Assembly (NCBI GenBank): GCA_964344235.1
Contig: CAYFMJ010000003.1
Location: 16,054 to 80,053 of the forward strand
Source: an uncultured Methanosarcinales archaeon
GTDB lineage: Archaea; Nanobdellota; Nanobdellia; Woesearchaeales; GW2011-AR9
Reading direction: 5' to 3'
Length of the DNA stretch: 64,000 bases
Position 1 is the first letter of the stretch. Each line of letters begins with the position of its first letter. The notes below the pieces were generated by a model. The model was not told where the DNA came from. It searched no databases and saw only the letters and a program-made list of their open reading frames with translations. A program made the translations under genes and the position numbers. Below are positions 1-64,000 of the stretch, one piece after another.

Positions 1-362
1 CAAGTCATGTCTTTCTTCTTTTGTTTAACGAAGTCTTTCAACCCAGCTTTCTCTGCACGTCTCAAAAATTCCGTAGCGATTTTCTTTAAGCGTAAACCGT
101 TAATGTCAACATCGGTCTGAAAGAATTCATAGCGGTCAAGTAATGTTTCAATGGCTTTTGCTTGTGTTTTGAGGTTTGTTTCTATTAATTTAGGAGAGGC
201 AACGTGAAATTCTTTCTCTAGCTCCTCTAATTTCTTTGCTTCTGTTCGAATAACTTCTTCATCAGTATGGATATCTTCCATGAATTCTTGGATTGCTTGG
301 ATGTCATCCAGGACTTTTTCATTTTTCTCGGGATGATGTTGGGCTTTCTTACGTTTAAACAT
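1..362 (-). CDS. Hypothetical protein, partial (C-terminus beyond the window start). The ATG is at 360-362 on the minus strand and the frame stays open to position 1 (MFKRKKAQHHPEKNEKVLDDIQAIQEFMEDIH...).
   Basis: Manual translation of the minus strand. It is absent from the ORF track because no stop falls inside the window. Charged, coiled-coil-like composition. Confidence 0.35.
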   Translation of the reverse strand, partial: MFKRKKAQHHPEKNEKVLDDIQAIQEFMEDIHTDEEVIRTEAKKLEELEKEFHVASPKLIETNLKTQAKAIETLLDRYEFFQTDVDINGLRLKKIATEFLRRAEKAGLKDFVKQKKKDMT

Positions 363-458
363 GAACAGAAGAGATATTTTACGCAATATAAACCTTTTGG
401 CAGAACATAGATAATAGAGAACAATAATGTATAAATTACAGAAAAATAGTTCGTAGTA

Positions 459-1073
459 ATGGTTTCATCACCGATTGATTTGCGTGAACGACCGTTGATT
501 CCAGTTGACCAAGTGGCGATAAGGCCGAAACACAGGGGGGATCTAGCAGGAATTCTCGTTACTGATTTGGAAATTCGTAATCGCATTTCAGAATTAGCAA
601 GGGATATTTATGCACAACATGGTGATAAGGAAGTCCTAGGAGTATGTATTCTCAATGGTGCAGTCTGTTTCTATTCTGATATGATACGGGCAATGCAAAC
701 ACCAGTTGAGGCAGCATTTTTTCCAGCAAGTAGTTATGGTAAAGGAACCGTTTCTAGTGGTGAAGTTGGAGTTGGAGAGTTTGATTATGGTTTAGTGCCA
801 GGAAGAAGAGTCCTTTTGTTTGAAGATATAGTTGAAACTGGGAGAACTATGCAAGCCCTTAAGAGACGACTTGAAGATCATGATCCAGTTAGTGTTGAGG
901 TTGTTGCATTATTTGATAAACCCACTAAAAGAGCGCCAGGCATTGAGCTTAGGCCGGATTATAATGGCTTTGTCATTGGGGATCCTTTTATTGTTGGGTT
1001 TGGGTTAGATTGTGCTAACCGGTATAGGGAACTACCACACGTTGGAGTTCTTAAACCAGGGGTGTATGAATAA
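459..1073 (+). CDS. hpt: Hypoxanthine/guanine phosphoribosyltransferase
   Basis: PRPP-binding PRTase motif VLLFEDIVETGRTM and a C-terminal GFGLDCANRYRELPHVGVL typical of HGPRT. ATG at 459. Confidence 0.85.
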   Translation: MVSSPIDLRERPLIPVDQVAIRPKHRGDLAGILVTDLEIRNRISELARDIYAQHGDKEVLGVCILNGAVCFYSDMIRAMQTPVEAAFFPASSYGKGTVSSGEVGVGEFDYGLVPGRRVLLFEDIVETGRTMQALKRRLEDHDPVSVEVVALFDKPTKRAPGIELRPDYNGFVIGDPFIVGFGLDCANRYRELPHVGVLKPGVYE

Positions 1074-1127
1074 ACTATATACTCATAACAAGAAATTCTT
1101 AAAAATAGTCTCTTGGAATTGGAAAGT

Positions 1128-1403
1128 ATGAACAAAAAAGCAGCTATTCCTTTCGTTCCCATTATCTTAGGACTTATTATCTTGGCGATTGTGTTAATCA
1201 ATTTTGCAGGAAGGGAGTGTAACAAGAATGCTGAATGTGGAGCAGACTCTTACTGTGGCAGTGATTACAAGTGCCATGCGTATCCAGATGAAGTAATTGT
1301 AGAGAAGTATAATTTCGTCTGGCCAGCGATTATTGTAGGGATTGCAGTTATTATAGCGGCATTGATTCAAAAGGGGAAGAAAATCCCGTTTGTTAAATGG
1401 TAA
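1128..1403 (+). CDS. Small membrane protein with two TM helices and a Cys-rich loop (CNKNAECGADSYCGSDYKC)
   Basis: Hydrophobic segments flank a cysteine-rich loop. ATG at 1128 follows a GGAAAG RBS; the track start at 1113 is TTG. Confidence 0.45.
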   Translation: MNKKAAIPFVPIILGLIILAIVLINFAGRECNKNAECGADSYCGSDYKCHAYPDEVIVEKYNFVWPAIIVGIAVIIAALIQKGKKIPFVKW

Positions 1404-1641
1404 GAAGTTAGTTGGGAAGTGTGATCCCCAGGCGTTTACAGATTTGTTTTTGATTCTCAGTTAAGCGGTGAGCGTTTTTACTCACAAATTCTTCAAATTC
1501 TCTGTCAATATCTTTTGTCAAATATACCACCTCGGTTATTGTGTTTTTCTGATTCCATTGGGATATATAAATGTTGTTTACCACTGCGAGAAGTAAAGGA
1601 ACGTTATTATCAAACAGGTAAAACTACTGTTGAGAATATTG

Positions 1642-2835
1642 CTAAAAAGCTGTGAGTTTTGTTTGATGTTTTCTTTCTTTCATTAATTTACTCTGTTGTA
1701 GGAAGACGGAGATGTCAACGCCGAATTTTCGTTTGGCGAATTGTTTTGCGTAATGTAGCATTAGTTCTTCAGAAGCAAAGTTGATGGGGTGGGATTGCAC
1801 ACTTTTTCTGGCTGATTCTCGACAAACCCATACTCCTAACGGGAGATTATACTGAGAGGTGATAAAGCGGAGGGCTAAACAGCTATGCTGCCGTTTGAGT
1901 TTCTTCATTTGTTCGAGGATTGGGAGACGTGCAGCGTAATAACCACCTGCAGTCTCGTCAGCGTATTTTTTTCTTCCTTTATAGTTCTCATAATCGGTTG
2001 AGTAGGAGAAGCCCTGTTTGCTCCAGGGATTACTTTTGAGGTAGAGGTATGTTTCAAATAATTCATAACTCCAGACTTCTGGGAAGAAGAGGAATAAGTA
2101 GTAATTCCCCCAACCACCACCAAAATACGCTTGATACTCTCCCGTAGGGAAGTCTTTAATTTCTTTGATTAGTTGTTTACCAATCGTATCATCAGTAGCG
2201 GTAATAGACCATCTGGTGGGAACGAGTTTTCTATTGTTTTTTAATCCTAAATTGCCAACCGAGAGTAGTTTGTGGAGAGTGTTTTCTTCAAAGCCCTTTT
2301 TGTAAAGGTTGAGGATTCCTAGGTTTGCTTTCAAATCTGTATCGTAGACGACTTTCTCTACTCTTGTATCTGTTTTGATGTTTTCTGTTACTCTAGCTTT
2401 CTGCACTTCACTCGCAGGACCGTACGGAATGATTTCTTTTTCTTGCTTTGTGGAAAGTTTCGGTGCTTTTTTTAGGGAGACTTCCAAGTCAGCAGCTTTC
2501 TTAGCCATGCCAACTTCCTGGACGATATCTAAGAATTTTCCACCCTTTTGTAATTGTTTGACAGACCATTTAGTTCTACTGTTCACTAAGCTGTATCTCT
2601 TACTAGCGATAGAACCAATAGAGGCGTTATTTTGACTCCATAATCGGGGAGAATCATATTCTTGCATTTCTCCGATAAATTGTGGGGAAAGAACACCAAT
2701 GTTTACGTGAGGGTAGCCATATCTACCAATGAATGGGGCAGGGGCTGAGCCTTGGAATTGTTGTTTGAAATGTGTGTTAACTTTTAATTGAGGAATTTGT
2801 TCAATATCTTTGAATTTGACACGGTGAATGTTCAT
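1642..2835 (-). CDS. nreA: NreA-like DNA repair protein (Nre_N/Nre_C, archaeal COG1602)
   Basis: N-terminal GSAPAPFIGRYGYPHVNIGVLSP matches the Nre_N hallmark GSsPPSVFVGRyGYP. Length ~400 aa. Confidence 0.55.
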   Translation of the reverse strand: MNIHRVKFKDIEQIPQLKVNTHFKQQFQGSAPAPFIGRYGYPHVNIGVLSPQFIGEMQEYDSPRLWSQNNASIGSIASKRYSLVNSRTKWSVKQLQKGGKFLDIVQEVGMAKKAADLEVSLKKAPKLSTKQEKEIIPYGPASEVQKARVTENIKTDTRVEKVVYDTDLKANLGILNLYKKGFEENTLHKLLSVGNLGLKNNRKLVPTRWSITATDDTIGKQLIKEIKDFPTGEYQAYFGGGWGNYYLFLFFPEVWSYELFETYLYLKSNPWSKQGFSYSTDYENYKGRKKYADETAGGYYAARLPILEQMKKLKRQHSCLALRFITSQYNLPLGVWVCRESARKSVQSHPINFASEELMLHYAKQFAKRKFGVDISVFLQQSKLMKERKHQTKLTAF

Positions 2836-3647
2836 AATTTATCATAGGGACTTTGGATGTTTAATAATTTCGGTGCTGCTAAATGAGTATAGATTAACGT
2901 AGTTTCTAAATTTTTATGGCCTAAAAGTGGTTGAACGTCAGTCACAGCATAGCCGTTTTCGATTAAGTGAGTAGCAAAAGAGTGACGCAACATGTGTGGA
3001 TGAACGTGTTTACTTATTTCGGCTTTCTTTTGTGCTTTACTGAGAATTCTCCGCACTGAGGAAGTCGTCATATGACTTTTATGTCCCCGGAATAGCCAAT
3101 CGTCATTTGTTAATTTATGTTCTTTAATCCATTGAGTGATTTCTTCTTTCAATTTCTCTGCAATAATAAAAATTCTATCTTTCCCTCCTTTACCGTTTCT
3201 CACCCAACCATAATTGCTGTCAAAGTGAAAGTGTTTAACTTTGAGGTGAACTAGTTCAGATACTCTCAATCCAGCTGAGTACATAAGGGTTATCATTAGC
3301 TTATGTTTTCTATTGTTGATGACTTTTAATAGTGATCGTACTTCATCTTGCTGTAAAAATCCTGGCAGAGATCTTCGTTGTTTTGCCATTGGAATGTTAA
3401 TTGTTAGCCTCTTATGCAAAACTTTTTCATACAGAAATTTGAGTGCACCTAAATGAACGTTCTGAGTGTTACCTGACTTGTGATATATACGCCGTAGGTG
3501 TTTCTCAATGTCTTTCTTTGTGACACTGTGGACATCTTTCTTGTATGTTCTCAGAAATTTTTGAATAACGCATATATATGTTTTAATCGTTCTTGGAGAA
3601 TAATTCCTTTTCAGTCCTTCTTTTCTAATTAACTCAGCAACATTCAT
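2832..3647 (-). CDS. xerA: Tyrosine recombinase, XerA/XerCD-like
   Basis: C-terminal catalytic region HPHMLRHSFATHLIENG ... LGHKNLETTLIYTHL (R..H..R..Y) and a SAM-like N-domain. Confidence 0.85.
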   Translation of the reverse strand: MNVAELIRKEGLKRNYSPRTIKTYICVIQKFLRTYKKDVHSVTKKDIEKHLRRIYHKSGNTQNVHLGALKFLYEKVLHKRLTINIPMAKQRRSLPGFLQQDEVRSLLKVINNRKHKLMITLMYSAGLRVSELVHLKVKHFHFDSNYGWVRNGKGGKDRIFIIAEKLKEEITQWIKEHKLTNDDWLFRGHKSHMTTSSVRRILSKAQKKAEISKHVHPHMLRHSFATHLIENGYAVTDVQPLLGHKNLETTLIYTHLAAPKLLNIQSPYDKL

Positions 3648-3688
3648 ATTACTTTGGGGATTTGTTAATTTAAATATTCTATCCGTAG

Positions 3689-3741
3689 TTGTCCAGTGGG
3701 GAGTGGCTACAAAGTGGGACAGAACTATAGAGAGTAGTAAC
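3689..3741. promoter_or_regulatory. Conserved upstream element, copy A. It comprises TTGTCCAGTGGGGAGTGG, a 12-nt insert, then CAGAACTATAGAGAGTAGTAAC; a third part, TAACGAAAATTC, lies at 3879-3890.
   Basis: Near-identical to 36010-36059 upstream of lhr. Both copies lie upstream of minus-strand recombination/repair genes. Confidence 0.5.
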
Positions 3742-3931
3742 AGTTTTTTGCGTTATGGGATTGAGTAGAGGCTTTGAATTCAAAGAATTTCACTAAGTGC
3801 AATAAAATTCTCATTAAAACGGAAACTACGTTGGGGTGCTCTTTGGATGTAAACTCTCTTCTTTAACTTGATAAAAACTAACGAAAATTCCACTTTAAAC
3901 TCAATGTAAAAAACTATATAGGCGGGAAGAT

Positions 3932-4666
3932 TTAAGGCTTCGCCATTCTCCACAAAAAATCAAAATAAATTCTAAAACCATCTGCGATATTTCTATTCTT
4001 AATGATAAAAGCATAGGGTGTTTCCTCCCATAACAAAATAAATACATACTCTTGAAAAATATCTATTGCTGCTGGACTCCTAAACCCTTTCTCCATAAAT
4101 CTAATTTGCCCCCACTTTTCTCTCTTTCTTTGTTCAAAAAACTTATTCTTTCTATTATCCAAAATCATTCTAAACTTATGCTTCTTTTGCTTTGATACTT
4201 TATTTACATCCCTCAGCAAAGCTGCTAATTTCTCATTTTTGTAAGCTTGATTTGAGAAACCAATAATATCTAATGTTTCACCAACAGGACATTCCTCAAC
4301 TAACCTATACAATGCAGACTTGAAACCTTGAAATCCCTCAAAAACGGCAGTTTCAGTTTCTTTCTTCTCTTTCAATTGAAGCGTTTTCAAATAGGGAATA
4401 GCTTCTTCAATTTTTTTCATTCGTTCTTTCATCACTTCACTGATGACATCAGGATCAAGAGCAGAATAAAGTTTTCCTTTTTGCCGTTTTTCATAAGTAA
4501 TAATTCCTTTCTGTACTAAAGTATCAAGAGCAGCATAAACTCGTGAATTTGCAATTCCAGTCTTCCGTCTAACCTCGGTTCCAGTACATTTACCTAATTT
4601 CAATATCAGGACATAAATCTTAATCTCGTTATCAGTTAGCCCTAATAATTTTAGTTTTTCTTCCAT
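3932..4666 (-). CDS. TrmB-family transcriptional regulator
   Basis: N-terminal wHTH LTDNEIKIYVLILKLGKCTGTEVRRKTGIANSRVYAALDTLVQKGII, typical of TrmB. Confidence 0.7.
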   Translation of the reverse strand: MEEKLKLLGLTDNEIKIYVLILKLGKCTGTEVRRKTGIANSRVYAALDTLVQKGIITYEKRQKGKLYSALDPDVISEVMKERMKKIEEAIPYLKTLQLKEKKETETAVFEGFQGFKSALYRLVEECPVGETLDIIGFSNQAYKNEKLAALLRDVNKVSKQKKHKFRMILDNRKNKFFEQRKREKWGQIRFMEKGFRSPAAIDIFQEYVFILLWEETPYAFIIKNRNIADGFRIYFDFLWRMAKP

Positions 4667-4724
4667 ATACTCCTAAATAGGAGAACTTATATTTAAATAT
4701 TTCTGTCACAACTTAATAGTAGAT

Positions 4725-5444
4725 ATGTCAAAAACTAACCCTTTTAATGAAATAGAACATGAAAGAACCAATCTTAACCTAGACAAACAATTCAGCATTT
4801 TACCTACTGTAATTCATTTACTCCGCCCATTGTCTGGAAAAAGAGTTATTGATGTTGGTTGTGGAGATGGCTTTTTTACTTTGCCAATTGCAGATCAATC
4901 ACCAACACATGTTTATGGCATTGACAATTGTGTTAGACAAATTGAAAAAGCGGAGAAAGAACCACATCCCAGAGTATCCTACTCTGTTACAGATATGTTT
5001 GATGAATTACCTCCAGCTGAGAGAGTAAATGCTCCATTTGTCTTGAATTACACTGAAACTACACGAGAACTGAGATTATTACTAAGAAATTTCTACCAAA
5101 GTCTAACAAAAGATGGAAAGTTAGTTGCCGTTGTTGATCTCCCTAAACCAAATTTTAACTCACAACAAAGAGAAAGAAAAAGACAATTGAGTGTAGTTAA
5201 AACATTAGCGGGAGAACTTCAAGATGAAACTGGAATAAAACTAGATTTCTATAACGGCAACGGAATTATGTTTAGCTTGTCAGCCACATATTACACGCCT
5301 CAAACAATCACTGGTGTTTTGTCTGATGTTGGCTTTACGAGAATACAATGGCACCAACCACTAATAGAGGAAAACTCTCCTCTTAGTTCTTGGCAAGATT
5401 ATCAAGAGTTATGCGAATTAGGATATATTACAGCTGAAAAATGA
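4725..5444 (+). CDS. Class I SAM-dependent methyltransferase
   Basis: Motif I VIDVGCGDGFFT. Confidence 0.65.
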   Translation: MSKTNPFNEIEHERTNLNLDKQFSILPTVIHLLRPLSGKRVIDVGCGDGFFTLPIADQSPTHVYGIDNCVRQIEKAEKEPHPRVSYSVTDMFDELPPAERVNAPFVLNYTETTRELRLLLRNFYQSLTKDGKLVAVVDLPKPNFNSQQRERKRQLSVVKTLAGELQDETGIKLDFYNGNGIMFSLSATYYTPQTITGVLSDVGFTRIQWHQPLIEENSPLSSWQDYQELCELGYITAEK

Positions 5445-6112
5445 TGGAAATAATAGTTTGGACAATTGGAACCTTATTAATCTTAACAATTAGTGCCTCT
5501 CTAGCAAAAAGATTTGGCTCAGTGTTCATCATTGGTTTATTTTCAGCTTTGTATGTAACTGCTAATATTCTTGCTAATAAAATTTTACAAATTGGACCTT
5601 ATAGTGTTCCTGCTGGAATCATTGCATTTTCTTTAACTTTCTATCTAACTGATCTTTTGTCAGAAATTTATGGAAAGAAAACTGCTTTGAAAGCTGTATG
5701 GATTGGCTTTTTCTCTCAAATAGTTCTCGTGTTCTCAATTTGGGTTGCAATCCAATGGCCTTCTGCACCATTTTGGCAAAATCAAGAAGCATTTGTTTCT
5801 GTTTTATCAAACACTTGGAGAATAGTGGGGGCTTCATTATTAACATATATTGTAAGTCAAAATCACGATGTGTGGGCTTATGATTTCTGGAGAAAAGTTA
5901 CAAATGGAAAACATTTATGGATAAGAAATAATGCTTCAACAATTGTAAGTCAAGCAATAGATACTTTTCTATTTACAACACTGGCATTTTATGGAGTATT
6001 TGAAATCCCAGCATTAATATCAATGATGATAGGTACTTTTATCATTAAGATGTTAATCGCAGTATTGGATACACCTTTCTTGTATATAATGAAGAGATAT
6101 TTTAAGAAATAA
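5441..6112 (+). CDS. yhhQ: Queuosine-precursor transporter, YhhQ/DUF165 (VUT) family membrane protein
   Basis: Conserved PAGIIAFSLTFYLTDLLSEIYGKK (A.G...FP..F..D...E.YG) and multiple TM helices. ATGA overlap with the upstream MTase. Confidence 0.65.
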   Translation: MMEIIVWTIGTLLILTISASLAKRFGSVFIIGLFSALYVTANILANKILQIGPYSVPAGIIAFSLTFYLTDLLSEIYGKKTALKAVWIGFFSQIVLVFSIWVAIQWPSAPFWQNQEAFVSVLSNTWRIVGASLLTYIVSQNHDVWAYDFWRKVTNGKHLWIRNNASTIVSQAIDTFLFTTLAFYGVFEIPALISMMIGTFIIKMLIAVLDTPFLYIMKRYFKK

Positions 6113-6113
6113 A

Positions 6114-6482
6114 CTAAGCACTAGCAGAAGCAACTAACGGACTTTGAAAATCAGCTTGAGCAAAAGCAGGCAATTTTTCTATAATCTTTTGGTTTCCGTG
6201 TTCAAAAGATAATGAAATAATCCAATAGTTGCGATAATTAGTAAACTGTAATTCTGCTTCTTGTAATCCAGAAAGCATTTCTTTACTGATATTCTCATTC
6301 AAAGTATGCAAAAATTTGTAGGCATCTAGTAACTCTACATTAGCAATTCTTCTATCTTTATCTAAATCAATTACTAATTCTTCAGTTACTTCTACGCTTT
6401 CAGAAACGGAAGCGTCCTCTCTATAAATAGTTAAGACATCTCCTTCTTTATCATACGAGACCTTAAATTTTTGACTAATCAT
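6114..6482 (-). CDS. DUF2283-domain protein (putative antitoxin-like partner)
   Basis: N-terminal SYDKEGDVLTIYRED matches the DUF2283 signature (compare 20789-21010). Confidence 0.5.
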   Translation of the reverse strand: MISQKFKVSYDKEGDVLTIYREDASVSESVEVTEELVIDLDKDRRIANVELLDAYKFLHTLNENISKEMLSGLQEAELQFTNYRNYWIISLSFEHGNQKIIEKLPAFAQADFQSPLVASASA

Positions 6483-6503
6483 ATTTACTTGAAATCCCCG
6501 CTA

Positions 6504-6851
6504 CTATTTAAACCTTTTTCTGTATCTTTTCAAAGTCGTTCTGCCTAGTGGAAATACAGTGATAATCTTGATTTGTTTGTCAAATTTGAGTACATAACGT
6601 CTGCCTCTATTATTTGAATATACAAAATAACATCTAAATCTCTCCTCCTTTTCGCCCCCATGCTCTATTTGCTGTTTCTCAGTAAATGTGAGATCTTTCG
6701 GATTTAAGACCTCTTCTTTCATTTTGTCAACAGTTGTATTATTCCTTTTGCACAACCAATCAAGAATACGAGATTTAGTAAAAAAGATTTGGTCTTTTGA
6801 ATATTTCTTAACTTTCTCTTTGACAACATCAGATTTATCTCTTTTAGCCAT
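6504..6851 (-). CDS. Putative toxin-like small basic protein (BrnT/DUF4258-like C-terminus)
   Basis: C-terminal EERFRCYFVYSNNRGRRYVLKFDKQIKIITVFPLGRTTLKRYRK resembles the E-ERf...vv..R..IRIISaRkAtk.Er toxin pattern. It is immediately upstream of a DUF2283 gene. Confidence 0.35.
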   Translation of the reverse strand: MAKRDKSDVVKEKVKKYSKDQIFFTKSRILDWLCKRNNTTVDKMKEEVLNPKDLTFTEKQQIEHGGEKEERFRCYFVYSNNRGRRYVLKFDKQIKIITVFPLGRTTLKRYRKRFK

Positions 6852-6995
6852 TATCTACAACAATTCAAACAGTAATATAAAAACATTCCTAAGAATTTTC
6901 TTCCCGCCTTTTCTAGAATGTAAAAACTAACTAAGTGGAATTTTTTCTTATGTAAGCTAAGATAGTTCAATGCTACACTGTGACGTGCTGGAAAA

Positions 6996-7048
6996 ACTTG
7001 CTCCGCTAACGCTACGCACCCCTACATAAAGTAGGGGGCACATAACCT
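6996..7048. repeat. 53-bp direct repeat, copy 1 (ACTTGCTCCGCTAACGCTACGCACCCCTACATAAAGTAGGGGGCACATAACCT), with an internal hairpin at 7019-7037 (CCCCTAC-ATAAA-GTAGGGG)
   Basis: Identical over 53/53 positions to 8041-8093 (direct comparison). Confidence 0.9.
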
Positions 7049-7112
7049 CTTATGTGCAATAAGCCTACGACGAGCAGTAGAAGTAAAACTTCTTCTTTAA
7101 TAAAAATGTAAT

Positions 7113-7126
7113 TGGGTGTCCGTTTC
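7113..7126. repeat. 14-bp inverted repeat, left arm GGGTGTCCGTTTCT (partner at 7969-7982)
   Basis: Exact reverse complement of AGAAACGGACACCC at 7969-7982. The two arms tightly bracket ORF 7133-7909. Confidence 0.85.
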
Positions 7127-7132
7127 TAAGAA

Positions 7133-7909
7133 CTATTCTACAACATAATGATAGAAAACTTTTGGTCCTTCTCTTAAATGTTCCTCAAAATGTTTATTCA
7201 ATTCTTTAAGAGAATCTCCACAAGCTCTTAAAAAAAGAGGATCTTTTACTTGAACATGTAACACAAATTTTCCAGATGGAACACTTTTATATCTAGAAGA
7301 GAAAAAATCTAAATCCACTATTTGCTTTCTATTCTTTTCTACCCTTTCTGTTTTCCAGAATAAAAATCGTCCTTCATGTCTTGTTTCGTGAATATGATAA
7401 ATTCTTACATATCCATCACCATCAATAGCATCGTATCCTCTTTTATAAGTATCTAAATCAAATTTATCAGTCGGTAATGAAGACCTAACAGAATCAATTA
7501 AAACATTACCATAAGTTTTAATGATTGCACCAAAACTAGGGATAGCTCCATGATCATATATATCGGCAAATTGTTGTTCAACTGTTGGATATCTTAAAGC
7601 GATTGCTCTTTCCATATAATCAGCAGAAATCCCTAAGCTCTGAGCAACTTCATAAGCAACAGAAACTGGAAAATTTCCTTCATGAACAAGTGTTCCTTCA
7701 ACCGCATCAAGAACTGCTTTATCTCCTTTTCTTTCATCAAACTGCCTTAAAGAATCAGCAAGTGCAATTAAATCTAAAAATTCTTTTTCAGGAAGATTTC
7801 TTTCTGATGGAGATAAAACTAATCTTTGATCTAGTGAATCTGTTCTTACTAAACTTGTTTCTTCATCTGAAGTCATTGTTAATTGAGCACCTTCTTGACT
7901 TTGCAACAT
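7133..7909 (-). CDS. Hypothetical protein (258 aa), cargo of the repeat-flanked cassette
   Basis: Long ORF with no recognisable motif. Bracketed by the 14-bp IR and the 53-bp DRs. Confidence 0.5.
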   Translation of the reverse strand: MLQSQEGAQLTMTSDEETSLVRTDSLDQRLVLSPSERNLPEKEFLDLIALADSLRQFDERKGDKAVLDAVEGTLVHEGNFPVSVAYEVAQSLGISADYMERAIALRYPTVEQQFADIYDHGAIPSFGAIIKTYGNVLIDSVRSSLPTDKFDLDTYKRGYDAIDGDGYVRIYHIHETRHEGRFLFWKTERVEKNRKQIVDLDFFSSRYKSVPSGKFVLHVQVKDPLFLRACGDSLKELNKHFEEHLREGPKVFYHYVVE

Positions 7910-7968
7910 ATATTCTTGAGAATCTAGTTCATTTAAAAAGTTTTCTGCCTGTAACTACTAAACAATAA

Positions 7969-7982
7969 ATAAGAAACGGACA
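7969..7982. repeat. 14-bp inverted repeat, right arm AGAAACGGACACCC
   Basis: Reverse complement of 7113-7126. Confidence 0.85.
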
Positions 7983-8040
7983 CCCCTTATTGCTTGCGCT
8001 TTAATTTTTAACTTGATGTAACTTGGCTCGTCTCCAGCTT

Positions 8041-8093
8041 ACTTGCTCCGCTAACGCTACGCACCCCTACATAAAGTAGGGGGCACATAACCT
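8041..8093. repeat. 53-bp direct repeat, copy 2 (identical to 6996-7048)
   Basis: Direct comparison. It is followed at 8100-8118 by a second hairpin, CATGGAC-ATGAA-GTCCATG. Confidence 0.9.
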
Positions 8094-8099
8094 TTCGGA

Positions 8100-8118
8100 C
8101 ATGGACATGAAGTCCATG
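8100..8118 (-). terminator. Hairpin (7-bp stem, 5-nt loop) downstream of gene 8161-9303
   Basis: Perfect inverted repeat CATGGAC/GTCCATG about 43 nt past the stop of the minus-strand gene. Confidence 0.3.
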
Positions 8119-8160
8119 CCACATAACACCAAAATTCAATAGAATAAGTGTGGAGGAAAA

Positions 8161-9303
8161 TTATTCTGGAGGGACTATCCCCTCAAGAGGAGGCTCTCCT
8201 TTGGGTACACAAACAAGATATGTACACCCGGTTACTTCATAATCTACTTCTTTTCTTGGCTCAACGTCATCTCCTTGGGCTAAGCAACTTTCCTCTTTAA
8301 GACTTAGTTCCTCCTCGGAGGGACATTCGCTACACCTAATTTGCCCACATGGCCAATCCTGTCCCTCAAACCACTCAGAGTATTTGTATGCTAAAAAGTT
8401 CTCTCCCTTAGCTTGACAGTCGATCGTAGCTTTCTCTAAAAGAGGTTCAGGAGTACATTGGCTTATTTCTCCGCCAGCACAATAAACCGTCTCACATCCA
8501 TTAGCATCGGGTAATGAGAATGGTTTCAGGTCACCACAATCTTGCTTCATTTCAGCTAGTGCTTCATCAGTAAAGCATCCATTCTTTCCTAACTTCGTTA
8601 AGTCTCCTTTCTTAGGAAGGATTGTAATCGGCGCTGCACAAATATCATTGTCATCTTTATCTGCAACTATCACAAAATATACGGTTTTAGTGGTGACGTC
8701 ACCCCAATCACAACTGGTGTCACTAATCTTTAAACTTGCTGGAACTGCTGTTTTATAGGGGTGGTCTGAACTCTTTCCATAACGTTCAAATTGATCGCAA
8801 GAAATGCTAACTTTTTCGTATTTTAATGTTTCATCTGTAAATGTAATATCAACTTTTACATTTTCATTCCCTTTTGCTTCTTCCTTGGCTAAATCTATTG
8901 TACATTTCGGATTTTTTACTGTAATATCGGCAAGTGCCATCTCTGCTGCCCGCTCTTCAACAACTTCAATCTGCTCCTCAATAGCTTCTTCTTTAATCTC
9001 TTCTACAGTTTTAGGTGGAGTAATAGATTCTGTTTCCATTTGCTTATCCGGTTCAACTACTTCTGCATCAATTATTGGTGGGCCACCCTCACCTTCTCCT
9101 CCAATCGAACTCACTTCATCACTGCTCTGGTCATAAGAATTTTCAGCAGACTTTTCGGAACCAGTAAACAACTCAATAAAAAAACTTTTCACTTTACAGA
9201 AAAAGCCACATTCTTCATCAGAACTAGATGTCGCTTCCGCGTGAACCATAAGTGTACTTACCATCAAAACTAATATACACACAACAACCAACCTCTTTTT
9301 CAT
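8161..9303 (-). CDS. Secreted cysteine-rich protein with a signal peptide and an acidic low-complexity linker
   Basis: N-terminal MKKRLVVVCILVLMVSTLMVHAEA, an E/I-rich linker, and more than 20 Cys in the C-terminal half. Confidence 0.55.
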   Translation of the reverse strand: MKKRLVVVCILVLMVSTLMVHAEATSSSDEECGFFCKVKSFFIELFTGSEKSAENSYDQSSDEVSSIGGEGEGGPPIIDAEVVEPDKQMETESITPPKTVEEIKEEAIEEQIEVVEERAAEMALADITVKNPKCTIDLAKEEAKGNENVKVDITFTDETLKYEKVSISCDQFERYGKSSDHPYKTAVPASLKISDTSCDWGDVTTKTVYFVIVADKDDNDICAAPITILPKKGDLTKLGKNGCFTDEALAEMKQDCGDLKPFSLPDANGCETVYCAGGEISQCTPEPLLEKATIDCQAKGENFLAYKYSEWFEGQDWPCGQIRCSECPSEEELSLKEESCLAQGDDVEPRKEVDYEVTGCTYLVCVPKGEPPLEGIVPPE

Positions 9304-9382
9304 ACAATTAGTAAACTATTTTTAATATATAAATATTCTCCTTTCTATTTTTACCACACTACAGAACTTTCTATGTGGAATA

Positions 9383-9772
9383 CTACTCGCGTTTCATATT
9401 CACTATCGTTTCAAAGCCGCCAACTGCCATGCGTTTCATATCAAATACTTTCATACACTCTTCCTTAGCTTTGTCTTGATCTTTCTTCATTTCTTTCATC
9501 ACGCTGGCGTTAACTTTATCCCTGTGTTTTCGGGATCTATATACAACATACGCAAAAATGATTGTTTCACCTATCTTTGGTTTCACCAATGTTGGGAATG
9601 GTAAACAACCCCATTTCTTGGCACTGTTTAGGTCCTCACCAACACATTCAACGTACTCTAAAGCCCCATGCTTAATCCAGAACTTTCCTGCTTCAGAAGC
9701 CATTTTCTTATATTTAGCCAAGTTCTTTGTAGGAACTGGCAAAACATATCCATCAACATACCGCTTTTTCAT
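9383..9772 (-). CDS. DUF1428 (YbaA-like) family protein
   Basis: N-terminal KRYVDGYVLPVPTKNLAKYKKMA matches the DUF1428 start M.YVDGFV.PVPK. Confidence 0.5.
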   Translation of the reverse strand: MKKRYVDGYVLPVPTKNLAKYKKMASEAGKFWIKHGALEYVECVGEDLNSAKKWGCLPFPTLVKPKIGETIIFAYVVYRSRKHRDKVNASVMKEMKKDQDKAKEECMKVFDMKRMAVGGFETIVNMKRE

Positions 9773-9817
9773 TGTACTTTAACTATAGTAATATTCTATT
9801 TAAATATTTGCAAATAG

Positions 9818-10945
9818 TTACTCTTGCAAGAATTGCATGAAATCACTCTTGTTCTCAAGCGGTGTTCTCGTTGGTCTTCCTAAATCTTTCCGTGCACCTT
9901 TGTTCACTTTGATCTCTAAAAGAACCGGCCCTTCCATATCCTTAATCTCTTTCATCTTTGCTTTAATCTCTTCCTCAGTTTCTGCAGAAAACGCTGCTTT
10001 GTACCCGTTTGCTACAGCGATCTGAGGGATATTAATAGCATCAGCCGCTGTCGGCTGCCCACCAACAGAATCGTGTGCAAAGTTGTTGAAGACAATATGT
10101 TTAAAGTTATGAGGTTGCATTTGTCCAACACTCGACAATGCCCCCATATGCATAATCAATGCACCATCACCATCAAAACAATAGACTTTCCGCTGAGGTT
10201 TTTGCAAGGCAATACTTAAAGCAATAGATGAGGAATGGCCCATACAACCAACTGTTAAGAAGTCACGATGATGACCAAGATCATTATTTGCACGAAATTC
10301 AAATAATTCCCTCGATGTTTTACCGGTGGTAGAAACAACAATATCAGAATCGTCTAGTAATGGAGCGACGAATTTGACTGCGTCTTCTCTATTAAACGCA
10401 TAATTGGTTACTTTCTTGTTTTGTAATTCGTATTTTTCAAAGGTTCCTTTCCTAACAACAATTGCAAATGGCTTGTTATGTTTTGTCATATGTGCCGTTG
10501 CTTTTGTCATAAGTTTTTGAGCTTCTTCAATGGAATCTGGAAGAATGCCATACTCGATGCCTAGTGTGTTTAATTGTCCTAATGTTACTAACCCCTGCTT
10601 AACATGTTGTGGTTCATCTTTTTTACCTGGTTCCCCACGCCAACCAATGATTAAAAGCATTGGAATAGAATACGCATGAGGGTCCGTTAGTGAAGTTAAC
10701 GGATTGACACAATTTCCCAAACCAGAATTTTGCATGTAGACAACTCCCATTTTTTTGGTTGCTAAATGGTATCCTGCAGCAAGAGCGATGGCATTCCCTT
10801 CATTTGCAGCAATAATGTTGTTACGTGGTTGAACATTATCTGTAATGAATGCACAAAAGTCTTTCAGTAATGAATCTGGGGCTCCTGCATAGAAAGTGAA
10901 ATGATATTGTTGGAATACGTCAAATAGTTCCTTTGGAGAGATCAT
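9818..10945 (-). CDS. ThDP-dependent phosphonopyruvate/sulfopyruvate decarboxylase family enzyme
   Basis: GAPDSLLKDF, IIAANEGNAIALAAGYHLATKKMGVVYMQNSGLGN and LLIIGWRGEPGKKDEPQH are hallmark blocks of Ppd/ComDE. Length 375 aa. Confidence 0.6.
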   Translation of the reverse strand: MISPKELFDVFQQYHFTFYAGAPDSLLKDFCAFITDNVQPRNNIIAANEGNAIALAAGYHLATKKMGVVYMQNSGLGNCVNPLTSLTDPHAYSIPMLLIIGWRGEPGKKDEPQHVKQGLVTLGQLNTLGIEYGILPDSIEEAQKLMTKATAHMTKHNKPFAIVVRKGTFEKYELQNKKVTNYAFNREDAVKFVAPLLDDSDIVVSTTGKTSRELFEFRANNDLGHHRDFLTVGCMGHSSSIALSIALQKPQRKVYCFDGDGALIMHMGALSSVGQMQPHNFKHIVFNNFAHDSVGGQPTAADAINIPQIAVANGYKAAFSAETEEEIKAKMKEIKDMEGPVLLEIKVNKGARKDLGRPTRTPLENKSDFMQFLQE

Positions 10946-10992
10946 TCACTTTAATCCAGGAATACCCCTTTTAAAATTAATGAAAAAAAGAC

Positions 10993-11400
10993 CTAAAACC
11001 AACTACCATCTTTATACTTGGTAATTAACTTCTTAAGAATCGTCATATCAACGTCTTCTAACTTTTTTATATGTAAACAACCTTTACCATGTGTGCATTT
11101 ACCGAGTTTTTTTATTAATGGTTCTTTCTCTAGATAACATGTTAAGTATAATGTTAATTTATCTTTTCGAGGAGCGAAGCCAACGTTAAACCATTCGTAT
11201 TCTTGTTTACTGCCTTTCCGTTTGTATTTGTATTTCCCAAAGCCAATGATGAAATTATCGCCCCAGATTCTTGGTTTCTTTCCGGTAATGTCTGTAATGA
11301 TTTTAAGCAATTGTTTTGCGTCTTTTTTTATTCGTTCATTTTCAATAGAATTAATCAGTTTTGATACACTTTTGTTTGTGGGGGTTGTTTTAAGAGTCAT
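10993..11400 (-). CDS. DUF1801 (YdhG-like) domain protein
   Basis: Size and general pattern only. Confidence 0.35.
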   Translation of the reverse strand: MTLKTTPTNKSVSKLINSIENERIKKDAKQLLKIITDITGKKPRIWGDNFIIGFGKYKYKRKGSKQEYEWFNVGFAPRKDKLTLYLTCYLEKEPLIKKLGKCTHGKGCLHIKKLEDVDMTILKKLITKYKDGSWF

Positions 11401-11642
11401 TTTCGGTGTTTACAACCAGGCCAACAACACGGCCGTCGTTTCCCTTTCATTAAATCGGAACACATCCAAGCAATTCGTTTGGTTCTGGTTTCTGATTTTT
11501 TAGCGGAGGTAATCCAACAGATCCACTCATTACGTGCTAAAAGAGTGATATCTTCCCATACTAATCGTACTGTTGGGTTTGAGAGCAGACTCTTCTGAAC
11601 ATCAGAAGGAATTCTGTGTACTACTCCAGATGAGATATTCAT
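11397..11642 (-). CDS. YdeI/OmpD-associated family small protein
   Basis: Weak similarity pattern. Overlapping stop/start with its neighbours. Confidence 0.3.
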   Translation of the reverse strand: MNISSGVVHRIPSDVQKSLLSNPTVRLVWEDITLLARNEWICWITSAKKSETRTKRIAWMCSDLMKGKRRPCCWPGCKHRK

Positions 11643-11893
11643 AATGCGTTAAATTCTCTTTTTTTAGATTCAAACCATTTCTGCATTTCTTCAGGGTTTT
11701 TCATTAATTCCATTATTTTTTGCATTGCTTCTTGATGTGCAGGATCGCTCATCATTTCCATGCCATGATGTTTACTTAATTCAGCTATTTCTTCGAATGT
11801 TTCTGCAGAGAATGTTTTATCACATGCTCCACCTAATTGTTTACAAGTCATTGTTTTCATGATATCACCGTTAATAATACTATGCTCCACCAA
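11639..11893 (-). CDS. DUF1059 family protein
   Basis: MKTMTCKQLGGACDKTFSAETFEEIAELSKHHGMEMM matches the DUF1059 consensus. Confidence 0.55.
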   Translation of the reverse strand: MVEHSIINGDIMKTMTCKQLGGACDKTFSAETFEEIAELSKHHGMEMMSDPAHQEAMQKIMELMKNPEEMQKWFESKKREFNAL

Positions 11894-12258
11894 CCAGTAA
11901 ATGAAATTATAAAACTTGCTGTGATTTTTGTTTGCATATTTGTTGGAATTAGTGTATTTTTCTTTACCGCATCCAAGCGAGGGCCGATGTAGAACGATAA
12001 GAACAGACCGTTTAATATTAGGACACCTATAATGATTGTTTTAATAATGTCAAGAGTATTGTTTGTGAATAAAAATAACCATGAGAAAATCATCAATAAA
12101 GTTCCGATCCAGATTAATGGTTTAGTGACGTGATGCGCTTTGACAGTTACTTGTGTCCATTCTTTTGATTTTCGAGAAATGAAACCCATTGTATCAATAA
12201 CAGTAACTGCTCCTAGGCCGATGATGATACCAGCAAGATGGAAGAATTCTGCAATCAT
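11857..12258 (-). CDS. Membrane protein (4 TM)
   Basis: Hydrophobic helices. The internal ATG at 12258 directly abuts the stop of the upstream gene. Confidence 0.45.
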   Translation of the reverse strand: MIAEFFHLAGIIIGLGAVTVIDTMGFISRKSKEWTQVTVKAHHVTKPLIWIGTLLMIFSWLFLFTNNTLDIIKTIIIGVLILNGLFLSFYIGPRLDAVKKNTLIPTNMQTKITASFIISFTGWWSIVLLTVIS

Positions 12259-13424
12259 CGTTGATACACCTCGGGACTTGTAAATTGTTCTGTCTCTGTG
12301 CATGTTCCACTTTGATGTTCAATCCGTAGTGTTTCTTCATCTAATAACTCTACTATAATTTTCCCGTCACCATTTTGATTGACATAGCCAACATCTTCTG
12401 ATTGGTAACAATAAATTGTTCCAGGAGTTGTTTGTGAAAAGTTACGGTTAATTGTTCCTTCATCACGTGGTGTGAAATGCCATAAACCTGGATTGGTAAA
12501 TTTCCCAGCAACGGAAACAACTTGCACGTTAGCGTATTCAAAATGATCTACGAACGCTAAGTAGAGATCCCATTCTACAACGTATTCTTCTTGAGCAGTC
12601 TTATGAAACCAATTTCCTTTTAGAGTTTCAGGTATATCCTGCATAACTTTCCCACACGTTCCATCGTGACGTTCTATCAAAGAGTAAAATGTATTTTTCA
12701 TTTTTTTCGGATAATAATCGAATGCACACTGTAAATAGCGGTCTCTTTCTGAGTGTCGTTCCGGTTTAATATAATTCAGGGGTTTACGTAGATCAATCAA
12801 ACCGAAATCCCAATTACCCTGCTTGTGTCCAACAGTTCCCATGACATTTCCTGCTTTAATTTGGTTGAGATCTAACACTTTAGTACAACCATCGCCAACA
12901 GAAAAGCTTTCACACTTTTTTGTGTCAAGAATTGCTTGTAATTCTGGGGAAACAGTTTTCACGTGATTATAATACGCAATAATATCTTGACAAAGAGCAA
13001 AGTAGATGGTGTAATCTCTCGGATCAGATGAGATACCATCACTCCACGCAACGGTTGTGAGGTAAACATCTGCCGGTGAATAAATATTGAAAGCAGTCCC
13101 ACTCCCATCAAAGTGGAGATGAGGATGTTGTGTGGGAAAGGTATGGCCTGGAGGACCGAGATTTCCTAAGGGAGTGATAGCAGTGACTTCATTCATATCA
13201 ACAGGAAATGTGGAGAATTTCATATCGCATTTAGGAAGAGTAGCACGTTCTGTTTCTGTGGGGATTTCTAAACGGAATTCTTTTTGTTGTGGTTCTTCAT
13301 ATACTTCTTGCTGGTGGGTTGGATGTTCTTCTTTGTAGACATTTACGGTGCCTTCTTCAAAACTTTCGTGTTGACAACTCGCTACTATGAGTAATAGAAT
13401 AATAAGGAACAACTCTTTTTTCAT
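12255..13424 (-). CDS. Putative secreted lipoprotein, function unknown
   Basis: Signal peptide with a lipobox-like LIVASC. Confidence 0.5.
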   Translation of the reverse strand: MKKELFLIILLLIVASCQHESFEEGTVNVYKEEHPTHQQEVYEEPQQKEFRLEIPTETERATLPKCDMKFSTFPVDMNEVTAITPLGNLGPPGHTFPTQHPHLHFDGSGTAFNIYSPADVYLTTVAWSDGISSDPRDYTIYFALCQDIIAYYNHVKTVSPELQAILDTKKCESFSVGDGCTKVLDLNQIKAGNVMGTVGHKQGNWDFGLIDLRKPLNYIKPERHSERDRYLQCAFDYYPKKMKNTFYSLIERHDGTCGKVMQDIPETLKGNWFHKTAQEEYVVEWDLYLAFVDHFEYANVQVVSVAGKFTNPGLWHFTPRDEGTINRNFSQTTPGTIYCYQSEDVGYVNQNGDGKIIVELLDEETLRIEHQSGTCTETEQFTSPEVYQR

Positions 13425-13454
13425 AGAATTAAGAAATAATAAAAGTATATAAAT

Positions 13455-13610
13455 TTACTGAGAATGTTCTTTTTGATACATTCTTGCAAGTCTAAGTGCA
13501 CCTTCTTCTGAAGTGTCAACACCAGCAAGTACTTCCCTTTCGTCTCGGAGGTAGGTATCAAGTTCCCTTGCTTTGTATGGTTCTCTGTCTTTTGGTTCGT
13601 ATGAATCCAT
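13455..13610 (-). CDS. Possible small acidic protein (51 aa)
   Basis: Manual translation MDSYEPKDREPYKARELDTYLRDEREVLAGVDTSEEGALRLARMYQKEHSQ. Below the ORF-track size cutoff. Confidence 0.25.
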   Translation of the reverse strand: MDSYEPKDREPYKARELDTYLRDEREVLAGVDTSEEGALRLARMYQKEHSQ

Positions 13611-13685
13611 TTTGCTGCAAAAGAGAGAAGATGTATTTAAACATTATCATATGTTTTATAAGTAGAGCTTGTTCTGACAAAAAAA

Positions 13686-14035
13686 TGAATATTTTCCATG
13701 TCTATCACGTTGATAAAACTGTTGGAGAAACAACAGAATCACATTATGCATTTGCTCCTCCTGGAGATATTGAAACTCTTTCTGTAGGAGAGCATGAAAT
13801 CCCTGGGACTAAACGGTTTGTGTCATTAACTGAGATGGTAGAGCATATTGGTGGAAGACATCCAGATATTATTTTCAAACTCCCACCAGACATGCCCGCA
13901 TATTCTTCAAGATGCGAAGAAGGAATGTTAGTAGAATATGTTAGGCGTGGTATTTCTCCTAGAGAACGAGATGATTTTGTAGCAAGGCGACGAGGAGTAT
14001 TCTCTAGCGAAACTTCTCTTCAAGAAACTGGATGA
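13686..14035 (+). CDS. Hypothetical protein (track ORF 13496-14035, trimmed to the internal ATG)
   Basis: The upstream part of the track ORF is Cys/Leu-rich and looks non-coding; MNIFHVYHVDKT begins at 13686. Confidence 0.35.
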
Positions 14036-14240
14036 TTATGTCAGATTCGCCAATATATTTGTCATCTATTTGTAGAACTGGAACGGTAAATACGCCAGAT
14101 TTCTCTGCAAGATCTTTTCGAATAGGATCTGCACGGTCCATCGGAACGTTAACTTTTTTGTATTCTACATTAAGTTCCTCTAATGTACTTCTAACTTTCG
14201 CACAGAACGGGCACTCTTCAAATTGATATAACGTAATCAT
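14004..14240 (-). CDS. Glutaredoxin-like protein
   Basis: CPFC active site in a ~78-aa thioredoxin fold, plus the TVP..F motif. Confidence 0.7.
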   Translation of the reverse strand: MITLYQFEECPFCAKVRSTLEELNVEYKKVNVPMDRADPIRKDLAEKSGVFTVPVLQIDDKYIGESDIIIQFLEEKFR

Positions 14241-14680
14241 GGTTCAAGAAAACTTTGTAATGACAAGTTTATAATATTTTCTTTTGCCTGCCGTTCTTTA
14301 AATTCCGGTTTTAATTGTAAGAAGACGTGATCGTTAAATGTGGAACGGATAAACGGAATGCCTTTCTCAATTAACGAAGCAATTGATTCTTGAATGATTG
14401 TTAATGAAAGATTTGTTTTCTCTGCAATTTCATTGTACGAAATTGGTGCTTCTTCTGTGTAGAAAATTAAGAACACTTTTTTCTCTGTTTGTGTTAATGG
14501 AGAAATGGTTTTTACTTCTTTGTGTAATTGTAATGAATCTAAACGAGAGGATACAGAATCAATTTTTTTTTCAAGTTGGTGGAGGTAGTCAAATAATGCT
14601 TGAATCTCTGAAGTGTTTTCGTTTATCGACGATAAATGTTCTTCCAAAGCACTTCGAATGAGTTCAAATTCTTTTTTCAT
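14237..14680 (-). CDS. Putative winged-helix transcriptional regulator
   Basis: C-terminal wHTH-like YNEIAEKTNLSLTIIQESIASLIEKGI and an N-terminal coiled coil. Confidence 0.4.
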   Translation of the reverse strand: MKKEFELIRSALEEHLSSINENTSEIQALFDYLHQLEKKIDSVSSRLDSLQLHKEVKTISPLTQTEKKVFLIFYTEEAPISYNEIAEKTNLSLTIIQESIASLIEKGIPFIRSTFNDHVFLQLKPEFKERQAKENIINLSLQSFLEP

Positions 14681-14804
14681 TGCTTCCGCTACCTGCTAAT
14701 TTTATTGTTAAGACAAAACGCAAGAAGACGTTCAACCACCTGCGTTCTTCTACCACCACACCCTGCTGTTAGTTATTTTTTTGGGGTTTAAATATCTTTC
14801 CATT

Positions 14805-14817
14805 TTGCACTGTGCAA
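14805..14817. promoter_or_regulatory. Perfect palindrome TTGCAC-T-GTGCAA in the divergent intergenic region; candidate operator
   Basis: A 6-1-6 palindrome flanked by an AAATATCT / AGATATATTT inverted pair, lying between divergent genes 14237-14680 and 14873-15424. Confidence 0.4.
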
Positions 14818-14872
14818 TCACTTGGGAGTTGTCAGCAGATATATTTAAATAACTGAAAATTTTCTTAGAAAT

Positions 14873-15424
14873 ATGGGCTTTAGAGATTGGTTAAGGGGTC
14901 GGTTTTCTAGGAAGGAGAAAAGAAAAGAGGGGTTGAGTGTGTATCAGCGTCAGCGGGCTGAGAGAACACGAAGAGTTAATACGAGAAAAGCAATTGCAGC
15001 TAAAAGAGACGGAACGTTTTTGTTACATGAATTACAAAAATCATCACAACGGTTTATCTTAGAAATGGAAGCATTTGGGGCGTTGTTCCGTAAGCGGTGT
15101 AATGCGTACAATTATGATGTCTGGAAGAAGAAGTTGCAGGCGCAAATTGTTCCAATGTACCAACAATATGCACGGGCGATGCTTACAGTACAGGCAAAGA
15201 GAGTTCCAGGTAGCGAGAAGTTGGGTGAAGTGCGCGCAATAACGGGGAATTTTAAGAAAGAGCTTGAGAAATTGTTGGCAATGGATAGTTATGGAGTTTT
15301 CAAAAAAGAAATGACCACATTTCTTGATACATGGATCTATAGAGTGCAGCGAAAACGCCAGATTATGGAACGATTAATTGTTCAACCGGTTGTGGAAGAA
15401 AGAGAGTTTAGAAGAGCAGCATGA
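14873..15424 (+). CDS. Hypothetical basic protein
   Basis: ORF only. Confidence 0.4.
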   Translation: MGFRDWLRGRFSRKEKRKEGLSVYQRQRAERTRRVNTRKAIAAKRDGTFLLHELQKSSQRFILEMEAFGALFRKRCNAYNYDVWKKKLQAQIVPMYQQYARAMLTVQAKRVPGSEKLGEVRAITGNFKKELEKLLAMDSYGVFKKEMTTFLDTWIYRVQRKRQIMERLIVQPVVEEREFRRAA

Positions 15425-16041
15425 TTCGTTCTCAGAAAGATTTAGCAGTACAATTGAGTAAGTTGGAAGATTTTGCAGAACATTCTTTAGAATTAGAGCA
15501 GTATAGTACTTCTTCTGATATTGCCGCAGAATGGGTGTGGTCGATGGCGTTACGTGGAGAAATTGCGGGAAAAGTAATATTAGATGCTGCTGCAGGGCCC
15601 GGGATTATTGGTATGGGTTTATTGTTAATGGGAGCTAAGAAAGTTATTTTTGTTGATAAGGATGAAAACGCAATGCAGATTTGTATGCGGAATTTCTCTC
15701 GGTTAGAGCAAGAGTATGAGATTGGAGAAGCAGAGTTTATTGTGGAGGATGTTAGGTTATTTGATTCTGACGTCGATATAGTTGCGCAGAATCCACCGTT
15801 TGGAACACAGGAGAAACATATCGACAAAGTGTTTTTGGAGAAAGCGTTTTCCGTTAGTACTGTGGTATATAGTATGCATAAGTGGAGTACGAAGAGTTTT
15901 GTAGAAGGAATTAGTAAAGATAATGGTTTTTCTATTACCAATGTGTGGCGTTTCTCATTTCCCATTAAGAAGCAATTTTTGCATCATAAAAAGCCAGTGC
16001 AGTATGTAGACGTAGGATTATGGCGGATGGAGAAGTTATAA
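15421..16041 (+). CDS. METTL5-like rRNA N6-adenine methyltransferase (archaeal COG2263)
   Basis: NPPFGT motif IV, motif I ILDAAAGPGIIG, ~200 aa. Confidence 0.65.
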   Translation: MIRSQKDLAVQLSKLEDFAEHSLELEQYSTSSDIAAEWVWSMALRGEIAGKVILDAAAGPGIIGMGLLLMGAKKVIFVDKDENAMQICMRNFSRLEQEYEIGEAEFIVEDVRLFDSDVDIVAQNPPFGTQEKHIDKVFLEKAFSVSTVVYSMHKWSTKSFVEGISKDNGFSITNVWRFSFPIKKQFLHHKKPVQYVDVGLWRMEKL

Positions 16042-16914
16042 TGTTCTTCTTTGGTAGAATCTATCTTTAGCTTTTCGAACAATTTCCTTACTTTGACCAA
16101 TATAGCCAAGAGGGTCAGAGATTTCACGTAACGTTTCTTCTGAAAGTCGTGCTGTGACTTCATCAGATTCTAATAACACGTCAATAAATGGTCTCCGTTG
16201 TTCGTACGCCGTTGTTGCTAAACTTGCCGTTAGATTGTGTGCTTCACTTCGTGTCATAGGTTGAGAGGTTCTTCTACCATCCGTGAGATATGTCATTACC
16301 TGCTGTGATGTGACAACACCAAAGCTTCTCACTACTCTTTCCCTAGATCTCTCTTCATTCAAACCGAGCCAGTATACTATGTTTGCTAGCCTCCTAATGC
16401 CGTGATCGAGATATTTAAAGCCATCTTCAAAGTTTATTCTTGCGTTTGAGGAAGCAGACAAATCCCGAGCATAAGGCATTTGACAATTAGCAAGAGCGGT
16501 TGTCATGTTTCCCATTAAGTAATTACGGACGGACATGAATTGTTCTTCAGCTGTGGGATTGCCGTTCTTCGCATCCTTATGAGGCATCGCTGAGGAGCCT
16601 TTCTTTCTTTTTGGATTAGTGTTGACAAAGATATTTACATCATCACTTCTTCCCCAAGCTATATAGCGAGCGAGGTTGTTCATCGTCTCTCCAAGTCTAC
16701 ATAATACAAAGAAGATGTCAGCTTCAAACTCTAATCCTGGGACTTGAGCTGGGGCAAGCATGTGGTTGACTTCCAAGTCATTACAGTATGTTTCTTGTAA
16801 TACTATTCCATCAAGTCGCCTAAAGCCACGAGAAGCTGCATGATCGGTCATTAAATTACTTGCAGCAGCAGTGGTATCATCGATTAACTGCATTACTGCG
16901 TCATCAACATGCAT
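16036..16914 (-). CDS. purB: Adenylosuccinate lyase, C-terminal ~2/3 (fumarate-lyase signature GSSAMPHK). The N-terminal part is anomalous: the frame stays open upstream to 17295 without a start codon.
   Basis: Signature GSSAMPHK plus C-terminal similarity (MPYARDLSASS, VVTSQQVMTYL). See the purD/purB junction finding. Confidence 0.6.
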   Translation of the reverse strand: MHVDDAVMQLIDDTTAAASNLMTDHAASRGFRRLDGIVLQETYCNDLEVNHMLAPAQVPGLEFEADIFFVLCRLGETMNNLARYIAWGRSDDVNIFVNTNPKRKKGSSAMPHKDAKNGNPTAEEQFMSVRNYLMGNMTTALANCQMPYARDLSASSNARINFEDGFKYLDHGIRRLANIVYWLGLNEERSRERVVRSFGVVTSQQVMTYLTDGRRTSQPMTRSEAHNLTASLATTAYEQRRPFIDVLLESDEVTARLSEETLREISDPLGYIGQSKEIVRKAKDRFYQRRTL

Positions 16915-17191
16915 TAACCCTTGAGCTTCTGCTCTTGAGATGTAACGGTCTTCTGGTTCATGCTTTGTACTATAATCTAAAACTGGTCTTAAGGCAGCCG
17001 GGATTTCATCTCCACGTTGAAAACCTTCAGGTAAACCAAGATCTTGCAGTGTGACAGACCCTTCATCAACCCTTCGCCAAACGGAAGAACTTTCTGGGAG
17101 CGCATTTCGTGATATAAATTCAATTGGTTGTACATAATGTTCAACAGGAGGATTGGCGAAAGCGTCATAATTCCATTCACCTACTGCTTCA

Positions 17192-18436
17192 TCAAATGTG
17201 GGTTTTAATCGGTGGCCATACTCGACTCGAATTGTTGTAGGTGCAACGCCCCGATTTATTGCATCTTTCGCTGAGATGAGTTCTCCCTCCTGCAGTTACC
17301 ACCCCTTCTTCACTATAACCGGAGCCTGCATGGAAGATTTCAACAGAGTCACCAAACCGTCCTAGTTCTTCCTGCGGAATCCCAATGCGCTTTCCTTTTT
17401 TAGGGCCTCCCGGGAGTGAGTAACCTTGTGATGCCAATACAACTGTCACTGTTTCACCTGGTTTTGCTGTAACATCAGCTGCTGTTAATGTGCCGTCAAG
17501 TGATTTGGTCATCATGTGATATAAATCACCGCCTAATTTCATCATTGTTGGTTGTGTTTCTGGATCACCCATGCGAACGTTGAATTCTAGGATTTGGGGG
17601 CCATCTTCCGTTAACATGAAACCCCCATAAAGAAAGCCAGTGTAAGGCGTGCCATTCGTTGCCATTTGGGTTACAGTTTGTTGCATCATGCCAACGGATT
17701 CTGCAAAAATTTCAGGTGTAACATAAGCAGGAGAAGTGTGTGCTCCCATCCCTCCGGTGTTTGGTCCTAAGTCATTATCTAATAGTCTCTTATAATCACG
17801 AGATGCAAAAGGAATCGGTACGACATGTTCACCATCGCAAAAAGCGAAAATAGAATATTCAGGTCCAGCAAGTCGTTCTGTTACAAGAATTTTTTCTCCA
17901 AATCGTAGAAATAATTCGGGAAGTAGCTGCTGTGCTTGTTCTAATGAATTGTAGACTTCAACCCCTTTACCGCTAGCAAGACCATCAAATTTAGCGACAA
18001 TACCCCTGTCATTTTGATGCTGTTCAGCAGCTGCTTGTGCTTCCTCTACACTATGACACAACGTCCAATTAGCGTGAGGGACCCCTGCTTCTATCATAAC
18101 TCTGTTAGCAAATACTTTACTTGCTTCTAATTGGGCAGCTGCTTGGCTTGGCCCATACACTGCATGGCCATGTTGTTGAAGATAATCTGCTAAACCAGCT
18201 ACTAATGGAGCTTCCGGGCCAACAACTGTTAAATCAATTTCAGCGCCATGTAAAAGATGTTCTAATCCTTCAAATGTTTCCATATCAAAAGTGTTCAAGA
18301 CATCTGCTTTCCCCACTCTAGCCATGCCGGGGTTAGGGTTAATTGTGTAGACTTTATCTACATCTGGACTTTGTGCTAATTTCCATGTTAATGCGTGTTC
18401 TCTACCGCCGTTTCCTACCACTAATACATTTGCCAT
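17192..18436 (-). CDS. purD: Phosphoribosylamine--glycine ligase (GAR synthetase). The last ~30 codons are atypical, suggesting a frameshift.
   Basis: N-terminal ANVLVVGNGGREHAL, an ATP-grasp core, and FHAGSGYSEEGVVTAGGR near the C-terminus. Confidence 0.8.
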   Translation of the reverse strand: MANVLVVGNGGREHALTWKLAQSPDVDKVYTINPNPGMARVGKADVLNTFDMETFEGLEHLLHGAEIDLTVVGPEAPLVAGLADYLQQHGHAVYGPSQAAAQLEASKVFANRVMIEAGVPHANWTLCHSVEEAQAAAEQHQNDRGIVAKFDGLASGKGVEVYNSLEQAQQLLPELFLRFGEKILVTERLAGPEYSIFAFCDGEHVVPIPFASRDYKRLLDNDLGPNTGGMGAHTSPAYVTPEIFAESVGMMQQTVTQMATNGTPYTGFLYGGFMLTEDGPQILEFNVRMGDPETQPTMMKLGGDLYHMMTKSLDGTLTAADVTAKPGETVTVVLASQGYSLPGGPKKGKRIGIPQEELGRFGDSVEIFHAGSGYSEEGVVTAGGRTHLSERCNKSGRCTYNNSSRVWPPIKTHI

Positions 18437-20163
18437 TATGCTACCTCCATGTATATCCCTTCTCCGGTGAAAGGGTTATGTAATTCAATCGTTTGCTCTC
18501 TACCTGGACCTACGCCAATTGAATAGATTCTTACACCAGTTAATTCCGCAATTCGTGTAACATATTTTCGTGCGTTTTCTGGTAACTCTTCAAATGTTCT
18601 AGCTTTTTCGACTTCTTTTGAATCCCAGCCTGCTAACGTTTCGTAATGAGCAACTGCTTTATCTAGTTGGTAGAGAGGAATTTCTTTGTGAACTTCACCA
18701 TCAACAGTGTAATGTGTTAAGATTTTAACTTCCTCAAAGTCTCCCAAACAATCAAGTTTTGTCAATGCTAAACCGGTTAAGCCGTTAACACGGACAGCAT
18801 GGCGTAATGAAGCAATGTCTAACCAACCAGTTCTTCTTGGTCGACCTGTTGTTGCACCATATTCCTGTGCTTTAACCATTGTAGCCATTCCGAGAATATG
18901 GTTATATGCATCTTGCAGGAAGAACTCCTGCTCATTATTTGCTGAAGATAATCGATCCTGAGTTTCATGAAGGATACTTAATATTCGACCAGTCACTCCA
19001 TCATATTCAAGATTAGTTGCAACCTCAATCATATTATCAACAATAAATTGATAATCGCTTGAAAGGGAATATTCTGAAGCCCAGTGTTTCCTAATTCTCC
19101 GTTGATCAGCTGTTTCAAGTTGATTGAAATCTTCAATGCTGATTCCCTCATTTTCACAAAGATAATCCATCAACTCTTTTTTCTGCAAATTTTCATTGAC
19201 TAATTCTGAAGGGAACGGACCATCTCCAACCCGAGTCATTGTAAGTTTTACAATACCAACAATATCATCAAGAGTTCCTGGACCAACGCCAGCACCAGTA
19301 CAAGCGCCACCAGCAATAGGATGAGAAGAGGTTACGTAACGATATGTTCCGTGTTTAACATCTAAGAACGTTCCTTGTGCTCCTTCATAAATAATATTTT
19401 TATTGTCATCACGAGCCAAATCTATTTTCTTGGAGCCATCAACAAACTGAATGCCCCTTCTTAGCAGCTCATTAACTTGTTTTTCTAGGTCTTTGAAGAT
19501 TTTTCTCGCTTCTCTAGTAACTCTTTTATCACCCACTCTACTTTTCTTACCGTAACGCCAATGCCGAACTTGCTTCTCAAGCATCTCTTGTGCAACTTCT
19601 GGTCGATGAATAATGTCCCCGTATGTTACAGCCCTCCTGCCAGCACGATCTTCATACGCAGGCCTAATACCATTACGTGTTGAGCCAACACCATTACCAG
19701 AAACTTCATGGGAGACATCTTCTTCCAAATGTAAAGGTGTAATAATATCAGTATTTTCAGACACATATAAGCGATTTTCGAGATCAAGAGGTTTTGTCAC
19801 CCCATCAACTGTCACGGTTTTACCATGAAGTTCATCAAGTTCAGTAATTATTTCATTGGGGCTAACAACAACACCATCACCCAGAAGAATGTCTGCTTCT
19901 AAATTCATGATACCAGAAGGAATAACGTGAAGAATGTATTTATCACCATTAATAACAAGGGTATGGCCAGCATTGCCGCCGCCATTGTATCGTACTATAA
20001 GGTCAGCTAAATCCACATACCTGTCTACTTCTTTCCCTTTGCCTTCATCTCCCCAAGCGGTTCCAACAATAACAACACTTTTTGATTCTTCAGGTTTGAT
20101 AGAAGGGAGTTCTGTAAGTTTATATTCAAGACTGATTAAAGGAGAGTCTGGGAGACGGGACAC
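18436..20163 (-). CDS. purA: Adenylosuccinate synthetase, long form with insertions (575 aa)
   Basis: P-loop GDEGKGK, NAGHTLV, and the GATTGRPRRTGWLD IMP/GTP-binding block. Confidence 0.85.
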   Translation of the reverse strand: MSRLPDSPLISLEYKLTELPSIKPEESKSVVIVGTAWGDEGKGKEVDRYVDLADLIVRYNGGGNAGHTLVINGDKYILHVIPSGIMNLEADILLGDGVVVSPNEIITELDELHGKTVTVDGVTKPLDLENRLYVSENTDIITPLHLEEDVSHEVSGNGVGSTRNGIRPAYEDRAGRRAVTYGDIIHRPEVAQEMLEKQVRHWRYGKKSRVGDKRVTREARKIFKDLEKQVNELLRRGIQFVDGSKKIDLARDDNKNIIYEGAQGTFLDVKHGTYRYVTSSHPIAGGACTGAGVGPGTLDDIVGIVKLTMTRVGDGPFPSELVNENLQKKELMDYLCENEGISIEDFNQLETADQRRIRKHWASEYSLSSDYQFIVDNMIEVATNLEYDGVTGRILSILHETQDRLSSANNEQEFFLQDAYNHILGMATMVKAQEYGATTGRPRRTGWLDIASLRHAVRVNGLTGLALTKLDCLGDFEEVKILTHYTVDGEVHKEIPLYQLDKAVAHYETLAGWDSKEVEKARTFEELPENARKYVTRIAELTGVRIYSIGVGPGREQTIELHNPFTGEGIYMEVA

Positions 20164-20235
20164 TCACCATTCACCCCAAATAGTAGAATCAATTATGTCC
20201 ATAGCGATCACTCTGGAAATGGTAATTTCATTTAA

Positions 20236-20505
20236 ATGCATTTATACAACGTAACATGGAGAATGCAGAACATAGTAAAAATTATAAACTCTATTTTGTT
20301 TCTTAGTGGGATGGTTGATAGAGAGTTTATTTTATGGAGTAATGTTGTGGTGTTTAGTGTTGTGTTAATTCTGCATCTCGTCAGAGGTATTTGGGGATTA
20401 GAGTTAACGTTAGGAACGTGGGGTGTGCCGGTATGGTTTAGTATTATTGCGGTATTGTTATTAGGATTTTTGGTTGTGGTAAACTGGAGGTTGTTACACA
20501 AATGA
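20236..20505 (+). CDS. Small membrane protein
   Basis: Two or three hydrophobic helices. Its stop overlaps the next start (ATGA). Confidence 0.35.
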   Translation: MHLYNVTWRMQNIVKIINSILFLSGMVDREFILWSNVVVFSVVLILHLVRGIWGLELTLGTWGVPVWFSIIAVLLLGFLVVVNWRLLHK

Positions 20506-20792
20506 AGGTTACTATTGATACTAAAGAGGATAGTCACGAAGATATTCAGAAAGTGATTCAGATTCTTACGAATATGTTACATCAGAAAGAAGTTGTTACG
20601 CCAACTGCCCCCGTGGAAGATACAACGAACATGATGAGTATGTTCGCTAATCCTACTGCGCATGTGAAAGAAGAAGTTCCAGTGGCTGCTGAACCCGTAC
20701 AGGAAAGTGCTCCTGATTTTAGTGCGTTTCTTAACCTCGCTGCAGAAGAGAAGAAAGAACCAGACGATGAAGCGAAGATTGAGTTTTTCTAA
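20502..20792 (+). CDS. Hypothetical acidic protein
   Basis: ORF translationally coupled to the preceding one. Confidence 0.35.
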   Translation: MKVTIDTKEDSHEDIQKVIQILTNMLHQKEVVTPTAPVEDTTNMMSMFANPTAHVKEEVPVAAEPVQESAPDFSAFLNLAAEEKKEPDDEAKIEFF

Positions 20793-21010
20793 GCTGTTGC
20801 AAGAATATTTTTAACATTAACATTGGTTAAAGATTCCATAGGGATTCTTTTACTTGCATCTAAAATTTCAATACCCAAAATATTTCCATCACTATCTAAA
20901 TCAATAATGGTAAAATCATCAATTTTTTTATTTGAGGCAAATGTTCCCTTACGGAACTCTATATACACTGCATCTGCTTCTTTATCGTAGCTAATTTCCA
21001 TTATGAGCAA
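20789..21010 (-). CDS. DUF2283 family protein
   Basis: MEISYDKEADAVYIEF is the canonical DUF2283 start. Confidence 0.6.
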   Translation of the reverse strand: MLIMEISYDKEADAVYIEFRKGTFASNKKIDDFTIIDLDSDGNILGIEILDASKRIPMESLTNVNVKNILATA

Positions 21011-21011
21011 T

Positions 21012-21476
21012 TTATTCCTTCTGTAAGTACGCTAGCTCTTCCGCAAGTATAACATGAAGAGACAACTTTTGGTCTTTTAGAAAATCCATCCCTAGTATTG
21101 ATGGAAGAGATTCCGCTATTTGCATATTCTTTTCTGAAGTTTTTGTTGTCTTTAAAGCTTTGAGGCTAACATCCAGTTCAATATGGCCCGTGCCTTTTCC
21201 TTCTTTTAACAAATACATTTTTATCTTAGGAATAGAGATGTGTTTAAAGCGGGATCCACCAAAATGCACTTCGCCGGAAGAGTTTCTACCTTTCAGAGGA
21301 ATTTGCAACACTTTAACGTCCTTGCCACTTAGATAAGAGTCGGGACTTCCAGTATCAATAACAAAGTTCATTAATCTTGGTTTGTGGATTCTAAGACTTT
21401 CACAGATTATCATTGAAGTTAAAACTAATCGCCCCTCGGAAATTTGTAATGGGATTCTTGTACCTAATTTAACCAT
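21012..21476 (-). CDS. Retropepsin-like (clan AA) aspartic protease
   Basis: The FVIDTGSPDSYLS D-T/S-G active-site motif falls in the expected position of a ~150-aa retropepsin fold. Confidence 0.55.
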   Translation of the reverse strand: MVKLGTRIPLQISEGRLVLTSMIICESLRIHKPRLMNFVIDTGSPDSYLSGKDVKVLQIPLKGRNSSGEVHFGGSRFKHISIPKIKMYLLKEGKGTGHIELDVSLKALKTTKTSEKNMQIAESLPSILGMDFLKDQKLSLHVILAEELAYLQKE

Positions 21477-21482
21477 TTTTAA

Positions 21483-21722
21483 TTAAAGAATAGCCTTTAC
21501 TTTGCTTACAAATCTAATGAATATATTAGAAGTATCAACACCATCTTTACGTAATTTAGCCATCAGGCCATCAAGGCTCTTATCAGAATCTACTACTCTC
21601 TTATTATGAAAGGCAATGAACTTATTATTATACTTTGATTTAATTAATGTAAGGTTCTTATCAAACCATTGTATATCTTCTCTTCCCTGAAGCAGAGTTT
21701 GGGCAATAATGTTACTTTCCAT
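21483..21722 (-). CDS. Small protein, first gene of the protease operon
   Basis: 79-aa ORF ending 6 nt before the protease start. Confidence 0.35.
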   Translation of the reverse strand: MESNIIAQTLLQGREDIQWFDKNLTLIKSKYNNKFIAFHNKRVVDSDKSLDGLMAKLRKDGVDTSNIFIRFVSKVKAIL

Positions 21723-21798
21723 AATAATGTTTCACTTTAGTGTTATAAATGGTTTTACTTTTTAATGGTTTCGTACTAGTATTATTCATTTCCATTTT

Positions 21799-23037
21799 CT
21801 AAATAAATAACAATCCAATTCCAGCTGCAATTAGTAGAGCAAAGGCACCTACAACGTATTTCCGGAATTGTGGTGTGCCAAACCAGAAGGCGATGCCGCC
21901 TTTCACTGCTACGTTTGTTAGGGTTGCTATGATAATTCCATTACGAGCTGTTTCTACTGAGATAGATGTCTTTGCTAATTGTGCTAGTGATAACGTAATT
22001 GCATCAACGTCAGCAAAGCCGGAAATGAAACTGGCGATGTAGATTCCTCTTGAGGAGAAGTAGACTTCTGCGATCTTTACTAATGCCAAAATAACAGCGA
22101 AGAATATTCCAAATGTTAACGCTGGTTTGATGGTAAATGGGGATTTGAGTGTAATTTTCTTTTTGGTTTTAGACGCTCCTCTCCAGAGAAGATAGGCAAA
22201 GAGAATCGTTAAACCAGCAAGGGAAAGCATGGGAATTAAGAGAGGTCGTAAGAGTGCTCTATTCACAACAAGCACTTCAAATAATATTCTAATAAACATT
22301 ATACCGTTGGCTAAGATAACTCCAAGTGCTAATGCTTTGGCTAGTTTCTTGTTACTGTTACTTCGTTGTGCAAAACTAATAGTGGTAGCAGTGCTGCTTG
22401 CCAATCCTCCAAGAATTCCAGTTAATGGAATCCCACGTTGACCGAACCATTTCATTAAGATGTATCCCGCAAAACTAATTCCTGAAATGAAAACGACCAT
22501 GAGCCAGATAATGAATGGATTAAAAATACCATGTGGCCCATACGCTTGGTTTGGCAGTAATGGTAAGATCAAAAAAGCGATCACTGCAAATTTTAATGTG
22601 TCTGCTAACTCTTGCTTTTTCATTTTCTCTGCAAAACGATGTAAAATAGAGCGAGAGTAGAGGAGAATCGTCATCACGATAGCAATGGTGATTGCAAGGA
22701 TAAGTTCGTTGTGAAAGGCGAGAATTCCTAAGAAATAGGTAACAAAACCAGCAACTTCTGACGTCGCACCGGTATCTCTATGTGATTGGTTTTTTACAAA
22801 ATACGCCACTATAATGAGGATGCCGATTAAAGCGGAAGTTGTGATAAGTATCCAAATATTAATTGTTTCACCAAAGAATGCTGCTAATGATCCGAGAAGG
22901 GCAATGAGAGGAAATGTTCTAATCCCTGCGTAATCGTGTCCTCTCTTTTTGTAGCGGGCGTATTCCCTCTCTAAGCCAACAAGTGCACCGAGGGCTAGCG
23001 CAATGATAAATGGTTGTAAGATTGAGAATGTTACCAT
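21799..23037 (-). CDS. MgtC/SapB-family membrane protein with a DUF4010 domain
   Basis: N-terminal LALGALVGLEREY MgtC motif and a polytopic C-terminal half. Confidence 0.6.
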   Translation of the reverse strand: MVTFSILQPFIIALALGALVGLEREYARYKKRGHDYAGIRTFPLIALLGSLAAFFGETINIWILITTSALIGILIIVAYFVKNQSHRDTGATSEVAGFVTYFLGILAFHNELILAITIAIVMTILLYSRSILHRFAEKMKKQELADTLKFAVIAFLILPLLPNQAYGPHGIFNPFIIWLMVVFISGISFAGYILMKWFGQRGIPLTGILGGLASSTATTISFAQRSNSNKKLAKALALGVILANGIMFIRILFEVLVVNRALLRPLLIPMLSLAGLTILFAYLLWRGASKTKKKITLKSPFTIKPALTFGIFFAVILALVKIAEVYFSSRGIYIASFISGFADVDAITLSLAQLAKTSISVETARNGIIIATLTNVAVKGGIAFWFGTPQFRKYVVGAFALLIAAGIGLLFI

Positions 23038-23165
23038 AGTACCTCTTTTTTCTAGAAAAGTATTTTGTGGTTAATAAATGTTTTTAGTGTTGGATTTTCA
23101 AAATTTTCTTTAAACTGTAGAAAGAAATGTTTATAGAAAAGAACTTAAAGTAATGAGGATATAAA

Positions 23166-24473
23166 ATGGTAATGAAAGAATATGATGTTGTAATTGTTGG
23201 GGGAGGAGTTACGGGAACTGCTATCTTGTATACTCTCAGTCATTTTACCAATGTTGGAAGAGTTGCATTAGTTGAGAAGTATGGGAAAATAGCTGCAGTC
23301 CAGAGTTCGAAGAATAATAATTCTCAGACTCTACACTTTGGCGATATTGAGACGAATTATACTGTTGCAAAAGCTGAGAAAGTAAAAGCGGGAGCGGAGT
23401 TGGTAGCGGCGTTTGTGGAGCAAAATAAACGAAACAATTTATTTCAGAAGTTTCAGAAGATGGTGCTTGCTGTTGGTTCTAATGAGGTAAAGAGGTTAGA
23501 AGAACGGTATGAAGATTTTAAAGAATTATTTCCACGGTTACGGAAAGTCTATCGGGAAGAATTGAAAAAGTTAGAACCGAAGATTGTGGAGGGAAGAGAT
23601 GAAAATGTAGAGTTAATGGCGTTGTATACGGACGAGGGGTATGCTGTTGATTATGGAATGTTGTCTGAGATTTTTGTCGAGAAAGCAAAGAGAGATAATT
23701 ATGATGTGTTTTTGAACTCTCCCGTGACAAAAATTACTCCAGTGGACGGAAAATATATTGTCACGACAAATAAAACAGAGTTTAAAGCAAAAGTCGTGAT
23801 GATTGCTGCATCTGCTAGTAGTCTTACGTTTGCTCACAAGTTAGGGTATGGCAAAGAGTTTATTCTTCTTCCAGTTGCAGGAGATTTCTTTTGTTCAAAG
23901 AAGAAACTTAATGGGAAAGTGTACATGATGCAGAAGCCGAAATTACCGTTTGCTGCAATTCATGGTGACCCTGCTGTGGATAATGTTAATATTACACGAT
24001 TTGGGCCAATTGCGAAAGTGTTACCGATCTTAGAGAAACGTAATGTACGATCATTTTTTGATTTCGTGAAATTATTTCGATTTAAGTGGAGTGCAATTAT
24101 GAGTATTTTGAATATTTTGAAAGATCCAATTTATTATCGCTTTGTGTTTTGGAATGTGTTGTATGGGATTCCCTATTTTGGTAAGTTTTTCTTTGTGAAA
24201 GAAGTACGAAAGATCACCCCATCAATGAAACCACAGGAATTACATTACGGCAGAGCTATTGGTGGTATTCGGCCCCAGGTAGTTGATACGAAGACGAAGA
24301 AAGTGGCGTTAGGGGAAGCAAAAATTATGGGAGACAACATAATTTTTAACATTACACCATCTCCTGGTGCGTCAACATGTTTACAGAATGCAGTGGTTGA
24401 TGTGAAAAGAATTGTTGGTTTTCTGGGGAAAGAATTTAATGAAGAGAGAATGCGGAAAGAGTTGCAGCGTTAA
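23166..24473 (+). CDS. FAD-dependent oxidoreductase, malate:quinone oxidoreductase (Mqo) family
   Basis: YDVVIVGGGVTGTAI Rossmann motif; SSKNNNSQTLHFGDIETNYT parallels the Mqo [21 protein letters not shown]. Confidence 0.5.
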   Translation: MVMKEYDVVIVGGGVTGTAILYTLSHFTNVGRVALVEKYGKIAAVQSSKNNNSQTLHFGDIETNYTVAKAEKVKAGAELVAAFVEQNKRNNLFQKFQKMVLAVGSNEVKRLEERYEDFKELFPRLRKVYREELKKLEPKIVEGRDENVELMALYTDEGYAVDYGMLSEIFVEKAKRDNYDVFLNSPVTKITPVDGKYIVTTNKTEFKAKVVMIAASASSLTFAHKLGYGKEFILLPVAGDFFCSKKKLNGKVYMMQKPKLPFAAIHGDPAVDNVNITRFGPIAKVLPILEKRNVRSFFDFVKLFRFKWSAIMSILNILKDPIYYRFVFWNVLYGIPYFGKFFFVKEVRKITPSMKPQELHYGRAIGGIRPQVVDTKTKKVALGEAKIMGDNIIFNITPSPGASTCLQNAVVDVKRIVGFLGKEFNEERMRKELQR

Positions 24474-25309
24474 CGATGCTGTATTAAACCATACTTTTCA
24501 CCCAAGCGAGCAGCAATGAGGTTTGCTCCTGCGAGGTTAACAACACCGGCAACTAATTGTGAACTCGGAACTGTATCAACCCTTTCTGATCGAAGAAAGT
24601 CTTTCGATAATGCGTACAGTGCTACTTCTGCTGGTTGCCGTGCGGAAGGAAAGACTAGTCCTAACCTTAGCTCTCTACCACCATGCACATGGGTATAGGC
24701 AATCATAATAGCATCCCGGCCAGAGTGCTGTGGAATAACTGTTAGATTCCTTTCAAGTGCTGTCCTAGTTTCTTCTAGGTGTTGCTCTGTAAGTGCAAGT
24801 GAACTGAAATCTCTCATAGACCCATGTTCTGGGGAAGTTCTTATTAGACTATCGTAAAAAGCAGCAGTGCTGTTATAACTCAAGTATGCCAAAGAAGCTT
24901 CACGACGGACGTCTGCGCAATCTATTTCATCAAGAGGATTTGAACGGTCAAGATATTCAAAACCATCGTCTCGAGTGACAATAGTAACTTCTGTGTCTGA
25001 TCCTTCTAATTGGGGTAATAGTTCCATTAACTCTACACAACGACGGGAACCATTATCGTCCAAATCGTGCCGTGACAATTCTTGCCCAGTTATATGGTGG
25101 CGTAAGTATTGTAATCGATCAGAAAGGGGAAGTGCTTCATAGCGTGCGACTTCCGCTTCTAATTCTGCCGTAAATAATTGTTCATCTGTTGGAGTGGTTG
25201 GTTTTGGCACAGTGGCACATGCTTCTACTACTGCAGCTAAGCCGCCGAAAGCTGTCACTACAGCACCAGCACCAAGCCTTCGTAACGCATCTCGTCTTGC
25301 GAATGTCAT
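24470..25309 (-). CDS. Secreted protein with a twin-arginine (Tat) signal; Ala/Arg/Leu-rich, compositionally atypical
   Basis: The N-terminus MTFARRDALRRLGAGAVVTAFGGLAAVVEA is Tat-like. The locus appears more GC-rich than its neighbours. Confidence 0.5.
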   Translation of the reverse strand: MTFARRDALRRLGAGAVVTAFGGLAAVVEACATVPKPTTPTDEQLFTAELEAEVARYEALPLSDRLQYLRHHITGQELSRHDLDDNGSRRCVELMELLPQLEGSDTEVTIVTRDDGFEYLDRSNPLDEIDCADVRREASLAYLSYNSTAAFYDSLIRTSPEHGSMRDFSSLALTEQHLEETRTALERNLTVIPQHSGRDAIMIAYTHVHGGRELRLGLVFPSARQPAEVALYALSKDFLRSERVDTVPSSQLVAGVVNLAGANLIAARLGEKYGLIQHR

Positions 25310-25369
25310 CTTAGTCTCATACCAGCGTATATTTTAAAAAACTTTCCGAGAAGAATCACTGAAGGGGAA

Positions 25370-27856
25370 CTAACCCCATTCATCTAAGCCTTTTTGTTCT
25401 TGTAATTTCTTCGCTTTTATTTTACGCATCATGTCATCATCTTTTTCTAAAATAGATTGCACTTCTTTTGCTCTTAGAACAACAGAAGCAGGTAAACCAG
25501 CTAATTCCGCAACATGAATCCCATAACTTTGATCCGTCCCGCCAGGAATTAATTTACGTAAGAAGATAATCTCTCCTCCCACATCTTTCACAGCGATGTT
25601 ATAGTTTTTGATGTTAGAGAATTTTTCTTCTAACTTATTCATGACATGGTAATGTGTCGCGAATAACGTTTTTGCTTTAATGTGGTTGTAAATATGTTCG
25701 GCAACACTCCATGCTATGGAAACGCCATCAAATGTTGAGGTCCCTCTACCAATTTCGTCTAAGATAAGTAGACTTCGTTCTGTTGCGTTGTGTAAGATAT
25801 TAGCGGTTTCACTCATCTCTACCATGAACGTTGATTGACCGGCGCTAAGATCATCACTTGCACCAACTCGTGTGAAGATTCGATCGGTAATGCCAAGTGT
25901 GCATTCATCGGCAGGAACGAAGCAGCCAATTTGTGCAAGTAGAACAATAAGTGCAGTTTGTCGCATGACTGTTGACTTCCCTGCCATATTCGGTCCAGTA
26001 ATGATCATCATCTCGCCGTGGTTGAGAATAATATCATTAGCAATGAAGCGTTGTTCGATTTTCTCTACAACAGGATGTCTACCGTTTGTGATGTGCAAAA
26101 CATTTTGTTCCGTAAATTGTGGTTTAACGTAATTATTTTCCATAGATACTTTAGAGAATGAGGAAAGTACATCAAGTACTGCAATTTTTCTTGCTGTGGA
26201 TTGAATTGTTTTGGTCTCCTTGGCTATTGTAACAAGAATCCCTTGAAAGAGGTTGTATTCTAATTCGTTGATTTTTTCCTGTGCTCCTAAAATTTTTTCT
26301 TCTTCGATTTTAAGCTCTTCAGTGATGTACCGTTCAGCATTTGCTGTTGTTTGTTTACGGATGTACGTTCCGGGAACGAGGTGGATATTTTTCTTAGTCA
26401 CCTCAATAAAATAGCCGAAGACTTTATTGTATTTTATTTTAAGAGAACTAATACCTGTTTTCTGCATTTCCTGCTGTTCTAATTGTTGTAAGAATGTTTT
26501 ACTGTTGGTTTTGATGTTATGTAATTCTGCTAACTCTTCGTTGTAGGACGGTTTGATGATATTACCTTCACGAATGGTAATAGAGGGTTCTTCTTTGATA
26601 GATTTGTGGAGAAGTGTTGTTAGTTCTGTCAAAGGGTTGATAGTGTTTATTTTTTGTAGTAGTGGAGTTTGAAATGTTGCGAGTTTTTCTTGTAAATGTG
26701 GAATAGTTTGTAATGATTGTTTTAATGCCAGAAGATCTTTAGGATTCGCAGTGCCTACATTAACTTTACCAATTAATCGCTCTAAATCATAGACACTTTT
26801 GAGGAGTGTGATGATTTCCTCTCGTTGAATAACATGTTGATTGAGTTCTTCCACTGCACTTAAGCGATGTTGAATACGTTCTGCTTGGAGAAGAGGTTGT
26901 TTTATCCATTGTTTTAATAATCTTGAACCCATTGGTGTGGTAGTTTTGTCAATGATGGAGAGAAGTGTTCCTCTACTAGAATTGTCTTTGAGGTTTTTGA
27001 TTAATTCTAAATTTCTAAACGTAGAAGAGTCGAGGAGCATGGTATTAGTGCTTTGTAAAGAAATGCGTTTGATGTGGGATAAAGCGTTTCGTTGCGTTTC
27101 TAAGAGGTATTGTAAGAGTGCACCTGAGGAGGAGATCAGTAACGGTTCCTCTAAGCCGAATTGTGTTAATGAGGAGATATTGAAATGGTTTTGGATAGTA
27201 GTAGTGGCGTTATCTTGCTTAAAGTAATAATCATCAAATGTATTGAGAAAACAACTGGTAGCAGTGATTTTTTCTGTAAGTTCTTTGTTTACTTGTAATG
27301 TTGTTGGAATAATACATTCCTTTGGTTGGTATTTGGTGATGTAACTGATAACGGTGGGAAGAGAAGAAGTGAGAGTTGTAAAGAATTCTCCTGTTGAAAG
27401 GTCGCAAAACGCTAAAGCATAATGATCTGCTTTAGCTGTGATTGTAAGGATGTAATTATTTTCTGTTTCATCTAACATGGACGATTCCATGATGGTTCCT
27501 GGAGTGACAATTCGTGTGAGGCCTCTTTTTACGAGTCCTTTTGCTTGCTTAGGATCTTCCAGTTGTTCGATAATCGCTACTTTGTAGCCTTTCTTTACCA
27601 GTCTGCCAAGATAATTGTCAAGAGCATGATAGGGAATGCCTGCTAATGGAGCGCGTTTTTCTCCTTTCCCTCGTGCGGTAAGCGTGATTTCTAATTCTTT
27701 TGCTGTTATGATGGCATCCTCATAGAATAATTCATAGAAATCCCCCATGCGCATCATGATAATGCAGTCAGGGTTTGCTTTTTTTGCATCTTGATACTGC
27801 CGCATCCCGGGGGTTAGTTTAGAAGTAGGGATAGTAAGGATTGAGACGGGTTCCAT
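25370..27856 (-). CDS. mutS: DNA mismatch repair protein MutS (MutS1 type)
   Basis: N-terminal mismatch-binding GMRQYQD...GDFYELF; ABC ATPase Walker A GPNMAGKST and DE box DEIGRGTS; ~830 aa. Confidence 0.9.
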   Translation of the reverse strand: MEPVSILTIPTSKLTPGMRQYQDAKKANPDCIIMMRMGDFYELFYEDAIITAKELEITLTARGKGEKRAPLAGIPYHALDNYLGRLVKKGYKVAIIEQLEDPKQAKGLVKRGLTRIVTPGTIMESSMLDETENNYILTITAKADHYALAFCDLSTGEFFTTLTSSLPTVISYITKYQPKECIIPTTLQVNKELTEKITATSCFLNTFDDYYFKQDNATTTIQNHFNISSLTQFGLEEPLLISSSGALLQYLLETQRNALSHIKRISLQSTNTMLLDSSTFRNLELIKNLKDNSSRGTLLSIIDKTTTPMGSRLLKQWIKQPLLQAERIQHRLSAVEELNQHVIQREEIITLLKSVYDLERLIGKVNVGTANPKDLLALKQSLQTIPHLQEKLATFQTPLLQKINTINPLTELTTLLHKSIKEEPSITIREGNIIKPSYNEELAELHNIKTNSKTFLQQLEQQEMQKTGISSLKIKYNKVFGYFIEVTKKNIHLVPGTYIRKQTTANAERYITEELKIEEEKILGAQEKINELEYNLFQGILVTIAKETKTIQSTARKIAVLDVLSSFSKVSMENNYVKPQFTEQNVLHITNGRHPVVEKIEQRFIANDIILNHGEMMIITGPNMAGKSTVMRQTALIVLLAQIGCFVPADECTLGITDRIFTRVGASDDLSAGQSTFMVEMSETANILHNATERSLLILDEIGRGTSTFDGVSIAWSVAEHIYNHIKAKTLFATHYHVMNKLEEKFSNIKNYNIAVKDVGGEIIFLRKLIPGGTDQSYGIHVAELAGLPASVVLRAKEVQSILEKDDDMMRKIKAKKLQEQKGLDEWG

Positions 27857-27899
27857 AGAGGATTTTTAGGAGAAATCATGTTTAAAAAGATTGTTGTGG

Positions 27900-28655
27900 T
27901 TAAGTGGTAATGGGTGAGGATCTTCCAATTGATTTATAGCAATCTGCAATAACACTTTTAACTCGGTCTTTCGTTGCTTCTGTTGTAAGATGGTTATTCG
28001 AGAACACATCGTAGAGAGACTCTAGAGCTCGAAGTCTTCTTTCAGTCCTTGGGAAAAGTTTACGTCTCCCTCTATTCTGCTCTTTTATTTCCCAAGCTCT
28101 AAATTCCAGCTGCATGGCTAAATCCGATTCCCCTTTGTAAGGGTAGCGCTGCATAACCGGGAGGCGAACCTGATGTCCAGTGCCATTTGTTTTACCACGA
28201 TATAACGAGTGAGTGTATACTCCACTATTTTTCTTTCTTGAATGTAATCCAATTTTCCAATGGCCCTGATCTTTTCCAAATACCCTACGTTCAGGCACGC
28301 CAATTGTTCTAGCTAGTTGGCCTAACTCAAAATCTCGTGGGATAACTCTACCAATTTCAAGTTTCTCAGCCATATACATTGCTGCAGCTAAAGCAAAGTA
28401 GGGAAGGTGGATTCGACTCGGATTAACAATTTTTTCCATATGTTCATCGTAACCACGCCAATGTTTAAGATCTCTGAAGAAGTCATAACCACATTCAATT
28501 GCATCAATGAATAAAACAGGTGATTGTTCACGATCCATACAAACAAAAGCTCGCATAAAGACAGAGAATTTTGCAGGAGGGACCTTAGGAACTGTTTTAT
28601 CAAGTCCTAAGATATAAATTGAGCCACCCATCTGAGCATCATGAAGGATTTTCAT
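27900..28655 (-). pseudogene. C-terminal piece of a gene that appears split by frameshifts across three consecutive frames (28945-29157, 28676-28951, 27900-28655)
   Basis: Three same-strand ORFs in different frames, separated or overlapped by at most 21 nt. No recognisable domain. Confidence 0.35.
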
Positions 28656-28675
28656 TCGTCCCCAAGTTGTTGACC

Positions 28676-29157
28676 TCAGATGATTATCGAGTGTTTCACA
28701 ACTAGAGGCATGGGAAAGGTATGTGAGAAAAAAACTCCTCTTTCTAAGTCATAAGGATTCATAAATGAAAAGGCCAGATTAGCAGAGTCTAGAGGGTGAT
28801 CAAAAACTGCAGTTAAGTCGTCACTATCTGCAAAGGTTTGGAATTTCTTCTCCAATATAGGGATTTTGTCTCTTTCAGTCTTATTAGGATCGGCCGTAAC
28901 TCCTTTCTGGAAAATTCTATATCTTTCTATTAAGGGCCAGACAGTTAGCATGGCAAGATGTTTTTGGAGTTCTTCAAGGGTATGGAAATCGGAGAACCCT
29001 CTACTCTAGCGGCCATAGTTCTTACTGTTTCCGGATGAGCTAAAAGGTTTCTTTGACCATAGTAGCTTATCATCTCCTCCAATGGAGGGATATCTTTGCG
29101 TGCCATAGCGGTGATTTGAGAAGCGCTTTTATAAAATTTCCTACTGTTTAGAGACAA
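28676..29157 (-). pseudogene. N-terminal and middle pieces of the same apparently frameshifted gene
   Basis: ORFs 28945-29157 and 28676-28951 overlap by 7 nt in different frames. Confidence 0.3.
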
Positions 29158-29188
29158 ATTTATATAGAGAGAGGTGTAATGAAGCGAG

Positions 29189-30403
29189 ATGGCACAATTA
29201 TCATTTGAGACTCTTAGGTTTAGAGAGAAAGAAGATGTTATTCAGGTAGATCTTCTTACATCATGGATGTGTGAAATTCCAAAAGAAGAAGTTGCTGCGA
29301 TTGCAGAGTTCGAAATTGTTGATGCGTCTACGATCTCTTTTGCGATGGAAGAGGAGAAAGCACGCGTGAAGTTTGGTTTTTTATTACAAAAATATTTTGA
29401 TAAGAATTTAGTAACAAAGATTACTGGAAATCCATGTACCTATATCCACCGTAATTCTGACATTCCATTAATTGGCCATGTGGCGTTTGGGATTGTTTAT
29501 AGAGGAAGTTCAATTATTGAAATTAAAACAAACAATGGTTGTAACTTAGATTGTGTCTATTGTTCCATTTCGGAAGGACTATCAAGTAAGAAGCATGATT
29601 TTGTGATTGAGAAAGATTATTTAATTGAGGAGTTAGAGAAGTTGATGGAGTATATTGGTGAAAGTGTTGAAGTTCATATCGGTGTGCAGGGAGAACCGTT
29701 TCTGTATGGGGATATGGAGAATCTGATTATTGATTTACAAGATATGGAGAACGTGCATACGATTTCTATTGATACAAATGGTTCATTGTTGAATAAAGAA
29801 AGGATCGATAGGTTGAGTGGGTGTAGGAAATTGCAGTTTAATTTATCGTTAGATGCAATTGACTCTGAAGTAGCCCGGAAAGTAGCGGGAACGAAAGTGT
29901 ATAACGTTGAACATGTAAAAAAGATGATTGCCTATGCTTCGGAGAAGTGTACTGTTATAGTAGCACCGGTGTTAACACAGGGATATAATGAGGAAGAAGT
30001 GGAGAAAATAGTAGCGTGGGTAGCTTCGTTAGAGCACAAACCAATTTTAGGGATTCAGAATTTTTTACGATACAAGACAGGGAGGAATCCAGCGAAGGAG
30101 ATGAAGTGGGATGATTTTTATGCATTGTTGGATAGATTAGAGAAAAAGTATGGCATCAAATTACGGCTGCGGAAAGAAGATTTTAACATTCGTAAAACTA
30201 AACCGTTAGAGAAACCGTTTGAGGTAGGAGATGAGGTTGCAGCAGTGATGAAATGTCCTGACCGGTTTAAAGATTCGGTGATTGCAGTTGCTCAAGGGAG
30301 AATTATCTCTGTTCCTGGTGTAAAGTTTGTTGCTGAAAAAAAGATACAAGTGAAGATAACAAGAGACAAACATAATATTTTTACTGGAAAGGTTGTTTAT
30401 TAG
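29189..30403 (+). CDS. Radical SAM protein with a C-terminal TRAM-like beta-barrel (archaeal COG2100-like)
   Basis: CNLDCVYCS (CxxxCxxC) cluster motif. The C-terminal block FEVGDEVAAVMKCPDRFKDSVIAVAQGRIISV is TRAM-like. Confidence 0.6.
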   Translation: MAQLSFETLRFREKEDVIQVDLLTSWMCEIPKEEVAAIAEFEIVDASTISFAMEEEKARVKFGFLLQKYFDKNLVTKITGNPCTYIHRNSDIPLIGHVAFGIVYRGSSIIEIKTNNGCNLDCVYCSISEGLSSKKHDFVIEKDYLIEELEKLMEYIGESVEVHIGVQGEPFLYGDMENLIIDLQDMENVHTISIDTNGSLLNKERIDRLSGCRKLQFNLSLDAIDSEVARKVAGTKVYNVEHVKKMIAYASEKCTVIVAPVLTQGYNEEEVEKIVAWVASLEHKPILGIQNFLRYKTGRNPAKEMKWDDFYALLDRLEKKYGIKLRLRKEDFNIRKTKPLEKPFEVGDEVAAVMKCPDRFKDSVIAVAQGRIISVPGVKFVAEKKIQVKITRDKHNIFTGKVVY

Positions 30404-31085
30404 AGAGGTTCATGGAACGTAAACCGTCAAGGGCACGTTCAAATTTGTTAAAGAGGAAAGGCATCAATTTCTGTTCTGCTTTTCGAAGATGCATCTGATA
30501 GGTTGAGAAAGAAACGTCCATTAACTTGGCTAATTCATTTAACGTAATGTGGCGAGGATATTCATAATAACCGTGTTCAATCGCTAGAAAAACCGCACGC
30601 CGTTGTTGCGGTGAGAGTTTGGGGTTGATGCCTATAAACAAAAAGTCGTCAATTGGAACGTCACGTACTTTAAGCAGTTTCCCAGCGAAATTTCCAAGCA
30701 TAAATTTACTTGTTGCTAGAATGTTATCTTTATTCCAGCTGCCTAATGACCAGAATTCTTGCCCATTGGAGCGAATTTCAACAGGCCTGAGACAGAATAT
30801 TTCAGGATTATATACGGCACTTGCTGCTTTGGACTCTTTTATTTGCAAGACAAGAAAGTTGTTATGAAGCTCTGCTTTTATTACTCGTTCATGATTGAGG
30901 AGGTTTTTATGGAATACGTCGCGTTCTTTCTCAGAACCACAGACGAAGCCTATAAAATGGACTAGGATAAAGTTATGAAAATGGTGATAAGAGGTTGGAT
31001 AGGCAATAAACGTAACATTTGCCGCTTTGGTCATACTTCCTAGAAGCCCCGGTGTACCGTCTATCTCAAACTCAGAAACCCACAT
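30381..31085 (-). CDS. Transcriptional regulator with a C-terminal HTH_10 (Bat/DmsR-type) domain
   Basis: LSPQQRRAVFLAIEHGYYEYPRHITLNELAKLMDVSFSTYQMHLRKAEQKLM matches the HTH_10 consensus. Confidence 0.6.
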   Translation of the reverse strand: MWVSEFEIDGTPGLLGSMTKAANVTFIAYPTSYHHFHNFILVHFIGFVCGSEKERDVFHKNLLNHERVIKAELHNNFLVLQIKESKAASAVYNPEIFCLRPVEIRSNGQEFWSLGSWNKDNILATSKFMLGNFAGKLLKVRDVPIDDFLFIGINPKLSPQQRRAVFLAIEHGYYEYPRHITLNELAKLMDVSFSTYQMHLRKAEQKLMPFLFNKFERALDGLRSMNLSNKQPFQ

Positions 31086-31197
31086 AAAATATCTCCAATA
31101 TTGTTCATTTTATACTTAGAAACGCTCCAGTAATAAAAATTTACTCCGATATATATCTGTGAAAGCTTTAATATGCCTATTAGAATAGCTATTTTTG

Positions 31198-31755
31198 ATG
31201 AGTTCTCCAATAATAATTGAGGTGCAAAAAGACCCAGCTGTGCGGGAGGTTGTGGAAAGTGGAACGTTAGATGATGTGTTAGAGGGTTATGAGAAGAAAG
31301 GGACTAGGTATGTTGATTCTGTTACGTATCTTGGCCAGGGAAGGGCTGAAGGACAGTTTACAGTTCATGGCCATTATCATTTTGATACAGAAGATCAGTT
31401 ATATCATTTAACAGAGGCAGACGTTGTGGTGTTATTTAACCAGTTTGGATACGCTGTGATGGCTCATTTGCTTCGGACAGGGAGAATTCCGCAAGTTGAT
31501 CTTGCAACATTTACAAATTTTAAAGATGATTTTAGAGATATAGAATTGAGGTCGTCCCCGATTAGAAGCAGTGGATATGACTATCCTAGGGGAATTGATT
31601 TGGCTGCAGATCCAACATTTCCAGGAAAGTTGTACATAAAACAGTTATCATATTTACAAAGACCAGATGATGTCTCGTTGCATACAGAGATGGTGCTTGA
31701 TTTAGCCGATGGTGCAATTCATGGAGAAAGAGACTGGCGTTTTTATTTGAAGTGA
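31198..31755 (+). CDS. Hypothetical protein (acidic; composition atypical for this genome)
   Basis: ORF; ATG at 31198 (the track start at 31195 is TTG). Confidence 0.4.
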   Translation: MSSPIIIEVQKDPAVREVVESGTLDDVLEGYEKKGTRYVDSVTYLGQGRAEGQFTVHGHYHFDTEDQLYHLTEADVVVLFNQFGYAVMAHLLRTGRIPQVDLATFTNFKDDFRDIELRSSPIRSSGYDYPRGIDLAADPTFPGKLYIKQLSYLQRPDDVSLHTEMVLDLADGAIHGERDWRFYLK

Positions 31756-31801
31756 TAGTGGTAGAGTAAAGTTTAAATAGTTTTTAGTAGATTCTTCTCT
31801 A

Positions 31802-32962
31802 ATGGAGCGGGGTGAACTAACGCAGAAGTATTTCTTTGAAGTGTATGGTGAAGATAGTAGAATCCCTATACGGTTCCACCATGGTCTAGACTCGGTTGTT
31901 TGGCATCCAGGAGATTATGAGGGAACTGAGGATGACAGACACAACCCCTGGAGTGATATTTATGAAGCGACGAATTTTGACGAGTTTGTGCACCTTGTGG
32001 TAGGTTCTTGGAATTTGCGTTCAGCATCAAGCATGACTGCGGTTCATACTCCAGACCAAGTAACTAATATGGGACCATTTGCAGAATTGTTGCATAGTGA
32101 ACCAGACTTAACTGATGTTGTAGCATACATTCTCAGGCATACCCCTGAGCCTTATGGTGTTAGGCAAAAAGCCACGGAGGCAGGAAAGAAACTGAATCCC
32201 TACAGGCCAGATACATTGATAGAGCGTTTAACGGAGGTTGATGAGCATGCCGCAGAATTATTTATTGAGGCGCTAAAGCGGCCAACACCAGACTATTTTG
32301 AAGCAGATGACAGGGCGATCTTTGATCCGCATTACAGAGAATGTGGGAGGATGTATGTTCCAGACAGAGATGGTGCTCACTTGGACATGATGTTTGGAAA
32401 GAGGGCCATCAGAACAGTGAAAGGGTTCCCACGTGACTTGTCAGTTGATTATGTTGAATTACCTTCTATTGCAGTGAAGAATCAAACAGGTTTTCGAGAC
32501 ACAGTGTTCCGTGTAGTAACCAAATTCCCTGGCCAATATACCATTCAAGTTCGGTTTCGAGAGACAAGTCATAAAGGAGGCACACACTATGGGGAGGGAA
32601 GAATTGAGCTGCTTTATGAGGAGAGAGTAAGCCCCCTTGTAAATCTACCCATGCGTGGCATGGCTCTTGATGATGACGAAGCGATCAGTGACCAAATGCA
32701 AGATACTGCCGGTTATTTTTTAAGAGAGCTAGAAAAAGATGCGAGAATTATAGTAAACGATGTGAGCTGCAAAACTACTGACAATGGAGCTATTGCTACT
32801 TTTGAAGTTAGAAAAAGAAGTGATGAGAAAGCCCAGGCAGAAACATACCCTTCTGCAGCACAATGCCGAAGAGATTTAGTTGAAGAAGCAACAGGATATT
32901 TCCCTGGATTAAAAGATCGACCAGATGTGGCACTTGCTGCGCTAAATGGGGAGCCATTATAA
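31802..32962 (+). CDS. Hypothetical protein (386 aa, Asp/Glu/Arg-rich)
   Basis: Long ORF with no recognised motif. Confidence 0.4.
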   Translation: MERGELTQKYFFEVYGEDSRIPIRFHHGLDSVVWHPGDYEGTEDDRHNPWSDIYEATNFDEFVHLVVGSWNLRSASSMTAVHTPDQVTNMGPFAELLHSEPDLTDVVAYILRHTPEPYGVRQKATEAGKKLNPYRPDTLIERLTEVDEHAAELFIEALKRPTPDYFEADDRAIFDPHYRECGRMYVPDRDGAHLDMMFGKRAIRTVKGFPRDLSVDYVELPSIAVKNQTGFRDTVFRVVTKFPGQYTIQVRFRETSHKGGTHYGEGRIELLYEERVSPLVNLPMRGMALDDDEAISDQMQDTAGYFLRELEKDARIIVNDVSCKTTDNGAIATFEVRKRSDEKAQAETYPSAAQCRRDLVEEATGYFPGLKDRPDVALAALNGEPL

Positions 32963-35809
32963 TTGTTTTAATGTAAGTTCTTTTATTTCATCCGGCCAGT
33001 CTTCGATAAATTCTCTATATTGTTTTAATTCCGTTTTCACTTTCTGTTTCAGCGAACCAGTTTCGATAAGTTTAATGAGTGCTTCTTTGACATAGACAGG
33101 GACTTTCTTAAGATTCCAGACTTGTAATTTCATTTTTTCTTTCGCCATGTCTTTCTGTTCATCCTGTTTCTTTTTTGTCTCTTCCCAGTATTGTTGGTAG
33201 GAAAATTCTTTTTCTTGCTTGATTTTCTTTTTTCCTTCTTTCAGATTTATCTTAGCTAAGACTTGCTGATGCATTCGTCGGAGGAATTCATGTTTGTCTT
33301 CGATTCTAATAACGTCGCTGTAACCAGAGGCGATTAAACCGAAAGCAAATGGAGAAGGCATCTCTGTTGAGGTTTGGACTATTTCAATCTGATTTTGATT
33401 GACTTTGTCAATAATCTCTTGTGCATGTTGGTAATCCATTAAGTCTTCAAGTACTTCTCTTCTCGCTTCTTTGAGAATAGGGAAGTGGTTATCGATTCTC
33501 TTGACTGCGTTGAATAAAATTTTACTGCCTATTTGCATCCTGCCTGTTTTCTTTTGTCGTCCCATATAGTTTCGGAGGATCATTAGTGATCTCGCAGCAC
33601 AGTGTCTGAAGCGTCTCTTGAGAACTTCACTACGTTCGATGGCTTCTTCGAGTAGTTCTCTTAGGTTTTCTTCTTTGAGGAGGTTGAACGCCCTAGGCGC
33701 GTTAAATGGTTTTTCTGCCGCCAAGTAAAATGCGTTATCGGAAATACCAACTTCAACATCGCGATGTTGGGAACGGCCAATGATGAATGCTAATGCTCGA
33801 GAGAGACAATCGTTAACTCTTCTGCCAAATAATGTATGGAAGATGACATAGGTTCTACCTCGGTCAACGTATGTTTCAATGACAATCTTTTTGTTTGAGG
33901 GAACGATGCTAAAGTTATATTGTTCATAGAAGTATTGATAGAGACTTTCTGCTGCTTTATTTCCGACATAGAGATATTCGTTAATGAATTCTTTAATTTG
34001 TTTCTTCGTGTGTTTATTTTTGAAGCGATCTTCCATCAAGTAACGGAAGCGGGAGATTTCTGTGGCGAGGTCAAAGGAGAGAGGTAGCATCTCTGAGAAC
34101 CAGGAAGGGACAGTTGGTGGTCTGTTTACTGACGTGGAGACCTGCGCTGTCATACCTCGGGAGAATTTAAACATGTAGACATTTCCTCCCAGAACGAAAA
34201 CGTCACCTGGTTTTAATCTTTCCAGAAAACCCTCATCAATCATTCCCACAACTTGATCTTTGATCTTGACTTTCACATAGGATTCTTCAGGAATAGTTCC
34301 AATATTCGTCATGTAAATAATCCTCGCCATTTTTCCTCTTTTCCCGATTTGACCGGTTTCTTCATCGTACCAAATTCTAGCGAAGACATATCGTTCCTCT
34401 AAGCTCACGTAATAGCCTGAGAGGTATTTGATCGTTTCAAAGAAGTCGTGCCATTCTAAGTTTTGATAGCAGTACGATTGTTTGACTAATTGGAAGAGTT
34501 CCTTGATGTGGATAATGTCGTTGATTGCTATGCCGTAAATATGTTGTGCTAAGACGTCTAATGCGTTTTCAGGGATGTGCACTCTGTCGATTTTCTTTTC
34601 TATTGCCGATTTTAGGAGGAGGGAACATTCTACTAAGTCATCTCGGTCCATGACGATGATTCGTGCTTTAACAGTGGAGTGTAATTGGTGGCCTGCTCGT
34701 CCAGCTCGTTGTAAGAATCGTGCAACTGATTTCGGTGAGCCTAAGCAGAGAACTAAATCAATGTATCCGATGTCTATACCAAGTTCTAAAGAAGTTGAGG
34801 AGACAACAACTTTAAGACTACCATCTCGTAAATCTTGTTCAGTTTTGAAACGGACTTCTTTACTTAATGAACCGTGATGTGCTGCTATATTATTATGGTT
34901 GTAATGTTGTGGGAACATTTCTTTGAGGTTGTGGACGACTCTTTCGGTAGCAGCTCTAGTGTTGGTGAAGACAACAGTTGTTTTATGTTTTTGAATTTGT
35001 TTGTCAATTAATTCATACATCTTTTTGTGTTTGAGCATGTAATCAAGATCAACTAAACTTCTCACGGGTGAGAGAACTTTGAGATCCATGTCTTTGATAA
35101 ATTGCACGTCAACAACGCCGCAGTTTCTATTTGCTCCTACTAAGTACTGGGCAATTTTTTCTAGTGGTGCGATGGTAGCGGAGAGGCCTACTCTCGTTAA
35201 TCCGGGTGAGACTCTTTGTAGCCGTTCCATTGTTAGCGAGAGGTGTGTGCCTCGTTTGTTTTCTGCTAGGGAGTGGATTTCATCTACTAAAAGCCATTGT
35301 GTGTCTTTGAGATGAAGTTTGAATTTAGGAGAGTTGATCATGATGGCTAATGATTCAGGTGTGGTGATGAGAATGTGTGGTGGTTTCTTGAGCATCTTTT
35401 GCTTTTGGTATGCTGTTGTATCACCCGTTCTGACACCTACACGGATGTTAAGTGGTTTGCCGTTAAGTTCTTCTAGTTCTTTGAGTGGTTTGAGAAGGTT
35501 TTGTTCAATGTCGTAGTTAAGTGCTTTTAATGGGGAAACGTAGACGCAGTAGACTTTGTCTTCTAACGCTAACTTCTTTGTTGAGTCAACAAGTTCGTTG
35601 AGGATTGCGAGGAAGGCTGTTAATGTTTTTCCTGAACCTGTTGGAGCGGAGATGAGGACGTTTTTTCTGTTATGGATTTCCATCACCCCGAAGAGTTGTG
35701 GTGGGGAGAAGGTTTTGAATTTGTTGAAGAACCATTTATTGATTAATGGATGTAGAATAGACTTAAGATGGAGTTCTTTGTACGGTTCAGTTAAATGTGT
35801 GATGGACAT
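32957..35809 (-). CDS. lhr: Lhr-like ATP-dependent helicase (large helicase-related, SF2)
   Basis: Walker A APTGSGKT, DEIH box (LVDEIHSL), and the long Lhr-core C-terminal extension. Start trimmed to MSITHLTEPYK (ATG at 35809); the upstream 53 codons look like a spurious extension. Confidence 0.8.
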   Translation of the reverse strand: MSITHLTEPYKELHLKSILHPLINKWFFNKFKTFSPPQLFGVMEIHNRKNVLISAPTGSGKTLTAFLAILNELVDSTKKLALEDKVYCVYVSPLKALNYDIEQNLLKPLKELEELNGKPLNIRVGVRTGDTTAYQKQKMLKKPPHILITTPESLAIMINSPKFKLHLKDTQWLLVDEIHSLAENKRGTHLSLTMERLQRVSPGLTRVGLSATIAPLEKIAQYLVGANRNCGVVDVQFIKDMDLKVLSPVRSLVDLDYMLKHKKMYELIDKQIQKHKTTVVFTNTRAATERVVHNLKEMFPQHYNHNNIAAHHGSLSKEVRFKTEQDLRDGSLKVVVSSTSLELGIDIGYIDLVLCLGSPKSVARFLQRAGRAGHQLHSTVKARIIVMDRDDLVECSLLLKSAIEKKIDRVHIPENALDVLAQHIYGIAINDIIHIKELFQLVKQSYCYQNLEWHDFFETIKYLSGYYVSLEERYVFARIWYDEETGQIGKRGKMARIIYMTNIGTIPEESYVKVKIKDQVVGMIDEGFLERLKPGDVFVLGGNVYMFKFSRGMTAQVSTSVNRPPTVPSWFSEMLPLSFDLATEISRFRYLMEDRFKNKHTKKQIKEFINEYLYVGNKAAESLYQYFYEQYNFSIVPSNKKIVIETYVDRGRTYVIFHTLFGRRVNDCLSRALAFIIGRSQHRDVEVGISDNAFYLAAEKPFNAPRAFNLLKEENLRELLEEAIERSEVLKRRFRHCAARSLMILRNYMGRQKKTGRMQIGSKILFNAVKRIDNHFPILKEARREVLEDLMDYQHAQEIIDKVNQNQIEIVQTSTEMPSPFAFGLIASGYSDVIRIEDKHEFLRRMHQQVLAKINLKEGKKKIKQEKEFSYQQYWEETKKKQDEQKDMAKEKMKLQVWNLKKVPVYVKEALIKLIETGSLKQKVKTELKQYREFIEDWPDEIKELTLKQL

Positions 35810-36009
35810 GAGTAGAAAACATCTATCTCTTACTATTTTGTTGTGTTTTTTATAATGATTGTGTTTACAGCGGCAGGGACGGGATTTCCGTGGTTGGCAA
35901 TTCGAACCCGTGTGACGTGGGAACGTCAACCGATTATCAATCGGTTGCTTTTGGCCTTTCTTGGCCACTTCTTTTTGTTGTGGAATTTGTTTATAAGAAT
36001 TAGGGATGG

Positions 36010-36059
36010 TTGTCGAGTGGGGAGTGGGGCAGAATTATAGAAAGGAGTAACGAAAATTC
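36010..36059. promoter_or_regulatory. Conserved upstream element, copy B (TTGTCGAGTGGGGAGTGG-GG-CAGAATTATAGAAAGGAGTAACGAAAATTC)
   Basis: Homologous to 3689-3741 plus 3879-3890, upstream of xerA. Confidence 0.5.
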
Positions 36060-36216
36060 AACCTTAACGACTAATTGATTTTTAGGGGGACTTAAGAAAA
36101 ATATTGTTAATCAAAGGACCAGCACCTGTACATTTCTGGGTTAGATAGATTATGAATTCATCTTTCTGATCTTGGCAAGATTTTCCAAAAATCAGAGAAT
36201 GGCACATTCAATGCCT

Positions 36217-36230
36217 GGCCCTATAGGGCC
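36217..36230. terminator. Perfect 14-bp palindrome GGCCCTATAGGGCC, 14 nt downstream of gene 36244-37002
   Basis: Seen in the sequence; position is consistent with a terminator or protein-binding site. Confidence 0.25.
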
Positions 36231-36243
36231 GATACCCATAATT

Positions 36244-37002
36244 CTACTCTTTGGCTCTTAACTTTTTTACAGTATTGAAGCTAAATATGTCCCCCTCTAA
36301 ACCCAATTTTTTTGCTATTAATCGAGCTTTCTTTTCTCCACCAACATAGGAATACATCTTCGCAATATTTTTATCAAACCGATACTTCTCTAGGTATTTT
36401 AAACCAAGAAAAAGTTCCTGAATTTCCTCTCTTGGAGGGGGTTGAAAACCCCTCGACATAAACCTAATGCAAGCGTAAAGATCTGATCCAAAAACTTTTT
36501 CTCTGCCTGGGTTTAGACGAAGTTTTTTTGCTTTCATATCTTTAAATGAACCATCTAAAGCAATCAGACTATCGAACCAATTATTAAGAAAAATATCTTT
36601 AAGGTTAATTGCAAAAGCATTTATTGTAAAATTTATTTTCTCTTTTAAGATATTTTCAATATTTTGCCCTTTGTAAAAGGAGATATCTAAGACTAAGTAA
36701 TCCTCAATAGATTTAGCTTTGGGAAATTTCCTCTTTTTAAGGACCAATTGTTTTTGTCTTCTAATCTTTCCATAAAGAAAACCCTTTTTCCTAAGATTTC
36801 TAATAAATAATTCTTTATTCCCAATAAAGATAACATCATAATCTCTTTGGGGGAGTTCCTTTTTGAAGTAATAGTAAAAAACGGTATTTCTTAATGTTCC
36901 TCCAATAAGAAAAAGTTTAGATTTTTTTGGCATCGATGAAATTACACCCCTTAGAATTCTGTCTACGTTTTTATCTCGCAAAAAATGAGGGTATTTTTCC
37001 AT
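36244..37002 (-). CDS. Short class-II nucleotidyltransferase (poly(A) polymerase / CCA-enzyme head-domain family)
   Basis: LIGGTLRNTVF...DYDVIF (GG.[VL]R[DN]...D.D) and INFTINAFAIN (FTINA motif) match the PolyA_pol head domain. Confidence 0.45.
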   Translation of the reverse strand: MEKYPHFLRDKNVDRILRGVISSMPKKSKLFLIGGTLRNTVFYYYFKKELPQRDYDVIFIGNKELFIRNLRKKGFLYGKIRRQKQLVLKKRKFPKAKSIEDYLVLDISFYKGQNIENILKEKINFTINAFAINLKDIFLNNWFDSLIALDGSFKDMKAKKLRLNPGREKVFGSDLYACIRFMSRGFQPPPREEIQELFLGLKYLEKYRFDKNIAKMYSYVGGEKKARLIAKKLGLEGDIFSFNTVKKLRAKE

Positions 37003-37123
37003 ATCCAGTGATTAGTTTAATCAGTTTTAATACTTTCTTTTTTGAGCCAAGAATATTAAAACCATAAAAACTAAACTATGCCTAATCCAAACTTTTAAAT
37101 AACCAAAAACACTACTGTAAGTC

Positions 37124-37348
37124 ATGAAGAAGAAATCTACAAAAGGGAAACCAAAAGCAGAGAAGTGTTGTTGGAATATGGAGAGTTGTTCGTCGGGCGG
37201 TTTTATCTATGGCTTAGGAGCGATTGGCGCTGCTGTGTACTTCGTCTCTACGGCAACAGGTTTCTGGATGGGTGTACTTGGTGTATTGAAAGCGATTGTT
37301 TGGCCAGCGTTTTTAGTGTTTGAACTACTAAAGTTCTTAGGGATGTAG
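37124..37348 (+). CDS. Small membrane protein (2 TM) with a basic N-terminus
   Basis: Hydrophobic helices follow a KKKSTKGKPK tail. Confidence 0.35.
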   Translation: MKKKSTKGKPKAEKCCWNMESCSSGGFIYGLGAIGAAVYFVSTATGFWMGVLGVLKAIVWPAFLVFELLKFLGM

Positions 37349-37392
37349 TTTCCCTCGAAAAGTTATAAAAAAATGGCTACTTTTTTGTAGGT

Positions 37393-38070
37393 ATGGGAAC
37401 AGATGCCTATTATGAAGATCTTGCAGGTAAGTACTTATATCTAGCGAGACGATATGTTAGGAGATATGACGAGCTGGTGCAGCTTGTCGCTGATACGGTG
37501 TTAGAAGCGAGTCCTTCTACTGTTTTAGATGTAGGTCAAGGGCCAGGTCATATTGATCAAATGATTTTAGATAGGAATCCATCTGTCCATATTGATTGTA
37601 TTGATGCACAAGAAGGGATGGTAAACGTTGCAAGAAGAGCACTTGCGGCATATGGAGAAAGAGTCAGTGTCGTGCATGCGGATGTGCGTCAATATCAACC
37701 AGAAAGGCAATATGATGTTGTTTTGTGTAATCTGGTGATTCATAATATCCCTTACGATCAAAAGTTAGAAGTTCTTAAAGCAATATATCAACATCTTGAA
37801 GCAGGAAAGCCGTTTATTTGGGGGGACATGGTAGGGTTTGAGGATCCACAAAAAGTAAAAGCGGCGTTTGACGCACGGAAGAGGTTTGCTGTGAGTAACG
37901 GAGAAGATCCCGAGTCAGAGTTTTTTAGAACGAGTTTTCATAAAGAAGAACACTCAGATTATACGCTCACTCCAGAGCAAACAATGGATTTAATGAAACA
38001 GGCTGGTTTTCAAAGTCCTCGTCAGATTTGGGAGTATGATAATTTTGCGTTATTCATAGCCCAAAAGTAA
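37393..38070 (+). CDS. Class I SAM-dependent methyltransferase
   Basis: Motif I VLDVGQGPGH. Confidence 0.6.
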   Translation: MGTDAYYEDLAGKYLYLARRYVRRYDELVQLVADTVLEASPSTVLDVGQGPGHIDQMILDRNPSVHIDCIDAQEGMVNVARRALAAYGERVSVVHADVRQYQPERQYDVVLCNLVIHNIPYDQKLEVLKAIYQHLEAGKPFIWGDMVGFEDPQKVKAAFDARKRFAVSNGEDPESEFFRTSFHKEEHSDYTLTPEQTMDLMKQAGFQSPRQIWEYDNFALFIAQK

Positions 38071-38108
38071 ACCACAATCTTTTTTAACAACCTCATTATC
38101 CGAAACGT

Positions 38109-38711
38109 ATGAAACTGATTTTATTAGGGCCGCCAGGTTCAGGAAAAGGAACTGTAGCGGAAAAACTAGCAAAGGATTTCAATCTAAAACACATCTCAAC
38201 CGGCGCATTATTACGAGAGGAGATTGCTAAAGATACCCCCATTGGTAGGGATGTTAAGAAGTATGTGGAAGCGGGAGAGTTCGTGCCAAGTACGTTCATA
38301 TTAGAAATGATGAAGTTAGAGATTACTGACAAAGATGATTACATTCTGGATGGTTTTCCTCGGTCTCTTGATCAAGCAGAGGCAATGACTGAGGTTGATG
38401 CGGTGATTTATTTAGAAGTACCAGATGAAAATTTAATAGAGCGGTTTGCAGGAAGAAGAATTGATCCAGTCACAAAGAAAGGGTATCATTTGAAGTATAT
38501 CCCTCCACCAGATGAGATAAAAGATAGGTTGATTCAACGGAAAGATGATAAACCAGAAATTGTAAAAGAGAGATTAGCAGAGTACCACGAAGTTACACAA
38601 CCGTTAGTTGCATTCTATAAAGAGAAAGGACTTCTGAAAACTGTTGATGGTGCACCACTGCCGGATGAAGTATATGAATCCGTTAAAGCAGTAGTTGAAC
38701 AGATTCAGTAA
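38109..38711 (+). CDS. adk: Adenylate kinase (short form)
   Basis: P-loop LLGPPGSGKGT, NMP-binding region, ~200 aa. Confidence 0.85.
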   Translation: MKLILLGPPGSGKGTVAEKLAKDFNLKHISTGALLREEIAKDTPIGRDVKKYVEAGEFVPSTFILEMMKLEITDKDDYILDGFPRSLDQAEAMTEVDAVIYLEVPDENLIERFAGRRIDPVTKKGYHLKYIPPPDEIKDRLIQRKDDKPEIVKERLAEYHEVTQPLVAFYKEKGLLKTVDGAPLPDEVYESVKAVVEQIQ

Positions 38712-38965
38712 ACCCGTTCTCGTTTGTCTATATCTTCAATGTAAACGGTTAAATTTTGATAATTCACAAAGTATAGAATTCTGAAGCTGCCAACTCTCAC
38801 TCTGAATACTTTTGGTTCAGTATAACCTTCAACTCTTTTAGCGTCTGAAGGGAATGGGTTCTCAGCTAATTTCTCGATTGCATTAATAATTCTTTTACGG
38901 TCATTGGCAACTGCTAGCTTCTTCAAAAATCTAGAAGCTTTCTTCTTTAGCTTAACGGAATACAT
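38705..38965 (-). CDS. relE: RelE/ParE-family type II toxin
   Basis: An ~86-aa basic protein with the RelE-like pattern (...KRVEGYTEPKVFRVRVGSFRILYFVNYQNLTVYI). Confidence 0.6.
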   Translation of the reverse strand: MYSVKLKKKASRFLKKLAVANDRKRIINAIEKLAENPFPSDAKRVEGYTEPKVFRVRVGSFRILYFVNYQNLTVYIEDIDKRERVY

Positions 38966-39118
38966 CTAAAGACCAAGTTCTTGCTTAAGGTCTTTCAAAG
39001 AAACAAAATCAGATTCATCGCCGGCTTTGACTTTAGCAATAGATTCGTCCAACATTCTTTTCTCTTCTGCAGACAATTTTGTATCTGGATCTTCTAAGAC
39101 CTTGCCAACTGACGTCAT
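38966..39118 (-). CDS. Putative antitoxin (50 aa) immediately upstream of relE
   Basis: Manual translation MTSVGKVLEDPDTKLSAEEKRMLDESIAKVKAGDESDFVSLKDLKQELGL. Its stop abuts the relE start. Confidence 0.45.
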   Translation of the reverse strand: MTSVGKVLEDPDTKLSAEEKRMLDESIAKVKAGDESDFVSLKDLKQELGL

Positions 39119-39218
39119 GTGAACTAAATAGGCGTTATTCTATAAATATTTATTGCCGATATCGTAACAAAACAATTAAATACCTCTTCTCTCAATCATA
39201 CACAAAAGAGTTGATTAT

Positions 39219-41144
39219 ATGAAATTCCACGATTTTACATTAGATCCATTTCAGGAACAGTCGATTAAAGCGATTGAGAAGAATCATTCTGTTGTTGTTT
39301 CCGCTCCTACAGGAAGTGGAAAGACGTTGGTAGCGGATTATATTATTCATAAAACGTTGAAAGGAAAGAAGCGAATTATTTACACCGCTCCGATTAAAGC
39401 GCTTTCTAACCAGAAATTTAAAGATATCACACGGGAACATGGTGCGGATAAAGTTGGCTTGATGACAGGAGATATAGTCATTAACCCACACGCACAACTG
39501 CTGATTATGACCACTGAGATTTATCGAAATATGGTGGTGAGTAATGATGAGGAAGTGAAAGATGTGGCGTACGTTGTATTTGATGAAGTGCATTACATTA
39601 ATGATATTGAGCGAGGCTATGTGTGGGAGGAATCGATTATCTACAGCCCTGCAATGGTACGGTTTCTTTGTTTATCTGCAACAATTCCAAATGCACAGGA
39701 GTTCGCTGCTTGGATTCAATCGATTAAAAAGCATGAAGTAGAAACGGTTGTAGCAGTAAAAAGAAATGTGCCACTCAAACATATGTTCTATGATTATGAG
39801 TTAGGTATCACAACGTTAGAGAAGATTCGGAAAGCAAAAGATATTCCAGGGTATGATAATGTGTTTCGCAGAAGAGGCAGAAAGCGAGAACGAACACCTG
39901 CTCCTGATCACGTTGCGTTACTAAGAGAGTTGGGAAAAGATAAGTTACCCTGTTTATTCTTCTCATTTTCACGAAGAGATTGCCAGATGAAAGCAGCGGA
40001 GTTAGCGAAGACAAACATGTTCAAACCAGAAAAGAGGATTCAGGAGTTTGTGGCGAAGATGTTACAGGATGCTCCTACTGGAATCACTCAGTTAAAGACA
40101 ACACAGACATTGAGGAGAACAATTGCGAAAGGAATTGCGTTTCACCATGCTGGTTTACTACCAATATTAAAAGAAATTGTAGAGGAATTATTCAGTAGAG
40201 GATGGATTAAAGTTCTCTATACTACCGAAACGTTCGCAGTAGGAATTAACATGCCTGCTAAGACTGTCTGTTTTGCTGCATTGCGGAAGTATGATGGGAT
40301 TAGTTTTAGAGCATTGAATACAAAGGAGTATTTTCAAATTGCAGGAAGAGCTGGGAGAAGAGGTATCGATACGGTTGGGTATGTCGTCAGTATGATTTTC
40401 CGTCCAACGTTTCGATATAGAGAAGTAAAGAAGTTAACTGCGAAAGATGTAGAACCAATTAAATCACAGTTTAAGTTAGGTGTGAATACAGTATTGAATT
40501 TAATTGATCAGAAAACGCCGGAAGAGATTGAACATATTTTACGGTTGAGTTTCTTTTCGTATCAGAAATTTGGAGAGGAATATGAAACGATTCCAACGAA
40601 GAAGTTGTTAGCTCGGTACAATAGTATTCGACGAAAGTTGGAGAAGTTACAATATGTTGTTGATGGGAAATTAACAGCAAAAGGACAATTCTCTTCCAAA
40701 ATATTTGCCCATGAGATTGCGATAGGAGAAATCTTTGCAACCCCTATAAACAGTAAGTTAGATGAGTATCAGATTTTATTGGTATTAGCTGCATTAGTGT
40801 ATGAACCTCGTGATACGTATAAGTTTAAACAGAAATTCCGCAATGAAGCTCTGAAGAAGTTGAAGATTATTTTGCGAAAGAATGAGTTTCTGGCAAAGGA
40901 GAAACATTTACTTGAGTTGGATACGATGACGACGATCATTAATCCAATGTATAATGGGAAAACGTTTTTTGAAGTGCTTGAGTTAACAAATTTATTAGAG
41001 GGCGATTTGATTCGGTTGTATTTGCAAGTGTTAGATCGGTTAGGGCAAATTAGAAAAGCGTCGACTGATCATAAATTGTTAGCGAAAGTTGAGAATTGTG
41101 AAGGGATTGTGCATAAGATTCTGGAAGGGATTTATGAGATTTAG
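39219..41144 (+). CDS. Ski2-like/DEAD-DEAH (DEVH) box SF2 helicase
   Basis: Walker A APTGSGKT, DEVH box (VVFDEVHYI), SAT motif LSAT, and HAGL/QIAGRAGRRG motifs. Confidence 0.8.
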   Translation: MKFHDFTLDPFQEQSIKAIEKNHSVVVSAPTGSGKTLVADYIIHKTLKGKKRIIYTAPIKALSNQKFKDITREHGADKVGLMTGDIVINPHAQLLIMTTEIYRNMVVSNDEEVKDVAYVVFDEVHYINDIERGYVWEESIIYSPAMVRFLCLSATIPNAQEFAAWIQSIKKHEVETVVAVKRNVPLKHMFYDYELGITTLEKIRKAKDIPGYDNVFRRRGRKRERTPAPDHVALLRELGKDKLPCLFFSFSRRDCQMKAAELAKTNMFKPEKRIQEFVAKMLQDAPTGITQLKTTQTLRRTIAKGIAFHHAGLLPILKEIVEELFSRGWIKVLYTTETFAVGINMPAKTVCFAALRKYDGISFRALNTKEYFQIAGRAGRRGIDTVGYVVSMIFRPTFRYREVKKLTAKDVEPIKSQFKLGVNTVLNLIDQKTPEEIEHILRLSFFSYQKFGEEYETIPTKKLLARYNSIRRKLEKLQYVVDGKLTAKGQFSSKIFAHEIAIGEIFATPINSKLDEYQILLVLAALVYEPRDTYKFKQKFRNEALKKLKIILRKNEFLAKEKHLLELDTMTTIINPMYNGKTFFEVLELTNLLEGDLIRLYLQVLDRLGQIRKASTDHKLLAKVENCEGIVHKILEGIYEI

Positions 41145-41204
41145 TTTGTATCCACTGGCAAGTTACATTTTTTAAGCAAATTTTATAAAAAAATAATCAT
41201 TCTT

Positions 41205-41780
41205 ATGCGTAAAATGTCAAAGGAAGACCATAGTGGAAATGTTTTAAGAAGACTTGATGCAACTCCCTACAACGACAACATATGTCCTGAAGCTGAAGGA
41301 ACATTTAGAGGAGACTTAGTTGCTGCTATAACACTTCGAAATAATCTGGGAGATACTACATTTGCACCTTATGTTAACCCTGATTATGTTCGCGGACAAG
41401 TTGTATCTGCTGCACCGTTTCCAAACCAAGTTAGGGATCCAATGTTTAGTACTAGAGAAGTATATTACGGTTCACATTTTGCATTTCTCGTTCGTCCGGT
41501 AGATGAGGGGGGGCGCTCTACTCAACGATTTTATGGAGTACCGTTAGTGATGCAGGACATAGTCTCTTTAGAGGATAGTGGAATTCTCGATCGGGAAATT
41601 AGTACGGTTCGAGTACAGGGAAACCTTACAGTTAGGGATGATAAACTTCTTGGCTATTTAAGTGAAATTGCTGGTGAAAGCGAACCCAGGAGACGTAATC
41701 AGGACGTTCTATTAAATCTAACCTATAGACAATTTTCGAAGCTTATGAAAGGGAAGAAAGCCCGCCCTTCGAAGGGGTAG
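41205..41780 (+). CDS. Hypothetical protein (Gly/Arg/Val-rich, atypical composition)
   Basis: ORF only. Confidence 0.35.
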   Translation: MRKMSKEDHSGNVLRRLDATPYNDNICPEAEGTFRGDLVAAITLRNNLGDTTFAPYVNPDYVRGQVVSAAPFPNQVRDPMFSTREVYYGSHFAFLVRPVDEGGRSTQRFYGVPLVMQDIVSLEDSGILDREISTVRVQGNLTVRDDKLLGYLSEIAGESEPRRRNQDVLLNLTYRQFSKLMKGKKARPSKG

Positions 41781-41881
41781 AAGTACAGAGAGTCACGGCA
41801 TTAATTCCGGTTAACGGGGCTGCATACCAAACCGAGGCACGAGGTTTTGCAATACAAACAGACTCCGAAGAACAACATTCG

Positions 41882-42322
41882 ATGTGTTTTGCCTATGGAA
41901 TTGGAGATACGGTCTTCCGGGGTAGACCAATCGTGGGAGGGGGCACTGCAAACTTCGGAAATGGGAGAGCATTAACAGATATTGATTCTGGAGGAAGAGA
42001 AGCCTTTTTTGATGTTAGAACTTTACAAGATCATGGCGGTTCTGGTGGGGAAGCTGCTGTTGGGAATCTCGTTGTCGTAGCACTGCCATTAGTTGGTGAA
42101 AAAAGAGTTCCGCCACCATCTTTACGCACGCCTAGTACCCACTCTCTTACGATGGGAGTAGATCTTGCTCAGCTGGCAACCGGGAGGAGGACGGGGACTT
42201 CAAGCAGATTGGTCCCTGGAACATTTGATACAACAAGAAGAATTAGTATCATGGATGTAAGACTTCTCACAGTAAGCCCCGAGGAAATGATTCCCGAAGG
42301 CATTGAAATGTTGCTTAGTTAA
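41882..42322 (+). CDS. Hypothetical Gly-rich protein; its 3' end overlaps thrS convergently
   Basis: ORF only; higher local GC. Confidence 0.3.
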   Translation: MCFAYGIGDTVFRGRPIVGGGTANFGNGRALTDIDSGGREAFFDVRTLQDHGGSGGEAAVGNLVVVALPLVGEKRVPPPSLRTPSTHSLTMGVDLAQLATGRRTGTSSRLVPGTFDTTRRISIMDVRLLTVSPEEMIPEGIEMLLS

Positions 42323-44483
42323 TGGATCTCCCTTCAATTTCTTTTACTACATCAGCAATAAAATCTTTGGTGGGCATGTCGAACTTTGTTTCGCCGTTGC
42401 GTAATCGAACTGCAACGGTGTTGTTCTCTTGCTCTTTATCGCCAATCGTCACAATATAATTAACGTGTTCCATTTGGGCATCACGAACTTTCTTGCCCAT
42501 AGATTCAACACGATCGTCTAACTCAACTCGAATGCCAACCAATTTCATTTCAGTTACCAATTTCTCTGCTGCGTCTTTGTTTCTATCGGTAATCGTTAAC
42601 ACTTTAACTTGCACAGGAGATAACCACGTGGGGAATTTACCGGCAAAATGTTCGATCAAGACAGACATAAATCGTTCTAAAGATCCAGAAATAGCACGGT
42701 GAATCATCACGGGCCGTTCTTTCACGCCTTCTTTATTCATGTAATGTAATTCAAATCGCTCAGGCAGGTTGAAATCTAATTGAACTGTAGCAAGTTGCCA
42801 TTCTCTTCCTAAAGCATCTTTAAACATGAAGTCTAATTTAGGACCGTAAAATGCTGCTTCTCCCAGAATTTTTTTGAATGGTAAGTTGTTTTCTTGTGCA
42901 GCTTCTTCTAATGAAGATTCAGCGATGTTCCATACTTTTTCTTCACCGAGGTATTTTGACTTGTCCTCTCCTCGAACGGAAAGCGATACCCAGTAATCTT
43001 TATCCATACCAAGTGTTTTATAGAATTGTAAGATGATGTTCACGATCGTTTTTACTTCTTGTTTAATCTGATCTATTCGACAGAAGATATGGCCATCATC
43101 CTGTGTAATGGAACGTACACGAGATAATCCAGTCAATTGACCTGCTTTCTCATCTCTGTATACGGTTGTTGGTTCAAAGAATCGGATTGGAAGGTCACGG
43201 TAGCTGTAGTTAAAGTTGTCAAAAATTTGAATGTGGTGAGGACAGTTCATTGGTTTCATCACAAAATTTTCATGTGCTCCTTTCACGTGGAATAGTTCTT
43301 CACCGAATTTATCCCAATGGCCTGACTTTTTGTAGAGGGAATCTTTGGCAATATGGGGAATAGATACTTTTTGATAGCCTTTGTCTTGATGGAGAGACCA
43401 AAGGAAGTCCGTAATTGCATCTTTGATAATCATTCCTTTTGGTGCGATTAATGGTAAACCAGCTCCTACTAAGTCAGATACTAAGAAGAGGCCCTGCTCT
43501 TTTCCAATCTTTAAATGGGAACGATTTGCTGCAGCTTCTTGTTCTTTTTTGTATTCCTGTAATTTTTCTTGTGAGTCAAATGCAACCAAATTAATACGGG
43601 TTAATTGTGTATTTTTCTCATTATTTTTCCAATACGCGCTAGAGATGGAGAGTAATTTTATTGCATTGATTGGCGTTGTGGTGAAAGGTTTAGGGAATAA
43701 TGGGGTGACTGTTGTGTTTGCTGCAGTATAGAAAGTTGGTTCTTTCAAATCGTGAGCGATTTGTTGCTGTAATCCGGTTGGATTCCCTTCTGGTTGGAAT
43801 GTTGTGTCTTTCCGTAGTTCTTTAACTTTCTTTGTAATTCTATTAAGGTCGTCCTGTCGTAGTTTAACGTTAGAGACGTCAACATATGCTTGATCGTGAT
43901 AAAAGCCAACAGCGCCCATTTCAGCATTTTCATATAATTGTGTTACGGCGATTCCTGTTAGGTAGGCAGCGGTTAATTTTACTTTTTGATCATCTGTTAA
44001 TGCTTCTGTGTTAAATGTGAACGGCTCGTCTTTGTAATCTCTCTTGAGAGAGGTTGCTTGTTCTTCACCGCTAAATTCCCTACTTAATTCTGATAATGGA
44101 TGGCCTTTACATGCAATAGTGAAAGATTTATACCAGCCAAAAGGCGCTCGATAGACAGAGAATTTTTGCTGTAGTTCCTGTTGTGCGTCTTTGAGAAATT
44201 GTTCCGCTATTTTAGGAGATGCTAAGTCTGAACTCAGATGTGCGTACGGGTACAAAACAATATGTTGTGGATTAACTTGCTGCGCAATATTTTTGATTTC
44301 CTGCAAATAGCGTTTCATCACTGCTTCTATGTTCTTCTCATCTCGCTTTTCAACAGCGGTGAAGATAACTAAACATTCTTCTACTTTTTCCTGTTCTGTG
44401 GAGATATTTTCCTCAGCGCCTTTGAAGGCCTGCTTTTTCGCTTGAAATTCGATGAAATCTGCGTGGATTGCTAGGATTTTCAT
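42315..44483 (-). CDS. thrS: Threonine--tRNA ligase, archaeal type with the N-terminal archaea-specific editing domain
   Basis: N-terminal MKILAIHADFIEF...VIFTAVEKRDE, class II motif 3 HRAISGSLERF, and a C-terminal anticodon-binding domain. Confidence 0.85.
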   Translation of the reverse strand: MKILAIHADFIEFQAKKQAFKGAEENISTEQEKVEECLVIFTAVEKRDEKNIEAVMKRYLQEIKNIAQQVNPQHIVLYPYAHLSSDLASPKIAEQFLKDAQQELQQKFSVYRAPFGWYKSFTIACKGHPLSELSREFSGEEQATSLKRDYKDEPFTFNTEALTDDQKVKLTAAYLTGIAVTQLYENAEMGAVGFYHDQAYVDVSNVKLRQDDLNRITKKVKELRKDTTFQPEGNPTGLQQQIAHDLKEPTFYTAANTTVTPLFPKPFTTTPINAIKLLSISSAYWKNNEKNTQLTRINLVAFDSQEKLQEYKKEQEAAANRSHLKIGKEQGLFLVSDLVGAGLPLIAPKGMIIKDAITDFLWSLHQDKGYQKVSIPHIAKDSLYKKSGHWDKFGEELFHVKGAHENFVMKPMNCPHHIQIFDNFNYSYRDLPIRFFEPTTVYRDEKAGQLTGLSRVRSITQDDGHIFCRIDQIKQEVKTIVNIILQFYKTLGMDKDYWVSLSVRGEDKSKYLGEEKVWNIAESSLEEAAQENNLPFKKILGEAAFYGPKLDFMFKDALGREWQLATVQLDFNLPERFELHYMNKEGVKERPVMIHRAISGSLERFMSVLIEHFAGKFPTWLSPVQVKVLTITDRNKDAAEKLVTEMKLVGIRVELDDRVESMGKKVRDAQMEHVNYIVTIGDKEQENNTVAVRLRNGETKFDMPTKDFIADVVKEIEGRSIN

Positions 44484-44592
44484 ATTGTGGTGGGAGTAGA
44501 GAGGAGTTTAAAAAGATAGCGGGGGAAGAAGTGACTACTTTTTAGGGGTTAATTGGGAAAATTTTATAAAATAAGCCCATTTGTAATGTATT

Positions 44593-44856
44593 ATGGTTAA
44601 TAGTTCCGATATCCCTCGAAACGCAATACATGCCTCTGCTAGTCCGGGAGATGTGGTTGAAGTTCTCTTTCAAACACCTGATGGAATGGAGAGGTTTTAT
44701 TTCACAGAAGAAGGTTTAGTCAACCCTTTTGGAGCAGCATATCCTCACACTGGAACTCCAACCATTTCATTAGATGGAGTTGTTGTAGAAGGTGATGGCA
44801 GGGAATATCATTCCGGGGAGGAAGGATTTCACTTGCAGAGTATATCGCTTATATAA
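44593..44856 (+). CDS. Hypothetical protein ending 2 nt before the island's left repeat cluster
   Basis: ORF only. Composition resembles the fragmentary ORF at the island's right flank. Confidence 0.35.
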   Translation: MVNSSDIPRNAIHASASPGDVVEVLFQTPDGMERFYFTEEGLVNPFGAAYPHTGTPTISLDGVVVEGDGREYHSGEEGFHLQSISLI

Positions 44857-44977
44857 ATTTTTCGTTACTTATGAGTGAAAAAAGTCACGAATCCCCAAAA
44901 ATTCGTTTTTCATTACTTTAAGTGGTTACAGAGTGCCGAGATTTTCGTTACTTTTTTGCCAAAAAGAGGTGAAAAAG

Positions 44978-45298
44978 ATGACTGACACGACCAAATTGTA
45001 CCATGAATTGCTAGAAAAGAGCGTATATGCGGTTCTCAGGGGAAACCTGCAGCGAAATGGCCTTCTGATGGAAGAAACAGATCAGACTGTCAAAATTATA
45101 GGGAATTCTAGAATTTCTATTATCCCCAAAGCGGAGATAATTGTTATAGACCTAGATAAGGAAGGGGCAGATATTACGCCAGAACAACAGACAGAGCTGC
45201 AGAAGATCAAAGCCTATCTTGAAGAGAAAAATAGGGCTACCAGGGAGAAAATAAAGGGGGATAATGAACCCCAATTTTCACTTAATAACTCAAGTTAA
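44978..45298 (+). CDS. Hypothetical protein, first gene of the island
   Basis: ATG at 44978 follows GAGGTG. The track start (GTG at 44933) lies inside the boundary motif. Confidence 0.4.
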   Translation: MTDTTKLYHELLEKSVYAVLRGNLQRNGLLMEETDQTVKIIGNSRISIIPKAEIIVIDLDKEGADITPEQQTELQKIKAYLEEKNRATREKIKGDNEPQFSLNNSS

Positions 45299-45517
45299 TA
45301 CAATTTCAGGACTAAACGGTATGTAGTCGGATTTTGCGGTTACATATCAAAAAGAGGTGGTAAAGGAGGCTTCAACAATAGATTTGAGGCTAAAAAAAAG
45401 AGCATTTTGTGGAGCATTTTGCTCAACTTGTCTTGAAAATTAACAAAAATTCACAACACCATCAAGGCTCGCTGAGAAATATGAAGTTGAGTTATTAACA
45501 AAAAAGAGGTATCAAAT

Positions 45518-45820
45518 GTGGGTAAACCAAAGAAGTATGATGTAAGAAGTATCAATTTTGGCGAAGTAGGCCATCCAGCCAGGATATTAGTAGATAAATT
45601 CGTTAGTTTGCATGGAAAAACTGCACTTTCTCGCTTAATTAGACGTCTAGTGATGATCTATCTTATGGAAAAGCCAGAGTATAGAGATTGGAAGGCTCAG
45701 AAGCTCATCTATGAGAGAAAAGAGCTAGGAAAGAAAGTTGCTCAGATCTTGGAAAGAAGGAGAAAGGTGGACGAAGAATTGAGAGACCTTGGAGTGAATC
45801 CAGATGAACTGATTTACTGA
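45518..45820 (+). CDS. Small basic protein, possible DNA-binding
   Basis: GTG start after GAGGT; Lys/Arg-rich helical C-terminus. Confidence 0.35.
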   Translation: MGKPKKYDVRSINFGEVGHPARILVDKFVSLHGKTALSRLIRRLVMIYLMEKPEYRDWKAQKLIYERKELGKKVAQILERRRKVDEELRDLGVNPDELIY

Positions 45821-45982
45821 AAATGAAGGGGCTAAAACGATTCAAATGTGGGCACTGCTCAAGGAAATACACGGGCCTGAATAAATGGATCTTCAAGCAT
45901 TTGGAGAAAAAACATCCTGACAAACCACCAAGGGCGCGTGCAATTGACCTAAAATTTAGGTATCATCACGGAGGATAGAACA

Positions 45983-46390
45983 ATGAAGGAAGATGAAAAA
46001 ATAAAACAAGATTTCAACCAGAGAGTTCCAATCAATTTAGTTGACGAGCTTCTAATACTACCAGGAGACATGAAGTCTAAAGAGAATAAGATTCAAGCTA
46101 TAAAATTCAAAATAGCAGACCTTAAGAAAAAAGTTGAGAAGTGGGAGTTAAATGAACTAGAGAAAATTTATCTTCAGGTTGGCAGTGATGGAAAAAGAGT
46201 TTATTCTAATGAGAAGCTAAGGGAAGCAGAACTAGAGCGAAGAAAAGATGCTTCTCCTGAGATTAAGAAATTATACGCAGAATTGTATGAGAATGAAATC
46301 AAGCTAGAATCTGAATTAATCGAATTTCGATATATGGATCGCAGATATAGTGCACTTAGAAACATTGCTAACATATTTTGTACTAGATAA
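45983..46390 (+). CDS. Coiled-coil protein
   Basis: Heptad-rich K/E sequence. Confidence 0.35.
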   Translation: MKEDEKIKQDFNQRVPINLVDELLILPGDMKSKENKIQAIKFKIADLKKKVEKWELNELEKIYLQVGSDGKRVYSNEKLREAELERRKDASPEIKKLYAELYENEIKLESELIEFRYMDRRYSALRNIANIFCTR

Positions 46391-46392
46391 AA

Positions 46393-47748
46393 ATGGAAAA
46401 CGAATCAATCAAAAGCATGAGGATAGAGAAGTTGAGCATAAGTTCTATTACTCCGGCCAATTATAATCCTAGAAAGATAAGTCCAGATGAACTTAACAAG
46501 TTAAGGAATAGCATACAGAAGTTTGGTTATGTTGAACCTATAATCTACAATAAGAGAACAGGGAAAATAGTTGGGGGACATCAAAGATTCAAGATACTTA
46601 AAGAAATTCTTGCTCCTGAAGAGCTCGTAGATGTTGTTATTGTTGATTTGGATGAGAATGAAGAAAAAACCCTTAACGTTGCGCTGAATAGAATTGGTGG
46701 AGAGTGGGATGACAATAAGTTATCAGAATTACTAAAGAATATTCACGATAATGAAGAAGACCTGCTAGAATTTACTGGGTTTAATGATAAAGAAATTGAA
46801 CTCCTTTTGAATCAATTAGAATACGAAGACATATCCAAGGAAGAGAGATTTTTTTCCATCAATAGGGAAGACATCAAAGAATCAAAAATAAAGACAGGGG
46901 ACATAGTTGTTCTAAATGATAAGCACAAAATAATTTGCGGCGATTCTTCTGATTCTTCAATATTCAAAAAATTATTTGTTAATAGAAAATTTGATTTAAT
47001 GGTGACTAGTCCGCCATATAATGTAAACATTGCTTATGGTAAATATAAAGATAACAAGAAATGGAATGAATACATTGACTTGATAAAAAAGATTTTTGAT
47101 AATTCTAAACAATTCTTGAACGATTACAGATTTTTATGCATCAATATTGGTGATATGACGAAGAACAATTTATCTGCTCATTATAGCATAATATTGGAGA
47201 ATCTTGATTACAAATACTGTAAAACAATCTATTGGGTCAAACCTTCTGCCTCAGCAAGAGGAACAAATGTATTGAAAACTCCCTATCCGCGATGGTATAG
47301 GCCAAAGGTCAACACGGAAACAATCTTGGTTTATGAATTTGGAGAAAAAGAACCAGAGATAGCTAATGTGATGTTGACATACTCAAAAGGAGAACTAACT
47401 TCTAAAACTAAGCCGGACAAAGGAGAAGCACAGGTAATTAGCAAGAGGTTGCTGAAACAATTTTTGACTAATGTTTGGTACATGCAACCTGAGACTACGC
47501 TCAGCAGAGATCATCCCGCACCTTATCCTGTTCAGTTACCTCTTAATTGTCTTAAGTTTTTCAGTTTGGAGAACGAAAGGGTATTTGATCCTTTTACTGG
47601 AAGCGGAACTAGTTTGCTAGCAGCCGATCTTCTTGGACGGGAATTTTACGGTATAGAGTTAGATCCAAAATATGTTCAGTTGGTGATTGAGCGATATAAG
47701 AGGTATAAACCTGAATCAAAGATTGAGATAATAAAAAATGAAAATTGA
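46393..47748 (+). CDS. ParB-like nuclease domain fused to a beta-class N6-adenine/N4-cytosine DNA methyltransferase
   Basis: N-terminal ParB box (IVGGHQRF); MTase motif IV SPPY before motif I FDPFTGSGTS (beta-class order). Confidence 0.75.
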   Translation: MENESIKSMRIEKLSISSITPANYNPRKISPDELNKLRNSIQKFGYVEPIIYNKRTGKIVGGHQRFKILKEILAPEELVDVVIVDLDENEEKTLNVALNRIGGEWDDNKLSELLKNIHDNEEDLLEFTGFNDKEIELLLNQLEYEDISKEERFFSINREDIKESKIKTGDIVVLNDKHKIICGDSSDSSIFKKLFVNRKFDLMVTSPPYNVNIAYGKYKDNKKWNEYIDLIKKIFDNSKQFLNDYRFLCINIGDMTKNNLSAHYSIILENLDYKYCKTIYWVKPSASARGTNVLKTPYPRWYRPKVNTETILVYEFGEKEPEIANVMLTYSKGELTSKTKPDKGEAQVISKRLLKQFLTNVWYMQPETTLSRDHPAPYPVQLPLNCLKFFSLENERVFDPFTGSGTSLLAADLLGREFYGIELDPKYVQLVIERYKRYKPESKIEIIKNEN

Positions 47749-48481
47749 AGAAGGAGATTTAGTTTATTTGGATAAGCACAGGCTTTTATGTGGAAATAGT
47801 TTGAAGTATTCAGTATTAAAAAAGTTACTTGGTGACAAAAAAGTTTCTATGTTGTTTACGGATCCACCTTATAATATAAGTTATGTTCCGGAAGATAGAC
47901 CAATTGGGGGCCGGAGAAGGTCAAAAAATAAACTTGGCGGGATTATTGGTGATACTAACTTTGATTTTAATAAATTTTTCAAGATTCTTGAGATTGGTTT
48001 TATAAAAGGAGCCATCTACGTTTGTGGGAGCACAAAGAACTACTGCGATGTTTACAAATGGATGACTAATTTCTTTGACAGAGAACCGATTGTAATTGTT
48101 TGGAACAAGAATAACTACAGCATTGGAAGAAGAGATTATCATAGACAACACGAATTTCTATTTTACTCTTGGTTTAAAGAAAAGGTTTGGAATGGTGACA
48201 AGGAAAGAAATCAGTCTGATGTTTGGAATGTTAAAAGAGTTCCATCAACAAAATACATTCATCCTACTCAGAAACCAGTTATCTTAGTTAAGAAAGCTAT
48301 TTTGAACAGCAGCAACAAAGGGGAGATTGTTCTAGATTTATTTGGCGGTAGCGGAAGCACTTTGATAGCAGCTGAATCGTCTGGAAGGATATGTTATACT
48401 GTCGAATTGGATCCTCATTATTGCGAGAAGATGGTAGAGCGATGGGAAGCATTTACTGGAAAAAAAGCGGTTAAGGTCTGA
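47738..48481 (+). CDS. Beta-class N6-adenine/N4-cytosine DNA methyltransferase (second, tandem copy)
   Basis: Motif IV DPPY (LFTDPPYNI) then motif I DLFGGSGST. Its N-terminus parallels the MTase half of the preceding gene. Confidence 0.75.
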   Translation: MKIEEGDLVYLDKHRLLCGNSLKYSVLKKLLGDKKVSMLFTDPPYNISYVPEDRPIGGRRRSKNKLGGIIGDTNFDFNKFFKILEIGFIKGAIYVCGSTKNYCDVYKWMTNFFDREPIVIVWNKNNYSIGRRDYHRQHEFLFYSWFKEKVWNGDKERNQSDVWNVKRVPSTKYIHPTQKPVILVKKAILNSSNKGEIVLDLFGGSGSTLIAAESSGRICYTVELDPHYCEKMVERWEAFTGKKAVKV

Positions 48482-48483
48482 AA

Positions 48484-48816
48484 ATGATTGAATCTTATTT
48501 GAGAAAGCAAGAGAAGTGGGAGGAAACATCCACTGTTGAAGGGATGGATGCTTTAGAAGGAGAAACTATCACAAAAATTATTCCCTTAGATAAAGACAAG
48601 TATATGATTTTAATGAAAAGTGGGGCTAGTTGCGTTGTTCACACAGCTGGATCATTTACGATTTATACAAAAGAAAAGACAACTAAGATACTGCAAGAAG
48701 TAACTGCCAAAAGTAAGAATTTCAGCATAATTCATTCAAGGGCTAAACTAGCTTTAGATCAGTTGGCACAAGAAAACCAACAGAAGAACGAACAGAATAA
48801 AACGGGGGCTGAATAA
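48484..48816 (+). CDS. Hypothetical protein
   Basis: ORF with tight spacing. Confidence 0.4.
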   Translation: MIESYLRKQEKWEETSTVEGMDALEGETITKIIPLDKDKYMILMKSGASCVVHTAGSFTIYTKEKTTKILQEVTAKSKNFSIIHSRAKLALDQLAQENQQKNEQNKTGAE

Positions 48817-48819
48817 AAG

Positions 48820-51792
48820 ATGGGTGTTTTTAGAGGAGTTAAATATGAGCTTTCGGATGAGGACAGAGTACTTGGCGGAAAGAGTAGAAGCCCAGCAAAA
48901 ATAGCAGCTGCTAAAGTCAATGCTTTAAAGCATGGAAAATCATCTAAGGACCCCACAATAAAAGAAGCAATTACTCCTACATCTAAAGAGAAAGCACTAG
49001 GAATTACGACTTCTGATAAAATCAAGCAGCTTAAGAGATTAAACCCTTTATTTGCAAGTGAAAATAGATTCAATTATTTATATGGGGTTCAGGAGTTCTT
49101 AGGGGAATTACTAGTTTCTGCATTGAGAAAGAAAAAGGAAGGTAAGTCAACAGATTATGAATATAGGCAACTTACTAGATTGAGTTTAGAGTTGTTTGAT
49201 AGATTCTATGGCAAGCCAGATACTATTGTGAATGTACAGCAAAATTTGGAAGTTACGGAAAGTGTTTTACTTACTCCTACGGCTGCACCTGTAGCAGCAA
49301 AAGGATTAATCTACTTTGACAGCACAGCCAATAAGATCAAAGTTTCGGAAGATGGAGCTACGTTTGTAGATCTTGGTGGAGATGTTACAGAAGTAATTGC
49401 TGGTTCTGGATTGACGGGCGGAGGAACTGGTGGAAGTATTACTCTTGATATAGGTTCAAGTACTGGGATAATAGTTAATGCTAATGATATTGCCGTTGAT
49501 GTTGGTACAGGACCAAACCAAATTGTCCAGTTAGATGGGACTTCCAAACTTCCCGCAGTGGATGGAAGTCAATTAACAAACTTACCTTCAACGCCAGGGG
49601 AAACAACAACTGGCGTTAATAGAGAACTTAAGCAACAAATTGAGGTAGTAGAATTATTAGAGGTTAGTAGTTTAACATCTTTAGTTGGTGTTAGTGAAGA
49701 TATAATTGTTGAAACATTCTCTGACGCTGATGGATTTAACAATTTAGTTAATGTTAGTAATACGGATGCTACTCATGATTTGCCTAGCAAAAGATACAAA
49801 GCAGAATTTGTTGCTGGCGGTGGTGGTTTAATCATTGATGATTTTGACAGAGCCGATAGTGCTACCGTAGGAAACGGCTGGACTGAAGTTGAAACAACAG
49901 GAAGTACATGGTCAATAGTAAGTAACAGAGTTAAATGTGATTATGAAGGAAGCAGTGATCCAAATATTCATAAAAATATTGGAAATCAGCCAGCATTTGA
50001 TATCAAGGTTAAGTGGGAATCTACAAATGTTAATATAACAAGGCCCTCTTTAGCGGTAAATGGTGATGGAATCGCACCACAAAATGGTTTATCGATGAGG
50101 GCTACTTCTAGTAGTGGTTTTGGAATTACAAGAAATGGAAGTGTACTTGCTTCTACATCTTTCACTTTCTTAGACAACACTGAGTATTTCTATAGACTAC
50201 AGTGGAACGGCTCTACTTTGAAAGGAAAAGTATGGAAAGCAACAGATGCAGAACCTGGAAGTTTTCAACTAAGTACAAGCACCACTACGGTTACGGACAA
50301 TGAAGTTACTTTATCCTGTATAGCAAATGCAAGTGGTTCTGAGGATGTGTTCTTTGAAGATTTACAATTCGTAGGAGAAACAATAGAAACGATTGATGAT
50401 TTTAATAGAGCAAACTCTGCTACTGTCGGCAATGGATGGACAGAGGATGAAGGTTTTGGGACATGGCAAATTCTTTCAAATAAAGTAAGAGGAGAAAGGA
50501 CATCGGATGGGAAAGTGACTATGTTTAAAACACTGGGTAATAAAAGTAGTATGATTCTTAAATCAAAGGTTAATCGTACAACGACAGTCGCTACTCTCAA
50601 TTTCAGAATGGGATTTAATTCTACTTCCGGAGATGTTAATGCAAGTGGATTAACTCTCCTTGTTGAAGATAGTGGGTCTATTTTAAGTCTATTAAGAGAA
50701 GGTGTAAGTTTAGCTAGTACCACTTTCACAGTTGATGAGAGTACAGATTATTTTATGCAATTATCTTGGGACGGTTCAACGTTCAAAGGAAAAATCTGGA
50801 AAACTTCTGAAAGCGAGCCATCTGGTTACCAACTCTCCGCAAGTACTACAAATTCAACTGGAGATAAAATTGGATTCACTATCAGTGGTGGTGGACCTGC
50901 AACTGGAACAATTGATTGGGATGATGTGGAGATTCCTGCCAATACTGGACTTGCCGCAACCATAGATGACTTTAACAGGGCCAATTCAACAACAATTGGA
51001 AATGGATGGACAGAAGATGTGGGAAACTGGGAAATTTCTGGTAATGAACTAAAGGGGCCAGTTGATAACAGCAATCCGCGAATTACTAAAGACATAGGAA
51101 ATAGAGGGACATTTAACGTAAAAGCAAAGATTAGAAGAGAAGATACTAGTTTTAGATTTAGCATGGAGATCAACAATACAACTCCTAATTTATCTACTGG
51201 AATGAAAATTGCATATGATGATAGTACTTTTAGCATTGGTAGAGCCGCTACAGGACTTGCATCTACACCTCTTTCTTTTCCAGCAAACACAGACCATTTT
51301 ATGAGATTGCAGTTTGATGGAACTGATTTGAAAGGAACCCTCTGGGACGCTTCCGGAGCTGAACCAAGTCCTCAACTTTCTGCAACTACTACAAACACAT
51401 CTGGGACAGGTATCTTACTTCGTAATGATAAAGCTGGAGGAGGCATTGGTCTATCACAGTTTTGGGATGAAATAATCGATGAGAGTATTACTGGCACTGG
51501 ACCGGGGATAACAGAAAGAAAAGTAGAATTAGATTTACCAACTATAAGCGGAACAGTCACTGATACTCAACTTGCTTCCCGATTTAATTTGGAAACTGGA
51601 AATGAAATTAAGTATGAATTGGAAGATGCAAGTGCTAACAAAGATACCGACTTAGCATTTGATACCAAGAATACTCTCACAAATCTTGTATCAAACCCAA
51701 CAAAGTTAAGGATATTGTTAAAACGAGGAACAGGTGGTTCAGTTGACGAACCAAATGTTAAATCAATAGCAATGAGATTATTCAAATCATAA
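48820..51792 (+). CDS. Large tail-fibre-like repeat protein (990 aa)
   Basis: The segment GSGLTGGGTGGSITLDIG...IVQLDGTSKLPAVDGSQLTNLPS resembles the phage tail-fibre / chlorovirus glycoprotein repeat. It is followed by three ~200-aa tandem repeats (IDDF[DN]RA[DN]S.T[VI]GNGWTE... G[ST].[LF]KGK[VI]W...EP...LS.ST). Confidence 0.6.
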   Translation: MGVFRGVKYELSDEDRVLGGKSRSPAKIAAAKVNALKHGKSSKDPTIKEAITPTSKEKALGITTSDKIKQLKRLNPLFASENRFNYLYGVQEFLGELLVSALRKKKEGKSTDYEYRQLTRLSLELFDRFYGKPDTIVNVQQNLEVTESVLLTPTAAPVAAKGLIYFDSTANKIKVSEDGATFVDLGGDVTEVIAGSGLTGGGTGGSITLDIGSSTGIIVNANDIAVDVGTGPNQIVQLDGTSKLPAVDGSQLTNLPSTPGETTTGVNRELKQQIEVVELLEVSSLTSLVGVSEDIIVETFSDADGFNNLVNVSNTDATHDLPSKRYKAEFVAGGGGLIIDDFDRADSATVGNGWTEVETTGSTWSIVSNRVKCDYEGSSDPNIHKNIGNQPAFDIKVKWESTNVNITRPSLAVNGDGIAPQNGLSMRATSSSGFGITRNGSVLASTSFTFLDNTEYFYRLQWNGSTLKGKVWKATDAEPGSFQLSTSTTTVTDNEVTLSCIANASGSEDVFFEDLQFVGETIETIDDFNRANSATVGNGWTEDEGFGTWQILSNKVRGERTSDGKVTMFKTLGNKSSMILKSKVNRTTTVATLNFRMGFNSTSGDVNASGLTLLVEDSGSILSLLREGVSLASTTFTVDESTDYFMQLSWDGSTFKGKIWKTSESEPSGYQLSASTTNSTGDKIGFTISGGGPATGTIDWDDVEIPANTGLAATIDDFNRANSTTIGNGWTEDVGNWEISGNELKGPVDNSNPRITKDIGNRGTFNVKAKIRREDTSFRFSMEINNTTPNLSTGMKIAYDDSTFSIGRAATGLASTPLSFPANTDHFMRLQFDGTDLKGTLWDASGAEPSPQLSATTTNTSGTGILLRNDKAGGGIGLSQFWDEIIDESITGTGPGITERKVELDLPTISGTVTDTQLASRFNLETGNEIKYELEDASANKDTDLAFDTKNTLTNLVSNPTKLRILLKRGTGGSVDEPNVKSIAMRLFKS

Positions 51793-51807
51793 TGGAGGTA
51801 GATAATA

Positions 51808-52086
51808 ATGGCAGATAGATGGTTTAGAGTACCACAAATTGGAGCTGGAACGACAGCTGATCCATTTAGACCTGAAACAAATGGATTGAATCAATGGGCT
51901 AGTGCTGGACAATACGGAGACAACGACTTTCTCGTACGAGTTTATGGGACCACGGCAGAACTTGACGCTTTAGCACTAGTGACTGGAGTAACTGAAGTGA
52001 CAGCAACATTTGATACTGAATACAATACTCTATGGACTACAAGTTTAGGCAAACCCGACATTGAGGCAAAAGTTTTTGCTGCTTAA
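51808..52086 (+). CDS. Hypothetical protein
   Basis: ORF 16 nt after the big gene. Confidence 0.4.
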   Translation: MADRWFRVPQIGAGTTADPFRPETNGLNQWASAGQYGDNDFLVRVYGTTAELDALALVTGVTEVTATFDTEYNTLWTTSLGKPDIEAKVFAA

Positions 52087-52191
52087 GAATGGATCTGTTC
52101 AAATGGTTACAAGAAATAAAGCGGAACACATACTTTCATTTGAAAGAACTAATCGAGAAACTCCACAAAAAATACTTCCAAGAAGTATGGA

Positions 52192-52491
52192 TTGAAGTTG
52201 GACACAATGGTAACAGATACTGGAAAAATAAACGGTAATGTCATCAGAATGGCTGAATTTAAAGGAGAAGTTCTTGCTACTTTGAGGTATCTTAAGGAAC
52301 AGCAACGCGAACATAGAGATGAAGTAAAAACAGGATTTAAAGAACAAAGCGAGGATATTAAGAAAATTTCACGAAACTTGGAAAAGCATCTTAAAAAGTC
52401 AGCTATTCAGAAATGGGTAACTGGTTCAATAGTAGTATGGTTAAGTGCCCTTACTGGTGTTCTTGTTAAAATATTTGTACTTGGAGGTTGA
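52192..52491 (+). CDS. Small protein with a C-terminal TM helix (holin-like topology)
   Basis: Charged N-terminus and a hydrophobic C-terminus. An alternative 50-aa ORF at 52089-52238 overlaps. Confidence 0.3.
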   Translation: MKLDTMVTDTGKINGNVIRMAEFKGEVLATLRYLKEQQREHRDEVKTGFKEQSEDIKKISRNLEKHLKKSAIQKWVTGSIVVWLSALTGVLVKIFVLGG

Positions 52492-52493
52492 AA

Positions 52494-52661
52494 ATGAAAA
52501 AAGACTGGTGGAAATCACGGATGATTTGGATTAATGTTCTAGTTACAGTTAGTGGTATTGCAACTGCTCTTGCAGATCATTTGACAGCAGGAGGAGCATT
52601 GACGGGAATAGGAGTTGTTAATATTGTATTAAGAGTCCTTACAAAACAACCAGTGAAGTAA
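52494..52661 (+). CDS. Small 2-TM membrane protein (55 aa)
   Basis: Manual translation MKKDWWKSRMIWINVLVTVSGIATALADHLTAGGALTGIGVVNIVLRVLTKQPVK. Confidence 0.3.
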   Translation: MKKDWWKSRMIWINVLVTVSGIATALADHLTAGGALTGIGVVNIVLRVLTKQPVK

Positions 52662-52768
52662 TTATTTTTATAAATCTCTTTTCACACAGAAGCCTATACC
52701 ACCTCTTTTTCCCTATTTGGAGTCGAATCCCTACTCCATCAATCTGGCGAGGGAAAGTAGCGCCAGAT

Positions 52769-53224
52769 TTAGGGTTTTTTTAATCGTTCTCCCACATCCT
52801 TCCTTAACGTAGAAACATACAATTTCAATTGCACTTCAACTTCTCGCCATTCTTTATCTGTGATTGACTTTCCTTCATAATGTGTTCTGTTTCTCATAAA
52901 ACGGACTTTCTCAAAGAAATTCCAATCTAATTCTAGTTCAGGAAACTTAACACAGATATATGCAAAACATCCCTGATGGTTACTACATTTGACTTTTTGC
53001 AGGCGAAGCAGAATGTCACACAATTCCCTTAGTGAATCATAATAAAGAAGAAAAATTACACGCCAGTTAATGACTTTCTTAGTAATAAGGGTTTCTGCAA
53101 ACTGTACATTATCAGCAGCAATATCGTACATTCTTTGAAGAGCAAGTTCATCTATATCTTTTTCTCTATACTCTCCTGCTACTGTTACTTTATCATAAAT
53201 TTCTTCAGCTGTCTTTTCAGGCAT
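52769..53224 (-). CDS. HEPN-domain protein (HepT-like toxin)
   Basis: RNRTHYEG is an Rx4-6H-type motif near the C-terminus of a ~150-aa helical protein. Overlaps the MNT gene by 8 nt. Confidence 0.55.
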   Translation of the reverse strand: MPEKTAEEIYDKVTVAGEYREKDIDELALQRMYDIAADNVQFAETLITKKVINWRVIFLLYYDSLRELCDILLRLQKVKCSNHQGCFAYICVKFPELELDWNFFEKVRFMRNRTHYEGKSITDKEWREVEVQLKLYVSTLRKDVGERLKKP

Positions 53225-53759
53225 GAATGCTCACCGTAAATGGTTCTATTTTTCCTTTAACATGTATTCCTGCAAGGATATTAGGTATAACATTCTCAAT
53301 CCTTTTTAATTTTTGCGGGTCTTCGTATTCAAAAAGTTGAATTTCCCTCTTAAAAATGCGTTCAAACTTTCCTTGTTCAAATTCATCAGCATTACCATAG
53401 ATAAATAGATCAATATCACTCTCATAATCCCAATCAGCTCTAGCAAAACTGCCAAAAATAATGACTGTTTTGGCCTTGGGTAAGGAACTGAGGTGTTCTA
53501 AAAATCCTGTCTTTTCAAATTGCTGGAAAGCATAGAGCCTTTTCTCCATCTTGAATTTTACATTTGTGTAGTTAGCAATATAATATGGCATTTTGCCTTT
53601 AGGTCTAAATTTTTTTATGAGCTCTTCCTTAGTTAATTTTTTAAGCCATTTATTGGTGCTAGTTCTACTTAATCCAGACTTCTTTACAAGGTCGTCAAAG
53701 TGCCAGTGCTTCGTTGAATAATTGAAGAATAGCTCTTTAATATTCTCTTTTTGTCTCAT
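53217..53759 (-). CDS. Minimal nucleotidyltransferase (MntA-like) with an N-terminal HTH
   Basis: GSFARADWDYESDIDLFI = GS.AR.....SDIDL signature. Confidence 0.65.
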   Translation of the reverse strand: MRQKENIKELFFNYSTKHWHFDDLVKKSGLSRTSTNKWLKKLTKEELIKKFRPKGKMPYYIANYTNVKFKMEKRLYAFQQFEKTGFLEHLSSLPKAKTVIIFGSFARADWDYESDIDLFIYGNADEFEQGKFERIFKREIQLFEYEDPQKLKRIENVIPNILAGIHVKGKIEPFTVSIHA

Positions 53760-53873
53760 ATTTTAGTACATATATGTGTACTACTTTATAAAGTTTTTGT
53801 TCCTAAATCGCTGTAGTTGTACCTCAGAATAAGTAACAAGCTTTTTAAATGAGCTAAATTATAACAAAATAAA

Positions 53874-55937
53874 ATGAAGTTTACAAGGAATTTATCGGAA
53901 TTGGACAAGGATGATGTCTCATTAGCGGGAGGAAAAGGGGCATCATTAGGAGAAATGATTAAAGCAGGTATCCCTGTGCCAGGCGGATTTGTTGTTCTCT
54001 CTACGGCATTTGAGGATTTTATCGAAAAAACAGATTTAAACGTAGAAATTGACTCTATTTTACATTCTGTTGATCTTAAGAAAATGCATACCATTGAAGA
54101 GGCATCAGAAAAAATTAATGCTCTTATTCTTAATGCAAAGATTCCAAATGAGATAGTGAGAGAAATAAAAGAATTATTCAAAAAAATGGGAGCCTCATTT
54201 GTTGCAGTTCGTTCTAGTGCTACTGCTGAAGACAGCTCAACAGCTGCATGGGCTGGTCAATTAGAGACCTATCTTAATACTACTGAAGAAAATCTTATTG
54301 AGAATATTAAAAAGTGTTGGGCTTCACTGTTTACACCAAGAGCAATATTCTATCGCTTCGAAAAAGACCTGCATAAGCAAAGAATTTCTGTTGCTGTTGT
54401 TGTGCAGAAAATGATTCAAAGTGATGTTTCGGGAATAGCATTCTCGGTTCACCCCGTTACTGAAGACAGGAATCAACTTATTATAGAAGCAGGATATGGC
54501 TTAGGTGAAGCAATTGTTTCTGGTTCTATAACTCCTGATAGTTATGTAGCCGAAAAAGAACCACTGAAGATTCTTGATAAAAACGTGTATGCTCAAGAAA
54601 AATCACTTGTCAAATCAGAAGAAGGTGGTACAGAATGGAAAGAAGTTGCTCAGGCAGATGTTGAAAAGCAAAAATTAACAGATAATCAGGTACTTGAGCT
54701 TACAAAAATCATAATCAACATTGAGGATCATTATGGATTTCCTGTTGATGTTGAATGGGCTTTAGAAAATGGAAAATTCTACCTAACGCAATCTAGACCA
54801 ATTACCACACTTTCAGCGGATACAGGATCTAAGGAAAAATTTTCAGGAGTTCCCGATATTGCAAACGATGATCTTCAGTATCTTCTTGAGCGAAATGAAC
54901 TTTACTTTGTATCTTCTATTTTAGCAGGCGGGTTTTGTGGTGAAGAAAATGTAAAGAAAATATTTGACATTTCTCCTCCAGCGGGAATAGTTCAACGCAA
55001 TGATGACTTTTTCTTAATTAAATCAACATTGATACCATTTACAAAAAAACTGAAAGAGAAAATAAAACAAGAGGGTTATGTAAGAAGAATTATTGAAGAA
55101 TGTCATCAAGCTGGAGCGCAATTACAGGCAGAACTCAAAGAGATTGGAGAGAGGGCTGCAAAAGTAAGAACAAAAGAAGAGATAGCAAGGTTATTAGAAG
55201 AATTTTTTGAAAAAGCAAAAACCTATTGTTCTTTTTATCCAATTGCCCTTTTTGAGAAACCAATGACTGAATTTGCAGAAAAAATTGCTAAGAAATACAC
55301 TAAGGATGACAATGAGATGCAAGAGATTTTTAACTTAATAACAACTCCAAGTCATACTACAGAAGCTGATAAAGAAAGAGATGATTTTCTAAAGTTATGT
55401 GCTCTTGCAGACAAAGGTGAAGATATAAGTCACTTGGCAGAAGAACATGCAAGAAAATATGGTTGGATAGCAATTAGATATCTCAGAGGAAATTTATGGA
55501 AGAAAGAAGATATCCTAAAAAGAGTTGCAGAAGCTGACCTTACCCTTGCAGAACAAGAACTCAAATCAAGGAAAAAACATAGAAAAGGAGTAGAAGAAAA
55601 GTTGCAAGAATTCATTAAAAAAGTGTCAAATGAAGATAAAGAAAGAATTCAACAAATAAGAGAAATTGTGTACTTACGAACACAACGGGCTGAGTATTTA
55701 GACATGTCAACACAGTATATAATTGGATTTCTACATAGGGTTAATGACGAGTTGGGTTTAGACTATGAGGACATGCTTCAATGTAATCTGCGTGAAATTG
55801 TCGATATGCTAACCACTGGTATTAATTTAAAAGAAGAAATTGCAGCTAGGCATAAGGAGCTGCTTGTTTTTCATAATGCTGGAGGGGTTTGTCTTTCTGG
55901 AGAAGATGCTGAGGAGTATATGGAGCTTCTGGATTAA
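53874..55937 (+). CDS. PEP synthase / pyruvate-phosphate dikinase N-terminal (ATP-grasp, PPDK_N) domain protein with a long all-helical C-terminal region; no phospho-His or PEP-utilising domains recognised
   Basis: The N-terminal ~310 aa match PPDK_N blocks (LAGGKGASLGEM, VAVRSSATAEDS, FPVDVEWAL). The C-terminal ~370 aa are K/E-rich helices. Confidence 0.6.
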   Translation: MKFTRNLSELDKDDVSLAGGKGASLGEMIKAGIPVPGGFVVLSTAFEDFIEKTDLNVEIDSILHSVDLKKMHTIEEASEKINALILNAKIPNEIVREIKELFKKMGASFVAVRSSATAEDSSTAAWAGQLETYLNTTEENLIENIKKCWASLFTPRAIFYRFEKDLHKQRISVAVVVQKMIQSDVSGIAFSVHPVTEDRNQLIIEAGYGLGEAIVSGSITPDSYVAEKEPLKILDKNVYAQEKSLVKSEEGGTEWKEVAQADVEKQKLTDNQVLELTKIIINIEDHYGFPVDVEWALENGKFYLTQSRPITTLSADTGSKEKFSGVPDIANDDLQYLLERNELYFVSSILAGGFCGEENVKKIFDISPPAGIVQRNDDFFLIKSTLIPFTKKLKEKIKQEGYVRRIIEECHQAGAQLQAELKEIGERAAKVRTKEEIARLLEEFFEKAKTYCSFYPIALFEKPMTEFAEKIAKKYTKDDNEMQEIFNLITTPSHTTEADKERDDFLKLCALADKGEDISHLAEEHARKYGWIAIRYLRGNLWKKEDILKRVAEADLTLAEQELKSRKKHRKGVEEKLQEFIKKVSNEDKERIQQIREIVYLRTQRAEYLDMSTQYIIGFLHRVNDELGLDYEDMLQCNLREIVDMLTTGINLKEEIAARHKELLVFHNAGGVCLSGEDAEEYMELLD

Positions 55938-56130
55938 GACATTTCACTAACCTTTTCTTTCTTAGTTCTCCAAGTGTTACAGATACTTTTACTAATTGTA
56001 TCTTAAGAGATTTACTGATTTCTGTAGGCGTTATGGGCTCTTCGTATTCATCCAAAATATTCAGCACTTTCTTCCTGCGATAACCTCTTCGTAGCCACGC
56101 CACCAAACGGTAATCAATAGATAAGTCCAT
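55846..56130 (-). CDS. Winged-helix DNA-binding protein
   Basis: The PITPTEISKSLKIQLVKVSVTLGELRKKRLVK helix-turn-helix pattern. Its 3' end converges on and overlaps the preceding gene by ~90 nt. Confidence 0.35.
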   Translation of the reverse strand: MDLSIDYRLVAWLRRGYRRKKVLNILDEYEEPITPTEISKSLKIQLVKVSVTLGELRKKRLVKCLNPEAPYTPQHLLQKDKPLQHYEKQAAPYA

Positions 56131-56212
56131 AGAAAGAACAGGTATCCTATCGGATAAAAGACAGGTTTACCGTTAGATATAACTATTTAACAAGGGCAAC
56201 TTATTTAAAGAA

Positions 56213-56473
56213 ATGAGAAAACAAAAACTAACGAGGTGGTTATTTATGGAAGAAAATAAATTTATGAATAAAGAGGATCTAAGCAAGCTAGCTAAAGAAG
56301 TTGTGAAAATTTTGAAGAATGACGAAGAGTATGCTCAATTTGTTGGTAGCGAAGTTCAAGATTATCTTGAAAAAACTAAAATACGAGAACATATTAATGA
56401 AATTGATGAACTAAAAAAAGAATTTAAACAATTATTATCTGAAGTAAAAGGCAAAGCTAGACAAGAACCATGA
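56213..56473 (+). CDS. Hypothetical small protein
   Basis: ORF only. Confidence 0.3.
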   Translation: MRKQKLTRWLFMEENKFMNKEDLSKLAKEVVKILKNDEEYAQFVGSEVQDYLEKTKIREHINEIDELKKEFKQLLSEVKGKARQEP

Positions 56474-56998
56474 TTTTTACTTCTTTCTTTTCATATACTG
56501 ATTAATGAATCTTTCTAGTACTGTCCAGACTTTTTCTCTTCTTTTCTTGACTTCATGAGTAAAATCAATCCATTTATCTCTATTCCCTCGGAAGGACAAT
56601 GAATCATCCTCGGACGAACCCTTTTTTTTTGCCATGTGGTACAATGCTATTGTCTTACTATATAAATATTTACATTAATTTAGGGCAATCTTTATATATC
56701 TCCTATGTCCCACAGTGACAAAGTGCTACAAATAAAAAAGTACGTAAATGGAAGAAATTTAGGCTTATTTATCCCAAAAAAGAGAAATATAGTATTATTC
56801 TCTCAGAAAGGGATAAGGATAAGTGAAAATTGTACCATGTTAGTGGTGAAAAAGGCAACACAATATCAACCATGCCGTAATCCTAGTTTAAAGGGGGCGG
56901 TATGTGATAGCAAGAGCCCCAACATCTGTTTTTACTTGTTGGGTAGTTAAGAGTTGGAGCTGTGCCTGCTGTCTCCAAAAAAAATGGAGGTGGTAGGT

Positions 56999-57850
56999 AT
57001 GCTACCAAATAGAATAAGGTATGTGAAAATGGGTAAATCAACCCTAGCGAAAAAAATAACGGAAGAGGAATTGCAGACATTCTTTGACGCAATTCCAAGA
57101 GTGACAAAAAGGAGCACGTATTGGCTCACATTGTTTATGACTCTAAGCGATGCTGGGCTTAGAGCAGGTGAGGCAGTGAGATTGAAAATAAATGATATCC
57201 ATCAGGAGAAGAATATCATTACAGTACACCAGCAAAAGAATGGCGTAGATCATGAAGATACGCCTTTTACTCAAAGGTTGAGAGAACAACTCAACAAATT
57301 TATTGCCTTATATCATAAACAAATCAAAGAGAGTGGGGACTATATGTTCTTCACTCAATATACAGTTAGGGGTCAAGATGTTATAGGCGAGGGTGAGCAC
57401 ATTAAGACTTCTAATTTACGAAAGATGTTCAATAAAGTAAGGGCTGAAGCAGCCACTGTCATGCCAAGCATAGGAAGAGCTTATACAAAGAGGACAACAA
57501 AAGACGTTACCAATGGTAATGCTCCATGTAAGGCACTTGGCAGGCCTCTGATGGTAATTACGCCCCACACTTTAAGACATCGCTTTATACAGCGAATAGC
57601 GGACCAGGAGGGACTCTTTAAGGCCCAACAGTGCGCTAGACACCTACATTTTTCTTCTACCTTAGTCTATGCAAAAAAGAGCATGAAAGCAAAAGTTGAA
57701 GCAATAAACAACACGTTTGATTCCGAGAAGAAGGACCAAGCAGAAGAGATTAATGAATTAAAAGAACAGGTTGCAAGCCTTACAAAAATGCTTCAGGATA
57801 ATATGAATATTCTGAAGTTCATTAAGGGGGTGAATGGAGGAAATGAATAA
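56999..57850 (+). CDS. int: Tyrosine recombinase / phage-type integrase
   Basis: Catalytic residues in GLRAGEAV (R), HTLRHRFI (H..R) and LVYAKKS (Y). ATG at 56999 after GGAGGTGG; the track start at 56954 is TTG. Confidence 0.75.
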   Translation: MLPNRIRYVKMGKSTLAKKITEEELQTFFDAIPRVTKRSTYWLTLFMTLSDAGLRAGEAVRLKINDIHQEKNIITVHQQKNGVDHEDTPFTQRLREQLNKFIALYHKQIKESGDYMFFTQYTVRGQDVIGEGEHIKTSNLRKMFNKVRAEAATVMPSIGRAYTKRTTKDVTNGNAPCKALGRPLMVITPHTLRHRFIQRIADQEGLFKAQQCARHLHFSSTLVYAKKSMKAKVEAINNTFDSEKKDQAEEINELKEQVASLTKMLQDNMNILKFIKGVNGGNE

Positions 57851-58118
57851 GCAAGAAACCAAATATCTCTTAGAAGTTTACAAAGATTGTCTAAAACTTG
57901 AAAGGCAGAACCAATTAACAGAGCATGGTGCTGGAATGGGCGAATTAGCTTCTATTCTTCTCAAGAAGCACAGAGAATTCAAGCATCTGAAAGAAAGGGA
58001 GAAATTGAAATGCCTATCTTGTAAGAAGGCTTATTGGGTATCTAATGAAGAGAGATGCGTTTTTTGCGATTCAAAAAAGGTAGTGAAGGCAAATGCCCCT
58101 CTACCAGTTAAACACTAA
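57834..58118 (+). CDS. Small zinc-ribbon protein (CLSCKK...CVFCDSKK)
   Basis: C-x2-C...C-x2-C motif. Confidence 0.4.
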   Translation: MEEMNKQETKYLLEVYKDCLKLERQNQLTEHGAGMGELASILLKKHREFKHLKEREKLKCLSCKKAYWVSNEERCVFCDSKKVVKANAPLPVKH

Positions 58119-58134
58119 CTTGGAGGTAATACCA

Positions 58135-58440
58135 ATGAAAGAAAACAAAAAACTAGCCGTAGGCATAAAAAAGGACTTTACTAAGAAGAAATCCGGAAGA
58201 AAAAGAGTATCACACAGGGAAGTGTGTTATAGAATTCTAAAGGAGAGAGGTAAGCCAATGCATTACAAAAAAATAACGGAAGAAGTTCTAAAGGAATGTA
58301 AGTCAGTAGGTAAGACTCCGCAAAATACAATGTATGCTAGAATGTTAACAGACAAGAAAAGATTCAAACTTCTTGGCAAGGGAAAGTTTGCTCTCTTAGA
58401 ATGGGAAAACAAAGCGAAGGTGATTAAGAATGCCAAATGA
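58135..58440 (+). CDS. Winged-helix (Mrr_N/HARE-HTH-like) small DNA-binding protein
   Basis: VSHREVCYRILKERGKPMHYKKITEEVLK pattern; ATG at 58135 after GGAGGT. Confidence 0.35.
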   Translation: MKENKKLAVGIKKDFTKKKSGRKRVSHREVCYRILKERGKPMHYKKITEEVLKECKSVGKTPQNTMYARMLTDKKRFKLLGKGKFALLEWENKAKVIKNAK

Positions 58441-58786
58441 AATTGGAATTGTATCTAAAGTCAAACCACGGGACAAAACTTACAGTGTTGCAGTAAACAA
58501 ACAATGGTTTGGTGGTTTCGGTAAGTGTCCTGTACTTGAAGGAGAAACAGTGAAAATTGAATGGAAGCAGAAAGGTGACTTTAAGAATATATTAAAAATA
58601 GAGAAAGTAGAACCTGTATTTCAAGATGAGCTACAACAAGCTCCTGAAATTGATTCTAGGATCAATGATATAAGGCTTCAGGTTTGTGTAAAAGCTGCAG
58701 CCGGAGTGTTTGCAGGAACAAAAATCAACCCATCAGAAATTGCTGAGTATTCAAGGAACTTGTTTAAGGAATTGTGGGGGAAGTAA
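58430..58786 (+). CDS. Hypothetical protein
   Basis: ORF overlapping its neighbours by a few nt. Confidence 0.35.
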   Translation: MPNEIGIVSKVKPRDKTYSVAVNKQWFGGFGKCPVLEGETVKIEWKQKGDFKNILKIEKVEPVFQDELQQAPEIDSRINDIRLQVCVKAAAGVFAGTKINPSEIAEYSRNLFKELWGK

Positions 58787-58787
58787 T

Positions 58788-58970
58788 ATGACTAAAGCAA
58801 CAGAAGAGCTAACAAATGAGAAACAAGACAGCATAAAATTAAGCAAGAATTCAAAGGGTTATGTCTGGGAAATCAAACGATATTACGATTTCTCAAAGAC
58901 AAAGCCAGAAGATGTAATTAAACAGCTTGGAGAGATAGATAAAGAGCTTAAAGAGAAATTTGGAGGTTGA
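58788..58970 (+). CDS. Hypothetical small protein
   Basis: ATG immediately follows the previous stop. Confidence 0.3.
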   Translation: MTKATEELTNEKQDSIKLSKNSKGYVWEIKRYYDFSKTKPEDVIKQLGEIDKELKEKFGG

Positions 58971-58976
58971 ATTATC

Positions 58977-59234
58977 ATGAGTGAATGGTTTAAGAAAAAG
59001 TTTCCTGGGCTTACTAGTGAAGTTGGAGAAGTGACTCAGAGAGAGTGGAAGGAGGCAAAGAAAGCTTACTTAGAATGGAAGAAACAGGAAATGTTGTCTC
59101 CGGAGAACATTGAAAAACATTGTCTTGATAAAGAGCTGGTAAGGAAAGCAGTGGGAAAATTAATTTTATTGAATCAAGAGGATCCAAAATTAAGAAAGTG
59201 GTACAATGTTATCACAAAAGAACTGGGCCTTTGA
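58977..59234 (+). CDS. Hypothetical small protein
   Basis: ORF only. Confidence 0.3.
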   Translation: MSEWFKKKFPGLTSEVGEVTQREWKEAKKAYLEWKKQEMLSPENIEKHCLDKELVRKAVGKLILLNQEDPKLRKWYNVITKELGL

Positions 59235-59403
59235 GAGCAAAAATGCGGAAACCGAAAAGCATAAATAGATGTACTACTTTACTCATTCTAGACATGCACT
59301 TAAAATTAAGTGTGTGTAAAAAGTAACGAAACACCACAAAAAAAGTAACGAAAACTGAAAAATGCCAAGCGTAACGGAAATGTGGGAACTCGTGAATTCT
59401 TAA

Positions 59404-59997
59404 GCAACGGAAATAGGCAATTATCGTGACTTTTTGAGTTTACCAATAATTCAAGGAGAACTTCGTATAAATATTGATGGGCGTTTTTTAGCAAGTCCCG
59501 ACAATGATTTCTTAGCTGTAATAAGGGATGATGATTAGAGAGTTGGTTGCTTATATGGCCAGGGAAGTAGGTTTTTTCGAGCTGGAGATTTTGGAAACCA
59601 AGAAGCTGCAAGAAGATATTTACAGGAGTTAGAACCCGAAGTCGCCAGGTTTTTTGGTTATGGAAGAAGGTTACCATGGCAAGTTAAAAAATTGAGAGAT
59701 TTGTCTCAAGGAAAGGATCTGCCACATGACCCCAAGATGGATGGTGGGAGTGATGTTGTTAGAAGAGAAACTATCGATACACTACTTCTAACCACAATTA
59801 TTTTTGAGACGGAGCCAGGGAAGAGTGCTTTTGCTACAGTTTATGCAACTCCCGCACCTCTTGAGCAAGGAGTAGTTGACAGAGGGTGTTTATATCTTGA
59901 CGTAGCACAGATATCTGACCCGGGAGGCATGCACATGCCTGCAGCTTCTGTATTTGAACGAAAGGCCAGGAGAAGGTGTATAAGAGAAGTGTGGTAA
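59404..59997 (+). pseudogene. Gene remnant at the island's right flank: one frame is open from 59404 to 59997 but is interrupted by an in-frame TAG at 59536-59538 and has no ATG (the track ORF 59692-59997 begins at TTG)
   Basis: Manual frame tracing. Composition resembles the left-flank ORF 44593-44856. Confidence 0.3.
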
Positions 59998-60037
59998 TGA
60001 GCATACATTTTTAAATCTTGAGAATCTCTTTAGAATC

Positions 60038-60697
60038 ATGCCAAAAAAGAGGTCTAAAGAAACTATTGTGGTGATGAGTGCCCACACAGATGATTTTGTA
60101 ATAGGGGCAGGTGGAACTATTCTAAATTATTTGAAAGAGGGGAAAGAAGTGATTGCCGTTGTTTTCTCATTAGGAGAAAAGTCGCATCCCTGGTTAAAAG
60201 ATGGTGTGATTAAAGATATTCGAAAGAAGGAAACGTTTGATGCGTTAAATATTATGCCCTGTAAGATTCGTTTTTTAGATTTAGGTGATCAAGCTATTTA
60301 CAAAGATTTTACAAAGCAGAAAAAAGTAAGAGAAAAATTGCAGAAAGTATTTGATAAAAAACCAACGAAAATTTTTACACATAGTAGTGAAGATCCCCAT
60401 CCAGATCACCGGGCGGTACACAAGATAACATTAGAGATGTATGAGAAGCTTAATGGGAAAAAAAAGCCAGAGGTGTATATTTACTCTGTTTGGAATCCAG
60501 TATCGTTTAAAACACAATTTCCATCGTTATATGTTAATGTGACGAAGACGTTTTTCAAGAAATTAAAAGCGTTAAAGACGTTTGAAAGTCAGAAATTTGC
60601 AGTTGTTTACCCAACGTTCTTACTGATGTGGCGGGCGTTTAAGGATGGGTTCAAAATCCGAACGTGGTTTGGGGAGCATTTTTTTAGGATAAAATGA
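60038..60697 (+). CDS. PIG-L/LmbE-family N-acetylglucosaminyl deacetylase
   Basis: SAHTDDFVIGAGGT (H.DD...G.GG) and HPDH zinc-site motifs. Confidence 0.7.
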   Translation: MPKKRSKETIVVMSAHTDDFVIGAGGTILNYLKEGKEVIAVVFSLGEKSHPWLKDGVIKDIRKKETFDALNIMPCKIRFLDLGDQAIYKDFTKQKKVREKLQKVFDKKPTKIFTHSSEDPHPDHRAVHKITLEMYEKLNGKKKPEVYIYSVWNPVSFKTQFPSLYVNVTKTFFKKLKALKTFESQKFAVVYPTFLLMWRAFKDGFKIRTWFGEHFFRIK

Positions 60698-61836
60698 CAG
60701 AGAAAGCAACGGTGTTAATGGTAGCGGATAGATATTTTCCGAAGGTAGATGGCGTGCTGATATTTATGGAAGAGTTCATGAAACGGGCCCAGGATTCGTT
60801 TGAGTTACGTGTGCTTGTTCCAAAGATGAAAGGAAAGAGTTCTAAATTCAAAAAAATTCCAACAGCGTACTTAGAAGTATCAGAGAAGTGGAAATTGGCT
60901 GGCTATCCAAGTATTAAATTCTCATCTAAGAATAGAACGGCGATTAAGAAAGCAGTAAAAGCAGCAGATATTGTGTTTGTGCAAGAGATAGCTCCGACAG
61001 GATATTATGCAGCAAAATATGCAAAGCGGTTCAAAAAGAAAAGTGTGTTATATATTCACAATACACATTGGGATTTTATTATCCAATATTTCTCACTCTC
61101 GCCATTACTTGCTGGTATTGTGAAACGGTTTTTTGTGAGGGTGTTCAATAAATTCTCATTGTTATTGTTACCATACCCTGATCTTGAAAGGGAAATGAGG
61201 GAGGCAGGTGTGAAAAGCCCATGCAAGATTGCTCGGTTGGGTGTTGATATTCAACGATTTTCTCCAGCTAAGGACAAAAGTGCAGCGAAAAAAGCAATAA
61301 AGTTAGATCCAACAAAAACAGTTGTAGGATATGTGGGCAGGGTTTCCACAGAGAAGAATATTCCTGTTCTCTTATCAGCGTTCAGAAAGTTACATGATCC
61401 AGAGAAATATCATTTGTTAATTGTCGGTGACGGTTCTCCAGAGATTATTGCAAAGTGTAAGAAACTGCGTAATTGTACCGTCACTGGGTTTGTGGAGAAC
61501 GTAGAGAAGTATGTAAAAGCAATGGACATTTTTGTGATGCCGTCGCGGACAGAAACTACGTCTTTGGCTACACTCGAAGCAATGGCGTCGGGTGTTGCAG
61601 TGATCTCTTCCCGCGTAGGGTTTATGCAGACGTATATTAGAAAAGATCAAAATGGGATGTTCTTCCCGAAGAATAATCCTGCGACGTTGGCGTTGAAAAT
61701 AGAGAAGTTACGGAAAGATGAAGAATTACGGGAAACGCTTGCAAATAACGGGAGGAGAATGGTTGCTTATAGCTTCTCTTGGGAGCGATCGATTAATAGG
61801 GTTATCAGGTTGCTGATGGATGTGTTTCATAAATAA
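60694..61836 (+). CDS. GT4-family (GT-B) glycosyltransferase
   Basis: C-terminal E..S.TE..SLATLEAMASGVAVISSRVG (EX7E-like). ATGA overlap with the deacetylase. Confidence 0.7.
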   Translation: MTEKATVLMVADRYFPKVDGVLIFMEEFMKRAQDSFELRVLVPKMKGKSSKFKKIPTAYLEVSEKWKLAGYPSIKFSSKNRTAIKKAVKAADIVFVQEIAPTGYYAAKYAKRFKKKSVLYIHNTHWDFIIQYFSLSPLLAGIVKRFFVRVFNKFSLLLLPYPDLEREMREAGVKSPCKIARLGVDIQRFSPAKDKSAAKKAIKLDPTKTVVGYVGRVSTEKNIPVLLSAFRKLHDPEKYHLLIVGDGSPEIIAKCKKLRNCTVTGFVENVEKYVKAMDIFVMPSRTETTSLATLEAMASGVAVISSRVGFMQTYIRKDQNGMFFPKNNPATLALKIEKLRKDEELRETLANNGRRMVAYSFSWERSINRVIRLLMDVFHK

Positions 61837-61920
61837 ACCCCATATATATCGCCCCCAGAGCATATAGATATAGAGCATAAACGAAACATTTAAAAGACCT
61901 TTACAACCGTTGTGATTTTC

Positions 61921-62157
61921 ATGGAAGACTTTCTATTAGATACAGGAAATGAAGAGACACCCTCCATCGAGGATGGCGCAGTAGACTCTTCAGAAGAAGC
62001 GTTCATGAAGGGCTATGAAGACGAAGGAAACGCAAAAGCATGTCCAGAATGTGGCATGGCCTTTGACGAAGGTGTGACAAAAGAGGTTGATGGAGAAGTC
62101 CAGACATTTTGCTCGACCGGATGTGCGGAAGATTACGAAGAAAGTCTTGGTGCTTAA
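61921..62157 (+). CDS. Small acidic TRASH-type zinc-ribbon protein
   Basis: CPEC-x19-CSTGC fits C-x2-C-x19-22-C-x3-C. Confidence 0.45.
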   Translation: MEDFLLDTGNEETPSIEDGAVDSSEEAFMKGYEDEGNAKACPECGMAFDEGVTKEVDGEVQTFCSTGCAEDYEESLGA

Positions 62158-62447
62158 TGCATTGAAAGGATCTCTTTTAATTCATCGGTTGGTTGCCAGG
62201 GTGGGTTGAATGTTATTTCAATCTCAACGTTTGCAACACCTGCTTCTTTCATTTTTTCTTTTAATGATTTTACTAACTCCGGCCCGAACGGACAGAACGG
62301 AGAGGTAAAGGTCATTTTAATCCACACGTTATTTTCTTCAATTTTTTTATCGTAAATTAACCCTAAAGTCCAAATATCAATATTTAATTCAGGATCTTCA
62401 ACTTGTTTACAGGCTTCGATAAATTGTCCTTCACTAAGCATGTGCAA
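62154..62447 (-). CDS. DUF59/MIP18-family Fe-S cluster assembly protein (SufT-like)
   Basis: VEDPELNIDIWTLGLIY motif. Confidence 0.6.
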   Translation of the reverse strand: MHMLSEGQFIEACKQVEDPELNIDIWTLGLIYDKKIEENNVWIKMTFTSPFCPFGPELVKSLKEKMKEAGVANVEIEITFNPPWQPTDELKEILSMH

Positions 62448-63165
62448 TCATCCCCGTAAAGCCTGTTTCTTCAATCTCATGTGCGAGGTCTGCATCTCCT
62501 TGTTTGATGATTTTTCCTTCATAGAGAATGCTCACTTCATCCGGTTGCAGGTACTCCAAGAAACGCTTGTAGTGTGTAATTACAATAATTGCCCTATCCT
62601 TCTTGACTTTGTTGATTCCTTCTGCGACAATTCTGATTGCATCGACATCAAGACCAGAATCTGTTTCATCGAGTAAAGCGTACTTTGGTTCTAATACCAT
62701 TAGCTGTAACATTTCTGCTTTCTTCTTCTCTCCACCAGAAAATCCGTCGTTAAGATATCTGCGGCTGAATGAAGAGGGAATGTGCAGTTCGGCCATCTTT
62801 TCTTTGAGAAGTGCGTGGAATTCTACCACAGAGTACGGTGTTTCTCGTTTGGTGTTGACTGCAGCGCGGAGGAATTTGCCGATTGTTACACCAGTGATAG
62901 CAGAGGGGTATTGAAATGATAAAAATAATCCTGCTTTCGCCCGGTCTTCTGGGGTGGCATGGGTAATATCTTTGCCATCAAGAAGTATTTGGCCTTCCGT
63001 GATGATATATTTAGGATGTCCCATGATTGCCTGTGCTAGAGTTGATTTCCCAGAACCGTTAGGGCCCATCAACGCATGGACTTTTCCAGGAGTAAATGTG
63101 AGAGAGATGCCTTTAATGATTTCGGTGTTATCAACGGATACATGGAGGTTTTTAATTTCTAACAT
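62434..63165 (-). CDS. sufC: Fe-S cluster assembly ATPase SufC
   Basis: ABC Walker A GPNGSGKST, signature FSGGEKKK, Walker B ALLDETDSGLD. Start trimmed to MLEIKNLHV. Confidence 0.85.
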   Translation of the reverse strand: MLEIKNLHVSVDNTEIIKGISLTFTPGKVHALMGPNGSGKSTLAQAIMGHPKYIITEGQILLDGKDITHATPEDRAKAGLFLSFQYPSAITGVTIGKFLRAAVNTKRETPYSVVEFHALLKEKMAELHIPSSFSRRYLNDGFSGGEKKKAEMLQLMVLEPKYALLDETDSGLDVDAIRIVAEGINKVKKDRAIIVITHYKRFLEYLQPDEVSILYEGKIIKQGDADLAHEIEETGFTGMIAHA

Positions 63166-63536
63166 AATGCACCTCGGACTGTTTTTATGGAAAGTGTTGC
63201 ACATTTCATTCTGGTGTGGCTAATAGGTATGCCAAGAAGTTCGATGATCGTTTGATCGCTGATTTGTTTTATTTGGTCTACTGTTTTGTTTTTGATATGG
63301 TCGGTTAACATAGAAATAGCTGCTTGACTAATTGCACAACCATGCCCGTCAAATGTTGCTTCTGTTATGATGTTGTTTTCTACGTGTAAGAAAATGGTAA
63401 TTTCATCGCCACATAATGGATTTAATTCGCGATGGGAATGCGTTGCATGTTCCAATGTCCTTTTATTACGAGGGTTTTTGTAGTGATCTAACACGTTCTC
63501 TTTGTACATTTCCTGTTCTTCTGTCACAGCCATCAT
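63159..63536 (-). CDS. sufU: SufU/IscU-type Fe-S scaffold (NifU-like N-terminal domain)
   Basis: NPLCGDEI ... DGHGCAISQAAISMLT cysteine ligand motifs. Confidence 0.75.
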   Translation of the reverse strand: MMAVTEEQEMYKENVLDHYKNPRNKRTLEHATHSHRELNPLCGDEITIFLHVENNIITEATFDGHGCAISQAAISMLTDHIKNKTVDQIKQISDQTIIELLGIPISHTRMKCATLSIKTVRGALC

Positions 63537-64000
63537 GCGAACACCACCTGCACTTTTTTGAGTGTGTTACATAATGCGTCAATCTCTTCTTTCGTATTGT
63601 AGAGGTAGAACGATGCTCTTGTGGTTCCAGGAAGGGTTAGTTGTTTCATCAACGGCATTGCGCAATGATGACCCGCCCGTACAGCAATGTTACTTCTGTT
63701 CAAAATCTCAGCAACATCGTGAGGATGGATGCCGTCAATGGTAAATGAGATAACAGGACCACGGTTTTCGGTCGTTGGTCCGACGATGGTGATTGATGGA
63801 TTCTCTGAAAGTTTCTGTAATGCGTACTGTGTTAGTTCTTTAGTGTGGTTTTCAAGTTCTTGCATACCAATAGTTTGTAAAAAATCAATAGCAGCTGCCA
63901 AACCGATAGCTCCAGCGATATTCGGTGTGCCTGCTTCAAATTTTGTTGGGGAAGTGGTCCAAGTTGAGTCTTCTGTCGTGACTTCGTGAATCATTCCACC
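63533..64000 (-). CDS. sufS: Cysteine desulfurase SufS, C-terminal part (N-terminus beyond the window end)
   Basis: RAGHHCAMPLM active-site Cys loop in a class V aminotransferase C-domain. The frame is open to position 64000. Confidence 0.75.
   Translation of the reverse strand, partial: GGMIHEVTTEDSTWTTSPTKFEAGTPNIAGAIGLAAAIDFLQTIGMQELENHTKELTQYALQKLSENPSITIVGPTTENRGPVISFTIDGIHPHDVAEILNRSNIAVRAGHHCAMPLMKQLTLPGTTRASFYLYNTKEEIDALCNTLKKVQVVFA

Follow-up and report, generated by a model that had tools for sequence, protein, structure and literature searches.

What could a 990-residue protein that joins a phage-type fibre motif to three tandem repeats do in a tiny, symbiotic, Woesearchaeota-like (DPANN) archaeon? 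To our knowledge, attachment proteins of DPANN viruses or mobile elements have rarely been identified and never examined by experiment. An original prediction, made from the sequence of a 64,000-nucleotide stretch of contig CAYFMJ010000003.1 (the window), had proposed a receptor-binding or carbohydrate-binding protein. Here we analyzed the gene, its surroundings and its relatives; the features are listed in Table 1.

Table 1. Coordinates of the 990-aa gene, its domains and neighboring features in the window
Feature	Residues	Position (nt)	Strand	Basis or remark
15.5-kb insertion		44485..60037	.	tblastn/blastn synteny versus related genomes
ParB_N-fused N6/N4 DNA methyltransferase (451 aa) and second methyltransferase (247 aa)		46393..48481	+	Pfam, PHROGs
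110-aa ORF		48484..48816	+	stop 3 nt before start of 990-aa gene
990-aa gene	1-990	48820..51792	+	ATG start, 990 aa plus stop
N-terminal region	1-135	48820..49224	+	Lys-rich
Fibre element	136-258	49225..49593	+	one copy of the ~48-aa fibre repeat
Neck	259-336	49594..49827	+	by-eye sequence comparison; BLAST E 2e-4 to P0193
Repeat 1, concanavalin-A-like jelly-roll module	337-522	49828..50385	+	AF2; Foldseek against PDB and BFVD
Repeat 2, concanavalin-A-like jelly-roll module	523-712	50386..50955	+	41% identity with repeat 1 (E 3e-36)
Repeat 3, concanavalin-A-like jelly-roll module	713-900	50956..51519	+	most divergent in KGK/WK motif
C-terminal domain, LPTISGTVT...EDASANKDT...NLVSNPT...LFKS	901-990	51520..51789	+	six-stranded, all-beta
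92-aa ORF (MADRWFRVPQIGAGT...)		51808..52086	+	16 nt after 990-aa gene
Small membrane proteins, 99 aa and 57 aa		52192..52661	+	holin-like by architecture only
Tyrosine recombinase (Phage_integrase), 298 aa		56954..57850	+	TTG start; PF00589 E 3e-16

The gene and its island

The reading frame lies exactly where the original prediction had placed it, and its product contains 2 cysteines. A check for signal or anchor sequences, which had also been proposed, found neither: the 990 residues contain no signal peptide, no membrane segment and no anchor of the lipobox-like or membrane type, and thus the protein has no evident export route. In a search of 5.8 G proteins, an identical protein (P0001) was encoded on 2 contigs only, and no full-length homologue was found. 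Close relatives of the whole protein were likewise absent from the GTDB representative genomes and from IMG/VR, and a PDB sequence search with the whole protein gave no match. When 50,697 phage genomes were searched by tblastn, neither the lectin repeats, the N-terminal 157 aa and the C-terminal 100 aa nor the three small neighbors of 92, 99 and 57 aa yielded any match.

The gene is carried by a 15.5-kb island that is bounded by thrS (42315-44483, - strand) and a PIG-L/GT4 pair (60038-61836, + strand), which are direct neighbors in L005 and L007. Being inserted relative to related genomes and equipped with an integrase, the island has the make-up of an integrative element. Direct att repeats, which often lie in a tRNA gene, were not found above 10 nt between its two ends; the window holds no tRNA or other Rfam family, and the GC content of the island is the same as that of the host genome (37%). 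No match to a reverse-transcriptase family, which would have pointed to a diversity-generating retroelement, was obtained among its larger ORFs.

Phage-type methylases are located directly upstream of the 990-aa gene on the same strand (PF01555 at 8e-39 and 6e-24, PF02195; phrog_498 at 8e-92 and 3.5e-65), small membrane proteins follow downstream, and the whole is packed like an operon. The 110-aa ORF in front of the gene has no homologue. The 92-aa ORF behind it is preceded by GGAGGT 8 nt upstream, and a weak relative of its product, picked by an exact 8-mer and 35% identical over 69 aa, is encoded in viral contig L085 beside a tape-measure-like gene. A large protein next to this relative in L085 looked lectin-like by eye ('FDDFDDF...W') but was dropped from consideration, as the module profile does not match it. 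The 99-aa membrane protein combines a coiled coil with a C-terminal transmembrane segment, and the 57-aa one has one segment above the hydropathy threshold plus a second hydrophobic stretch recognized by eye; the pair gave a weak phrog_9415 match. A coiled coil/transmembrane architecture (93 aa) also follows the related gene in L080.

The order of a fibre-like gene and then small membrane proteins recalls the terminal part of a late operon in caudoviruses, and the gene could be a leftover of a degraded tailed provirus that kept its fibre/lysis end, lost its head and tail genes and has no present function. Such a history would fit an island of which only 15.5 kb is left, with no structural gene but this one, no att repeats, a host-like GC content and unrelated cargo in its middle (an MNT-type nucleotidyltransferase and a PPDK_N protein). 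However, no stop interrupts the 2.97-kb frame in this genome of 37% GC, the gene is tightly spaced to both neighbors, the next gene has a good ribosome-binding site, and family-conserved residues are kept in all three repeats. The long open frame, the spacing and the ribosome-binding site argue for maintained expression, and we regard the remnant explanation as quite unlikely.

Nor is a virion evident on the island. Capsid, portal, terminase, tail tube, baseplate and packaging genes were not recognized in the island or the rest of the window with Pfam and PHROGs, and the 990-aa gene does not stand within a tail or baseplate module there; in the absence of recognized capsid, portal, terminase and tail genes, there is no virion here for the protein to belong to. 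About a dozen small island ORFs lack any match, so they may include divergent capsid proteins. The island might thus be a complete or helper-dependent virus of a Woesearchaeota-like DPANN archaeon, with capsid genes that are not yet recognizable and with the 990-aa protein as its adsorption fibre, which we consider improbable. A virus of this kind might be small and spindle-shaped or pleomorphic, its capsid components being supplied by the 57-aa two-helix membrane protein or by other ORFans, and its fibre would have arisen when a caudoviral fibre repeat and three lectin modules were joined to the neck and C-terminal frame described below. A variant would be a satellite whose own receptor-binding protein retargets a helper virus.

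Fibre element and lectin-type modules

No homologue of the first 135 residues was found anywhere, and matches in IMG/VR begin at aa 159 or later. Next to this region stands the fibre element, a single copy (~aa 170-258, with a 17-aa insertion) of a ~48-aa repeat that reads 'AGxGLTGG..TL.VDVGT.ANQIVQLD...LPAVDGSQLTNLP'; the string AGSGLTGG...QLTNLPS, quoted in the original prediction, is present at aa 194-257 (nt 49399-49590). The repeat is common to 119 subject proteins, many of which contain tandem arrays and some Peptidase_S74, Collar or Gp10_C, and it was matched in at least 38 IMG/VR contigs. Its ~33-aa core ('...NQIVQLD...LPAVDGSQLTNL...') is 64-76% identical over 33-36 aa to three tailed-virus proteins, all of which are encoded in tail gene clusters. 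Two of them, gp39 of Pelagibacter phage HTVC309P and gp43 of Puniceispirillum phage HMO-2011, are annotated tail fibres, and the third, from the Methanomicrobiales-associated Caudoviricetes sp. vir555, is annotated as hypothetical only. The element at aa 136-258 therefore has sequence in common with annotated tail fibres, as had been claimed. The likeness is confined to the core, outside which nothing aligns between the 990-aa protein and these three viral proteins, and the motif lies near the C-terminus in the podophage proteins (~aa 987 of 1185; aa 546 of 593), in contrast to its position near the N-terminus here. The repeat also occurs in bacterial proteins annotated as 'beta strand repeat-containing' or as adhesins. 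A second label given to this segment, that of a chlorovirus-glycoprotein repeat (PF06598), was not borne out: aa 158-337 have no Pfam match even at E<=10, and a sub-threshold PF06598 match was obtained only in another protein, P0003.

The three tandem repeats are real, with BLASTP E values of 1e-30 to 3e-36 between pairs, far beyond chance, but their boundaries differ from those predicted. There are exactly three occurrences of the opening motif IDDF[DN]RA[DN]S[AT]T[VI]GNGWTE, which start at aa 339, 525 and 715 instead of 337, 533 and 730, so that unit 2 begins 8 residues and unit 3 begins 15 residues before the predicted position; the units measure 186-190 aa (~188) rather than ~200 aa. The KGK[VI]WK motif, expected in each unit, is found in units 1 and 2, whereas unit 3 reads DGTDLKGTLWD. 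Near-identity between units does not extend past the first ~18 residues; over their whole length, pairwise identity is 36-41% in protein and 48-53% in DNA. Where residues are identical, their third-codon positions agree in only 48-49%, so that synonymous sites are near saturation. Hence, the triplication is old, and the recent internal duplication originally suggested is not supported. Among 50 family members, the three repeats form one clade. Residues 524-569 of repeat 2 gave a weak match to phrog_2804 ('virion structural protein').

AF2 models were built for repeat 1 and the C-terminal domain. That of repeat 1 (pLDDT 95.3, pTM 0.91) has 15 strands and no helix and forms a concanavalin-A-like jelly roll of two antiparallel sheets, in agreement with the lectin-type fold expected for a single unit. 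At E<=1e-3, Foldseek matched it to 210 PDB chains, the best of which all have the concanavalin-A-like fold (L-type lectins, ERGIC-53, VIP36, GH16, CBM66, BT_1020 CBM), and in BFVD to minor tail, tail fibre, tail spike-like, DUF7257 and archaeal-virus structural proteins. At the sequence level, a PDB search with the module profile produced noise only and no lectin match, and a word-indexed homology search with the repeat profile gave 3 weak matches only. The repeats thus have in common with the ConA-like superfamily (legume lectins, ERGIC-53, VIP36, Emp46/47, GH16, CBM66) a two-sheet jelly roll of ~185 aa, at 7-16% sequence identity. L-type lectins, to which sequence identity is 7-13%, carry a conserved Ca2+/Mn2+ site and sugar-binding loops with Asp, Asn, Gly and an aromatic residue.

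A GH16 beta-glucanase (1gbg, TM 0.65) is among the best structural matches, and depolymerases are frequent on phage tail spikes, which raises the question of whether the protein is an enzyme, a GH16-like glucanase or depolymerase cutting surface polysaccharide. In GH16, the catalytic motif E-x-D-x-x-E lies on the central strand. No ExDxxE motif is present in the 990 residues, GH16 is no better a structural match than lectins and CBMs, and no Pfam glycoside hydrolase match was obtained; moreover, the residues conserved across the module family and kept in all three repeats (D, F, R, G and W at the first strand) differ from the GH16 catalytic set. An enzymatic role is therefore highly improbable.

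By structure, the same module is found in DUF7257 (PF23918) and actinophage tail proteins (E 1e-7 to 2e-5, TM up to 0.75), for example, in Arthrobacter phage GurgleFerb, Streptomyces phage KimJongPhill, Gordonia phages GTE5 and BritBrat, and Rhodococcus phages Finch and ReqiPepy6. DUF7257 and the repeats have an N-terminal 'DDF.R....G..W' strand in common, and here the Pfam match is located (aa 334-370). This match (25.9 bits, E 9e-6) remains below the 27-bit gathering score and covers 38 of 239 profile positions only (24-61); single repeats gave no score, and just 5 of the 50 family members reached E<=0.01, so the repeats fall outside PF23918 as it stands. The actinophage proteins possess one module copy and belong to bacterial tailed phages, in contrast to three copies on an archaeal island.

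With 841 clusters at 50% identity, the ~185-aa 'DDFNR...GNGW' module is widespread, but curated families barely cover it. It was seen in 6 IMG/VR contigs, searched with only two peptide patterns. Signal-like N-termini were present in 57 of the 149 module-bearing representatives, many of which are giant surface proteins, and secreted giant proteins of cells contain the module at least as commonly. Its homologues are not confined to cellular S-layer or adhesin proteins, as phage and viral proteins match as well.

Neck, C-terminal domain and their relatives

Flanking the modules are a neck, in which a helix-like stretch (ELKQQIEVVELLE...) is followed by ETFSDADGF...KRYKAEF, and a small C-terminal beta domain. 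Both are common to three short proteins, P0141 (L002), P0193 (L003/L004) and L080:287-1300. Identity between the C-terminal domain and the corresponding ends of P0141 and L080:287-1300 is 43-59%, against 24% for P0193. The AF2 model of the C-terminal domain (pLDDT 81) has no significant structural neighbor in the PDB (best E 0.04), its profile retrieved nothing in the word-indexed homology search, and no match to the C-terminal S74 chaperone (PF13884) was found in the 990-aa protein. Apparent neck matches in P0015, P0024 and P0049 were rejected, since the segments concerned are additional fibre-repeat copies.

The short relatives lack the first ~260 residues, that is, the unique region and the fibre repeat, and have one central domain: a single lectin module in P0141 and P0193, versus three in the 990-aa protein, and an altogether different domain in L080:287-1300 within the same frame. 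Neck and C-terminal domain define a rare family of 340- to 400-aa proteins in virus-like contigs, whose central domain is exchangeable. A constant frame with a swapped middle domain is the pattern expected of receptor-binding proteins.

The genes for these relatives are found among small unknown genes that are arrayed in one direction. P0193 adjoins a second lectin-module protein with a weak phrog match ('virion structural protein'), a protein with a weak phrog_2234 'tail spike' match (E 5e-7) and a transglutaminase-like protein; in L080, the relative is followed by a protein that looks transglutaminase-like by eye, with no PHROG match, and by the coiled-coil/transmembrane protein. PHROG scans of neighbors in L002, L003, L074, L075, L077 and L080 returned few and weak matches. 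Judged from these gene arrays, the genomic contexts of the relatives appear only weakly virus-like.

Cells of DPANN and CPR lineages have been described as attaching via concanavalin and LamG surface proteins, and the 990-aa protein could accordingly be an island-borne cellular adhesin that aids the DPANN symbiont in adhering to its host cell. From groundwater CPR phages and DPANN viruses, concanavalin/LamG proteins have been reported that were linked to Altiarchaeota and EX4484-52 and for which a part in symbiont-host adhesion was proposed (PMC11310336). Compared by description only, those proteins likewise have a ConA/LamG-type domain from mobile or viral DNA of DPANN, but their hosts are not Woesearchaeota-like, and the role proposed for them is adhesion rather than virion adsorption. 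The signal-like N-termini and giant size of many module-bearing surface proteins and the lack of capsid genes on the island also speak for an adhesin. On the other hand, the protein has no export signal or anchor, a phage fibre repeat is present in its N-terminal part, and its closest neck and C-terminus relatives occur in virus-like gene arrays, not beside cell-envelope genes. We therefore consider a cellular adhesin unlikely.

A candidate attachment protein

The reading that we favor, by a cautious preference, is that of a virus-derived attachment protein of the fibre type, modular and not secreted, which is encoded on an integrase-bearing island. It draws on the fold of the repeats, the occurrence of the fibre motif in annotated tail fibres and the virus-like arrays of the short relatives, as well as on the absence of a signal peptide or transmembrane segment, the adjoining phage-type methylases and small membrane proteins, and the integrase of the island. 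As such, the protein does not represent a new kind; its kind is familiar, and what is unusual is the way in which it is built.

In the proposed arrangement, a docking region of ~135 aa would be followed by one fibre-repeat unit, the neck, three jelly-roll modules and a small beta domain. Residues 1-135 would dock the protein to the particle or to a partner, neck and C-terminal domain would provide the constant frame, and the middle domain, swapped among relatives, would have been expanded here into three lectin-type modules that are old copies of one another. The three modules are predicted to bind glycans on the target-cell surface (S-layer or other glycoconjugates) in a multivalent, low-affinity manner, which would constitute the first step of adsorption. 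On this reading, the protein would be part of a virion, and assembly into a trimeric fibre may be expected.

Current concepts are unchanged by these findings. Still, the 990-aa protein is a concrete, well-folded candidate attachment protein, and its three lectin-type modules could be produced for testing. A proper family model of the 'DDFNR...GNGW' module would allow better annotation of phage tail and cellular surface proteins, and the combination of a constant frame with an exchangeable middle could help to recognize receptor-binding genes in archaeal virus contigs that otherwise defy annotation.

Repeat units of the 990-aa protein

The open reading frame (ORF) of the 990-aa protein runs unbroken for 990 codons from an ATG start, and at 37-39% GC a stop-free stretch of this length is not a chance occurrence. 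It encodes three tandem repeats, as originally predicted: the units can be aligned end to end (E values of 1e-30 to 3e-36 in pairwise BLASTP), and IDDF[DN]RA[DN]S[AT]T[VI]GNGWTE occurs at aa 339, 525, and 715. The number of units in the prediction thus stood, but its starts for units 2 and 3 were 8 and 15 residues too late, and the unit length is 186-190 aa rather than ~200 aa. Unit-to-unit identity is ~36-41% for protein (BLASTP; aligned codons) and 48-53% for DNA over aligned codons, the third codon base matches at 48-49% of same-amino-acid positions, and DNA-level similarity is still detectable only within 62 nt at the start of each unit. On a neighbor-joining tree with 50 family members, the three units group together as a single clade, with units 2 and 3 as sisters, indicating that the three were duplicated within this lineage. 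The triplication of the lectin-type unit is therefore old and arose within the lineage; the "recent internal duplication" proposed before is contradicted by the DNA and third-base values and by a protein identity of 36-39%.

Unit 1, modeled with AlphaFold2 from a 50-sequence alignment (A2), yielded a very confident all-beta structure (pLDDT 95.3, pTM 0.91), for which Foldseek retrieved 210 PDB chains at E ≤ 1e-3. The best neighbors (TM-scores of 0.55-0.68) include legume and other L-type lectins, ERGIC-53, VIP36, and Emp46/47, together with GH16 beta-glucanase, CBM66, and the carbohydrate-binding part of sialidase BT_1020, in agreement with the jelly-roll lectin-type fold expected for a single repeat. 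An enzymatic, GH16-like role is unlikely; no GH16 catalytic motif was found in the 990-aa protein. In a second comparison, against predicted viral structures, the top-ranking proteins were from Arthrobacter and Streptomyces phages (minor tail proteins) and from Gordonia and Rhodococcus phages (DUF7257 proteins), along with one tail spike-like protein, one tail fiber protein, a Cellulophaga phage structural protein, and proteins of the archaeal viruses PFV1, SPV2, HGTV-1, and HHTV-1. At the family level, the Pfam match to DUF7257 (25.9 bits versus a cut-off of 27) is confined to the first strand of the unit, and PHROGs gave weak matches to two families, one of them named "virion structural protein." By its model, the unit adopts a concanavalin-A-like jelly roll, a kind of domain that virion tail proteins often carry.

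A three-unit profile matched 841 proteins at E ≤ 1e-3 among 1.84 billion cluster representatives, ranging from stand-alone forms of ~210 aa to secreted giants of >3000 aa. Among these relatives, P0178 carries three head-to-tail module copies (aa 284-807), and P0197, P0223, P0250, and P0144 likewise have two or three in tandem, indicating that tandem expansion of the module occurred more than once.

Fiber repeat and the neck/C-terminal frame

While aa 1 to ~158 had no relative in any homology search run, aa ~170-258 hold a single copy of a ~48-aa repeat, AGxGLTGG...TL.VDVGT.ANQIVQLD...LPAVDGSQLTNLP; the Gly/Thr-rich string on which the original prediction drew corresponds to aa 194-257. This repeat is present, as single copies or long tandem arrays, in 119 other proteins, some with a C-terminal endosialidase-chaperone domain or phage tail collar plus Gp10_C, others bacterial and named "beta strand repeat-containing" or "trimeric autotransporter adhesin." Its core is 64-76% identical to three proteins of cultured phages and viruses, namely, the annotated tail fibers of Pelagibacter phage HTVC309P and Puniceispirillum phage HMO-2011 and a tail-region protein of a Methanomicrobiales-associated tailed virus, and a scan with a few exact peptides matched 38 IMG/VR viral contigs. 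The predicted tail-fiber motif is therefore real, whereas the label "chlorovirus glycoprotein repeat" found no Pfam match even at E ≤ 10.

The neck (aa 259-336) and the C-terminal domain (aa 901-990) are common to three short relatives, P0141 (401 aa), P0193 (400 aa), and a 338-aa protein of contig L080. At the C terminus, P0141 and the L080 protein show 43-59% identity to the 990-aa protein, and P0193 shows 24%. Between neck and C terminus, P0141 and P0193 carry a single lectin-type module and the L080 protein an unrelated domain; a fixed frame around an interchangeable middle is the pattern expected of receptor-binding proteins. The C-terminal domain was modeled as six-stranded beta (pLDDT 81), with no significant neighbor among solved structures (best E of 0.04).

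All three short relatives come from gene arrays that run in one direction and whose members lack Pfam matches. The P0193 gene is preceded by that of a 606-aa same-module protein with a weak "virion structural protein" match and followed by genes for a protein weakly matching a "tail spike" PHROG and a transglutaminase-like protein; the latter, with its transglutaminase core, could be a lysin. The consecutive 606-aa and 400-aa genes, each with a lectin-type module, occupy 8174-11203 of contig L003. On L080, the next gene product is transglutaminase-like by eye, with no PHROG match, and downstream lies the gene for a coiled-coil protein whose C terminus has a membrane segment, while a small P-loop ATPase gene lies upstream of the P0141 gene. 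These contexts look viral, with few and weak supporting matches.

Gene content and insertion site of the island

Features of the 990-aa protein (residues), its island, and the flanking genes (window positions)
Feature	Position	Strand	Remark
Repeat unit 1	aa 337-522		
Repeat unit 2	aa 523-712		
Repeat unit 3	aa 713-900		
Island	44485-60037		15.5 kb
Small zinc-finger-like and ribbon-helix-helix-like proteins	island start		resemblance by eye
ParB-fused DNA methylase and second methylase	46393-48481		strong PHROG matches
110-aa ORF			stop 3 nt before start of 990-aa gene
990-aa ORF	48820-51792	+	
92-aa ORF	51808-52086		after 990-aa gene; GGAGGT ribosome-binding site
Two small membrane proteins	next after 92-aa ORF		
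Overlapping gene pair	52769-53759	-	180-aa member MNT-type nucleotidyltransferase
687-aa PPDK_N protein	53874-55937		PEP/pyruvate-binding ATP-grasp, E 1e-100
Tyrosine integrase, HARE-HTH protein	last in listed island order		
PIG-L deacetylase and GT4 glycosyltransferase genes	60038-61836		

The two methyltransferase genes overlap by 11 nt, the ParB N-terminal domain being fused to the first, and both products match phage family phrog_498 (8e-92 and 3.5e-65); a restriction enzyme was not seen beside them. The 180-aa minus-strand protein has an NTP_transf_2/Polbeta nucleotidyltransferase domain and a weak N-terminal MarR-like match, its 151-aa partner is without a clear match, and the pair may be a putative HEPN/MNT-type toxin-antitoxin. 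In the 687-aa protein, PPDK_N covers aa 16-320, the C-terminal 360 aa lie outside the match, and the remaining domains of PEP synthase or pyruvate phosphate dikinase were not found.

Small HARE-HTH, ribbon-helix-helix, and C2H2-type proteins are a typical component of the genomes of archaeal viruses and plasmids. Here, a HARE-HTH protein, a small ribbon-helix-helix-like protein, and a 51-aa C2H2-type zinc-finger-like protein are encoded at 58093-58440 and 45518-45978, HARE-HTH alone having a Pfam match. The 92-aa protein and a 97-aa protein of a high-GC IMG/VR contig (L085, 8001-8294), whose gene follows an 846-aa tape-measure-like gene, both start with MADRWFRVP and share 35% identity over 69 aa; the link is weak, since the match was picked by an exact 8-mer.

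The surroundings of the island are archaeal, with a threonyl-tRNA synthetase (ThrRS) carrying an archaea-specific editing domain and an Lhr helicase. This ThrRS shares 64-69% identity with its counterparts in Woesearchaeota-type MAGs, which places the host among the DPANN archaea. The thrS and PIG-L/GT4 genes, 15.5 kb apart in the window, adjoin in two related genomes (L005 and L007), each with its own, differing 0.6-1.2-kb filler. Given these differing inserts, the intergenic site looks like an insertion hot spot; searches at the island ends for att repeats, tRNAs, RNA families, and a GC shift were negative.

The catalytic and anticodon-binding part of ThrRS is also 40-54% identical to that of many CPR bacteria (Saccharibacteria and Paceibacterota; loci L013-L072), and an archaeal-type ThrRS may, on this resemblance, be common to both groups of ultrasmall symbionts. 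Several third-party-annotated MAGs labeled "uncultured Methanosarcinales archaeon" (L007-L011) have ThrRS 58-64% identical to that of the window, the level of Woesearchaeota MAGs, and in L007 the PIG-L/GT4/thrS order recurs as well; these MAGs may be taxonomically mislabeled.

Candidate role of the 990-aa protein

The best-supported reading is that the 990-aa protein is a virus-derived, fiber-type attachment protein. It would form trimers and be present in the particle, docking via its unique N terminus and the neck/C-terminal frame, and its three lectin-type modules would bind surface glycans. The main rival is that it works as an adhesin for the cell. DPANN cells reportedly use concanavalin/LamG proteins at the cell surface, and 57 of the 149 module-bearing representatives look secreted; moreover, a groundwater virome study reported that DPANN viruses encode concanavalin/LamG proteins, for which it proposed a part in symbiont adhesion (PMC11310336). 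The 990-aa protein, however, has no signal peptide or membrane segment and thus no evident export route. Alternatively, a tailed provirus could have decayed and left the gene behind without a function; in the island, genes for capsid, portal, terminase, or tail proteins were not recognized. Against this, the intact long frame and the tight operon-like packing point to continued use.

Lectin-type domains on phage tail proteins and concanavalin/LamG proteins in DPANN-linked viruses are already known, and catalogues of DPANN viruses and mobile elements exist. No full-length homologue was found among 5.8 billion proteins. What is particular to the 990-aa protein is its exact build, the old triplication of its module, the small family sharing its neck and C terminus, and its Woesearchaeota-like host.
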